A stretch of 64,000 nt of DNA, taken from Octopus sinensis. Its lineage: Eukaryota. The position numbers and the translations under genes are program-made. Each line of letters opens with the position of its first letter. Position 1 is the first letter of the stretch. The DNA lies in contig NC_043019.1 in the NCBI RefSeq assembly GCF_006345805.1, positions 10,477,360-10,541,359 on the forward strand, in the 5' to 3' direction. Shown piece after piece: positions 1 to 64,000 of this stretch. The notes under the pieces are model-generated. The model had not been told where the DNA came from. It did not search any database and worked only from the letters and a program-made list of their open reading frames with translations.

Positions 1-247
1 TACACATATACACATGCACATACACACAATTATGTACATATTTGTACTTATGTACACAAGGTATATTCACACCCACACCCACACCCACACACACACACGC
101 ACACACATCATACACACACACACACACACGTGTCTTTTATGATATTTTTCATGTCTCCTTTATATTACTCCACATGTGTCTGTCTGTTATCCCATGGCTT
201 TTTTTTTGTTGTTGTATATGTATTATTATTAATTTTTTGTTGTATAC

Positions 248-500
248 TCTTTACTCTTTTACTCTTTTACTTGTTTCAGTCGTTTGACTGCGGTCATGCT
301 GGAGCACCGCCTTTAGTCAAGCAAATCGACTCCAGGACTTTTTCTTTGTAAGCCTACTTATTCTATCGGTCTCTTTTGCCGAACTGCTAAGTTACAGGGA
401 TGTAAACACACCAGCATCGGTTGTCAAGCAATGTTGGGGGGGACAAACACAAACACACACACATATATATTATATATATATATACATATATACGTTCAAA
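248..500 (-). mobile_element. tRNA-derived CORE-type SINE (family B), 3' half; 5' half at 3157-3323
   Basis: Matches many full copies in the window; interrupted by the CR1. Confidence 0.85.
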
Positions 501-546
501 TTATACGTTCATATTCGTTCAATTTTTTTTTTTTTTTTTTTTTTTT

Positions 547-3156
547 GGTAATTCCTTGTGCCGATTTGAACGAATCACAAGAAGAAGTTTTTTTCTGTGA
601 CGTGCGTATGACCATGTCAACACTCCTGCTTGGCGTTGTTTATCGTCCCCCAAGTTACCATCGGGACACAAGCTTTGCAATGTCCTCCGAGCTGCTGCCA
701 GGAAAACAGCCACTTATGTGTTTATTGCAGGCGATTTCAATCATCCTGAGATCGATTGGGAGACCTTCCATTGGCCACAGAGTGCAAACGATTTTGTTGA
801 GCTTGTGCTGGACTCAAACTGGTCACAAGTAGTCACCTCTCCAACAAGAGGCGACAACACTTGGACCTGCTCTTCACCACAACTCCTGAAGCGGTTATCA
901 ATTGCACTACGGAGGAACCTCTAGGTGACTCTGATCATGCTATGATCATCGCCAATCTGGCTCTTGCGGGCAACAAAAACCTGAACCATCTCCAATCTGC
1001 TTCCTTCGATTGGAAGAGAGCAGATTGGAACCTGTACCACACTGAACTACAGCACAAACTGGCGTGAATTCTACAACTCTGGAGATGTGAATACTATACT
1101 CCAGAGTATCCTGGACTCAATATGGGCAGCATGTGCAGCATCAGTGCCACGTAAACAAAAAAAGAAGAACCGCCCCAAAAGGGCAATTTGGGAAACTTCA
1201 GCGGTCCGACTTGCCAGGAGGGAACGTCGGACTGCTGAACGGGAATACAGGTTGCATAAATCAGACACCAACAGGAAGAAGCGGAATAAATCCTCCAACC
1301 ATCTCAAGCAAGTGACAAAAAAAGCAGTGCTTGAATTTGAACAGTGCATAGCAGCCAATCCTGACAGCAAGGTTTTCTGGAAATATGTGCACTCAAAGCA
1401 GAGACCTCACTCTCCAGTGGGCCCTCTTCGCAACCCTCACACAAACCAGATCACTGACGACCCCAAGGAATGCGCAGAACTCATTGCCGAGTGCTATGCA
1501 AACATATTCACTGTTGAAAGTCAAAATGTACCATCTTCACCATCACTAACAGCAAACTCCATAACAACTATGGAATTACACCTGCAATGCTGCGACGTCA
1601 CCTTCAAAATAAGCGCAACTATGCCTCCCCTGGTCTCGATGGAGTTACATACCTGCTTCTCAAACGTGGCAGGCACTTCCTTTTACACCAGCTTTCTATT
1701 TTCTTCCAGTACTGTCTCAACAATGGTGCTACTCCGGAGCAGTGGAAAACTGCCAGTGTCATTCCTCTGTTCAAAAAGGGCGACCGCACATCACCTGTCA
1801 ACTATCGCCCAGTCAGTCTCACTAGCTGTATTGCAAAACTGATGGAATCGTGTGTCAGAGAAACACTCTGGAACTTCTGGAGCTCTCACAGTCTCATCCG
1901 ACCCTCACAATATGGATTTGTCCCTAACTCCAGCTGCAGTGACCAGCTTGTCGAGTTCCTTGAGGACATTACTCAGATTACTGACAGTGGCTCATGGGTG
2001 GATGTTGTCTACCTTGACTTTGCTAAGGCTTTCAACTCTGTGCCACACAAAAGGCTTATGGTGAAACTCTCTGCAATGGGTGTGGGGGATGACCTTTTTA
2101 ACTGGTTGAAATCCTTCATCCTCAGCCGAAAGGAGGTAGTCACAGTTCTAGGACAGCACTCTACACCATATGAGATGTCATCGGGTGTACCACAGGGATC
2201 TGTCCTTGGTCCCCTCTTGTTTGTGGCATACATTAACGACATAGATGCCAATTTAAAGAATGCCACAGTATTGAAATATGCAGACGACATCAAGCTGTAC
2301 CTTGAAATCAAGAGGACAGATCCTGATGTCTACAACTCTTTCCTGCAATCAGACCTAGACACAATGCAGCATGGATATCACAGACTGGCAACTGAAACTG
2401 GCTGTGGACAAGTGTACCACCATGCATTTTGGGAGAAAAAACCCTGCGTTCACTTACTCCCTCCACAACACTGATATCAAGAAATCCTCTTGCGAGCGTG
2501 ACCTAGGCATCACTGTCAGCAGTGATTTGCGTTGGTCAAAGCATATCTCTAAGATTGTCAGGAAGGCCGAGGGTGTCTTGGCATCACTCAGCAGGTCTTT
2601 TGTTAGCCGCTCTCCAGCCATCTATTTAAAACTGTATACAGCTATGGTACGACCACACTTGGAATTCGCATCATCAGTTTGGAACCCCTATCTTGCACAG
2701 AACATTGACCTCCTGGAATCTGTCCAGAGACGTGCAACCAAACGCATACCCTCCATCAGACACCTACCATATTCTGAGCGCCTTGTTTCCCTGGGCATGG
2801 ATTCACTGAAGCTCCGGCGTTTGGCGACGGACTTGGTAAACACCCACAAAGTTATCAACCACCTCACCAACAACAACACTGAACACCTTTTTGATCTCCA
2901 TGTGTCTAACACACGTGGACATGCCTACAAAGTCAGAAAACAATACAGCTCCCATGACTTTCGGAAACATTTTTTCACGCTCAGAGTTGCTGAAGCATGG
3001 AATAAACTGCCTGCGTCAGTTGTTGACTGCCATGACACTGCATCTTTTAAGGCCCTCATGCTTTCCGAAATCCGCCGAAACTACACCTGATTATATATAC
3101 ACTTTAGATGAGTTGTAGTGCACCTGACCACTGTACACAATTATTATTATTATTAT
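547..3156 (+). mobile_element. CR1-clade LINE, 5'-truncated ORF2 (APE endonuclease + reverse transcriptase) broken by about 5 frameshifts
   Basis: GVVYRPP, AGDFNHP, DSDHA (EN); YLDFAKAFNSVPH, GVPQGSVLGPLLF, YADD (RT); TRGHAYK...RKHFFTLRVAEAWNKLP (CR1 C-terminus); (ATT)n tail; splits a CORE-type SINE (248-500 / 3157-3323). Confidence 0.95.
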
Positions 3157-3486
3157 ACGACGGGCTTCTTTCAGTTTCCGTCTACCAAATCCACTCACAA
3201 GGCTTTGGTCATCCCGAGGCTATAGTAGAAGACACTTGCCCAAGGTGCCACGTAGTGGGACTGAACCCAAAACCATGCAGTTGGTAAGCAAGCTACTTAC
3301 CACACAGCCACTCCTGCGCCTATATGATGATGATGATGATGATGTCTGTTTAATTTGCTTTGAGCAAATGCCTCAGATTGGAATCTTAAAAGCTTCTGTG
3401 CCTTTTATTGTCAGCTACCAACTGTGAATCTCATCTCCCAGTGTAATCCAGTGGAATGGTTTATAAGTCGAACTCCTTACAGCTTA

Positions 3487-3785
3487 TCTTTATATATAAA
3501 AGTGAAGTTGTGTGAGTGTCTGTCTCCTACGATTTAGATTCCTAACTACTCCCACATTTTGCGGTGCAGTTTAACCAAAACCAGGTATCTTATAGTCGTG
3601 ATTCATATCGAACCCTTCTGGGTATTAGCGCGCGTCTACGATGAGTCTACGATTTTAAAAAAAATTTAGCATCATTTTTTTCCATTTTTAATGCATTTTT
3701 TTGCTATTTTTTGGCTATAACTCTCTAAAAATGCTTTATAGTTATTTCCCTTACAAACCCGAGCAACGCCGGGCGATACTGCTAG
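3487..3785 (+). mobile_element. Non-autonomous Helitron
   Basis: Inserted A|T; 5' TC(TTTATATATAAAAG); 3' GC-rich hairpin CCCGAGCAACGCCGGG followed by CTAG terminus. Confidence 0.8.
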
Positions 3786-4707
3786 TGATAAATATAATAA
3801 TAATGATTGTGACTTGCAGATGGAAATTTATAAGCTTTATTAATGTATCATGACATAACCATTAATGTAATGCTTGATGAAGCATACACACTGTGATGGA
3901 AGAAGACTTGAGATTCATAGTTATTATGAATAATCTTAATGTCTTGCAAACAACTTGCACATGCAAGTGCTACCAGTTAAAAGCTCCGTATACCGGAAGC
4001 TAACAAGTGTATGGGGTCATCAGGAGAGAATGCACGCCGTTTCGGGGCCTACCTCTCGACAGCATCAATGCGCACTGCCCCCCCCCCTCACTGATATGAG
4101 GCCCCGCTTGCTAGATCAGCTGGTTATGAAGAACTCAATATACTTCTAGCCATCGCTCATCGTCTCTTTTTAACCAAATCCAGTGGCTAGCCTTCTCCAC
4201 TGTAGATTGGATATCTTATGAATATGAAAAGCTCCTTATTAATAAATATGTGGGATGCAGAATCATATGTCATGAAACATTAATAGAGCCTATAGATTTT
4301 CATCCACGACTCATAATAGTTATTATGATTTGCCTGTCGCTGATCCTTTTGGGGTCAATTAAATAAGTACCAGTTACACACTGAAGTTGATGTAATCGAC
4401 TTGCCCCTTGCCCCCCAATATCAGTCCTTGTGCCTATAATAGAAAGGATTGTTCGCCTGTCACTACTTTCTGAGTTCAAATTCCACTGAGGTCGATTTTG
4501 CCTTTCATCCTTTCAAGGTTGATAAACTAAGTACCAGTTATGCACTAGGGTCAATGTAATCAACTAGTCCCCTCCCCTAAAATGGCTGCCCTTGTGGCAA
4601 AATTTGAAACTATTATTATTATTACTAAGATGGCGAGCTGGCAGAATCCATTATACATATATAGGCTTTAAAAGAGCGCATTTATTTTATATTATTTCAT
4701 ATATATA

Positions 4708-5125
4708 TAGGCACAGGAGTGGCTGTGTGGTAAGTAGCTTGCTAACCAACCACATGGTTGCGGGTTCAGTCCCACTGCGTGGCATCTTGGGCAAGTGTCT
4801 TCTGCTATAGCCCCGGGTCGACCAATGCCTTGTGAGTGGATTTGGTAGACGGAAACTGAAAGAAGCCTGTCGTATATGTGTATATATATGTGTGTGTGTG
4901 TGTGTGTTTGTGTGTCTGTGTTTGTCCCCCTAGCATTGCTTGACAACCGATGCTGGTGTGTCTACGTCCCTGCCACTTAGCGGTTCGGTAAAAGAGACCG
5001 ATAGAATAAGTACTGGGCTTACAAAGAATAAGTTCCGGGGTCGATTTGATTGACTAAAGGCGGTGCTCCAGCATGGCTGCAGTCAAATGACTGAATCAAG
5101 TAAAAGAGTAAAAGAGAAAAAGAGT
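4708..5125 (+). mobile_element. Full-length family B (CORE-type) SINE
   Basis: tRNA-like A/B boxes (tggctgtgtggtaag; gggttcagtccc), CORE-like tggcatcttgggcaagtg, central (TA/GT)n, tail aaaagagt. Further copies at 8795-9207(-), 18880-19238(-), 21300-21682, 33080-33480, 39585-39895, 40400-40790, 46812-47717(-), 60635-61040. Confidence 0.88.
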
Positions 5126-7084
5126 ATATGACAGGCTTTTTCAGTTTCCATCAACTAAATGTATTCACAAAGCTTTGGTCAGCCCAGGGCTATTGTAAAT
5201 GACTCTTGCATAAGGTACTAGATGATGGGACCGAACCAAGAACTATGTGGTTGAAAATCCAACTTCTTACCATGCAGCCACGCCTGTTTGTCCATCTGTG
5301 TGTCAATGTCTCCTTCTCTCTTGAAATCATGTAACATCTGTAAATGAGCATCCCTGACATATAAGTGGTATCGTTGTATGATGAAAACAAAGAAATGAAT
5401 GATATCCTTTCTGACATCAACCCTTTTCATTGCCTCAGTCCCTTATAACATACAGGGACACTGTGACCTAAAAATCTAGGTTAAATAAAAGGAAAAAGAA
5501 AAACAGATAAATTTATTTTCATAGGCAGCATCTAAAGTATTATAGAAAATAAATGCAAAAAAAAATCAATTTTAAAATCAGAAAATTTGTAAACCAAGCT
5601 TAAACATGGTAGTAACATCATGAAACATTAAATCTGAAAGTCATTGAAGTCACCATCATCCATCAGATACAGGAATGTCTTTCATGATTTTCCAATGGGA
5701 ATTTGGTAACCAGCATGATCACACAAACGCAACAGTTAATTGGGATTTTATGCAATTAACAATCTCTGGTTAAACAACAACAACAATAATAATAATAACA
5801 ATGTTAATGCTGGTATATAATTTTGTTGGATATTTTCTAAAGATACAAGATTATTTCCAGTTCCAGTAGAGCCAGGTTTTGGGTGAAAAAATGATTGAGA
5901 GAAAATGGAAAACTCAAAGAAGAGATTGAATATACCATTGTGATCAATACATCAATACTATGTGCATGAAGAAAACAGCAGACTGGCAGAACCAATAGCA
6001 TGCCAGACAAAATACTTGGTGAAATTTCTTCTGTCTTTATGTTCTGAGTTCAAATTCCACCGAGGTCAACTTTTCCTTTCATTCTTTTGTGGGGTCAATA
6101 AAGTACCAGTCAATTAGTGGGGTTGATATAATTAACTTACTCCTCCCTTCAAAATTGCTGACTTTGTACCAAGATTAGGAATCATCATCATCATTATCAT
6201 CATCATCATCACCACCACCACCATCATCATCATCATTATTATCATTCAGTGAGAGAGCAGTGCATGCCAGCAAAGTGACACTGGGGTAAAATATACAAAG
6301 CCCAGTATACCCATCATAGCTACCTGTCTGATAAGGGTACACTAGGCACATATGTGCACGACATTGTGATCTGATATCAAGATAAACAGCACAGGTGGGG
6401 CCCAGTTATAATTTTTTCAGGTCCAGTAGTCCATCCCACTCAAAAGGACCCTAAACAAGGATTGTTTAAGGATGTTGAACAAAACACCCATGTTTCTAGA
6501 GGTGAATTATCCAAACTCCAAAGAATTCCTCTCAACACATGGCTCTCCCACTACTTCTGCTCGTGATGAGAGATGCACATATCGTCAGCCACCAAGGGAC
6601 ATGCTCAACTGGTTACGGTCAAACAATTGACAAGCAAATCTGTGGTATTGAGCAGAATATTTGCTGTAGCCCATCTTCTATACCAAAACAAAACAATGTA
6701 CTTGATAACATTTCCAATCAGTTAAGATCATAAGCCATGAGAGCCACTGCCTGGTACTGCATCAGGGCATTTATTATTATTATTATTACTATCTTCCAAC
6801 TGATTTGCATTTTATTTCATCTTCTGGCTGAATCAGAGACTTAAGGTTTTTCTATGATTTCAACGGTGTGGGTGGCCATGTGTGGGCACACATTGTTGTG
6901 CAACAATAACATTTGCTTTGACAACAGACCTTGGTATTTGGTGTGAATTGCTGATTTCAGTTTGTTGGCCAGCATTTTCCTGTAGCTTACACTGGTGACT
7001 GTAGATCCCTTTTCCATGTCATGTCCTAGTATAGGCCCTTTTGCATTAAAAAAAAGTGATTAGTATCACTGCTTTCTGTGGAAA

Positions 7085-7990
7085 GCCGAGTCTCAAATTA
7101 CTTTTTCGCTGGCTGTCCCAGGTCTTTCCACCCTATACTTTGCCTTCTGGGTTCTGGCTCAAAAATGGCTCATCTCCTATGACCATTCTCTCCAAAAAAG
7201 CTTCACCTTCATCACTGTAATGGTCAAGTAAGCACTGACAGATCTCCATGTGATTGCACTCATGCTCTTGGGTAAGCTCTTTTCTTACCCATCTTGCACA
7301 AAACTTTACAAAAGCAACGCTTGTTGTGAATGATTTCATATACAAGACCATGACTAATTTTCAGAGAACAGGACGCCTATTGACCTGCACCACTGACATA
7401 AAGATTCAACAAGCTCAAGAGATGGTCCTGGCAAACCGACAAGTGACCGTCAATGAGGTGGCATCATCATCATCATCATCATCATCATCGTCGTTTAGCG
7501 TCCGTTTTCCATGCTAGCATGGGTTGGACGGTTCTACTGGGGTCTGTGAAGCCAGAAGGCTTCTGCCAGATTTGACTGGGCCTGATGAAGCCTTCTGGCT
7601 TCACAGACCCCAGTAGAACCGTCCAACCCATGCTAGCATGGAAAACGGATGCTAAACGACGATGATGATGATGATGATGATGATGCCACCTCATTGACGG
7701 TCACTTGTCGGTTTGCCAGGACCATCTCTTGAGCTTGTTGAATCTTTATGTCAATGGTGCAGGTCAATAGGCGTCCTGTTCTTCATACTTCACACTTACC
7801 TGCCCATTATAAGCTTTTCGATCCACTCATATTCACTTCTATGCAGCAGTGTGCTGTTCCCATATTGTACTGAAAGCCTACATTGAATTTCAGTCCCTGA
7901 CAAACCTTCAGACCAGAGAAACTGGATCACTGATCTCTGTCCTTCCTTAATGCTCACTCACAGCAAAGTGGCCATGTAACACAAAAAAGA
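7085..7990 (-). pseudogene. Degenerate mariner transposase relic, rearranged by a SINE insertion and fold-back duplication
   Basis: QRSVIQFLWSEG, EMVLANRQVTVNEVA, ISHGLVYEII, FCARWVRKELTQEH, FLERMVIGDE: mariner HTH and first DDD motif. Confidence 0.8.
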
Positions 7991-9402
7991 AAACTGGAGC
8001 AGTCAAGTATTGGGATCTATGTAATCAACTTGTCCCCCTCCCCTCAAAATTACAGCCCTTGAACCCTGCAATGGACCAGCATTCTAGTCAGTGGAATGCT
8101 GTTATCTCAGTTACCTGTACTTAATACTAAATCAGGTAAATGGTCTCAAGAGTCCTGGAGGTCAAGAAAAAAAAAACATCATGGCAAAGAAAGAAGAATT
8201 ACGTAGATGCAGTTTTGTGTTCTCCATTAATAAGGGAGGGTGGTGGCAAAAATTTTATTTGTGAAGGAGAAAGCCCTATTCACACACACAAACCTAACCA
8301 ATAATTCTTTTCACTGCTTTCACAGATTCCCATGATTCTGTCACCATCCAATTCCTTATAATGAATTTGAATTGGGAATTTGAGTCATAGGGAATCTTTC
8401 ATTAGCTGATTACAGAACCTATTTCTTTACTACCCACAAGGGGCCAAAAAGCGCAGAGGGGACAAACAAGGACAGACAAACAGATTAAGTCGATTACATC
8501 GACCCCAGTGCGTAACTGGTACTTAATTTATCAACCCCGAAAGGATGAAAGGCAAAGTCGACCTCGCATGGACACCGCCCCTGTGGATGTGTTGTAGTTA
8601 CTCTCTTGATGATCCTGACTTGATCTTCTAGAATTCCTCTGCTCAGCATTAATGTAAGAAGAAGCATTGCTGGCTCAGTTGAGCTCTTCTGCTGCCTCTC
8701 CACAATCCACCATGCTGCAGTCCCATGACTTTGCCATATCCTTGACAGGGTGACTAGGCAGGGCAACCCATAAGTATGTAGGGCAGTCATCACTCTCTTT
8801 TTTCTTTACACTTGTTTCAGTCATTTGACTGCGGCCATGCTGGAGCACCGCCTTTAGTCAAGTAAATCGACCCCAGGACTTATTCTTTGTAAGCCTAGTA
8901 TTTATTCTATTGGTCTCTTTTGCCAAACCGCTAAGTTACAGGGACGTAAACACACCACCATCGGTTGTCAAGCGATGTTGGTGGGGACAAACACAGACAC
9001 ACAAACGTATACACACACATACATACATATATATATATATATACAACAGGCTTCTTTCAGTTTCCGTCTACCAAATCCACTCACAAGGCTTTGGTCAGCC
9101 CGAGGCTATAGTAGAAGACAAATGTCCAAGGTGCCACGCAGTGGGACTGAACCTGGAACCATGTGATTGGTAAGCGAGCTACTTACCACACAGCCACTCC
9201 TGCACCTAAAATACCTCTGTGAGGTATTTTCAAAATACTCACAAACCCAAAAACCAATAATGCATATCATATATTGGATTTTATTTTCGACTTCAGTCAG
9301 TGGATGGCGACCATGCTGGAGTACCACCTTGAAGAGTTTTAGTAAAACAAATTGACTCCAGAACTTATATCTTGTTCAAGCCTGCTATTCAGTTTATCCT
9401 TC

Positions 9403-9815
9403 AGATCTTCTCGGTTTGAACGGCAGTTTTTTCTAGCGGTGTCATATGAAATTGTCACCCATAATTATGACCCCTAGTATCGATCTATTGCATTTCAATC
9501 TCTTTTAGGGTTCGGGGTAGGGGGAAGGGTATCTTTTTATCTTCAGAAATGTAAACAAACCCAATCTGTTTCTTAAACGAGGGACATATTCATACGGCAC
9601 AAAATGTTTTCACCTCAATAGACGTCATTGATTGGTTGAAACTGCAGAAATTGAAGAAAAAAAAGCAACAAATATCTTACAAACTATAGAATTTTCTCAA
9701 TAAAGCCAAGAGAAAAAGATGTTTTATAAACACATTCTACCAGTATTCGAAGTTTAAAAGCGTTTAGTTACGTGGAAATTATTTTTAAAAACTACCGTTC
9801 AAACCGAAAAGATCC
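9403..9815 (+). mobile_element. MITE with GGATCTTTTCGGTTTGAACGGCAG TIRs (Merlin-like by termini/TSD)
   Basis: About 29-bp TIRs; flanked by a 14-bp near-direct repeat tcag/tcattttatccttc. Confidence 0.8.
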
Positions 9816-10599
9816 TCATTTTATCCTTCTCTAATGTCTAACCTCTAAGTTATGGGGAGGGGTGCATAAATAAACTAACATCGGGTTATGGTACTCCAGC
9901 ATGGCCGCAGTCCAATCACTGAAACAATAAACGGGGGGAAATGAATAAAAGAAAATTCCAAACCATCTGAAACAATCATCTAATCCCACCTTAAAGACCC
10001 CCAAACACATTCCTTTATGTCAAACACGTTGACCGCAGCACAATGCCAAAGGAAAAAGAAATTCTTCCGCGACCACCACTACCAAACGGACTATGATGAT
10101 TCCGGTTAATGTTTAAGACAGTAAATGTATCTGGCTACACTCAAAGATCATCTAAAATACTTCTTAATGACTAATTAATGAAAATTAACCTTTCTTCGTA
10201 TTTATTGTAACAATTAGTGTTTTTTTTATAATATTTTTCAATTAAATAAGTGAAATGAGTCAAACAAGAATTAATTGACTTAGAGTTAGACCGGTGTAAA
10301 GAATTTTAAGTTACTCTAGCTTTATATTACCACCCGGTCATTTGAAATTGTGATTAGATTATTGATTGTAAGCAGATAGGTAGAGTGAAGACTAGGGGGA
10401 AATCGATTTCGATATATCCCTAGTTTGTAACTGGAAAGTAATTTCAAGATCTTATCCACTTCTGTCCCCTCAAAAATATTTATTTATCATATTTTATCCA
10501 TGCAGCAGCAGCAGCAGCATAGGAAATCAGGTTTAGGCTACTCCGCCACATCTGGAGTGGTGAGTTAATTATCACGCAGTCGAATTCAGAATATATCAC

Positions 10600-10634
10600 A
10601 CACACATACACACACCACAAACGTACACACACAC

Positions 10635-10679
<45 letters not shown>

Positions 10680-10990
10680 AACATACATATACACATACAT
10701 ACATTCACACACATAATATATATATATATATACACACACACAATATATATATATACACACACACACCCGCATATATATATATATATATATATACACAATA
10801 AATATATATATACACACACACACACAATATATATACATATACATACACAATATATATATACACAATATATATATATATATATATATATACACAATATATA
10901 TATATACATATACACAATATATATATATACATATACATACACAATATATATATATATGCACACACACACACAATATATACATACACAATC
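10600..10990. repeat. (CA)/(TA) compound microsatellite
   Basis: Direct reading. Confidence 0.95.
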
Positions 10991-11052
10991 TCTCACCTCT
11001 GTCGGATATTATGACATAGAGGTAGTTTGAAGCGTGTACACCGGTAGCGGCA

Positions 11053-11073
11053 CATGCGCACTCTTCCTTTCTC
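11053..11073 (+). promoter_or_regulatory. TCT/5'-TOP-like initiator of eIF3i preceded by CATGCGCA (NRF1-like half site)
   Basis: catgcgca CTCTTCCTTTCTC about 45 nt upstream of the ATG, in a CpG-rich island; pattern typical of ribosomal-protein/translation-factor TSSs. Confidence 0.65.
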
Positions 11074-11115
11074 GTGGTTCTCATCAATCGCCGCATTTTC
11101 TGCGACATCTCCATC

Positions 11116-11118
11116 ATG
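11116..11118 (+). CDS. EIF3I: eIF3i coding exon 1 (ATG only)
   Basis: ccatcATG|gtaaga: strong donor directly after ATG in a CpG-rich promoter-like island; supplies the Met missing from exon 2 (phase 0). Confidence 0.85.
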
Positions 11119-12391
11119 GTAAGAACAGCCTTTTTACATCTCTTTAACGTCCTCAATCAATTTTTATCTCGCCTTTCACTGCTGCCGCGGACCCGTTTTC
11201 ATCCCCTACGACACTTCTTCTGCTCGATAAACCCAACGATTATTCTACAATTGGCGTATATATTCATGTAATGTCCATGCCTTGCCGTTCTTTCTTTGAC
11301 ATGCGGTTCGGTTCCTCTTGAAAAATCAGAATCAGAAGCTCCAGACTCCAAGCTGGATATTCGTCTTATTTCTACTGTTATTATAATTATTAATGTAATT
11401 AACTATATTAACTATATTCACAGACACCTCCAGAATACAGAGATACTCCACATTATTCCGTTCTATCTGTGTGGACCACCACTCGTTCGTTCTTTTTCCA
11501 TACGGGTTCAGATCATTAAAAAATGCACAATTCGTGTCTACTAATTGCTTAATCAAGTGTTTAAATCCATCAAATGACGTTCTTTTGTTTGTAGAAATAA
11601 ATCTGACAAAAAAAAATCGTGTCTGTATGTTCCCCCGTATATAATGAGTGTATAATATTTACAGTGTGTATAATATTTATACACGCTGTTATATAAACCT
11701 GTTATATTTATTATATACCACTGTTTAAAAGTATTCCATATTTCGGCTGCGTAACCCTGTATGGTTTTTTTTTAAATTGAAACAGTGGAACTTTTTGGAT
11801 TTATGTGGAGGTGGGTTAAATTCATCAAATGACGTTATTTTATTTGTAGAAATAAATCTGAAAAAAAAAAAAATCGTGTCTATATGTTCCCCTGTATATA
11901 GTGAGTGTATAATATTTATACACGCTACAATAAACCTGTTATACGCAGCTGTAATGTCACCAATATGTTGATGCTAGTAATGTTAGTGACGACTTATTTA
12001 ATTCACTGAGGTTAGAAAGAAAGTAAAGGCGAAATCACCTCCAGTGATTATTATTTATATATGTATTTATTATATAGAACTGTTCGTAAGTACTCCATAT
12101 TTCGGCTGTATAACCCTGTAATTTGAAACAGTGGAAATTTTTTGATTTATGTAGGGGTGGGGTTAAAAAAATTATAAACATTTTTTGCATAATCGTATGA
12201 ATTCCCGTGTGTAGAAAACTAATTCGCAAAAATTTTCTGAAAATTCCCCAAAATAAAGTTATGAGGGATTATATGGTGTGCTTAAACTAGAGAATTCTCT
12301 CTCGTATCTGTGTGTCTAAGAATCGGAAAAAATATCTGCTCGTATATTTGTCAGAGTGGGTATATTAAAGTATACGGTATTATAGACCCAT

Positions 12392-12424
<33 letters not shown>

Positions 12425-15400
12425 CACACACACACACACACTACTTATACAGGCTATACATACATGGATAATTTGTGTAGTCTCCTCAGATTTTTTGCCA
12501 TTTGCCAGCCTCCGCTGGCCCCTGTGCCGGTGGCACGTAAAAAACACCCACTACACTCTGAGTGGTTGGCGTTAGGAAGGGCATCCAGCTGTAGAAACAC
12601 AGCCAGATCAAACTGGAGCCTGGTGCAGCCTCCTGGCTTCCCAGACACTGGTCGAAAAGTCCAACCCATGCTAGCACGGAAAACAGACATTAAACGATGA
12701 TGAAAATGAATATTTATTTGTATACATGTTTCTGGGATAAAATTCCATATTGCAGTTAAATACTTTTGGTAGGAACCAACTAAAATGCATCTATGTCACG
12801 GTTCTCTACCTTAGCCCACTGTTCAAACACCTGGAAGTGCAAGAAAGAGCAAAAGTGTGTGTGTGTATACAGGCATGCACGCATGCGTGCACATTTTATT
12901 TTAAAGCCACTTTTCAGAAAGTATTACCTAACTTTAAAATAACATTGTTCTTTTTAAGCATATCAAAAAACTTCATCAGGTAATTTCCTATTTGATGTTC
13001 GTAAAATCAAGTTTCTTCTAGTTTCACTTTCAGTTTCCCATTTGACATTCGTAAAAATTGAATTTGTTTTACTCTCAATTTCAGCTCAATTAGTTTGATC
13101 TTTGTTTCATTGTGAATCCCAACAAAATACTTACAGACCAGCAGATAATCAATGAAAGGCATACAATTAGGATGCTGGCTCAATCTTTGTTGGATTCAGC
13201 AACTTGTATTGCTTGATGTATCCTTCATGCAGTGTAGACTTAAAGAGGAAACATTAACAATGGGACTATGTGGTACTGCAATACATGCAAAAACAAAGCA
13301 AGCATTCGTCAAAGCAGTTGGTTTGAAAACAGCCATCTCATCATCATTTAACGTCCATTGTCCATGAGTTTGACCAGAGCTGGAGAGCTGCACCAGGCTT
13401 CAGTCTGGTTTGGCACAGTTTCTGCAGCTGGATGCCCTTCCTAATGCCAACCACTTTACAATGTGTGCTGGGTGCTTTTACATGGCATTGCACACACACT
13501 TCTATGTGGCACCAGCTCAGGACTCTTGCAAGCCAATCGTCTTCACCAGAAGGAGTGGCCATGACACTTCTACTGTGGGGTGTGGATCTTCTTGAGTACA
13601 GCAAGGCACCAGGTATCTTGGTCCTTTCATCCTTCTGTCATAATTCTGAGCCTACAACTTCTCTCAAGAAAGACATTTCTTATTTCTTTATTGCCCATAA
13701 TTGGCTAAACATAGAGGGAATAAACAAGGACAGACAAACGGATTAAGTCGATTACATCGACCCCAGTGCATATCTAGTACTTAATTTATTGACCCCGAAA
13801 GGATGAAAGGCAATGTCGACCTCAGCGGAATTTGAACTCGGAATGTAGCAGCAGACGAAATACCACTAAGCATTTTGCCCAGCGTGCTAACGTTTCTGCC
13901 AGCTCGCCACCTTAAAGACACCTTACAAGAAAGACATTTCTTTTAAGGTTCAGTGCAGCAAGAATACTTGTGCTGATTGGTGCAATTTCTGCCATGAGTT
14001 GTGCGAGAAGACAATTCTCAGGAGATTGAAGGGATTTACTATAACGACAAGCCTAATTATCGTGGAGGTGGATGAGTGAATTCTCACCAAGGTTCAGTGG
14101 TGAGAAAGTCACTGGGTTTTTTTGGTGGCGTGGAAAGACAAATCTGCAAAGTGTTTACTCCTCAAAGATCTGGACTGCAGTGAAAACACTTTGCTTTGGC
14201 ACGATCACACTTCAATGGGGTTTTGCCCAGCACCCATATCATTAGCACTGGCAGGTGCTCCTATAAAAATATTTACCAGTGGGCAAATGGCATTTATATG
14301 CATTCTGTTGTTGTTCGCAAGCACAGAAATTTTGGATCCTCACACTCAGACTTAATGGATGCTGCGTAAACTAATAAGGAGAGTACAGGAGGCGGTCGAA
14401 AAAGCCAGCTTCTATATATGGCTGAAGCAGGAAGACCGAAAATGGCTTGAAAGTCATAAACACGCTGACGGGAAATAACATCATTAGGTGAGACAAGCTG
14501 ACTGACAGGTGACGGTCGTTCAGAAAAAGTGCGGGCTAAAACTACGCGCCTTCACTAGTCAGTTAAGGTGAGACAGTGTCACGTGCAACTTGCTGGGGCT
14601 GCCTGCTGGAACCTATGCGGCAGGTATTTAAAGGGAGAAATTTGACAAGACAGTCAGTCACCGGCTGACACTCGCTGACGATACATCGAAGAGGCCAGGG
14701 AACAGAAGAAAGAAGACACCTCCGGAGGGGGGGGGCACGTCAAAACGGTAGAGGAGTAGGGGCCGAAACTGGACGTGGTTCCTCCTGATGATGTCTTCAG
14801 CTAACTGGATCCTATAAAGGAGCTGTTGTGGTAGCAGACCACGAAACACGGTTGTAATTCCCCAGAAAATTCTCCACCAATTTGGAAAAAACGATGTGCA
14901 CTGCCCAAGCCATCTCCATGAGTTCATTTGGCAAAACTCTATTCAAAATAAGATTTTTACTCCTTGTTCACACTCCATATCACTTATAATTATGAAATCA
15001 TCATCAAATGTTTTATTGAAATAAACTTTTTGGATTACTATGATTTTACAAGAATAAAATAGGAAATTACCTTTAATTATTCCACAGCACTGTATCTTTT
15101 ATCTTTCAGTTTTACTCTAATAGCTGAGTCACTACCAGATCTAGAGAAGTTTCAGGTGTGGAAGCAAGGTCTAGAATCAAAGGGCCTTAGAGTTAATCTA
15201 GTAAAAACCAAAGTCTTAGTAAGTAGGAAGACAGGTAAACCACAAATCCCCTCAGGTAGATGGCCCTGCTCAATCTGTAGGAAAAGTGTAGGTAGAAGCT
15301 CCATAAGATGTACCCAGTGTAATTATGGCCTCATAAGAGATGCAGCAAAATCGAAGGAAGGTTAACTGCGAAGATAGTTTTTGTATGTGGCAGATTCACA

Positions 15401-18400
15401 GGGGCAGTAAACACTGAAAATGTGCAGAGAACATCTTCCATCACATGCCAGGGGGGAAATTTAAAAGTAACCTCTATAAAACTGATTTTTAAACATTGAA
15501 TGCCGATTGGGATCCACCTGATTAAAATAGGAATCAGCGGTTCATAAATAAAACATGGTTGGAAATCATCATCATCATCGTTTAACGTCCGCTTTCCATG
15601 CTAGCATGGGTTGGACGGTTCAACTGGGGTCTGGGAAGCCGGAAGGCCGCACCAGGCCCAGTCTGATCTGGCAGTGTTTCTACAGCTGGATGCCCTTCCT
15701 AATGTCAACCACTCCGTGAGTGTAGTGGGTGCTTTTTACGTGCCACCGGCACAGGTGCCAGACGAGGCTGGCAAACGGTCATGATTGGATGGTGCTTTTT
15801 ATGTGCCACTGGCACGGGGACCAGTCAGGGCAGCGCTGGCTACAGCCACGTTCGGATGGTTCTCTTATGTGCCACTGGCACTGGTATCACAGCTACAAAT
15901 TCCATTGATGTTGATCAATTGCGATTTTGATTTTCACTTGCCTCAACAGGTCTTCCCAAGTAGAGTTTTGTGTCCCAAGAAGGAAAGGAATGCATAAGTG
16001 GACTGGCTACATCCCAGGTAGAGGCCACGGGTTATGGCCTCACTTGTCCTGTCAAGTCTTCTGCTCTAAACAGTTATCCACACGTCCTCACTTTGTAATA
16101 ACGTTATACTCTACCAATACAGTTGTTTTTTATCATAATTTAATGTCTGTTGTCCATGCTGGCAAGCTAGGGAGCTGCACCAGACTCAGTCTGATTTGGC
16201 CTGGTTTATATGGCTGGATGCTTTTATATGCTCCTGCCGTGAGTGCTTTACACCACCAGAAGGATCAGTTTTAACACTTCTGCTTTTTAACTAATTAGTT
16301 TGGTGGTGTTATAATAAGGATTGTTATCAGAATTTGTTGGAAGCAGCAGTAGGAATCAGTTTAGAAATAAAAACTAGTCTGATATAAGAGATGGACCTTC
16401 AATTTGTGCTCCAAGAAAGGGCGATATATGAATGATTACCTCCTACTAAGTCTCATGACAGACCTGCAAACTCCACCAGCCTTTACATGGTTGCTGTACC
16501 TGCTATAACTAACAGCCAACTATTACTCAACCCTTTAGCATTTAAATAGCCTTATCTGGCTCAAATATTCTACCTGTTTTATGTTCAAACCAGCCAGATC
16601 CAGTCTCTCACACCCACCCTACAATATCATTCTAAAAATAAACAATCACATCATTGAAATCTCAAAGATATGAGATAATGCATGATTAATTCAAAACAAG
16701 TGTGAATAAACAAACGTGAGCTTAAAATGCTAAATGTTTCGATCACACTCTAATAGCTTAAGTAGGGAAGCTTCTTTCAGTTTCCATCTACCAAATCCAC
16801 TCACAAGGTTTTGATTAGCCTAGTGCTGTAGAAGACATTTGCCCAGGGTATCCTGCAGTGGGATTGAACCTAAGACCACATAGTTGGGAAGCAAACTTCA
16901 TGACCACACAGGTGCCTATGGAGTAAAAAAACTAGATGGTCACAACTAGAAGGTCTTTCAACACCACTCTACTCAGTAAGGACTAACCTGGAGCTAAACA
17001 CCACTGAGCCAAAATTGGAGTCTCAAGTTGTCATTTGATCTGTTAGAAATAGCAGCCATATATTTCCCTCAAATTATACCTTATTGTCTTTGATATGATA
17101 TTCTAGATAATGTAATCTTAGATGGAAGAGACAGGATGGTCAAATCTGAATTGCCTTAGTCTAAGGATCTTTTCGGTTTGAACGGCAGTTTTTTCTAGCG
17201 GTGTCATGAAATTGTCACCCATAATTATGACCCTAGTATCGATCTATTGCATTTCAATCTCTTTTAGGGTTAGGGGTGGGGGGAAGGGCATTTTTGTTTT
17301 GTTCACAAATGTAAATAAACCCAATCTGTTTCTTAAACGAGGGACATATTCATACGGCACGGAATGTTTTTTTTACCTCAATGGACGTCATTGATTGGTT
17401 GAAATTGCAGAAATTGAAGAAGAAAAAAACAACAAATATCTTACAAACTATAGAATTTTCTCAATAAAGCCAAGAGAAAAAGATGTTTTATAAACACATT
17501 CTACCAGTATACGAAGTTTAAAATTTTTTAGTTACCTAGAAATTATGTTAAAAACTGCCATTCAAACCGAAAAGATCCCGGTCTAAACACCGTCAGTAGT
17601 GTTGTTTATTTCCTGTTTGGGTATTGAATCTGTTTTGTCTGTCGTCTTCCTTCAAATGTCAAAGTAATGATGGTTTCACTGACCTAAAACGTGCGTTTGT
17701 CATTTTAAAGTACTCTTAATGCACACACTTAACACCACTTTCCACTTTCACGATTTCAATACACAGACAGAAGCATTTATTATGTTCCAAATGTCATCTT
17801 GACCTTTTTGTTACCATGGTATTTTTTTTTTTAAATAAAATTTTTGATGCACGTTTTGTCTAAGATGCTTGCTTTCCAGTCACATGGTTCTGGGTTCAGT
17901 CCCTCTTCGTGGCACTTTGTACATGTGTCTTCTACTTTAGCCTTGGGCTGACCAAAGCCTTATGAGTGGATTTGGTTTCAATCACACTCTAACAGCTGAA
18001 GTAAGGAAACAACTTGTTCGATAATGTGTGTGTGTGTGTAACGAGCTTCTTTCAGTTTCCATCTACCAAATCCACTCACAAGGTTTTGATTAGTCTAGAA
18101 CTGTAGAAGACACTTGCCCAGGGTATCATGCAGTGGGATTGAACCTAAGACCACATGGTTGGGAAGCAGGCTTCATGACCACATAGCCACACAGGTGGCT
18201 AGAAACTGAAAGAAGCCCGTCTTGGTGCATTGCTGTACTCAAGAAGACCCATCCTCTACTGCAGAATTGCTACCAGTGCAGGTGCACATAAGAAGCACCC
18301 GGTACACTCTGTATAGTAGGTCATGTTAGGAAGGGCATCCAGCTGTAGAAACTATGCCAGAACAATGGACCCTGGTGCAGCCCCTGGCATTGCCATATCT

Positions 18401-21400
18401 GGGCAAACCATTCAATCCATACCAACATGGAAAATGGATGTTAAATTATTATATTTATGTGTCTTTCTGTTTGTCCCTCCACCGCTACTTGGCAACCAGT
18501 GATGGTGTGTTTACATCCCCATAGCTTAGTGGTTCAGCAAAACAGACTGATAGAATGAGGACCATGCTACCTTAACCCTTGAGCATTTAAACCAGCCATA
18601 TTCAACCCAGATATTGTATATGTGTTTAATGTTCAAACTGGCCTGATCTCACACCTACCCTACAATGTCATTCTTAACATAAAACAATCGCCCATTCGAT
18701 ATCTTGAAGCTACAAGGTAAATATATGATTAATTCACAACAATGTTAAATAAATAAATGAATATTACATTTGACGAAGTAATTTTAATGCTAAAGGATTA
18801 AAGCAGCTGTATCCAACCAAGATATTCTACTGGTTTTGTGTTCAAACTGGCCGGATCTGGCCTCTCTCACATACCATACTCTTTTACTTGTTTCAGTCAT
18901 TTGAATGCAGTCATGCTGGAGCACCGCCTTTAGTCGAGCAAATCGACCCCAGGACTTATTCTTTGTAAGCCCAGTACTTATTCTATCGGTCTCTTTTGCC
19001 GAACTGCTAAGTTACGGGGATGTAAACACACCAGCATCAGTTGTCAAGCGATGTTGGAGGACAGACACATACATATATATACGATGGGCTTCTTTCAGTT
19101 TCTGTCTACCAAATCCACTCACAAGGCTTTGGTTGGCTCGAGGCTATAGTAGAAGACACTTGCCCAAGGTGCCATGCAGTGGGATTGAACCCGTGACCAT
19201 GTGGTTGGTAAACAAGCTACTTACCACACAGCCACTCCATACAATATTATTCTAAAAATAAACACTCACATCATTGAAATCTCAAAGCTACAAGAAAATG
19301 TATGACTAATTCAAATGAATTTGAATAAATAAGCATCGTATTTGATAGAGTAGTGTGAATGCTAAAGAAATAAATGGTTTTTAATTAAGGCACAAGACCA
19401 GCAATTTTGAGGAAACGAGGTAATTAGTACCATCAACTTCAATAGTTGACTGGTACTTTATTTTATTGACCCTTGAAAGGATGTAAAGCAAAGTTGACTT
19501 CAATGGAATTTGAACTCTGGTCGTAAAGTGCTTGTAGAAATACTGCAAGACAATTTTTTTCCAACACTAATTATTCTGCCATCTTGCTGCCTGAAATGTC
19601 ATTAATGAAGAAAAATGTTATACTGCTAAATCGTGCCGGATTCTTGATTAATTTCGTAATTAACTGGAACAGTTAGGCAATGTATAGAAATATCATTACT
19701 GAAGGGTTAACCTTTAAATATCACATTCCTCTTTTTTTTTTGCATTTCTCTGTAAATTTAAAGGCTTTGTAACAATGTAAGAAATTGATATCATTGTTCT
19801 GACGGTATGTGGGTAGAATCATTAGCACACAGGGCAAAATGCTTAGCGGTATTTCGTCTGCCGTTACGTTCTGAGTTCAAATTCCATCAAGGTCGACTTT
19901 GCCTTTCATCCTTTCAGGGTCAATTAATTAAGTGCCCGTTGGGTACTGGGGTCAATGTAATCGACTGGCCCCCCTCCTCCAAAATATATATATACACTCA
20001 CATGTAAATGGCAAACAATGAGAACGAGTGTTCAACACCTGCTTTGATGGATGGTGTCTTTATGTATTAAGGCTACCATTGGTTTCATGTTAAGGAATAT
20101 CTCAACTGGTGTTTTAATCTTAAATAGATGAACACCAATTTTCCTGTGATTGGCTTGAAGAATTGTTGAGATACTTCTTAACATGAAACAAGTACACACA
20201 CACATACACATAAAATTCATTTAACATTTTGAACTGAATATCTACAATTATTTATACCTCTATCTGCTTTGAGTTGAACTGTTAGAAGCTCATTATTTTA
20301 TGTTCTCTCAGAGTTTCTAAATTCTTAAGATGTAAAATATATTTATATAAAGCAATTATTTATCATCATTTAACATCCACTTTTCCATGTTTGCATGGGT
20401 CAGACAAAATTCATTGAGGCAGATTTTTCTACAGCTGGATGCCCTTTCTGTTGCCAACCTTCATCAGACCTGGAAACAAACAACACTGCTTGCATGACAG
20501 TCATGCTTGTTTACAACTGTTGTGTGATGTCATGGCAAGGGTACGCACACACACACACACTCTTTTACATGCGTGTGTGTGTGTATATGATTATATGTGC
20601 ATGTTACTGTCACCATCAGATCAGGCAAGCAGTGTCCTTTCTTTCCAGCTTTCCCTGAAAACCTGTCTGGTCATGGGAGAATATTGCCTTACTTGGAAAC
20701 AGGCAGAGGTTGGTGACAGGAAGTGCATCCATCTGTAGGAAAATCTACCTTGACAAATTCTGGGAAAGCAAACATTTAACCCTTTCGATACCAACCCGGC
20801 TGAAGCCGGCTTTGGCTCTGTAGTACAAATATTTTGTTTACATAAGTTTTGAATTAAAATCTTCCACCAAACCTTAGTCACAATTTATGTTCCTAACACT
20901 AGCTTAATGATAACTAAGTTATTTTACTAAATCCTTTGTTATATTCAAAGTAATTGAAAGAAACACAGAATATCTCAATAGAAATAAGGTAACAAAAAGG
21001 TTAAAGTCACCATGATATTTTTAACCCTTTTGATAGCAACCCAGCTGAAACCAGCTCTGGCTCTGAGTACAAAAGTCTTGTTTTCATAAATTTTGAATTA
21101 AAATCTTCCACCAAACCTTAGTCACAATTTATGTTCCTAACACTAGCTTAATGATAACTAGGTGATTTTACTAAATTCTTTGTTATATCTAAAATAATTG
21201 AGAGAAACACAGAGTATCTCAAAATAAATACAGTAACGAAAGGGTTAAATGATGTTGATGGGATAAAACAAATATCTTTTATGTATGTAATATATATATG
21301 TAGGAGTGGCTGTGTGGTAAGTAGCTTGCTTACGAACCACATGGTTCCGGGTTCAGTCCCACTGCGTGGCACCTTGGGCAAGTGTCTTCTATAGATTCGG

Positions 21401-24400
21401 GCCGACCAAAGCCTTGTGAGTGGATTTGGAAGACGGAAACTGAAAGAAGCCCGTTGTATATATGTATGTGTATATGTTTTTGTGTCTGTGTTTGTCCCCC
21501 TAACATCGCTTGACAACCGATGCTGGTGTGTTTACGTCTCCGTAACTTAGCGGTTCGGCAAAAGAGACCGATAGAATAAGTACTGGGCTTACATAAGAAT
21601 AAGTCCTGGGGTCGATTTGCTCGACTAAAAGGTGGTGCTCCTGCATGGCCACAGTCAAATGACTGAAACAAGTAAAAGAGTATATGTATATATAAATATA
21701 TTTATTTTGTTTTTCTCTCTCTCTCTTTCCAGAAACCGATATTACTTCATGGACACGAGCGGTCCATCACGCAAATCAGATACAGTCGAGAAGGAGATTT
21801 GATTTTCTCTTGTGCAAAAGACTCCACACCAAATGTCTGGTTCTCCCTCAACGGTGAACGCCTGGGAAGCTACCGTGGACACAATGGAGCTGTTTGGTGT
21901 CTGGATGTGGATTGTATCCTTTTTCTTAAAACTTATTTCTTATAATCAACACCATTAACGATATATAAAGTAACTGGGTCAGACTTTGCATGATATGACA
22001 CACCACATGAATATATCAGTCATCAGTCACATAAAGCCACATGATTAAACCTTTAGTATTTAAACCGGCCATATCCGGCCAAAATAGTTAATCTGTTTTA
22101 TGTTCAAACTGACCAGATCCAGGCTCTCACACCTACCCTACAATGTTATTCTACATTAAGTAATTACACCATCAAGATCTTGAAGATATGAGATAATGCA
22201 TGATTAATTCAAATCAATGTGAATCAATAAGCATTATGTTTGATAAAATAATCAGAACACTAAAGGGTTAAACCTTAACCAATATACATCACAGTATATC
22301 AATCATTTGTCACAAAGCCACACGATTGAACTTTTGACAGTACACTTCACAGAATGAATATATCAATCATTAGTCATATAAAGCCACAAGATTAAACTTT
22401 TGATAATACACACTACAGTATGAACGCATCAATCATTAGTCATATAAAACCAGGAGATTAAATCTTATACAATACATACCACTGAATATATCAATCATCA
22501 GTCATATAAAGCCACAAGATTAAACTTTTGACAATACACTCTACAGTATGAACGTATCAATCATTAGTCATATAAAACCAGGAGTTTAACCCTTTAGTAT
22601 TTAAACTGGCCAAATCCGGCCCAATATATTCTACATGTTTTATATTCAAACTGGCGATGTCTAGCCTCTCACACCTAACCTACAATGCCATTCTAAAAAT
22701 AAGTAATCACATCATTGAAACCTCAAAGCTGTAAGATGATCCAGGATTAATTCAAAACAATTTGAGTGAACAAGTATTACATTTAACAGAGTAATCTGAA
22801 TACTAAAGAGTTAAATCTTATACAGTACATAAAAAGCACCCACTACACTCATGGAGTGGTTGGCGTTAGGAAGGGCATCCAGCCGTAGAAACATTGCCAG
22901 ATCAGACTGGGCCTGGCACAGCCTACTGGCTTCCCAGACCCCAGTTGAACTGTCCAACCCATGCTAGCATGGAAAACGGACGTTAAACGATGATGATGAT
23001 GAATATATCAATCATCATCATCATCGTTTAACGTCCATTTTCCATGCTAGCATGGGTTGGACGGTTCAACTGGGGTCTGGGAAGCCAGAAGGCTGCACCA
23101 GGCTCCAGTCTGATCTGGCAGTGTTTCTACAGCTGGATACCCTTCCTAACGCCAACCACTCCATGAGTGTGGTGGGTGCTTTTTACGTGCCACTGGCACA
23201 AACTTCAGCAAAACTAAATCATTCTAGCATGGAAAAAATAAAAATTAGCAAAAAATAAAAAATACAAAAAAAAATGAAAACATTCTCTGAAATTCCTTGA
23301 ATACTTAAGTGATATATGTTTGGTGCTTATGAGGGTGGTTTTTTGGTTGTGTGGCATTATTTCTTTAACAAAGTCTTTTAGGGTGCACCCAGAAATTATT
23401 GACTGGTTCAGCTGACAACAGTTGCCGTTTGTGGGACTGCGAAAAAGGTAAAGCAATTTTCTCACCTTCTTATGTCGTAAGCCTTCTCTTCTTTAACAGC
23501 AGGTCAGTCTTGATTGAGCAAAAGTGTTCCGGCCATGACCACCTTGTTTTGTTTCATTTTGTTTTTCTCTCAGCTATCATAGGTGCGAGTGTGACGATGT
23601 GCTAACAAATTTGTTTTCCAACCACATAGATTCAGGTTCAGTTCCACTGCATGGCACCTTGGGCAAATGTCTTTTACTATAATCCCAGAGCAACCAAAGC
23701 CCTGCGAGTGGATTTGGTAGGTGGAAACTGAAAGAAGCCCACTGTATGTGTGTAACTCATATAGTAACAGTAAGAGTATAATTTGAGGAAGATTTAACTG
23801 GTATTTCTAGCTGGTTGAGTGACTGCATAGAGCTTCTTTTGTTGGGAGTAACAGTATGATTTGAAGGAGATTTGGCTGCTATTTCTAGTTGTTAATATGA
23901 CTTTAAACTGCATCCAGTGGTGAGGCCCTGATTCAGGAGTTCCAGAGTTTTGAGGAGTGTGGAACCACCTCTTGGCCATATTGATCCCAAGTCTACTCCC
24001 GTAGCACCTGTCAGGGTCCCAGTTTATGGGTTAGATAGCATGGGAATAAGGGAATAAACAGCTCCAGACCAAATCATGGGTGTGGAGGTGCGTGGTTTAG
24101 TGGTTAGGGTGTTAAGGTTGTGGTTTCGATTCCTGGACCGGGCGATGCGTTGTGTTCTTGAACCAAACACTTCATTTTCACGTTGCTCCAATCCACTCAG
24201 CTGGCAAAAATGAGTAATCCTGCGATGGACTGGCATCCCGTCCAGGTGGGGAATTTCTACACCACTGAAACCGGCCCTTATGAGCCTGGCATGGCTTGAG
24301 AAGGAACATTTTTTTTTTTTAATCATAGGCGCAGGAGTGGCTGTGTGGTAAAAATGGCAAAAATCTCTAGGTGCTGAGCAGATTAACAGTCAACAAACTG

Positions 24401-27400
24401 TCAATAGCCAGGCTAAACCAGTTCAGTTAGTGAACTGCTTACTATCTCACCTGTAGTTGTGACATGCACAGGTGAGATTTTTCAGCTACGGAAAGACCAG
24501 TGTGGCTAAAACCCAAGTTAGACATTCATGATGCATCGATCAATTCAGGACTTTTGGTGTGAAAGAGTTACGTTGTTTTGGGCAAGTCACCTGACTTGGA
24601 TGGACCTAGCCAGTTGTCTGCTCAGAACTTCTGTAAAGGTTTTGAGGGCGATTTGGCTGTTGTTTCTAGTCAGTTGAGTGACCATGTAGTGGAAGCACTC
24701 CGTCGGTTACGACGATGAGGGTTCCGGTTGATCCGAATCAACGGAACAGCCTGCTCGTGAAATTAACGTGTAAGTGGCTGAGCACTCCACAGACACGTGT
24801 ACCCTTAACGTAGTTCTCGGGGATATTCAGCGTGACACAGAGTGACAAGGCCGGCCCTTTGAAATACAGGTACAACAGAAACAGGAAGTAAGAGTGAGAG
24901 AAAGTTGTGGTGAAAGAGTACAGCAGGGATCACCACCATCCCCTGCCGGAGCCTCGTGGAGCTTTAGGTGTTTTCGCTCAATAAACACTCACAACGCCTG
25001 GTCTGGGAATCGAAACCGCGATCCTATGACCACGAGTCCGCTGCCCTAACCACTGGGCCATTGCGCCTCCACATGTAGTAATAATACCTTCATTGACTCT
25101 TTCTCGTCTTCTTCATTATAGACCCTCAGAGAGATAAGACCAACGAATGACTACCTGTGCTTCTGTCTGTCTTTCACCTATTGTTATTTGCTTTTTCAGG
25201 TGTTGCGTTGATCACTATTCCAACTAGCACAGCCGTGAGGACCAACGGATTCTCATACAGTGGTCAGCTGATTATGTTCTCCACAGATACCACCATGGGC
25301 CAACAATGTACCATACACATATACGACAGTAGAGATGATTCACAAATCAGTAAGTACACACAATGACACATTATTTCCATTCTATTTAACCCCGAGATCA
25401 GTCTTGACTAAGTGTACATGTTCATCCGTCAGAATGACAGGAACCAGTGGGCATCATGGGTGAGGAAGGACTTGTTCTGTGTCTTTATTTAAAGCAGTAA
25501 TTCTCAACTGTGGTCCATACAAGATTCTGTTAAAATTTATGTGAATTGGTTAAGTTACGTTAATTTTTTGGTTCAAGAAGCAAAAAGCAAGGCCATGTAG
25601 GGGACATGGAGTTATGTACAGGGAGGGTGTTCATGCAAAGAGTTCAGGCCATTTCTGGTCAAGAGAGACTTTGAACCGAGCGGTCGTTGGCATCTTCACT
25701 ATCTCGTCTGACAGCTTATTCCACGGATCCGCAACCCGGACGGAGAAAGACCCCTCTCCTTCGATTGAGATGAAATCGTCGCAGATAGAGCTTTTCGGAG
25801 TGACCCTGCAGACGACGCTCTGGAGCAGGAGTGAAGAACAGCTCTTTCGAGAGGTTACACTTTCCGTTTATGATGTTGTGAGCGAGAATGAGATCACCAC
25901 GTTGTCGTCGTTTTTCTAGAGAATAAAGGTCGAGCGTCTTCAGCCTTTCTTCATAGGACAAATGCTTGAAACCAAGAGCCATGCGGGTAGCCAGCTTCTG
26001 GACTCTTTCGAGATGATGTATGTCTTTGAGGAGATAAGGAGAAGAGGCTTGAATCCCGTACTCCAATATGGGTCTCACCAGCGTGACATAGAGCAGTAGG
26101 AATATGGCTGCTGTGAGCATTCCGAATGATCGTCGAATCAAAAACAGAACTCCTTGGTTATAACTTTTACAATGTACAAAATGTTTTAACAATTTTTTTT
26201 TATACTATTCCTTATATTTAATTATAAAAATATAGTAGTTTTTTAATCCTTTAGCTTTTAAACTGGCTAGATCCAGTCTCTCACACCTACCCTACAATGT
26301 CATTCTAAAAATAATCACATTATCAACTGCAACCACCCCTGTTTAACCATAACCAGCTTCCTGTTTAAATCTTCTAATACCAACCCACCCGAGACCACTC
26401 CTTGGTTCTATGATACAAGGATTTCTGTTTTAAAGTGTTCTAAATTAAAACCTTCCATCAAAATTTCACGTTGACTTATGTTCCAAACTCCAGCTTAATC
26501 TTTTACCAATTTATATTTATTTTAAAAATTGAAACAAAGCCAGTGTATTTCAACAGAAATATGATAACAAAAGGTTTAAATATTGTATGACTCAATCCAT
26601 CTATCATCATCATCATCATCATCATTTAACGTCCGCTTTCCATGCTAGCATGGGTTGGACGAATGACTGAGTGCTGGCAAACCAAATGGCTGCACCAGGC
26701 TCCAATCTTGATCTGGCAGAGTTTCTACAGCTTGATGCCCTTCCTAATGCTAACCACTCCGAGAGTGTAGTGGGTGCTTTTACGTGCCACCGGCACGAGG
26801 CCAGTCAGGCGGTACTGGCAATGACCTCACTCGAATCTTTTACACATGCCAGTGGCACAGGTGCCAGTAAGGCGATGTTGGTAACGATCACGCTCGAATG
26901 GTGTCTTTTGCGTGCCACCGGCATGGAGGCCCAATAGCCACTCTGGCAACGATCACGCTCGGATGGTGCTCTTAATACCCTACTAGCACGGGGCTCGAGT
27001 GCCAGTAATGCGATGCTGGTAACAATCATGCTCGAATGGAGCCTTTTAAGTGCCACTGGCACGGAAGCCAGTTAGCTGCTCTGTCAATGATCACACTCGT
27101 ATGGTGCTCTTTGCACCCTGCAAGCACGGACACCAGTCATCGAATTTGTTCTGTAAGTTACCTAAGAGCCTTCCCTGTTTCTATGATGCAAATTTTGTTT
27201 TAATGTAATCTAAATTAAAAACTTCATCAAAATTTCGTGTTAATTTACATTCCAAACACCAGCTTAATAATAATGACAGTTATTTTACTAAATTTTTAAT
27301 TACTTTCAAAATTAATTCAAACAAAGGCAGTGTATTTCAACAGGAATATACTTACAAATGGGTTTAAAACATCTTTGGAGTATACAAAACACCAAATCTG

Positions 27401-28215
27401 TTCTTAATGCTCTAGACCACATATCTATAAATAGGTGCCATGAGGTGGTGCATCGATGCATAAGTTGTCTGTAGGTGTCTCGTTAGTTAGGAAGTCTGAA
27501 TGTCCCTTGTCTTTGTTTGTAACCTGCTGAACGGATCTGATAAGATTTGATCTCTTGACTCTTGATTCCAATGCACTGGTGACCAATATGTTTCTTTGTC
27601 TTCCCAGCAAACTGCAAGCCTGCGAGAAGCGTAGAGGTTACTGATTCCAAAGTTACCTGTGGCCTGTGGGGCCCTTACGATGAATACCTGATAACAGGCC
27701 ATGAAAACGGAGAATTGAGACACTACGATATTAAGGTACGTACGTCTGTAAACCCCATCAAAGACTTTCTGGTGTATGTGTTCTGGAGAACAGAACATTA
27801 TACAATTTGATTATCATCATCATCTCAGTGTCCATTTTTGCCATACTTGCATGGGTTGGACAGCGTTGATTGTGGCAGCATGGACAAGTGATAATAAATA
27901 TATATATATGTGGAGGTGCAATGGCCCAGTGGTTAGGGCAACGGACTCGCGGTTGTAGGATCGCGGTTTCGATTCCCAGACCGGGCGTTGTGAGTGGTTA
28001 ATGAGCGAAAACACCTAAAAGCTCCACAAGGCTCCGGCAGGGGGTGGTGATCCCTGCTGTACTCTTTCACCACAACTTTCTCTCATTCTTTCTTCTGTTG
28101 GCCTGCTCCCTTAGCCAGTGGGGTGGCATCATTCGAAGGCTAAAACAATGCGAACGCATTGTGACCAGCGATGTGTAACAACATCTGATGGTCTGTTCGG
28201 TCACGTGATCACGTG

Positions 28216-28246
<31 letters not shown>

Positions 28247-30033
28247 ATATATATGCACAGGCGTGGCTGTGTGATAAGAAGCTTGTTTCTTATCACATAG
28301 CAAGGCAGCGAGCTGGCAGAAACGTTAGCATACCGGGTGAAATGCTTAGCGGTATTTCGTCTGTCGTTATGTTCTGAGTTCAAATTCCACCGAGGTCGAC
28401 TTAGCCTTTCATCCTTTCGGGGTCGATAAATTAAGTACCAGTTACGCACTGGGGTCGATGTAATCGACTTAATACCTATATCTGTCCTTGTTTGTCCTCT
28501 CTATGTTTAGCCCCTTGTGGGTAATAAAGAAATAGGTATTTCATCTGCCGCTACATTCTGAGTTCAAATTCCACCAAGGTCGACTTAGCCTTTCATCCTT
28601 TCGGGGTCGATTAAGTAAGTACCAGTTATGCACTGGGGTCGATGTAATCGACTTAATCCCTTTGTCTGTCCTTGTTTGTCCCCTCTATGTTTAGCCCCTT
28701 GTGGGTAATAAAGAAATAAGAAGCTTGCTTCCCAACCACATGGCTCTGGGTTCAGTCCCACTGCATGGTACCTTGGGCAAGTGTCTTTTACTGTAGCCTC
28801 GGGCTGACCAAAGCTTTCTGAGTTGATTTGGTAGATGGAAACTGGAAGAAGCTTGTCGTATATATATGTATATATTTGTGTGTGTGTGTGCGTTTGTCCC
28901 CCCCCCCACTATCGCTTGACAACCGATGCTGGTGTGTTTGTGTCCAGAGAATTATTGTAACCATGGTTATCTCCCTTGTGTTTTTCTTGTCTTTACCAGC
29001 TTCTCTTATTTGAAACGTCATCACCTCAAAAGACGACTAACAAACGGTTTTGTCTTCAGCTTGATAAATGGCAGAATAAATAATCGTTTTGATCAGGAAA
29101 CCCTGGGTATCTCTATTTGCAAGATTTGTGGGTTTTTTTATTATAAGATTGCATATCATCATCATCATCATCATCGTCGTTTATTGTCCGCTTTCCATGC
29201 TAGCATGGGTTAGACGATTTGACTGAGGACTGGCGAACCAGATGGTTGCACCAGGCTCCAAACTTGACTTGGCATAGTTTCTACAGCTGGATGCCCTTCC
29301 TAACGCCAGCCACTCCGAGAGTGTAGTGGGTGCTTTTTACTTGCCACCTGCACAGGTGCCAGGGGAGGCTGGCAAATGGCCACGATTGGATGGTGCTTTT
29401 TACATGCCAGAGGAATTCCTGAGGTAAATCCCGTGGCATTTATATCCATACTGTTGATGACATCAGGTAGCCGCAGACAGCGAATGTGCTTTAATCAGGC
29501 GGTACTGGCAACGGTCACAGAAAATCCTGTTTTTTTTGTTTTTATTTATTTATATGTGTGTGTGTGTGTGTGTGTATCATCATCGTTTAACATCTGCCTT
29601 CCATGCTGGCATGGGTTGGACGGTTTGATAGGAGCTTGCTAGGCAAGAGCTTGCACTGGCCTTCACTGTCTGTTTTAGCATGGTTTTTACAACTGGATGC
29701 CCTTCCTGATGCCAACTACCCAGCAGGGTGAAAATATATATATATATATATATATATAGATAGATAGATAAGAAGTTGGTTTGTGAAAGCACGTGGTTGA
29801 ATATATAGAAAATAGTAAAAAGTGAAAAAACTACAGAAGGCTTGTTTTAAAAGGTTAAAAATATATATTTGAGTCAATATGTCTGAAGAATATTATAAAT
29901 TTTTTCTTTTCTTACAATGACATTGTAAGAAAAGAAAAAATTTATAATATTCTTCAGACATATTGACTCAAATATATATTTTTTAACCTTTTAAAACAAG
30001 CCTTCTGTAGTTTTTTCACTTTTTACTATTTTC

Positions 30034-30079
<46 letters not shown>

Positions 30080-33000
30080 TACATACATGTAGCCGTTGAC
30101 CCATATATCGATATATAACAGCAATGATAATCGTCCAGCTTATATATTTATAATTTTCTTTCTCTTCCCCCACTAGACTGGTGATCAAGTTCTCACTGTT
30201 GCTGACCACAAGCGATCAATTAATGATATTCAGGCATCACTGGATCAAACCATGATAATTACTGCTTCAAAGGATAACACTGCCAAGGTTGGTATCTCCC
30301 AGCTCTTCTGCTCATTTTATCATCGCCATCATGACCAGATGTCTTGTAGGTGGAGCTGAAACTTGTATTTCTTTTACTATTTCAGTTGTATCTGTTGCAC
30401 ACCTGTTTACCACTGCAGTAGTCTTGTTAGTACTTTTGTTTAACTTTTTTCTGATACTAACCCACCTGAGAATTCATCTACGAAGCAATTGCCCCAGCTC
30501 CCCTTCAGGGTTGGCGAAAGCGATGTGGTGGACAACGAAAAACCTGGCTGATGACAGTCAAGGCTGATCTGGAACCCACCTGTGATTACAGGTCTGCTTA
30601 ATCAAGGCTAACCGAGGGCTAAACAAGTATTACCATTAGTGTGGTTGTCTGTCTGTCCAGTTTATCATTTCGGCCGGGCATTGGGTCCAACCTTTTCACC
30701 CTCGAAGGATCTGTTTTATTTAAATGAATTTTTCCTGATGGAACCCCAGCTATTGAAACATGTTTCTACTCAACAAATTCCTAACCCACAGATCCCCAAC
30801 ACACCCCTGGTACTTCTATCAAGGCGGCGAGATGGCAGAAACATTAGCACGCCGGGCAAAATGCTTAGCAGTATTTCGTCTGCCACTACGTTCTGAGTTC
30901 AAATTACGCCGAGGTCGACTTTGCCTTTCATCCTTTCGGGGTCGATTAAATAAGTACCAGTTACGCACTGGGGTTGATATAATCGACTTAATCCATTTGT
31001 CTGTCCATGTTTGTCCCCTCTGTGTTTAGCCCCTTGTGGGTAGTAAAGAAATAGGTATTTCGTCTGCTGCTACGTTCTGAGTTCAAATTCCACCAAGGTC
31101 GACTTTGCCTTTCATCCTTTCGGGGTCGATTAAATAAGTACCAGTTACGCACTGGGGGTCGATATAATCGACTTAATCCATTGGTCTGTCCTTGTTTGTC
31201 CCCTCTGTGTTTAGCCCCCTTGTGGGTAATAAAGAAATAGAAATAGGGACTACCATTGTTGGCCCCAAACAAGATTGTGGGTCAGCAACTGCTGCAATGT
31301 TTATATTAAGCTTTAGGATTGTTGCATTCACACATATCGTCATTCATACAAACATTGCCTCTCACACACATTCACTCATATACACTCTCACATTCAGTCA
31401 CTCACACACTCTCACTCTCACACATTCACTCATACTCACAGACCTGCTTCTTTGATTTGTTGCACTGAATCCAAAGTATGAACCCCATCACATCACTGGA
31501 ATTTCTCTCCCTCTCTACCCAATCTCTCATCCATTGCAGCTCTTTGATTCGAGTTCCTTACAACTGATGAAGACTTTCAGAACAGAACGCCCGGTCAATT
31601 CAGCATCCATGTCATCATTGAAGGAACACGTAAGTTATAGATTTTATTTCATCATCATCATTAGCATTTAACGTCTGCTTTCCCATAATTGCATGGGTCA
31701 GAGCGAATTTAAACCAGCCATCATCATCATCATCGTTCAACGTCCGTTTTCCATGATAGCATGGGTTGGACAGTTCGACCAGGGTCTGGGAAGCCAGGAG
31801 GCTGCACCAGGCTCCTGTCTGCCTCCTGGCTCCCCAGACCCCTGTAGGTTTCATGTTCAAACCAGCCAGATGCTTCCTGCCACATCTCTACAATGTCATT
31901 TTGAAAATAAGCAATCATATCAACAAAATCTCAAAGCTAAGAGCAGTGTGAATAAATAAGCATTGCATTTGATGAAATAATCTGAATGCCAAAGGGTTGA
32001 GGCAGATTTTCTGTAGCAAGATGCCCTTCCTGTCACCAACCTTCACCTATTTCCAAGCATTAATGGGGTCTTAAGGCAGCGAGCTGGCAGAAACGTTAGC
32101 ACACCAGGCGAAATGCTTTGCGGTATTTCGTCTGTCATTACGTTGTGAGTTCAAATTCCGCCGAGGTCGACTTTGCCTTTCATCCTTTCTGGGTCGATAA
32201 ATTAAGTACCAGTGACACACTGGGGTCGATGTAATCAACTTAATCCGTTTGTCTGTCCTTGTTTGTCCCCTCTGTGTTTAGCCCCTTGTGGGTAGTAAAG
32301 AAATAGGTATTTTGTCTGTCGTTACATTCTGAGTTCAAATTCCGCCGAGGTCGATTAAATATGTACCAGTTACGCACTGGGGTCGATATAATCAACATAA
32401 TCCATTTGTCTGTTCTTGTAGCCCCTTGTAGGCAGTAGAGAAATAGGTATCAGTCTCTCTGGTTTCGGTAGGCCTGCAAAGGGCATCAAGCACCGCTCCT
32501 TCTTCAACTCCATCATCATCATCATTAGTATTTTAATGCCCATTTTCCATGCTAATGATTCTGTGAGCTCGTAGCCTTCAGTAAAAATAATAATTACAAC
32601 GATAATTATGTGTTTGTGTTTCAGGTGATCCTTGGAGGTGGACAGGAGGCTATGGAGGTGACCACCACATCAGCCAGGGTGGGTAAATTTGATGCCCGGT
32701 TTTTCCACTTGATATTCGAGGAAGAGTTTGGCCGTGTCAAAGGACATTTTGGACCCATAAACAGTGTTGCCTTCCATCCCGATGGCAAAAGGTAAGCTAG
32801 CACTTTCTCTCTCTCTTTGTGAAGTGTGCATCTGTCCTTGTTTGTCCCCTCTGTGTTTAGCCCCTTGTGGGTAGTAAAGAAATAAGTATTTCATCTGTCG
32901 TTACGTTCTGAGTTCGAATTCCACTGAGGTCGACTTTACCTTTCATCCTTTCGGGATCGATAAATAAAGTACCAGTTACGCACTGGGGTCGATGTAATCG

Positions 33001-33243
33001 ACTTAATACCTATATCTGTCCTTGTTTGTCCCCTCTGTGTTTAGCCCCTTGTGGGCAATAAAGAAATATATATTATATATAGGCGCAGGAGTGGCTGCGT
33101 GGTAAGTAGCTTGCTAACCAACCACATGGTTCCGGGTTCAGTCCCACTACGTGGCATCTTGGGCAAGTGTCTTCTGCTATAGCCCCGGGCCGACCAATGC
33201 CTTGTGAGTGGATTTGGTAGACGGAAACTGAAAGAAGCCTGTC

Positions 33244-33285
<42 letters not shown>

Positions 33286-33659
33286 ATGTGTTTGTCCCCC
33301 TAGCATTGCTTGACAAACGATGCTGGTGTGTTTACGTCCCCGTCACTTAGCGGTTCGGCAAAAGAGACCGATAGAATAAGTACTGGGCTTACAAAGAATA
33401 AGTCCCGGGGTCGATTTGCTCGACTAAAGGCGGTGCTCCAGCATGGCCGCAGTCAAATGACTGAAACAAGTAAAAGAGAAAAAGAGAGATGTATATATAT
33501 CTGTGTGTGTGTGTGTCTGTGTGTCCATTACATTTTCCATATAGATTTGATCCTAAAGAATTCTGTTTCTGTTGCAGTTTCAGCAGCGGTGGTGAAGATG
33601 GTTACGTGCGAGTGCACTACTTCGACCAATCTTACTTTGACTTTGAAATGGAGATTTAA
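11116..33659 (+). CDS. EIF3I: Eukaryotic translation initiation factor 3 subunit I (WD40), complete 9-exon CDS: join(11116-11118,21733-21913,23382-23447,25200-25349,27608-27735,30177-30287,31540-31629,32625-32791,33578-33659)
   Basis: Exons sum to 978 nt = 325 aa + TAA, all introns GT-AG with consistent phases. Translation [24 protein letters not shown]...[17 protein letters not shown]...[69 protein letters not shown] matches eIF3i as I recall it (human protein also 325 aa). Confidence 0.97.
13341..13620 (-). mobile_element. RTE-tail-related SINE/LINE end (family D, (GAT)n tail) nested in Merlin
   Basis: gttaggaagggcatccagctg...aaacgatgatga; copies also at 12505-12702, 15566-15990, 26605-27140, 29157-29400, 36061-36385. 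Confidence 0.75.
13681..13915 (-). mobile_element. Family A tRNA-SINE monomer nested in Merlin
   Basis: 16-bp TSD caagaaagacatttct (13665-13680 / 13925-13940). Confidence 0.85.
14370..14857 (+). mobile_element. 3' fragment of an RLE-type non-LTR retrotransposon (Hero/NeSL-like)
   Basis: [25 protein letters not shown] resembles the C-terminal motif after the restriction-like endonuclease; followed by a GC-rich 3'UTR. Confidence 0.55.
15130..15465 (+). mobile_element. RTE-clade LINE fragment
   Basis: [22 protein letters not shown]...[21 protein letters not shown]. Confidence 0.7.
17165..17578 (+). mobile_element. Merlin-like MITE copy
   Basis: GGATCTTTTC...GAAAAGATCC; 8-bp TSD tagtctaa/cggtctaa. 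Confidence 0.85.
20780..21244 (+). mobile_element. Two tandem piggyBac-like MITEs (20780-21000, 21025-21244)
   Basis: TTAA|CCCTTT...AAAGGG|TTAA termini; degenerate relatives at about 26350-26580 and 27130-27365. Confidence 0.75.
21733..21913 (+). CDS. EIF3I: eIF3i exon 2
   Basis: tttccag|AAACCG...GTGGATT|gtatcc; [60 protein letters not shown]. Confidence 0.97.
21995..22830. repeat. 62-66 bp minisatellite (about 7 units) interrupted by two MITEs
   Basis: Unit ~tatatcaatcattagtcatataaagccacaagattaaacttttgacaatacactacagtatgaa; marker spacing 64, 66, 62, 66. Confidence 0.8.
22049..22267 (+). mobile_element. piggyBac-like MITE (second family)
   Basis: TTAA-flanked, CCCTTTAG...CTAAAGGG TIRs; copies at 16529-16735, 18573-18800, 22590-22810, 31848-32000. 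Confidence 0.75.
22831..23183. repeat. Tail-to-tail inverted pair of family D elements
   Basis: 22831-23001 (+) and 23009-23183 (-), spacer about 9 nt. Confidence 0.85.
23382..23447 (+). CDS. EIF3I: eIF3i exon 3
   Basis: ttttag|GGTGC...GAAAAAG|gtaaag; (W)[21 protein letters not shown]. Confidence 0.95.
24690..25072 (-). mobile_element. tRNA(Arg)-like-headed SINE, family C
   Basis: gtggaggcgcaatggcccagtggttagggc...ggtttcgattcc...gtaaccgacggagtgcttcc; copies at 36658-37020(-), 37370-37740, 38362-38738(-), 38959-39345; variants 27908-28215, 48798-49049 (13-bp TSD aacttagactaag). Confidence 0.88.
25200..25349 (+). CDS. EIF3I: eIF3i exon 4
   Basis: tttcag|GTGTT...AAATCA|gtaagt; (G)[49 protein letters not shown]. 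Confidence 0.95.
25610..26160 (-). mobile_element. CR1-clade LINE 3' fragment
   Basis: [13 protein letters not shown]...[11 protein letters not shown]...[23 protein letters not shown]...GHSEKL. Confidence 0.9.
27608..27735 (+). CDS. EIF3I: eIF3i exon 5
   Basis: cccag|CAAAC...ATTAAG|gtacgt; [42 protein letters not shown]. Confidence 0.95.
28311..28718 (+). mobile_element. Family A SINE dimer (one head + two body units) inserted into a family B SINE
   Basis: Junction aaagaaata|ggtatttc; similar dimers at 30821-31240, 32074-32450, 55910-56178(-). Confidence 0.85.
29801..30040. repeat. Near-perfect AT-rich palindrome, ~119-bp arms, 1-nt loop
   Basis: cttacaatg-a-cattgtaag centre at 29920; only difference seen is a 1-bp homopolymer indel. 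Confidence 0.92.
30177..30287 (+). CDS. EIF3I: eIF3i exon 6
   Basis: cactag|ACTGGT...GCCAAG|gttggt; [37 protein letters not shown]. Confidence 0.95.
31540..31629 (+). CDS. EIF3I: eIF3i exon 7
   Basis: ttgcag|CTCTTT...GAACAC|gtaagt; [30 protein letters not shown]. Confidence 0.95.
32625..32791 (+). CDS. EIF3I: eIF3i exon 8
   Basis: tttcag|GTGATC...AAAAG|gtaagc; [55 protein letters not shown]. Confidence 0.97.
33578..33659 (+). CDS. EIF3I: eIF3i exon 9 (terminal)
   Basis: ttgcag|TTTCAGC...ATTTAA; (S)[26 protein letters not shown]; AATAAA at 33693-33698. Confidence 0.96.
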
Positions 33660-34699
33660 TTCTTTTAAGAATCTGTGGAGAATAATGGCTGAAATAAAGT
33701 TATGTTTACATCACCTTCTTGTTGCCGTTGATGTCATTCTACCATTCCAGGTGATAATTGCTGTTGTTGTTGTTGGTCTATCGTTCCAGGTGAACTCTTG
33801 AGATGACTTTTGATCAAAGGTGTTCTTACCTGCGACCGTTTTTGTCTTTTATGCAGGCATAGTGAATCTAAAACTACATTAATTAATGTACCCTTCTTTG
33901 TCGTTTAGCCTTAATTAAAAATATTCCAACCGTGACCATCCTGTCTTTTATTCAGATTTAGTGTATTTAGGTCTACAAAAAGAAAATCATGTTGAATCCC
34001 TGGTCATTCTTTTATTTTTTTTTTTAAACTGAAATGTAATTTGGTAAGATTTAGCTGCTATTTCTAAAAGCAAGTGTTACCATGGCTACAGAAGCCAGCT
34101 ACCAGGACAAAGGCAATAACAACGATAACCCTTTTTACTAAAGGCACAAGGTGGGCAGGGGACTAGTTGATTACATTGACCCCATTGTTTCACTGGTATT
34201 TATTTTAGGCAGCGAGCTGGCAGAAACGTTAGCACGCCGGGCAAAATGTGTAGCCGTATTTTGTCTGCCATTACGTTCTGAGTTCAAATTCTGCCGAGGT
34301 CGACTTTGCTTTTCATCCTTTCGGGGTCGATAAATTAAGTACCAGTTACGCACTGGGGTCAATATAATCGACTTAATCCGTTTGTTTGTCCTTGTTTGTC
34401 TCCTCAGTGTTTAGCCCCTTGTGGGTAGTAAAGAAATAGGTATTTTATCGTCCCCTAAAGGATGGAAGTCAAAGTCAGCCTCGGTGAAGGAAAAGGATAA
34501 GGACATACACAGAAAGCTCCCAAACAAACTAACATGTCTGCGTCAACAGTGGTCCTAATATCTGGCAAAAGCATCTGGAGCCATTATTTGGACCTTTGGT
34601 GCATAAATGAATGGTACCATATGAAATCCGTTGGGTGGGTCTCGAGTTTTAGTGATGCACACAGGCAGACAGACAGACACAGGTTCTCAGTTTGATAAA

Positions 34700-35420
34700 T
34701 AGAGAATACTAAACTCATTCCCTATGGATACCGTATTTATTACAACTCGTGGCTTGTAAACGTATCTAACTCGCTTTCGCTCGTTAGATACGTTTACAAG
34801 CCACTCGTAATTAATACGGTATCCATAGGGAATGAGTTTGGTATTTTATTTATTACACACGAATAAACGACCATATTTTATTAAGCCCAATAACTAAATT
34901 CTTCACGTTTAGTTGTAACTTATGAATGACAAAAGTAGTGCCGCCACCGTGACCTCGGGTCATCACCATAGATTGACCAATCAGAAGCAGCGCTGTCACC
35001 GTGACCTCGAGTCATCACTATGGATTGACCAATCAGAAGCAGCGCTGTCACCGTGACCTCGAGTCATCACCATGGATTGACCAATCAGAAGCAGCGCTGT
35101 CACCGTGACCTCGAGTCATCACCATGGATTGACCAATCAGAAGCAGCGCTGTCACCGTGACCTCGGGTCATAACCATGGATTGACCAATCAGAAGCAGCG
35201 CTGTCACCGTGACCTCGAGTCATCACCATGGATTGACCAATCAGAAGCAGCGCTGTCACCGTGACCTCGAGTCATCACCATGGATTGACCAATCAGAAGC
35301 AGCGCTGTCACCGTGACCTCGGGTCATCACCATGGATTGACCAATCAGAAGTAGCGCTCGCAGTATCTGACATAGATACCAAAAATATCTCAGTGTTCTC
35401 ACTCACATGTGTGTAATAAA
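34700..35420. mobile_element. Non-autonomous element: long hairpin + subterminal IRs + 8 x 52-bp tandem array
   Basis: Hairpin 34705-34845 (loop tcgctttcgctc); IR ttattacacac/gtgtgtaataa; array 34945-35358; small stem-loop gtatct-gacat-agatac. Confidence 0.7.
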
Positions 35421-35618
35421 TATTTAGATTCCAGGCTTTAAAACCCAAAGTACTGGGAATCAATACATTAGTCTGAAAATTTCTTCACGACAGTGCTCCA
35501 GCATGGCCGCGGTCTAATGACTGAAACAAGTAAAGAGTTTGAAATAAATAAAACCTAATATTTATTAAGTTATTGTCAGACAAGCAGCAAACAGCCAGGT
35601 AGCGTGATGGTAGAGAGT

Positions 35619-35698
35619 TCAAATCTCATTGTTGCTGATTTGTGAAGGTTTTTTCGTGAGATGTGCTGTAGCTCTTGCTTTCAGTTTTGTGTAAGGTC
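35619..35698 (-). CDS. C8orf74: C8orf74-like exon 5 (terminal)
   Basis: ctcctgcag|GACCT...ATTTGA; (G)PYTKLKARATAHLTKKPSQISNNEI*; minus-strand AATAAA at 35561-35566. Confidence 0.78.
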
Positions 35699-38600
35699 CT
35701 GCAGGAGAAGAGAGAAAAAGATAAGGGTTAAGAGAGGAAGGAGGGTAACCCTTTTAGCAGGTAAACCAGCTGTTTCCTGGACCAAATATTCTACCAGTTT
35801 TTATGTTGAAACAACATAAATCACAGAAAATCAACAGTAAAAATGGTAGGTACCAAACTTACCAAGAGCAGGAGGTCGAGGTAGGAGGACTTTCTTGATA
35901 TTAATCAGCATTTCCTCATGTTTTTGTTCAACACTAGCCATCAATGTATCTTGGATTTTGTCACAGAAAACTGATGCCACATTCTTCACCAGAGTTTCAA
36001 CATCCTTTAAAGACAAGTTTTTATGTTATTGTCACAGAGAAATATATAAAAATACTGAAGAATCATCATCATCATCGTTTAACGTCCGTTCTCCATGCTA
36101 GCATGGGTTGGACGGTTCGACCGGGGATCTGGGAAGCCAGAAGGCTGCACCAGGCTCCAGTCTTATCTGGCAATGTTTCTACAGCTGGATGCCCTTCCTA
36201 ACGCCAACCGCTCCGTGAGTGTAGTGGGTGCTTTTTACGTGCCAGGCGAGGCTGGCAACGGCCACGGTCGGATTGGTGCAATTTACGTGCCACCGGCACG
36301 GAAGCCAGTCGAGGCGGCGCTGGCATCGGCCACGAGTCGGATAGAGCTTTTTACGTACCACCAGTCCAGGGGTCCTGGCATCTACAAGGTTTTTACTTTG
36401 CACACTCTTCTTGCCACCAACTACATTACAGTGCCATTTCATTATGTTACTGACACACACACAAATGTAGTCAGGCAAATGGGTTAAATAATTTTGACAT
36501 ACCAAAATCAGCTCGATGCTAAATATTTTGGTCTACCAAATCCACTCAAGGCTATAGTGGTTGACACTTCCGCAAGGTGCCACACAATGGGACTGAACCT
36601 GGAGCCAAGCTAGCTTCTTACCACACAGCCACACACATATATTCTGTAAGAAGAATAGTGTGGAAGCACTCCGTCGGTTACGACGACGAGGGTTCCGGTT
36701 GATCTGAATCAACGGAACAGCCTGCTCGTGAAATTAACGTGTAAGTGGCTGAGCACTCCACAGACACGTGTACCCTTAACGTAGTTCTCGGGGATATTCA
36801 GAGTGACAAGGCTGGCCCTTTGAAATGCAGGTACAACAGAAACAGGAAGTAAGAGTGAGAGAAAGTTTTGGTGAAAGAGTACAGCAGGGATCACCACCAT
36901 CCCCTGCCGGAGCCTCGTGGAGCTTTAGGTGTTTTCGCTCAATAAACACTCACAACGCCCGGTCTGGGAATCGAAACCGCGAGTCCGCTGCCCTAACCAC
37001 TGGGCCATTGCGCCTCCACACATACACACATATATTCTGTAAGAAGAATAGTATTGACAATGGCTTAGAAGTTTCAGCCTTCCTTATTAAATTGGTGACC
37101 TGACTGCTGACCACTCATTCAACTCCATCAACAACAATGTTCTCGCTTAATCATTTCTCCATACTAAAGATAAAGAACCATTTTCTTCTCTCATCCTGCC
37201 ATTAAGACTAAATCACCAGCACTTTAATTTAGTACAGAAATTTTCTCCAAATCCCACCCTGATGTCTTTATAAAGGACATAAATAGGATTATTTTTGATT
37301 AAACGGTTATCAATTTGTGTTGCAAGATTCCAGTTGTGAAATTGTGTGTTGAAACCGATATTGCTGTACTTGTGGAGGTGCAATGGCCCAGTGGTTAGGG
37401 CAGTGGACTTGCGGTTTCGATTCCCAGACCGGGCATTGTGTGTGTTTATTGAGCAAAAACACCTAAAGCTCCACGAGGCTCCAGCAGGGGGTGGTGGTGA
37501 ACCCTGCTGTGCTCTTTCACCACAACTTTCTCTCGCTCTTTCTTCCTGTTTGTCTTGTACCTGTATTTCAAAGAGCCAGCCTTGTCACACCCTGTGTCAC
37601 GCTGAATCTCCTCGAGAACTACGTTAAGGGTACACGTGTCTGTGGAGTGCTCAGCCACTTGCACGTTAATATCACGAGCAAGCTGTTCCGTTGATCGTAT
37701 CAGCTGGGACCCTCATCGTCGCAACCGACGGAGTGCTCCTATATTATTGCTGTACTTAGAGATGGTCCTTTTTTTTTCTTTTTCTTTTTTTGCCAACTAA
37801 ACATGGGCACGTGTCTAAAACGGGTAATCTATCTTTATGTCTATACTATGGTGGATGAAGTTAAATAATTTTTTTAAAAAAAGTAATAAACGAGTGAAGA
37901 AAAAATATATAGTGCGTGTGTTTATTTGAGAAAAGGAAAATGACCGTCCCGAAATACAACAATAACTTTGATTAAACGTTTGCTTTAAAATATGAGGGGC
38001 TGACGATGGTTGAAGGAATATCTATTCTCAAGGAAGCAGAAATTTCAAGGGAAATAACCGAATCGAGGGGAGGTAACTCTTGCATTTATTTTAATATAAG
38101 AATAAATAGAAAATGGGTTCGTTTTTGCACTGAGTTTGCGAGATGCTTCGTGTGAACTTGTATGTCGAAACACATTTTGCTATCCGAAGTCGCAAACCAC
38201 CAGCATATGTTGAGTTGTACAGGGTGGGCAGAAAAAGCGCTTCATAGATACACTCAAAGCTTCGCTGAAGTGCTTTCGTATCAACCCCGACACCTGGGAA
38301 GTGTAGGTACAGGACCACCATGTTTGGGGTGGTTGCACCAACAGAAGTGCCATCTACTACGTTGTTGGAAGCACTCCGTCGGTTACGACGACGAGGGTTC
38401 CGGTTGATCCGAATCAACGGAACAGCCTGCTCGTGAAATTAACGTGTAAGTGGCTGAGCACTCCACAGATACGTGTACCCTTAACGTAGTTCTCGGGGAT
38501 ATTCAGCATGACACAGAGAGTGACAAGGCTGGCCCCTTTGAAATACAGGTACAACAGAAACAGGAAGTAAGAGTGAGAGAAAGTTGTGGTGAAAGAGCAC

Positions 38601-40562
38601 AGCAGGGATCACCACCATCCCCTGCCGGAGCCGCGTGGAGCTTTTTAAGTGTTTTCACTCAATAAACACTCACAACGCCCGGTCTGGGAATCGAAACCGC
38701 GAGTCCGCTGCCCTAACCACTGGGCCATTGCGCCTCCTATCTACTACGAACAGAATAGGAGCACAAAGGAAGCATGAGCTGTGCAGGTCCAGAGCCAACC
38801 CATTGCCTTCATTCCCAGCAATCACTTGTGTCCGACCTGCGACAGAACCTTCCAAACAACGCATCGGCCACAGCCAGACGCACTGCGATCCATATTTTCC
38901 TCTCGTGTGATGTCCTGGTCATCGTCGACAACGACAAATGAACATTATATGAATTTTACGTGGAGGCGCAATGGCCCAGTGGTTAGGGCAGCGGACTCGC
39001 GGTCGTAGGATCGCGGTTTCGATTCCCAGACCGGGCGTTGTGAGTGTTTATTGAGCGAAAACACCTAAAAGCTCCACGAGGCTCCGGCAGGGGATGGTGG
39101 TGAACCCTGCTGTACTCTTTCACCACAACTTTCTCTCACTTTTACTTCCTGTTTCTGTTGTACCTGTATTTCAAAGGGCCGTCCTTGTCATTCTCTGTGT
39201 CACGCTGAATATCCCCGAGAACTACGTTAAGGGTACACGTGTCTGTGGAGTGCTCAGCCACTTACAGGTTAATTTCACGAGCAGGCTGTTCCGTTGATCG
39301 GATCAACCGGAACCCTCGTCGTCGTAACCGACGGAGTGCTTCCATTTGAATTTTACGATACTATAAGCAATGGACATAACAAACAATATAATTGTAGGGG
39401 TAAGGGACACAACTCATAGCGAACGTTTCTGGTTACTTGAAACCATTTCAGGGGGAATACATTGAGAAATTAATAAATATTCGTAAGAGCACGTTCTTAC
39501 CAAAGATTTTGCCAACTGTACGAAGAGTGATGGTGGAATAAGCGTTACGAGGCAGATGAGGGACAATATTTACTATCATTATCAGGCGTAGGAGTAGCTG
39601 TGTGTGTGGTAAGTAGCTTGCTAACGAACCACATGGTTCCGGGTTCAGTCACGCTGCGCGGCACCATGGGCAAGTGTCTTCTGCTATAGCCTCGGACCGA
39701 CCAAAGCTTTGTGAGTGGATTTGTTAGATGGAAACTGAAAGAAGCCCGTCGTATATATGTATATATATGTGTGTGTGTGTCTGTGTTTGTCCCCTCACCA
39801 CATCGCTTGACGACCGATGCTGGTGTGTTTACGTCCCCGTCACACTAGCGGTTCGGCAAAAGAAACCGATAGAATAAGTACTAGGCTTACAAAAGATTAC
39901 AAGAAGAGTTTACATCCAGCTCAATTCCTATACTGAGCTGTTCAAAGAGATGATGTGTTATAAACAACAAACAACTTTGTATAAGTTCTTCACCCCTCAA
40001 ACTGATATTACTCTTTTGGTTGTGGCCATGCTGGAGCACCGCCTTTAGTCGAGCAAATCGATCCCTGGGGTCGCTCACGATTAGGATCATTATCAGCAAA
40101 ACTCGCAGACTTTTCTCTATAAGTTCCAATCGTTGAGCAATAATTTTCGTTTTTACTTTAAGTGGTGTAGGTGGGACTTCCGGTGTCTCACCTGTATTTT
40201 TCTTCTTTATTCTTATTGTTAGGGACTGGAAATTGCATTACGGACGAGATCTAACAGAAATGATGACGGGGGTGGGGTGATTGTGGTGATAGTGACTATG
40301 GGGATGACGGAGGTGGTGGTGGTGATGGGCGTGTTGGTTCTGATTGTTATAATGCCTCCTCGAAATCTCGTCCGTAATGCAATTTCCAGTCCCTAACAAT
40401 AAGCGCAGGCGTGGCTGTGTGCTAAGTTTGCCTCTCAACCATATTCTTCCGGGATAAATACGATTGCATGACACCAATGGGCAAGTGTCTTCATCTATAA
40501 CTGCAGGCCGACCAAATCCTTGTAAAAGGATTTTGTAGACGGAAGCTGAAAGAAGCTCGTCG

Positions 40563-40598
<36 letters not shown>

Positions 40599-41838
40599 CA
40601 TATCTGTGTCACTGTATCAGTGTTTGCTCCGCTTGATAACTGGCGTTGGTGTGTTATCGTCCCCGTAACTTAACAGTTCAGCAAAAGAGACTGATAGAAT
40701 AAGTACCAGTACTTTAAAAAAATAAGTTACTGGGGTGATTCGTTCGACTAAAAATTCTTCAAAATAGTGCTCAAGTATGGCCGCAGATAAAAAAAAAAAA
40801 AACTGATACTACACTCCATCCACCACGTCACACTCCACTCCAAAACGTTTACACTCCACTCCATTACACCAAACTCCACATCACCATTCCACAATGCCTC
40901 ACCCCACTCCAAAATGTCTCACACCACTCCAAAACGTTTACACTCCACTCCACCATACCACACTCTACATCACCATTCCACAATGCCTCACTCCACTCCA
41001 CCATACCACACTCTACATCACCATTTCACAATGCCTCACTCCACTCCACCATACCACACTCTACATCACCATTCCACAATGCCTCACTCCACTCCACCAT
41101 ACCACACTCTACATCACCATTCCACAATGCCTTACTCCACTCCAAAATGTCTCACTCCACTCCATCATACCACACTCCACATCATCATTCCACACTGCCT
41201 CACCCCACTCCAAAATGTCTCACACCACTCCAAAACGTTTACACTCCACTCCACCATACCACACTCTACATCACCATTCCACAATGCCTCACTCCACTCC
41301 ACCATACCACACTCTACATCACCATTTCACAATGCCTCACTCCACTCCACCATACCACACTCTACATCACCATTCCACAATGCCTCACTCCACTCCACCA
41401 TACCACACTCTACATCACCATTCCACAATGCCTCACTCCACTCCATCATACCACACTCCACATCATCATTCCACACTCCATTCCACAATGCCTCACTCCA
41501 CTCCATTTCATTATGTTTACACTCCACTCAACTCCAGTTCACTCTGTCACTCTATAACCTGCCCGATGACATTTAGCGAGGGTTGACAGCCGAAACAGCA
41601 GACAATGATGTAATTAGCCAAAGCGGCGGCGGCGGTGGTGAAGGCTTTTATTGATAAAGACATCAAAGGAATCGGCAGGGGCGGCGGCGTGGGGGTGAGG
41701 GGGGGGGGACAAGCGAGAGACGATGGAGCGGCGGCCGAGATGGAATTTCATAATATTATCGAATCAAGGGTCGGCCGTCCCCTTTGATGAGATCCGCCGT
41801 CCAAGTCCTTCCCCATCCTACCTTCCCCCATCCGTCCG

Positions 41839-41880
<42 letters not shown>

Positions 41881-44800
41881 TCACCATCATTCTCATAAAT
41901 TTTTTTGGGATGATACGCTGAACGATTTGAGAATAGAAGAATGGTGTGATATTTATGTTAGATGATGGCGGATGTTGGATGGGCGGCCCGGGGAGCGGGG
42001 GGGGGGCGAGAAACACTAAACTTTGAATGTCATCTGTGCACAATGGACGAGTGAAACGAGAAGTTGATAGCTGTCGTTGTTCGTATGATGATGGTGGTGG
42101 TTTAGCCCTAGGTCGGTTATGATCGAACAGAGTTAAGATCAAAATTCATCCAGTTCTGGTCCATTCTCGTCAGGACCAGAAGGGGATCTTTTCGCTCTGA
42201 CCGGCAGTTTTTTAAAAATAATTTCCACGTAACTAAACACTTTTAAACTTCGTATAACTGGTAGAATGTGTTTATAAAACATCTTTTTCTCTTGACTTTC
42301 TTGAGAAAATTCTGTAGTTCCTAAGCTATTTGTTCTTTAATTTCTTGCATTTCGGCAATTTCAACCAATCAATGACAAGAAGTGTAAAAAGGACATGAAG
42401 AAGCACTATGAAACAAGGGACTACACAATCAATTCCATGTAGCCACAACTGAAGTTGCTGGAAGGAAAAGGTGGGACTGACGGAAGAAAGGAGCATTGAG
42501 AAAGGGGACAGAGAGCACCATACTTGCAGCGCAAGACCAAGCTTTGGCCACAAAGTAGAAGGTCAACCTCAGGAATGAACAAGTATTTCCACTGTACCTA
42601 TTTCTTTACTACCCACAAGGGGCTAAACACAGAGGGGATAAAAACAAGGACGGACACACGGATTAAGTCGATTATATCGACCCCAGTGTGTAACTGGTAC
42701 TTATTTAATCGACCCTGAAAGGATGAAAGGCAAAGTCGACCTCGGCGGAATTTGAACTTAGAGCGTAGAGACAGACGAAATACCTATTTCTTTACTACCC
42801 ACAAGGTGCTACACACAAAGGGGACAAACAGGGACAGACACACGGATTAAGTTGATTATATCGACCCCAGTGTGTAACTGGTACTTATTTAATCGACCCT
42901 GAAAGGATGAAAGGCAAAGTCGACCTCGGCGGAATTTGAACTTAGAGCGTAGAGACAGACGAAATAGCTATTTCTTTACTACCCACAAGGGGCTAAACAC
43001 AGAGGGGACAAACAAGGACAGACAAAGGGATTAAGTCGATTATATCGACCCCAATGCGTAACTGGTACTTAATTTATCGACCCTGAAAGGATGAAAGGCA
43101 AAGTCGACCTCAGCGGAATTTGAACTCAGAACATAACGGCAGACGAAATACTTATTTCTTTACTACCCACAAGGGGCTAAACACAGAGGGGACAGACAAA
43201 GGGATTAAGTCGATTATATCGACCCCAGTGCATAACTGGTACTTATTTAATCGACTCCGAAAGGATGAAAGGCAAAGTCGACCTCGGCGGAATTTGAACT
43301 CAGAACATAACGACAGACGAAATACCTATTTCTTTACTACCCACAAGGGGCTAAACACAGAGGGGACAGACAAAGGGATTAAGTCGATTATATCGACCCC
43401 AGTGCATAACTGGTACTTATTTAATCGACTCCGAAAGAATGAAAGGCAAAGTCGACCTCGGCGGAATTTGAACTTAGAGCGTAGAGACAGACGAAATACC
43501 TATTTCTTTACTACCCACAAGGGGCTACACACAAAGGGGACAAACAGGGACAGACACACGGATTAAGTTGATTATATCGACCCCAGTGCATAACTGGTAC
43601 TTATTTAATCGACTCCGAAAGGATGAAAGGCAAAGTCGATCTCGGCGGAATTTGAACTCAGAACGTAGTGGCAGACAAAATACCTATTTCTTTACTACCC
43701 ACAAGGGGCTACACACAGAGGGGACAAACAAGGACAGACAAAGGGATTAAGTCGATTATATCAACCCCAGTGCGTAACTGGTACTTAATTTATCAACCCT
43801 GAAAGGATGAAAGGCAAAGTCGACCTCGGCGGAATTTGAACTCAGAACATAACGGCAGACGAAATACCTATTTCTTTACTACCCACAAGGGGCTACACAC
43901 AGAGGGGACAAACAAGGACAGACAAAGGGATTAAGTCGATTATATCGACCCCAGTGCATAACTGGTACTTATTTAATCGACTCCGAAAGGATGAAAGGCA
44001 AAGTCGACCTCGGCGGAATTTGAACTCAGAACATAACAGCAGACGAAATACCTATTTCTTTACTACCCACAAGGGGCTAAACACAGAGGGGACAAACAAG
44101 GACAGACACACGGATTAAGTCGATTATATCGACCCAGTGCATAACTGGTACTTATTTAATCGACTCCGAAAGGATGAAAGGCAAAGTCGACCTCGGCGGA
44201 ATTTGAACTCAGAACATAACGACAGACAAAATACCTATTTCTTTACTACCCACAAGGGGCTAAACACAGAGAGGACAAACAAGGACAGACAAAGGGATTA
44301 AGTCGATTATATCAACCCCAGTGCGTAACTGGTACTTAATTTATCGACCCTGAAAGGATGAACGGCAAAGTCGACCTCGGCGGAATTTGAACTCAGAACG
44401 TAACGACAGACGAAATACCTATTTCTTTACTACCCACAAGGGGCTAAACACAGAGGGGACAAACAAGGACAGACACACGGATTAAGTCGATTATATCGAC
44501 CCCAGTGCATAACTGGTACTTATTTAATCGACTCCGAAAGGATGAAAGGCAAAGTCGACCTCGGCGGATTTGAACTCAGAACATAACGGCAGACGAAATA
44601 CTATTTCTTTACTACCCACAAGGGGCTAAACACAGAGAGGACAAACAAGGACAGACAAAGGGATTAAGTCGATTATATCAACCCCAGTGCGTAACTGGTA
44701 CTAATTTATCGACCCTGAAAGGATGAACGGCAAAGTCGACCTCGGCGGAATTTGAACTCAGAACGTAACGACAGACGAAATACCTATTTCTTTACTACCC

Positions 44801-47800
44801 ACAAGGGGCTAACCACAGAGGGGACAAACAAGGACAGACACACACGGATTAAGTCGATTATATCGACCCCAGTGCATAACTGGTACTATTTAATCGACTC
44901 CGAAAGGATGAAAGGCAAAGTCGACCTCGGCGGAATTTGAACTCAGAACGTAACGACAGACGAAATAACCTATTTCTTTACTACCACAAGGGGCTAAACA
45001 CAGAGAGGACAAACAAGGACAGACAAAGGGATTAAGTCGATTATATCAACCCCAGTGCGTAACTGGTACTTAATTTATCGACCCTGAAAGGATGAAAGGC
45101 AAAGTCGACCTCGGCGAAATTTGAACTCAGAACACAGTGGCAGACGAAATACCTATTTCTTTACTACCCACAAGGGGCTAAACACAGAGAGGACAAACAA
45201 GGACAGACAAAGGGATTAAGTCGATTATATCAACCCCAGTGCGTAACTGGTACTTAATTTATCGACCCTGAAAGGATGAAAGGCAAAGTCAACCTCGGCG
45301 GAATTTGAACTCAGAACACAGTGGCAGACGAAATACCTATTTCTTTACTACCCACAAGGGGCTAAACACAGTGAGGACAAAGGGATTAAGTTGATTATAT
45401 CGACCCCAGTGTGTAACTGGTACTTAATTTATCGACCCTGAAAGGATGAAAGGCAAAGTCAACCTCAGCGGAATTTGAACTCAGAACACAGTGGCAGATG
45501 AAATACCTATTTCTTTACTTCCCACAAGGGGCTAAACACAGTGAGGACAAACGGATTAAGTTGATTATATCGACCCCAGTGCGTAACTGGTACTTATTTA
45601 ATCGACCCCGAAAGGATGAAAGGCAAAGTCGACCTCGGTGGAATTTGAACCCAGAACGAAATGGCGGACGAAATACCACAAGGCATTTCACCCGACAGCT
45701 CGCCGCCATTCATCTCCACTGTACCGTATCTGTAATAGAGTAGACAAAAACCATTGCCCATATCGTGAAAGAATGTCCTAGACTTGCCCGAAATCATTAT
45801 AAGCTGTGGCGACACGATGAGGAAACTATGCAAAATTATAAATCGTAGAAAATATGCGGAAAACTGGCAAAACATTTGAATGCAACATCAACCGCTGAAC
45901 TAAACATTGTCATCGATAAAGCCTTCCTTTTGAAGCCACGTCTTATTAGCACTAGAAGACACGATGTGAGCGAAGGGTAAATATATTCTCGTTACAATCA
46001 CAAGATTTAAAGGATCTGTACGTCGAGTAGAGTCTGAGAATGATGCCAAGGACACAAACGGGGTCTTTTCCTTTTGAACGGCAGATGTCAACACAATTTC
46101 TAGTTAACTAAACACTTTTAAACTTCGTATACTGGTAGAATGTGTTTATAAAACATCATTTTCTCTTGGTTTTATAGAGAAAATTCTATAGTTTGTAAGA
46201 TATTTCGTCTGAAAATCAGAGCATTTCAGCAATTTTAACCAATCGATTACTTCCATTCAACTAAAATCATTTGCTACATCTAAAACTGAGACAACATCCT
46301 GTAACTAACCCTAAACCTCCCCCGCTAACCCTAACCCTAACCCTAAATTTTTTTTCTTAATTGTTAAATTAATTCAATTCTATTGCTTTAGTTTTTTTTA
46401 CACGCGTAACAATTAAATTAATTTAACAATTAAGAAAAAAAATTTAGGGTTAGGGTTAGGGTTAGGGGGGAGGTTTAGGGTTAGTTACAGGATGTTGTCT
46501 CAGTTTTAGACGCAGCAAATGATTTTAGCTCAAAAGAGAGCATAGGATTGGTTAAAGTTCAAAACATTAAACTACGTTAAACAAACAAATTACAATTTTC
46601 TCAAGAACGCCAAGAGAAAAAAATGTTTTATTTTGACACATTCTACCAGTATACGAAGTTTCAAAGTGTTTAGTTAACTAGAAATTGTCTGCCGTTCAAA
46701 AGGAAAAGATCCCATAAACGTATACTCAATCACTTACACTAAAATACAACATATTACTGAAAAATTCAACAGTACAGTACCATAGGTTTTGCAGTAACCT
46801 ATGATATCATACTCTCTTTTTCTTGTTTCAGTCAATTGACTGCGGCCATGCTGGAGCACCGCCTTTAGTCGAACAAATCGACCCCGGGACTTATTCTTTG
46901 TAAGCCCAGTACTTATTCTATTGGTCTCTTTTGCCGAACTGCTTAGTTACGGGGACGTAAACACACCAGCATCGGTTGTCAAGCAATGCTAGGGGGACAA
47001 ACACAGACACACAAACACATACACACACATACATATATATATATACATACATATATACGACGGGCTTCTTTTCAGTTTCCGTCTACCAAATCCACTCATA
47101 AGGCATTGGTCGGCCCGGGGCTATAGCAGAAGACACTTGTCCAAGGTGCCACGCAGTGGGACTGAACCCGGAACCCTAACTAGAAAGGGTATAGCCTGGT
47201 CAGCCTGTAATGACATGCATAAGATCTGGTCATCAAATCTAAGTAGAGACTTCAAACTTGAAATATTCAAAGCCACAGTCGAACCAATTCTACTATATGG
47301 CTCAGAAACCTGGACGTTATCAAAGAAGCTTGAGAGGCGGTTGGATGGAACCTATACTCGCCTCCTTATGAGAGCTCAAAATCTCTCGTGGAGGCGCCAT
47401 CCAACCAAAATGCAAATATATGGGAAATTACCACCTGTGTCATCTCTTGTGAAAGGTAGGAGAGTCCAGTTTGCTGGACATTGTTGTAGAGCTGAAAAAG
47501 AAGTAATTTCTACTCTTCTCCTCTGGAAGCCATCTACTCGCAACACCAGAGGGCGCACACTCTCCTACCCTGATGTAATCTCCAGGGATACAGGCATCCA
47601 GCAACAGGACCTCCGTAATGCTATGATGGACTGTGAAGTCTGGCGCAACATAGTAAATTCCATTGTCTCGACCACGGTCGAACAATGAAGATGATGAAGC
47701 TACTTGCCACACAGCCATAAAAGATCACACAAGCACAAATATATACATATAAAGACAGCCTGTATATTACCTCTTTCTCAAAATCCCCCTCTGTTTGATC

Positions 47801-50800
47801 TAGAACCTCATCAAACATCTCTTGGGTACATTTAGCTTCCATACTTTCATATTTCTTCAACAATTCCTGTTCTTCGTTCACTAATTCGGCGAACTGCTGC
47901 TCGTAGTTCCAAATTTCAATCGGTTTTCCTTCAGACAGTGAATAGGGTTCAACGGGTGTATAGACGGTGAGATTAAGCTGGGGAACCTTCCGGGGTACGA
48001 AACTGAAGACATACTTGTAGAGCAGAAAATGTTGTACAATGCTCTGGCACAGGAATTCCATGTAGAGTTTATAGTTTCGAGGACCGAGAATCTGCGACCA
48101 ATTGCTCGACTGAGTAAAGAGGTACTTCAGAAACGTGGGAAGTTTTTGTACTGAAATAGAATTTGAAAAATAGCACTGAAAACAGAACTGCAAATATAGT
48201 ACAACTTGTGGGATCTTTTCGGTTTGACCGGCAATTTTTTAAAATAATTTCCACGTAACTAAACACTTTTAAACTTCATATACTAGTAGAATGTGTTTAT
48301 AAAACATATTTTTCTCTTGGCTTTATTGAGAAAATTCTATGGTTTGTAAGATATTTGTTGGTTTTTTTTTCCTTCAATTTCTGCAATTTCAACCAATCAA
48401 TGACGTCTATTGAGGTAAAAAGCATTCTGTGCCGTATGAATATGTCCCTCGTTTAAAAAACAGATTGGGTTTATTTACATTTGTGAAGAAAAAAAGATAC
48501 CCTTGCCCCCACCCCTAACCCTAACCCTAACTCTAACCCTAACTCTAAAATAGATTGAAATGCAATAGATCGGTACTAGGGTCATAATTATGAATGACAA
48601 TATCATATGACACCGCTAGAAAAAACTGCCGGTCAAACCGAAAAGATCCCACTTGTGTTGGTATGCCCTTCTTAAATTGCACACTTATCCAAAAATTACC
48701 TAGAATTTTTTATTTATTTAATAGTTCGGCCCGCATAATGACGAGCCATGCTTCATGCGGTCTTATTCTCAAAACGGTTATTCCAACTTAGACTAAGTGG
48801 AGGCACATGGCCTAGTGGTTAGAGCATTGGACTCGCGGTCGAGGGATCGCGGGTTCGAATCTCAGACCAGGTGATGTGTGTTTATGAACAAAAACACCTA
48901 AGCTCCCCGCGGCTCCGGCAGAAGGTAATGGCAAACTTCTGCTGACTCTTTCTCTCACACAACTTTCTCTCACTCTTTCCTCCTGCATCTTGCAGCTCAC
49001 CTGCGACGGATCGGCGTCCCGTCCATGTGGGGAACCTATACGCCAGGGAAACTTAGACTAAGCGATAAAGTACACGCATGCGCAGACTGCCAGGATGTCA
49101 ATAAACAATTAGATATATCAAGGTTCTGTAAGGCGGCGAGCTGGCAGAAACGTTAGCACGCCGGGCGAAATGCGAAGCCGTATTTCGCCTGTCGCTACGT
49201 TCTGAGTTCAAATTCCGCCGAGGGGGTCGATAAATTAAGTACCTATTTCTTTACTACCCACAAGGGGGCTAAACACAGAGAGGACAGACAAGGGGATTAA
49301 GTCGATTACATCGACCCCAGTGCGTAACTGGTACTTAATTTACCGACCCCAAAAGGATGAAAGGCAAAGTCGACTTCAGCGGAATTTGAACTCAGAACGT
49401 AACAGCAGACAAAATACGTATTTCTTTACTACCCACAAGGGGCTAAACACAGAGAGGACAAACAAGGACAGACAAACAGATTAAGTCGATTATATTCTGA
49501 CCCCAGTGCGTAACTGGTACTTAATTTATCGACCCCGAAAGGATGAAAGGCAAAGTCGACCTCGGCGGAATGTGAACTCAGAACGAAATACAGCCACGCA
49601 TTTCGTCCGGCGTGCTAACGTTTCTGCCAGCTCGCCGATAAATTAAGTACCAGTAACACACTGGGGTTGATATAATCGACTTAATCCATTTGTCCCCTCT
49701 GTGTTTAGCCCCTTGTGGGTAGTAAAGAAGTATATATTAAGGTTCTGTACTCACCTTTAACTCTCTGAAGCAAGCTCCCAGCAATGTAAGGGATCTGACA
49801 AACTTGTGGCCAGGAAAAACCTTTATCGACAGCAAATCTCAGATGATTATATACAATTTCCAAATAGAGACTGTACTGAATGTCCTTGGCCCTGTCGCAT
49901 GATGGCAGATTTAAAGTACTACACAGTGCATCTTCAGCAATGACTCCCTGACGATTAATACAAAGACAGAAAGGAAGATATTTCTTTATTAACCTATAAA
50001 GGTTTTACATAGAGGGGACATTACAAGGACAGACAAGGGACATTCAGGGTACAAACTCGCTTCTTACATACAGTGTGAAAAACCGGATGGATTTACATAT
50101 ATTGTGAATGAGGGTTAAAAAATAACCCGCCGAACCTATAAAGGTTTTACATAGAGGGGACATTACAAGGACAGACAAGGACATTCAGGGTACAAACTCG
50201 CTTCTTACATACAGTGTGAAAAACTGGATGGATTTATATATATATTGTGAATGGGGGTTAAAAATTTAAATATAAATGATGATAGGATAAGTTTTGGGTC
50301 CGGGTTAGTGTGTTAACCCGCCGGTTGGTTATCCCTTTTTGGTAATCTTTTTCCTTTCTTTTATGCTCCGACCTACCGTGCAAGCACAGCCTCGTGTAAT
50401 TTCATCTTTCTTACCGCTGTCGTCCGTCTTTTTCCAAACGCTCTTTGCGACAGGTTCCTCCTCTCCATACGGATCTTGCTGGACAGATGGGCAGCGAAGT
50501 AATTCACCAGCCCACGCCCGGAGATGAATCGGCCTGTCGCAATCCCTTTCACCCGCGTCTTCCATACCACACATTTCAATGTGGTTATTACTCAGAGGAA
50601 TACGGCCTTCTTTTCTATGGCGAAAGAGGAAGGTTGTACAATCTTTATCATGGACTCAGTCGAGAGCCGTACTCTTTCTGCATCCGACATCAGCTTTTCG
50701 GCATAGGCCATCAACTCCCTCAATTCCTCACAGTGTACGAAGGCGTGCGTGAGCGTTTCACTGGCACGCCCGCACCTCGGACACATGGGGGAGAAAAGAC

Positions 50801-51669
50801 AGAAAGGAAGAACAAACGAAGAGGAAAATGGATGAATATAAAGAAATATGTGGTTAATGTGTGTGTGTGTGTGTGCATCTTAGACGCACATCTTACACAC
50901 ATATGCACACACACACACACATGCACACGCTCACACATACATACACACACAGCATATCAACTCTACGTAGTCGATCGACCGGCTAAAAATAGCAGCCAAA
51001 TCTCCATCACATTACCGTCAACCACCTTTAAAACTGAAAGTAAAAGTAAAAGATAAAATTAACCTAGTTACACTTAGGTCTCTAAAACAACAACAATTAT
51101 ATTAACAACAACAAAAACAGACTGGATGGTCACTGATGGAACAGCTTCCATAAGGTCTGGCCAGGAGACAAAACACCACCACCACCACCACCACCACCAC
51201 ACCGCCGCCGCCGCCGTCTCATATATATATATATATATATTGTATAAACACACATATATATATACAAAGGGGTGCTGAAAGGTTTCTGGCTTGGCTTTAA
51301 GGGTGACACGCGCAAAAGGCCGAGTTGGGGGGGGGGGGCTCAACCTTTCGGATTTCTTTTACAGGGCTTAGAAAAAAAATTGAAGGGCTGCTGCATGCAA
51401 TAAGTGTGTAAATCTGAGAGGGGAAATTATCAAATTTAAGTGATCCTCTTGTATTTTCTTTTACCCAAAGCCCAGAACTTTTCAGTATCACCTCGAATAA
51501 TAACATCACTATACAATGTATATAAACTATTCAAAAGCAACAATACTTGAACACTAAACAAACAACGGATCGATGCAACGGTTAATTTCGTTCTTAGAAT
51601 TATGTTTTCGGTTCTTACCGGTGGTAAACTGGAAATCATTTTCACCTGATCAACTGATAAATTCGCCAT
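35619..51669 (-). CDS. C8orf74: C8orf74-like protein (CFAP119/C8orf74 family), complete 5-exon CDS: complement(join(35619-35698,35863-36004,47771-48150,49755-49947,51619-51669))
   Basis: Exons sum to 846 nt = 281 aa + TGA with consistent phases. Motifs YNHLRFAVDKGFSWPQVCQ and HFLLYKYVF...LTVYTPVEPYSLSEGKPIEIWNYEQQFAEL resemble human C8orf74 (FAVGKGFPWVEVAQ; HYKLYQYVL...PPHPLPLAEGMDRDLWIHEQQ) as recalled; orthology needs BLAST confirmation. Confidence 0.85.
35863..36004 (-). CDS. C8orf74: C8orf74-like exon 4
   Basis: ctttaaag|GATGTT...CTTG|gtaagt; DVETLVKNVASVFCDKIQDTLMASVEQKHEEMLINIKKVLLPRPPAL. Confidence 0.82.
38125..38945 (+). mobile_element. RTE-clade LINE 3' fragment split by a family C SINE
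   Basis: KRFIDTLKASLKCFRINPDTWE...HLCPTCDRTF; SINE TSD atctactacg at 38352-38361 / 38739-38748. Confidence 0.75.
40805..41530. repeat. Pentamer-derived (CCACT/CCAT-type) 48-bp minisatellite with a ~301-bp higher-order duplication
   Basis: Unit cactccactccaccataccacactctacatcaccattccacaatgcct; aaaatgtctc marker at 40911 and 41212. Confidence 0.88.
42599..45706 (-). repeat. Family A SINE concatemer: one head + 17 tandem ~183-bp body units, single TSD
   Basis: Unit starts 42599, 42785, 42969, 43153, 43327, 43501, 43685, 43869, 44053, 44236, 44420, 44602, 44785, 44971, 45154, 45338, 45508; TSD tccactgtacc 42588-42598 / 45715-45725. Confidence 0.93.
46061..46712. mobile_element. Fold-back variant of the Merlin-like MITE with internal (TTAGGG)n
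   Basis: Roughly 300-bp inverted arms; 8-bp TSD cacaaacg/cataaacg. Confidence 0.85.
47175..47697 (+). mobile_element. RTE/RTEX-type LINE 3' fragment inserted in a family B SINE
   Basis: IFKATVEPILLYGSETWTL...RRLDGTYTRLL...RRVQFAGHC; (GAT)n tail. Confidence 0.88.
47771..48150 (-). CDS. C8orf74: C8orf74-like exon 3
   Basis: atttcag|TACAAA...AAAGAG|gtaata; within ORF 47621-48193. Confidence 0.9.
48211..48649 (-). mobile_element. Merlin-like MITE copy
   Basis: 8-bp TSD aacttgtg/cacttgtg; internal (CCCTAA)n. Confidence 0.85.
49131..49729 (+). mobile_element. Family A SINE with an antisense family A dimer nested inside
   Basis: Outer TSD tatat(c/t)aaggttctgta; inner TSD gataaattaagtacc 49229-49243 / 49637-49651. 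Confidence 0.88.
49755..49947 (-). CDS. C8orf74: C8orf74-like exon 2
   Basis: cgtcag|GGAGTC...GTTAAAG|gtgagt; GVIAEDALCSTLNLPSCDRAKDIQYSLYLEIVYNHLRFAVDKGFSWPQVCQIPYIAGSLLQRVK (missed by the ORF track). Confidence 0.88.
49981..50800 (-). mobile_element. Tx1/L1-clade LINE 3' fragment (zf-RVT)
   Basis: CPRCGRASETLTHAFVHC CCHC finger followed by ...KCVVWKTRVKG...; duplicated 3'UTR block. Confidence 0.75.
51265..51495. mobile_element. Mariner-like MITE
   Basis: TA|CAAAGGGGTGCTGAAAGGTTTCTGG ... CCCAGAACTTTTCAGTATCACCTCG. Confidence 0.6.
51619..51669 (-). CDS. C8orf74: C8orf74-like exon 1
   Basis: aaaaATGGCG...CCACCG|gtaaga; MANLSVDQVKMISSLPP, phase 0. Confidence 0.82.
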
Positions 51670-51673
51670 TTTT

Positions 51674-51687
51674 GTTACTATGACGAC
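51674..51687 (-). promoter_or_regulatory. RFX X-box
   Basis: GTCGTCATAGTAAC (cf. GTTGCCATGGCAAC) 4 nt upstream of the C8orf74-like ATG. Confidence 0.7.
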
Positions 51688-51864
51688 CTAGTGCGTTGTG
51701 GGGCTTTTTTTTGTTTTTTTTTCATCTCTATATATATATATATATATATTTTATGTTTGCGTTTTTGTTATCTTCTTCGCTTGGTTTTTTTTTTATCGAT
51801 TGGTCGGTCAAGAGATGACATGTTTGCTGTTAACATCTTGTCCGGCAAGTCAGAAGGATGGATA

Positions 51865-51869
<5 letters not shown>

Positions 51870-51921
<52 letters not shown>

Positions 51922-52235
51922 ATATATGCGTGTATGCATGTATGTATGTATGCATGTACGTACGTATGTATGTATGTATGCATGCATGTGTGTATGTATG
52001 TATGTATGTATGCATGCATGTATGTGTGTATGTATGTGTGTATGTATGTATGTATGTATGTGTGTAAGTATGTATGCATGTATGTATGTGTGTATGTATG
52101 TATGTATGTATGAATGTATGCATGTATGTGTGTGTATATGTATGTATGTATGTATGTATACATGTATGTATGTATGTATGTATGAATGTATGCATGTATG
52201 TGTGTGTATATGTATGTATGTATGTATGTATGTAA
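51870..52235. repeat. (GT)n + (GTAT)n microsatellite
   Basis: Direct reading. Confidence 0.95.
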
Positions 52236-52499
52236 ATAAACCCAATCTGTTTCTTAAATGAGGGACATATTCATACGGCACAAAATGTTTTCACCTCAAT
52301 AGACGGTCATTGATTGGTTGAAATTGCAGAAATTGAAGATAAAACAACAACAATATCTTACAAACTATAGAATTTTCTCAATAAAGCCAAGAGAAAAAAG
52401 ATGTTTTATAAACACATTCTACCAGTATACGAAGTTTTAAAAGTGTTTAGTTACGTGGAAATTATTTTAAAAAACTGCCGTTCAAACCGAAAAAGATCC

Positions 52500-54296
52500 A
52501 ATCTTTCGGTATATGGTGTTTAAAAACGTAAATAAAAATTACAGGGGGAGGGGAATAACAAGGGGGAATAAGTCAACTTACTGATGAAGAACATAGGCAT
52601 TCGCTCTTGCTACTAAAAAGTGCACGAAACTCTTTTTCTTTGGGACAGATTTCCTCCATATAAACTCGTATAAATATGAAACGAATAAAATGTCTAGCGT
52701 TCGAAATTGACGTCGTAGTTTTCTTTTTACCCGCATCCACATATACTCCATATTTTGCTTATATGGACGTCATTATTTGTCGGAGCTGTGGAGGCGCAAT
52801 AGGATCGCGGGCATAGGATCGCGGTTTCGATTCCCAGACCGGGCGTTGTGAGTGTTTATTGAGCGAAAAAAACACCTAAAAAAGCTCAACGAGCCTCCGG
52901 CAGGGGATGGTGGTGATCCCTGCTGTACTCTTTCACCACAACTTTCTCTCGCTCTTACTTCCTGTTTCTGTTGTACCTGTATTTCAAAAGGGCCGGCCTT
53001 GTCACTCCCTGTGTCACGCTGAATATCCCCGAGAACTACGAGGCGCAATGGCCCAGTGGTTAGGGCAGCGGACTCGCGGTCATAGGATCGCGGTTTCGAT
53101 TCCCAGACCGGGCGTTGTGAGTGTTTATTGAGTGAAAACACCTAAAAAAGCTCCACGACGCTCCGGTAGGGGATGGTGGTGATCCCTGCTGTACTCTTTC
53201 ACCACAACTTTCTCTCACTCTTACTTCTTGTTTCTGTTGTACCTGTATTTCAAGGGGCCGGCCTTGTCACTCCCTGTGTCACGCTGAATATCCCCGAGAA
53301 CTACGTTAAGGGTACACGTGTCTGTGGAGTGCTCAGCCACTTACACGTTAATTTCACGAACAGGCTGTTCCGTTGATTCGGATCAACCGGAACCCTCATC
53401 GTCGTAACCGACGGAGTGCTTCCAGTGCCCACTCTTTCACCACAACTTTCTCTCACTCTTACTTCCTGCTTCTGTTGTACCTGTATTTCAAAAGAGCCAG
53501 CCTTGTCACACTCTGTGTCACGCTGAATATCCCCCGAGAACTACGTTAAGAGTGCACGTGTCTGTGGAGTGCTCAAGCCACTTACACGTTAATTTCACGA
53601 ACAGGCTGTTCCGTTGATTCGGATCAACCGGAACCCTCATCGTCGTAACCGACGAAGTGCTTCCAGTGCCCACTCTTTCACCACAACTTTCTCTCACTCT
53701 TACTTCCTGCTTCTGTTGTACCTGTATTTCAAAAGAGCCAGCCTTGTCACACTCTGTGTCACGCTGAATATCCCCCGAGAACTACGTTAAGAGTGCACGT
53801 GTCTGTGGAGTGCTCAAGCCACTTACACGTTAATTTCACGAACAGGCTGTTCCGTTGATTCGGATCAACCGGAACCCTCATCGTCGTAACCGACGGAGTG
53901 CTTCCAGTGCCCACTCTTTCACCACAACTTTCTCTCACTCTTACTTCTTGTTTCTGTTGTACCTGTATTTCAAGGGTCCGGCCGGCCTTGTCACTCCCTG
54001 TGTCACGCTGAATATCCCCCGAGAACTACGTTAAGGGTGCACGTGTCTGTGGAGTGCTCAGCCACTTACACGTTAATTTCACGAGCAGGCTGTTCCGTTG
54101 ATTCGGATCAACCGGAACCCTCATCGTCGTAACCGACGGAGTGCTTCTATCCATCCCATTTGTCGGAGCTACAAAGTTCTCCTGATGCACAATCACTTCG
54201 TGAGTGTATATACCGTTATTTAGCTATGAGAATATAATTATTTCCCCACTTTCATTTATATTTATTTTTTTAAACACCATATACTGAAAGATTACC
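52500..54296. mobile_element. TIR element hosting the family C concatemer
   Basis: IRs aatctttcggtatatggtgtttaaaaa / tttttaaacaccatatactgaaagatt(accc). Confidence 0.6.
52788..54157 (+). repeat. Family C SINE concatemer: truncated copy + full copy + three extra ~241-bp 3' units, single TSD
   Basis: Unit starts 53193, 53431, 53672, 53913; TSD atttgtcggagct 52775-52787 / 54158-54170. Confidence 0.9.
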
Positions 54297-54419
54297 CTAC
54301 AACTTGAGAGGGGCACGATTCCCCCATTAAAAGTCAGGTCTCTTGTTTACCTCCTCGGAGGTCCTTTTTTTTTTTTTCACCGTTCAGTTCGATAACTAGT
54401 CTGAAGTAAAGGTCCTCGT

Positions 54420-55900
54420 CTACAGTAGGAAAAACCGGAGCAAGATGGACCACTGGGGTAAAACGGACCAGTCCCCATTTTAGACATGTAAAGGGGACTT
54501 AACCGTCGTGAACACTTTCTAATTCAAAGTTACTTCCCTTCAATCTCACATTCCGAAAAGTTTCATTTAGGCAACAGTTTTCACGATACAGAAAGAAAAA
54601 TACTGAAATTCAAGTCTTCGATGTAAGTATTGCTTTCAAATATATCGCGTTAATAAAATAAATGCCAACACCTTAGGTAAGTATTGCCTATCATGTTTGG
54701 AAACATTTCAAATGTCAATGTTTAAGCAGCAACAGCCTTGGTTTTTCCTTAGGTTTCGATGCAGAGCAGACATTTTTTTTTGTTGTAACCTAAAGGGACA
54801 AAACGGATCAAAGGGTGTTGGGGCAAAACGGTTCACTGGGATCTTTTCGGTTTGACCGGCAGTTTTTAAAAATAATTTCCACGTAACTAAACACTTTTAA
54901 ACTTCGTATACTGGTAGAATGTGTTTATAAAACATCTTTTTCTCTTGGCTTTATTGAGAAAATTCTATAGTTTGTAAGATATTTGTTGTTTTTTCTTCAA
55001 TTTCTGCAATTTCAACCAATCAATGACCGTCTATTGAGGTGAAAACATTCTGTGCCGTATGAATATGTCCCTCGTTTAAGAAACAGATTGGGTTTATTTA
55101 CATTTGTGAAGAAAAAAAGATACCTTCTCCCCACCCATAACCCTAAAACAGATTGAAATGCAATAGATCGATACTAGGGTCATAATTATGGGTGACAATT
55201 TCATATGACACCGCTAGAAAAAACTGCCGTTCAAACCGAAAAGATCCCGACTCACTGTGCCGTTTTGCCCCATATGTGTGTTTATTTGTGTGTGTGTATG
55301 TGTATTTCTGTGTATATGTGCACGTGTATGTGTGTGTGTGCATGTGTAAATGCCTGTATGCTTTGTGCATGTGTGCGTGTGTATGTGTATACAAATGCGA
55401 GTGTGTGCATGTGTGTATGCATGTGTATGTGTGTCTACGTATGCAGAGGTGTGAGCGCGCATGAGTTTTGTCTCACTTTCTTCATCCTATTTTGTTTATT
55501 ATTTTCAGATGGTGAGAAATTACATTCGTAAAATTGGAAAAGGCTCTTGGACTCCAGATAACCTACAGGTAGCCATGCAATCTGTCCGACAAGGAAGTTC
55601 TCTTCGCCGGGTAGCAAAGCAGTATGAAGTCCCCATGACAACCCTGAAGAGACACTTGGAAGGCAAAGTGTCTTCTCCTGGTCAGCTTTCTTTAGGGCAT
55701 TTTCAGTCAACACTAAAGAATTTTTAGGAGAAAGTGCTATAGCACTTCGTCTTCCTGCAACGGACTTTTTATGGTCTCACTTCAAGAGGTTTGCGTTCCT
55801 TGGCTTTTGAGGTTGCTGAGGCCAACAAGGTCCCCCATAAATTCAATAAAGTAAAAAATAGAAGCTGGATTAGACTGACTGGTTTGTTTTTTAATGCGTC
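54420..55900 (+). pseudogene. pogo/Tigger-like transposon relic (HTH_psq + CENP-B HTH) with nested MITE and SINE
   Basis: MVRNYIRKIGKGSWTPDNLQVAMQSVRQGSSLRRVAKQYEVPMTTLKRHL...FYGLTSRGLRSLAFEVAEANKVPHKFN with in-frame stops; ggggcaaaacgg/ccgttttgcccc motifs. Confidence 0.78.
54839..55247 (-). mobile_element. Merlin-like MITE copy
   Basis: Flanks cggttcactg/cgactcactg (10-bp degenerate TSD). Confidence 0.82.
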
Positions 55901-56497
55901 ACCCAATACTTATTTCTTTATTACCCACAAGGGGCTAAACATAGAGGGGACAAACAAGGACAGACAAAGGTATTAAGTCAATTACATCGACCCCAGTGCG
56001 TAACTGGTACTTTAATTTATCGACCCCGAAAGGATGAAAGGCAAAGTCGACCTCGGCGGAATTTCAACTCAGAACGTAGCCGCAGATGAAATACCTATTT
56101 CTTTACTGCCCACAAGGGGCTAAACATAGAGGGGACAGACATAGGTATTAAGTCAATTACATCGACCCCAGTGCGTATATATATATACATGTGTGTATGG
56201 GTATGTGTTTTTGTTCCCTCACCATCACTTGACAAACGATGCTTACGACCTCGTAACTTAGCGATTCGGCAAAAGTGATTGATAGAATAAATATACCAGG
56301 CTTAAAAAGAATAAATCCTTGAGATGGTTTCTTCGACTAAAACCGTTTAAGGTGGTGCTCCAGCATGGCCGCAGTCAAATGACTGGGACAAGTAAAAGAA
56401 TAAAAGCCTGCGATGGACCAGCATCCAATCCAGTAGAAGTAGTGTTGGAATCTCAGTCATTTATTCACCATGGAAAACCAAGTTAAGCTCCCGGCTT

Positions 56498-57381
56498 GGA
56501 TCTTTTCTTTTTGAAGGCCAGATTTTCCTAGTTAACTAAAAAATTTGAAACTTCGTATACTGGTAGAATGTGTCAAAAGAAAACATTGTTGTAAACAAAA
56601 TTGTAATTCGTAACTTAAACGTAGTTTAATTTTAAGAATTTTAACCAATGAAATCGCAGCATTCGAGCTCAAATTATTTACCTCTTCTTCTGTCTTCTAC
56701 ATGTGCTAGAAATAACAGCTATATCTCTTAAATCGATTAATTTCGTCGCCCAATAAAAATATTAACGATATTTTTTGAATATTTTCTTTATTTCTTTTTT
56801 ACCGAAAAGGCTTCTCCCATGGTTTTGAAGGGCCACGGTCTCGAGTTTGCGCGAGGAGTGTTAGTAGTATTGTAAAAATTTGCGAAATATTTTTTCATAA
56901 AAGGATTCCCCAGCTTGTCGGAAGCTGTGATATAAATTGGGAAAAAAATCCTCGACACCAGTGCGTAATTGGTACTTAATTTATCGACCCCGAAACGATG
57001 AAACATTGACACCTCCCCCCTTCTGTGCAAATTTGTTGCGACAAGTGGCAAAACACGAACGTGTATTTTTGCTTGTGTGCGTATGTGTGTGTATGTATAT
57101 GTCCGTTTGTATGTGTGTGTACGCTTATATATTAATTACTATGTGCTTGTGCAAATGTGCGTGTGTGTGTGTCGTGCGTCTGCTATATTTCTTTATCAAT
57201 ATCGATAACGCAGCAATGTTGGGATTTCATTGGTTAAAATTCGTAAAAATTAAACTACGTTTAAGTTACAAATAACAATTTTGTTTACAATAATGTTTTC
57301 TTTTGACACATTCTACCAGTATACGAAGTTTCAAATTTTTTAGTTTACTAGGAAAATCTGGCCTTCAAAAAGAAAAAATCC
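56498..57381. mobile_element. Long-TIR (~165 bp) relative of the Merlin-like MITE
   Basis: GGATCTTTTC...AAAAAATCC; 8-bp TSD cccggctt/tccgactt. Confidence 0.8.
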
Positions 57382-57859
57382 TCCGACTTTATGAGTCATA
57401 GAGCTCGCGACGGACCAAATCCCCAAGTGACACCTTAAAACGATACTGGTAATAGGGTGAGAATTGAGTGAATTTGGTTACTATTTCTAACAGGCTGAAT
57501 AACCAGATAGAAGCTCTGTCGCCTTTTTTTTTTTTTTTTAACTTTTAATTGTATTTTCCAAAGATGTGAGAAAAGTTGTTTTGACGATGACGAAGAAACG
57601 AACTGTGAGAATAATTTTTTAACAAAAAGTTGAGTTTTTTATTTGATTACAAGTTTATTGGGTTAGGAAAATTTACAATGGACAATTTGTAATTTAACCC
57701 TCTCCGGCTTTTATACTCATACACACAGACTCTTTCACACATTCCTTCATGAACACAGATCTTTTTTTTGTTTACTCACACACGCGCCCACACACACACA
57801 TTCTCCCTCTCCGTCTCTCGTTTTCTCTGTTCGTATCCTCTGTTAGTATTCGCGCCATA

Positions 57860-57932
57860 ACAAATAGTTATATATATACATATATATATATAATATATAT
57901 ATATACATGCATACACGCGCACGCACACACAC

Positions 57933-57992
<60 letters not shown>

Positions 57993-58320
57993 TATATATA
58001 TATAATATATATATATGTATGTATATAAATATATATGTGTGTGTATGTATATAATATATATATATATATGTATGTATATAATATATATATATGTATATAA
58101 ATATATATATGTGTGTGTATGTATATATATATATATATAAATATATATATGTATGTATGTATATAAATATATGTGTGCATGTATATATATATTATATAAA
58201 TATATATATATATGTGTGTATGTATATATATATATATATATATGTATGTATATAAATATATGTATGTATATAATATATATATATGTGTGTATGTATATAA
58301 ATGTGTGTGTGTGTGTTTGT
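57860..58320. repeat. (TA)n-rich compound microsatellite
   Basis: Direct reading. Confidence 0.95.
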
Positions 58321-58855
58321 GACAAGAAACTGCAAAATATGAAACAACGTGGTTAATGTTTGTGCTGGTAATGACCCCGGGATCCAAGTTAACTGTGTCA
58401 ATATCCGTTTGGTTAAAATGCTGAATTATGTCAGACCTAAAACATCGCAGACGAAACTCAACTGACTAAATTCTTTGTTGTTATGAACCATTTCTCGTTT
58501 CTGCTTGCTAAGACCTCAAACTAAATGGACGATAAACAAAGGTTGCAGTATTTAGATTCTGAAAAAGACGGGACAGGGACCTCTATGCGGTCGTTTGACT
58601 TACTAGACACAGTAGCCAAATAAATCTCCATCAAATCACATCCAATTTCTTTATTAGCCACAAGGGCCCAAACATAGAAGGGGACAATACAGCCTGATTG
58701 GGGTCAGACACACAATGATTATATGACTTTTAAAATTTTACGAAATCGAATGAGATACAACAGGGACGAAATACAAGCAGAGTGATGGCTTACGCTCCGA
58801 CCCCACGAGCCCCATTCTCCAACTGAAACTTTTGTAACAGTTCTACCAGCTCGCC

Positions 58856-59263
58856 TTGCACAAATGCTGGTGTATTTACATCCCTGTAACTTAGCAGTTC
58901 GGCAAAAGAGACCAATAGAATAAGTACTAGGCTTACAAAGAATAAATCCTGGGGTTGATTTGTTCGACTAAAGGCGGTGTTCCAGCTAGGCCGCAGTCAA
59001 GTGACTGAAACAAATAAAAGAGTAAAAGAGATTGAACACCACGCATCCGTTTCCAAGTAAGTTTATCTTAATAATTCCGATACGACCCTATTTTGTATTG
59101 TTCTCTTTTCCTCTCCCCTTCACCATTCTCTATCTGTCCCTCTCTCTTTGTCACTCTTCCTCCTTTACTCTCTCATTGCTCACACATGATCATCGGCCAT
59201 CTTTCTTTTCCTAACTTGAGCTTCTTTCTTTTCTTTTGATCTGTCACAGATCACACGCATTCT
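58856..59263. repeat. 408-bp direct duplicate of 61353-61760
   Basis: SINE 3' end plus non-SINE pyrimidine-rich flank; about 11 substitutions by manual count. Confidence 0.88.
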
Positions 59264-59269
59264 GTCACA

Positions 59270-59650
59270 GACCGCCATTTGGTGTTGCTACATGATTTTA
59301 CTTCACGAATGCTTTTTAGCAATTGCCATTTGGTGCATGAGTGAGTTCGGTGCAGCTGCCCTCATCTGCACCTCCTGCCATGAAGTTGGTTCATCTGGGA
59401 CACCTGACAGGAAGAGATCCAGTTTCATTTTAAAGACATCTGCATCCACCCCATGCATGTCTCTCAGGTTCTTCGGGAGGATATTGAAGAACTGTGGGCC
59501 TCTGAAACCCAGGCTATCACAGTATCTTGTCCTACATCTTGATGGCAAATTTGGAGTCCTTGGCACTATGCAGTGGGAGAAAACAAAGTCCTTGGGAAGG
59601 AACACTTGTGTAAGTATGCCGGGAGCGATAATGGTGGACATGATACAATT
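59270..59650 (-). mobile_element. CR1-type LINE 3' fragment
   Basis: SLGFRGPQFFNILPKNLRD...VFKMKLDLFLSGVPDEP. Confidence 0.8.
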
Positions 59651-60570
59651 ATAAACCATATGAGTACTGAAGCTAATGTAATCAACTATCTCCCTCCCGC
59701 CAAATTTGGGGCACTTGTCCTAGAAGTCAGGTTGATCGTGTTTTTGGGGGAATTTAATTGTTAGACTTTCCATTGTTTTTGCTTTGGGATTTGGTTTGCA
59801 AGATTCTTTATATGAGTTCGTGTGTTGAAGCATATTCTGTTGTGTCTGGGGAGAGTCATTCTCTTTTTGCACCTTATTTATTTAACACACTCACCGGTAA
59901 AATTTCCACTTATTTCGTCTTTTTATTTTCCTAAACTTTTCGTTGCGTCTTGCAACCTTTTCAATAGTCTTGACTCTGTCCGTTGTTTACACTACGTTCC
60001 CTTTTGTTTGTTTGTGCGCATGTGTGTGGGTCAGTGTGTGCGTGTGTGCCTATACATGCATACATGTACGTATGTATGAGTGTGTGAGTGTTTGCATGTG
60101 TATGTATGTATATATGTGTATGTATGCATCTGTATGTACGTATCCTATTTACTCATTTCAATCACACTCTGTGTCATATTGTCCCCGATACTGCCCCCAG
60201 CCTTTTTATAAGAACCCCCAGTGGTTAATAAAGAAAAGATTATTATTGACTGTTTGCCCCAATAATAATAACGGTGGAATTGACCTTGGTGAGATTTGAA
60301 CTCGGAACTTTAAAGAGCCGGAACAAATACTACAAGTAAATTTTGTTCGGTATTGGTGGGATTCTGTCAATTTACTGCCCTACACTTAATAATGATAGTT
60401 CTTCTTTGGGCACAAGGCCAGGAATTTCAAAGGGAGGGATAAGTATTGACTCTAATGCTCAAGTAGTACTTATTTTATCGACCTGAAAAGATAGAAAGCA
60501 AAGTTGACCTTGGCGGAATTTGAACTCAGTGTGCTAATGATTCTGCCTGCTCACTGCCTTAATAACAATG

Positions 60571-60603
<33 letters not shown>

Positions 60604-60605
60604 TA

Positions 60606-60637
<32 letters not shown>

Positions 60638-62189
60638 GCGCAGGAGTGGCTGTGTGGTAAGTAGCTTGCTTACCAACCACATGGTTCCGGGTTCAGTCCC
60701 ACTGCATGGCACTTTGGGCAAGTGTCTTCTGCTATAGCCTCGGGCCGACCAAACCCTTGTGAGTGGATTTGGCAGACGGAAACTGAAAGAAGCCCGTCGT
60801 ATATATGTATGTATATATATGTGTGTGTGTGTTTGTGTGTCCGTGTTTGTCCCCCTAGCATTGCTTGACAACCGATGCTGGTGTGTTTATGTCCCCGTCA
60901 CTTAGCGGTTCGGCAAAAGAGACCGATAGAATAAGTACTGGGCTTACAAAGAATAAGTCCCGGGGTTGAGTTGCTCGACTAAATGCGGTGCTCCAGCATG
61001 GCCGCAGTCAAATGACTGAAACAAGTAAAAGAGTAAAGAGTAATAATAATAGAAGTCCTTTCTACAATAGCACAAGGCCTGAAATTTCGTGGGAAAGGGA
61101 CTAGCCGAATACATCGACCCTAGTGTTTCACGGGTACTTAATTTATTGACTCTGAAAGGATGAAAGGAAAAGTCAACCTCGGGTGGAATTAGAACTCAAA
61201 ATGAAAAGAGACGGACGAAATACCGCTAAGCATTGTTGTCCGGCACGGTAACAGTTCTACCAGCTCTACCAGTTCTACCAGTTCTACCAGCTCGCCACCA
61301 AATTATTTGATATTGAAAAGAATGTTGTTGAGAAATGGTTAGTAGTGTTTTTTTGCACAAATGCTGGTGTATTTACATCCCTGTAACTTAGCAGTTCGGC
61401 AAAAGAGACCAATAGAATAAGTACTGGGCTTACAAAGAATAAATCCTGGGGTTGATTTGCTCGACTAAAGGCGGTGTTCCAGCTAGGCTGCAGTCAAATG
61501 ACTGAAACAAATAAAAGAGTAAAAGAGATTGAACACCACGCATCCGTTTCCAAGTAAGTTTATCTTAATAATTCCGATACGACTCTATTTTGTATTGTTC
61601 TCTTTTCCTCTCCCCTTTACCATTCTCTATCTGTCCCTCTCTCTTTCTCACTCTTCCTCCTTTACGCTCTCGTTGCTCACACATGACCATCGGCCATCTT
61701 TCTTTTCCTAACTTGAGCTTCTTCCTTTTCTTTTGATCTGTCACAGATCACACGCATTCTTGTCTGTCTCCTCTCCTGTCTTTTCTCCTGTCAAACCTTG
61801 TTCCTCCAGCGTTCGCCACCCCACCTCGTTATGACATAGCAGCCCTTATTGCTTGTTTTCACTGTCCTGCTTTTGTTACAAACTTTAATCCTCTGCAAAT
61901 CCAAAATTGTATTTTGCTTTGCGGGAGCAACTGTTTTCTCAAAGACACATCTTGTTGTAATTGCTCAAAATACAGATTAGAAAAACAGCCGACAATTGAC
62001 GAAGGGTCGTTGTTTATGTTACTTGTTTTGCTTTCCGTTTGTTTCTTCCATTGTTCACAAAAAAGTTTGTATTCCATATTTTCATATTTCATATTTCACG
62101 TTGTTTACGTTTTATGACATCTTGTACCCATTTATGCGTACGTATATACATATATATCTAACTATGTACATTTGTGCAAGTATCTATGC

Positions 62190-62443
62190 ATATATATATA
62201 TATATATATAATATATATATATAATATATATATATAATATATGTACATTTATGTATGTATACATGCATATATATATATATATATATATATATGCATATAT
62301 ATATATATATATGAATCTGTGTAACTAGCTCTAATTTCATCACTACCCTCATTAAAAGGAAGAGACGTGGGAGAGTAAAATTCAACACCTCTCATCCACC
62401 CCACTTCTCTCTCTCTCCTCTCTCTCTCTCTCCATCTCTCTCT

Positions 62444-62502
<59 letters not shown>

Positions 62503-62992
62503 CACTGATGTAAGAGCCGGAACGAGCTGTATAATGAACAATTAGAATCAGTACCGAAATCAGGTTACATGTTTTACACTAGAAAATGGGCGTGGGGTGT
62601 AAGTGCACATTCGGTGAGGGTGACGGGACCGCCGATAATGATGGTGGTGGTGGTGGTGTGGTGGTGGTGGTGCTGGTGCTGGTGGTGCTGGTGCTGGTGG
62701 TGCTGGTGGTGGTGGTGGTGACAGTGCTGGTGGTGGTGCTGGTGCTAGTGCTGGTGAGTGTCAATGACAGGGTAGTGGTGTTTACGGTGACGGTACATTT
62801 AGTGATGATAATAGTGGTGGTGGTAGTGGCGGTGGTGACGGCGGTGATAATCATGAGGGTGGTGAGGGTTGTAATGGAGGGGGGGGGGAAGAATGCAACC
62901 AGATTGTTTTGTCCCCATCCTCATTTCAAACACATTCCTGCTCTGGGTTTTTGTTACTGTTGTTGTGGTGGATGCTGTTTTTGCTACTGCTG

Positions 62993-63051
<59 letters not shown>

Positions 63052-63429
63052 ACTACTACTACTACTACTACTACTACTAATACTACAATAACAACCAACA
63101 TTACTACTACAACCAACACTACTACTACAACTTTCACTACTATACTACTACTACTACTACTACAACCAACACTACTACTACAACCATTACTTCTGCTACT
63201 ACTACTACTACTTCAACTAACACTACTACTACTACAGCCATCACTACTACTACAACTATCTCTACTACTACTACTACAACCACCACTACTACTACTACTG
63301 TTGCTACTACTACACCTATCACTACCACTACTACTACTACTACCACTACTACTACTACTACTGCCGCTGCTACAACCAACACTACTACTACAACCATCAC
63401 TACTAATACTACAACTACTACTACCACTA

Positions 63430-63460
<31 letters not shown>

Positions 63461-63781
63461 AACCACCACTACTACTACTACTACTGCTGCTAGTGGTGCT
63501 TCTACTACCCCTGAGGACACTAACCGTTAACCTCACACCCACCCCCGCCCACAACCCAACAAGAAAAATCTCTCAGGAAATCTTTTTTATTATTTTTTCT
63601 CCTTTTTTTTTTCATTGGAATAAATTAGAAATTAACAATTTGTACAAAAACATTAAAAACAAGATAAAATAATAATAACAATAATAATAATAATAATAAA
63701 ACGTCTTCCCATTTAAATACCATAAATAGTCACATGCTACAACACATGACCAGACTGTACAACAACAGCAACTACTGCTGT

Positions 63782-63820
<39 letters not shown>

Positions 63821-64000
63821 AGTGACCATCACTGATTCTATTACCACCACCACCGCTACTACTATAACCAATACCACCACTACAGGCATCACTGTTACTA
63901 TTACTTCCACCCCCACCACAACCGCTGTTACCACCGCCACCACCACCACAACCACTACCAACACTACTACTCTTACTACCACCACCACCACGACTACTAC
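62190..64000. repeat. Cluster of simple repeats: (TA)n, (CT)n, (CA)n, (GGT/GCT)n, (ACT/ACC)n
   Basis: Direct reading; source of the poly-V/T/L/S ORFs. Confidence 0.93.

What the first reader, a model, noticed from the sequence alone, without database searches (positions are those of the whole stretch)
42588..45725. 17-unit SINE concatemer inside one target-site duplication: a SINE-derived satellite that may be mobile
Seen: one degenerate tRNA-like head (45660-45706) followed by 17 body units of 170-186 bp, and the whole 3.1 kb is bounded by one 11-bp direct repeat (tccactgtacc). Each unit keeps the B box (GAGTTCAAATTCC) but not the A box, and I see no T4 Pol III terminator on the SINE-sense strand, so read-through multimeric transcripts are possible. 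Dimers with the identical junction (aaagaaata|ggtatttc) sit at four or more independent loci in the window. Unit ends are self-complementary (tatttc...gaaata). Inference: multimeric SINE RNAs are retrotransposed and then seed local satellites, a SINE-to-satellite-to-SINE cycle. SINE-derived satellites are known in reptiles; I do not recall this being described for cephalopods.
Basis: partly seen in the sequence, partly recalled or inferred. Interest (0 to 1): 0.8.

Follow-up and report, generated by a model that had tools for sequence, protein, structure and literature searches.

The report
SINE insertion expanded into 17-unit array
One copy of a short retrotransposon (SINE) in an octopus-type genome carries its 184-bp body 17 times in a row inside a single insertion scar, most likely through local duplication after insertion. 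This route from mobile element to small satellite is already described in reptiles and clams.

Summary
Window 42599-45677 (SINE sense is the minus strand) is 17 head-to-tail units of 170-186 bp. One shortened head sits at 45678-45707, and an 11-bp direct repeat bounds the whole (14 bp with one mismatch). Joining the flanks restores a decayed LINE zinc-knuckle reading frame, so the 3.1 kb is one insertion. One sub-claim fails: the sense strand now has two T4 runs and one T5 run.

The array grew where it lies. Subsets of units share derived bases that no dispersed copy in the window has. Nearest relatives of units are other array units, down to 0 substitutions, and units 5-9 show two-unit duplication steps.

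The exact junction (SINE 3' end joined to head position 48) recurs at six other loci. Two of these are head+2-unit copies inside their own 13- and 16-bp duplications, and two are 5'-truncated inside unit 1. A two-unit form of the SINE was therefore probably retrotransposed. Nothing shows that the 17-mer moved or seeds new SINEs.

SINE-derived arrays inside one target-site duplication are published for squamates and a blood clam. I rate this a new member of a known kind, of modest interest. Neither a genome-wide census nor an orthologous site could be reached with these tools.

The parts
42585..42598 (-). 3' copy of the target-site duplication (sense GGTACAGTGGAAAT; exact 11-bp core 42588-42598)
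   Evidence: It abuts the last base of unit 17.
42599..45677 (-). 17 head-less SINE units. u01 is 45508-45677 and u17 is 42599-42784. Each unit runs from GGTATTTC (head position 48) to the SINE 3' end ...AAAGAAATA.
   Evidence: TRF; unit split and alignment.
44053..44970 (-). Units u05-u09, a block of two-unit (about 368 bp) duplication steps. Identity at a shift of two units is 0.98, 1.00 and 0.99, against 0.93 at a shift of one. u06 and u08 differ by 0 substitutions.
45678..45707 (-). Shortened SINE head, GGCGGCGAGCTG-T-CGGGTGAAATGCCTTGT. It lacks 17-18 nt (GCAGAAACGTTAGCACGC) present in the other heads of the window.
   Evidence: Alignment to the window consensus head; other heads.
45708..45714 (-). 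4-7 extra bases between the duplication and the head (GATGAAT). Other copies carry 0-13 such bases.
45712..45725 (-). 5' copy of the target-site duplication (sense GGTACAGTGGAGAT; exact 11-bp core 45715-45725)
42640..42644 (-). T5 run on the SINE-sense strand in unit 17. T4 runs lie at 43677-43680 and 44228-44231.
42500..42587 (+). Left flank, a decayed LINE ORF2 C-terminal region (..ILAAQDQALATK..). Together with 45726-45840 it reads ..PLYRICNRVDK-TIAHIVKECPRLARNHYKLWRHDE across the empty site.
   Evidence: Joined flanks translated; weak zf-RVT match, E = 0.05, below the Pfam cut-off.
28334..28718 (+). Copy A: head + 2 units with the same junction, inside a 13-bp duplication AGAAGCTTG(T/C)TTC.
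30853..31239 (+). Copy B: head + 2 units, same junction. No duplication detected.
32107..32445 (+). Copy C: head + 2 units (the second carries deletions). The 3' flank starts GGTAT.
32831..33068 (+). Copy D: the last 54 bp of one unit + a full unit, same junction (a 5'-truncated two-unit copy).
49244..49603 (-). Copy G: head + 2 units inside an exact 16-bp duplication GGTACTTAATTTATCG. It is inserted into an older inverted monomer (49162-49223 + 49636-49732).
55911..56177 (-). Copy H: the last 82 bp of one unit + a full unit, same junction (a 5'-truncated two-unit copy).
34238..34438 (+). Copy E: monomer with head, inserted at GGTATTT in an older inverted SINE.
13681..13875 (-). Copy F: monomer with head inside an exact 16-bp duplication AGAAATGTCTTTCTTG.
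49979..50786 (-). LINE-like fragment (CCHC-type ORF end at 50592-50786, then 3' UTR). Its last ~60 bp match the SINE tail (...GTCCCCTCTATG...AATAAAGAAATA). Candidate partner LINE.
   Evidence: weak zf-RVT match, E = 0.0055.

Best explanation
A SINE with a tRNA-like head, a body and a LINE-derived tail inserted once, by LINE-mediated target-primed reverse transcription, into an old LINE fragment about 9 kb downstream of the EIF3I gene. It probably arrived carrying one or two body units. The two-unit form, in which the SINE 3' end is joined to head position 48, appears to be a retrotransposing variant of the family.

After insertion the tandem units misaligned during replication or recombination (unequal exchange or slippage). 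The array grew stepwise to 17 units, partly in two-unit steps, while the flanks and the single head stayed put.

Shown:
- one insertion with one duplication pair;
- in-array relatedness of the units;
- recurrence of the same junction elsewhere in the window.

Inferred:
- the number of units at insertion;
- the recombination mechanism;
- that the dimers moved as dimers.
For: 1. One head, one 3' end, and an 11/11 (13/14) direct repeat. The joined flanks restore a continuous LINE CCHC motif.
2. Eight alignment columns carry derived bases shared by 3-9 array units and by none of 12-15 dispersed units. For example, TTTCAGGG occurs in 9 units and TTTCGGAG in 7, while all dispersed copies have TTTCGGGG or another state.
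3. Every unit except u01 has its nearest relatives inside the array. Differences range from 0 to 11%. The mean is 6.9% within the array, 9.9% to dispersed copies and 11.2% among dispersed loci.
4. Shared deletions mark adjacent units (u01/u02 and u13/u14). Identity at a shift of two units is 0.98-1.00 for u05-u09.
5. Dimers A and G sit inside their own duplications. D and H are truncated inside unit 1. A's flank has no GGTA, so its junction cannot have come from microhomology with the flank.
6. The junction coincides with the exact SINE 3' terminus, which is the point where reverse transcription starts. It therefore arose in a retrotransposition context at least once.
7. The tail is shared with a LINE-like 3' end.
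8. The same architecture is published: TSD1-(SINE)n-TSD1 arrays of up to 15 units in the blood clam (PMC11481361) and SINE-derived satellites with one longer terminal unit in squamates, where unequal recombination is proposed (PMC10702118).
Against: 1. The array-private variants could have arisen in a source array elsewhere and been copied here in one event. The window alone cannot exclude that.
2. Within-array divergence of up to 11% is as large as divergence between dispersed copies. Either growth began very early, or several unit types were present from the start.
3. Position-specific differences between unit 1 and unit 2 across dimers, the signature of a dimeric master, are inconsistent. 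A and H agree at CTAT(A/G)TC versus CTTTGTC, but D does not.
4. Only 11 copies with an intact 3' end were available. There is no genome-wide census, no orthologous locus and no read-level support.
Confidence: 0.6

Rival explanations
1. The array, or most of it, was retrotransposed as one long multi-unit RNA from a source array. Tandem arrays would then act as master genes in a SINE-satellite-SINE cycle.
For: - There is one head, one 3' end and one duplication pair, and the unit consensus has no T4.
- TSDs or 3' flanks of 4 of 11 copies begin GGTA(Y)(T)(T), the first bases of the next unit (P about 3e-8 against background). In target-primed reverse transcription this kind of microhomology suggests template RNAs that run on into a following unit. 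Three other copies have duplications starting AGAA or GAAATA, which match the tail itself.
Against: - The window holds no copies with 3-16 units.
- This copy's head lacks the A-box-like segment, and the sense strand has T4/T5 runs.
- Very recent (0-1%) and old (9-11%) duplications coexist, which fits continued local growth.
- The GGTA preference can equally be an endonuclease target preference.
Confidence: 0.12
2. The array grew by repeated in-register insertions. New SINE cDNAs are primed at the preferred target GGTA at each unit start, and their 5' ends are resolved by homology with the resident unit, adding one head-less unit per event.
For: - Insertions prefer GGTA-type targets. E and G hit the same GGTAYTT site in inverted SINE copies at the same nucleotide.
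- The unit start GGTATTTC is such a site.
- The model explains a junction made of an exact 3' end plus an internal position, with no intervening duplication.
Against: - Imported units should resemble the active master of the time. Instead, units share array-private bases and deletions with their neighbours.
- No intermediate was seen in the window (old head + short duplication + new full head).
Confidence: 0.1
3. Multi-unit copies form during a single retrotransposition event. The reverse transcriptase reaches the 5' end of a SINE RNA cut in the loop of the head hairpin (position 47/48) and jumps end-to-end onto the 3' end of another SINE RNA.
For: - The unit starts immediately 3' of the tetraloop of a predicted 13-bp hairpin. 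Relaxed ARAGORN places the anticodon loop there.
- An older related SINE family with a different tail has a two-unit copy whose junction lies within 2-4 nt of the same head position (4329-4565).
- End-to-end template jumping is known for R2 reverse transcriptase (from my own knowledge).
Against: - No head-less monomer starting exactly at GGTATTTC with its own duplication is present in the window.
- A processive jump model predicts a geometric series of 1 > 2 > 3 units, not the observed 1, 2 and 17.
- The hairpin and the tRNA likeness are weak. The fold z-score is -1.1, and neither Rfam nor default ARAGORN gives a hit.
Confidence: 0.08
4. Assembly artefact: a one- or two-unit copy was expanded by the assembler.
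For: Tandem repeats are error-prone in assemblies. Several units carry single-base indels that could be read errors.
Against: The units are not identical. They differ by 0-11%, with structured, nested variant patterns and three different unit lengths. Collapse is the usual artefact, not expansion.
Confidence: 0.04

Closest known systems
SINE-derived satellites (sSats) of squamate reptiles (Vassetzky, Kosushkin & Ryskov 2023, PMC10702118)
   Same: - Tandem repeats of part of a tRNA-related SINE, with one longer terminal unit that reaches the SINE terminus.
- Unit length in the 150-180 bp class.
- Di- and trimeric alternation of monomers in some arrays.
- Unequal recombination proposed as the mechanism.
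   Different: - The authors found no true dimeric SINEs. Here a two-unit form with a fixed junction recurs at six loci, some with their own duplications.
- Their arrays reach about 1000 units and favour subtelomeres. Here there is one 17-unit array, intergenic, with unknown chromosomal position.
TSD1-(SINE)n-TSD1 arrays in the blood clam Scapharca broughtonii (Mob DNA 2024, PMC11481361)
   Same: - A mollusc.
- One duplication pair around the whole array, with arrays of 4-15 units.
- First element with a complete head, internal units truncated in the head.
   Different: - In the clam the internal units are also truncated in the 3' tail. Here every unit keeps the complete tail to its last base, so the junction is the true SINE 3' end.
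- The clam elements belong to different SINE families, those with highly conserved central domains.
Dimeric SINEs that amplify as dimers (e.g. Alu) and SINE multimers (Dip/B1 in jerboa), as summarised in PMC10702118
   Same: Two units transcribed and inserted as one element. Copies are flanked by one duplication, and 5'-truncated copies start inside the first unit.
   Different: Alu-type dimers are head-plus-head fusions of two monomers. Here only one head is present and the second unit is a head-less repeat of body plus tail. Transcription was not tested.
Retrozymes: tandem repeats with hammerhead ribozymes that give circular RNAs (from my own knowledge)
   Same: Tandem units of about 170-400 nt of a non-autonomous retroelement.
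   Different: No ribozyme family matches the array, even at E <= 1. The unit fold is no better than shuffled sequence.

Membership tests
tRNA-related, LINE-dependent SINE | Head derived from a tRNA, with internal A and B boxes | tested here: inconclusive
   - B-box-like GAGTTCAAATTCC is present in nearly all copies.
- ARAGORN at default settings finds none. Rfam finds no tRNA hit at gathering score or at E <= 1.
- Relaxed ARAGORN (70% threshold) gives only a poor cloverleaf for the consensus head.
- The A-box match is weak.
tRNA-related, LINE-dependent SINE | Copies flanked by variable target-site duplications | tested here: met
   - Array: 11-14 bp.
- A: 13 bp with 1 mismatch.
- F: 16 bp. G: 16 bp.
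- N/O: 17 bp with 1 mismatch.
- E: about 7-9 bp.
- No duplication found for B, C, D, H and I.
tRNA-related, LINE-dependent SINE | 3' tail shared with a partner LINE | tested here: met
   The last ~60 bp align with the 3' end of a LINE-like fragment at 49979-50786 and with another element at 58645-58687. The LINE identity of the fragment rests on a sub-threshold zf-RVT match.
tRNA-related, LINE-dependent SINE | Transcription by RNA polymerase III | not testable with these tools
   No expression data are available.
SINE-derived satellite (sSat sensu PMC10702118) | Head-to-tail tandem repeats of a portion of a SINE | tested here: met
   17 units spanning SINE positions 48 to the 3' end.
SINE-derived satellite (sSat sensu PMC10702118) | Longer terminal unit that continues to the SINE terminus | tested here: met
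   u01 continues into the head (45678-45707), and u17 ends at the SINE 3' end.
SINE-derived satellite (sSat sensu PMC10702118) | Many loci or long homogenised arrays, heterochromatic or subtelomeric location | not testable with these tools
   The window holds only one array. No cephalopod genome could be searched by DNA.
TSD1-(SINE)n-TSD1 array (PMC11481361) | One duplication pair around the whole array | tested here: met
   The empty site is restored by joining the flanks.
TSD1-(SINE)n-TSD1 array (PMC11481361) | Internal units truncated at both head and tail | tested here: not met
   The units are truncated in the head only. All 17 end in ...AAAGAAATA.
Dimeric SINE amplified as a dimer | Two-unit copies at independent loci, each with its own duplication | tested here: met
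   A (13 bp) and G (16 bp). B and C lack a detectable duplication.
Dimeric SINE amplified as a dimer | 5'-truncated copies that begin inside the first unit | tested here: met
   D (starts 54 bp before the junction) and H (82 bp before).
Dimeric SINE amplified as a dimer | Diagnostic differences between unit 1 and unit 2 shared across loci | tested here: inconclusive
   A and H share CTAT(A/G)TC in unit 1 versus CTTTGTC in unit 2, and CATCTG in unit 2. D2 mixes both states. B and G show no such pattern. The sample is too small.
Retrozyme / ribozyme-bearing tandem repeat | Self-cleaving ribozyme motif in each unit | tested here: not met
   No ribozyme family matches in the window at gathering score or at E <= 1.

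The most novel reading that the evidence does not exclude
Multi-unit SINE RNAs are the actual retrotransposition templates in this genome. Under this reading, transcripts run from one unit into the next, the partner LINE's reverse transcriptase starts at an internal tail, and the target DNA primes on the next unit's GGUAUUU. That would explain the GGTA-initiated duplications. Tandem copies would then serve as master genes, and arrays and dispersed copies would feed each other.
Probability: 0.15. Interest if true: 0.6.

Novelty: new member of a known kind. Interest (0 to 1): 0.35.

Why it matters
SINEs make up a large share of octopus genomes: 4% in O. bimaculoides and 11.6% in a recent O. vulgaris annotation. 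Repeat annotation there leaves most SINE families unclassified.

A family whose common form has two body units, and which can grow into arrays, affects several things:
- how copies are counted and dated;
- how tandem-repeat and SINE annotations overlap;
- where recombination-prone repeats sit near genes.

It also gives a clean, datable example of the first steps from interspersed element to satellite, in a third animal group after squamates and bivalves.

If multi-unit RNAs turn out to be the templates, that would be a less usual way for a SINE to propagate. The present evidence for this is indirect.

Tried and rejected
1. Reaching other octopus loci through translated array ORFs. The 148-aa ORF at 43120-43566 gave one distant Logan hit only. 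No octopod assembly with ORF calls is in that collection.
2. Exact-pattern scans for the junction and for the SINE core in metagenome contigs (2 scans) and genome contigs (1 scan): 0 hits.
3. The orthologous site via EIF3I. The exon at 32610-32792 found only exon-sized ORFs at 91% identity or less. The fetched contigs (L004-L009) carry no copy of this SINE and share only the exon, at 77% nucleotide identity. They are too distant to be useful.
4. A LINE RT query gave one named relative, Octopus bimaculoides LOC106872658 (79% identity). Its 20.5-kb locus L010 contains the same SINE head and core (up to 94% identity) and a 38-bp tail fragment inside a 17-bp duplication, but no multi-unit copy. 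This supports an octopod origin for the window. It does not test the array.
5. Retrozyme or ribozyme idea: rejected.
6. Pairing of unit ends as a structural feature: rejected.
7. In situ duplication through microhomology between the internal GGTATTT and a GGTA-starting 3' flank. This would give the observed junction, but dimers A and D have non-GGTA flanks and monomer E has the best GGTATTT flank. It cannot be the general route.
8. Recombination between the GAAAT of the head and the GAAAT of the tail. It predicts a junction that retains GCTTAGC, which is never seen.
9. Age asymmetry between unit 1 and unit 2: no consistent trend.
10. A literature search for the Logan run accessions returned nothing.


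Full report
**What is there.** TRF finds one array at 42595-45677 with period 184, 17.0 copies and 92% matches. Read on the minus strand, which is the SINE-sense strand, and cut at the recurring motif GAAATA|GGTATTTC, it resolves into 17 units of 170-186 bp.

Upstream of the first unit lie 30 bases of SINE head (45678-45707) and 4-7 extra bases. The last unit ends at ...AAAGAAATA.

The 11-mer GGTACAGTGGA abuts both ends (42588-42598 and 45715-45725) and extends to 14 bp with one mismatch. I estimate the chance of such an abutting repeat at about 4e-6.

Joining the flanks gives a continuous, decayed LINE ORF2 C-terminus..ILAAQDQALATK..PLYRICNRVDK-TIAHIVKECPRLARNHYKLWRHDE. It has a weak zf-RVT match. 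The 3.1 kb is therefore one insertion into an older LINE fragment.

The site lies about 9 kb downstream of the last coding exon of an EIF3I gene, whose exons run from 21859 to 33653 on the plus strand.

**What the element is.** Eleven further copies in the window define the full element:
- a 47-nt head, AAGGCRGCGAGCTGGCAGAAACGTTAGCACGCCGGGCGAAATGCTTAGC;
- then the 184-nt segment that is repeated in the array.

The segment contains a B-box-like GAGTTCAAATTCC. It ends in about 60 bp that also form the 3' end of a LINE-like fragment at 49979-50786 and of another element at 58645-58687.

Copies carry duplications of 7-17 bp, and several are 5'-truncated. These are the marks of a LINE-dependent SINE.

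The tRNA origin of the head is only weakly supported. Default ARAGORN and Rfam find nothing, and relaxed ARAGORN draws a poor cloverleaf.

The array's own head lacks 17-18 nt of the consensus, including the A-box-like part.

A LINE RT in the window has its closest named relative in Octopus bimaculoides. A 20.5-kb stretch of that genome contains the same SINE head and core (up to 94% identity) and the same tail. An octopod origin is therefore plausible, though the source species was not identified.

- The head-specific segment is 45678-45707(14), not 45660-45706.
- The sense strand is not free of T4. There are T4 runs at the starts of units 9 and 12 (GGTATTTTG) and a T5 run in unit 17. The unit consensus has none.
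- The complementary unit ends are real, but they do not pair in the predicted fold. That fold is no more stable than shuffled sequence.

**How the array arose.** Array units are each other's closest relatives. u06 and u08 differ by 0 substitutions, u03/u04 and u07/u09 by 1.1%, and the most distant pairs by 11%. Mean difference is 6.9% within the array, 9.9% to dispersed units and 11.2% among dispersed loci.

Eight alignment columns carry derived bases shared by 3-9 array units and absent from all dispersed copies. Most notably, TTTCAGGG occurs in nine units and TTTCGGAG in seven.

Adjacent units share deletions (u01/u02 and u13/u14). For u05-u09 the identity at a shift of two units is 0.98-1.00, against 0.93 at a shift of one.

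This is the pattern of stepwise local duplication over a long period, partly in two-unit steps. It is not the pattern of units imported from outside.

It does not strictly exclude that an already-structured array was copied here from elsewhere. No evidence for that exists in the window, though, and this copy now has a damaged head and T4/T5 runs.

**The recurrent junction.** The same junction occurs at six other loci.
- A, B, C and G are head + 2 units. A and G lie inside their own 13- and 16-bp duplications.
- D and H start inside unit 1, as 5'-truncated cDNAs would.

The junction's left side is the exact SINE 3' terminus, the point where reverse transcription starts. The junction therefore arose in a retrotransposition context.

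A's flank offers no microhomology that could have produced the junction in place. The simplest reading is that a two-unit variant became a source element and spread.

The unit numbers seen are 1 (three or four copies), 2 (six copies) and 17 (one copy). That fits a discrete dimer better than a processive multimerisation.

Position-specific differences between the two units are shared by A and H but not by D, so this test is inconclusive.

**Two observations bearing on mechanism.**

First, 4 of 11 copies have duplications or 3' flanks beginning GGTA(Y)(T)(T), the first bases of a unit (P about 3e-8). E and G hit the same nucleotide of the same motif in inverted older SINE copies. Three others, including one in O. 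bimaculoides, begin AGAA or GAAATA, which matches the tail. There are two possible explanations:
- the endonuclease prefers such sites; or
- the target primes by microhomology on RNAs that run on into a next unit, which would mean multi-unit templates.

Second, the unit starts immediately 3' of the tetraloop of a predicted 13-bp hairpin in the head. A two-unit copy of an older related family with a different tail has its junction within a few bases of the same position (4329-4565). This hints at a position-specific process, such as loop cleavage plus end-to-end template jumping, or in-register insertion at the GGTA site. It rests on one old copy and on weak structure predictions.

**Comparison with what is known.**
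- SINE-derived satellites with one longer terminal unit are described in 56 squamate genomes (PMC10702118).
- TSD1-(SINE)n-TSD1 arrays of 4-15 units are described in the blood clam (PMC11481361).
- SINEs that amplify as dimers are classical.

The present case differs in two ways. Every unit keeps the complete tail, and a fixed two-unit form recurs with its own duplications.

My literature searches found no report of this for cephalopods. Recent octopus repeat annotations do not mention it.

**Verdict.** This is a real and well-preserved example of a known phenomenon in a new animal group. The claim that the satellite itself is mobile is not supported. The idea that multi-unit RNAs are templates remains open at low probability.

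Noticed in passing
window 21859-33653 (+): Exons of an EIF3I (eIF3 subunit I, WD40) gene at about 21859-21912, 23387-23449, 30228-30290, 31537-31635, 32610-32792 and 33570-33653. SINE dimers A-D lie in its introns in sense orientation. D starts 39 bp after the exon that ends at 32792.
   Followed up: partly
window 46285-46504: A ~220-bp near-perfect palindrome whose arms contain (CCCTAA)n/(TTAGGG)n telomere-like repeats. It gives strong sub-threshold matches to several plant miRNA hairpin families on both strands, so it looks like a MITE-type foldback and not a miRNA. A further CCCTAA run lies at 48513-48548.
   Followed up: no
window 49979-50340 (-): The 3' UTR of the candidate partner LINE carries its own internal tandem duplication of about 133 bp. 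It ends 12 bp before the 3' terminus, so its junction type differs from that of the SINE.
   Followed up: partly
window 34238-34438 and 49244-49603: Two independent insertions of the SINE (E and G) into the same nucleotide of the motif CTG|GTAYTTA in older, inverted copies of the same SINE. This points to a target hotspot.
   Followed up: partly
window 4329-4565 (+): A two-unit copy of an older related SINE family (same head and core, different tail ending in (ATT)n). Its unit junction lies within a few bases of head position 48.
   Followed up: partly
window 34945-35358; 53193-54147; 40827-41480; 22295-22589: Other young tandem arrays: 52 bp x 8 (97%), 241 bp x 4 (96%), 48/301-bp CACTCCA-rich repeats (86-94%), and 66/128 bp x 2-4. 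The window is generally rich in short tandem arrays.
   Followed up: no
window 42172-42376 and 46049-46250 (also 54838, 9815, 48210, 52499, 17579): A ~195-bp interspersed repeat with at least 8 copies in the window. Two copies flank the array in direct orientation (79.5% identical), 220-320 bp outside the duplication. They are probably unrelated to the array.
   Followed up: no
window 1087-3090 (+), 25716-26192 (-), 47137-47688 (+): Decayed LINE ORF2 fragments. RVT_1 matches at E = 7e-30 for 1587-2474. The closest named relative is Octopus bimaculoides LOC106872658 at 79% identity.
   Followed up: partly
L010 20465-20520 (Octopus bimaculoides CM046609.1): A 38-bp 5'-truncated copy of the same tail (...CCCCTTGTGGGCAATAAAGAAATA) inside an exact 17-bp duplication AGAATGTACTTCTTTTC. 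The tail and LINE system therefore also operated in O. bimaculoides.
   Followed up: partly
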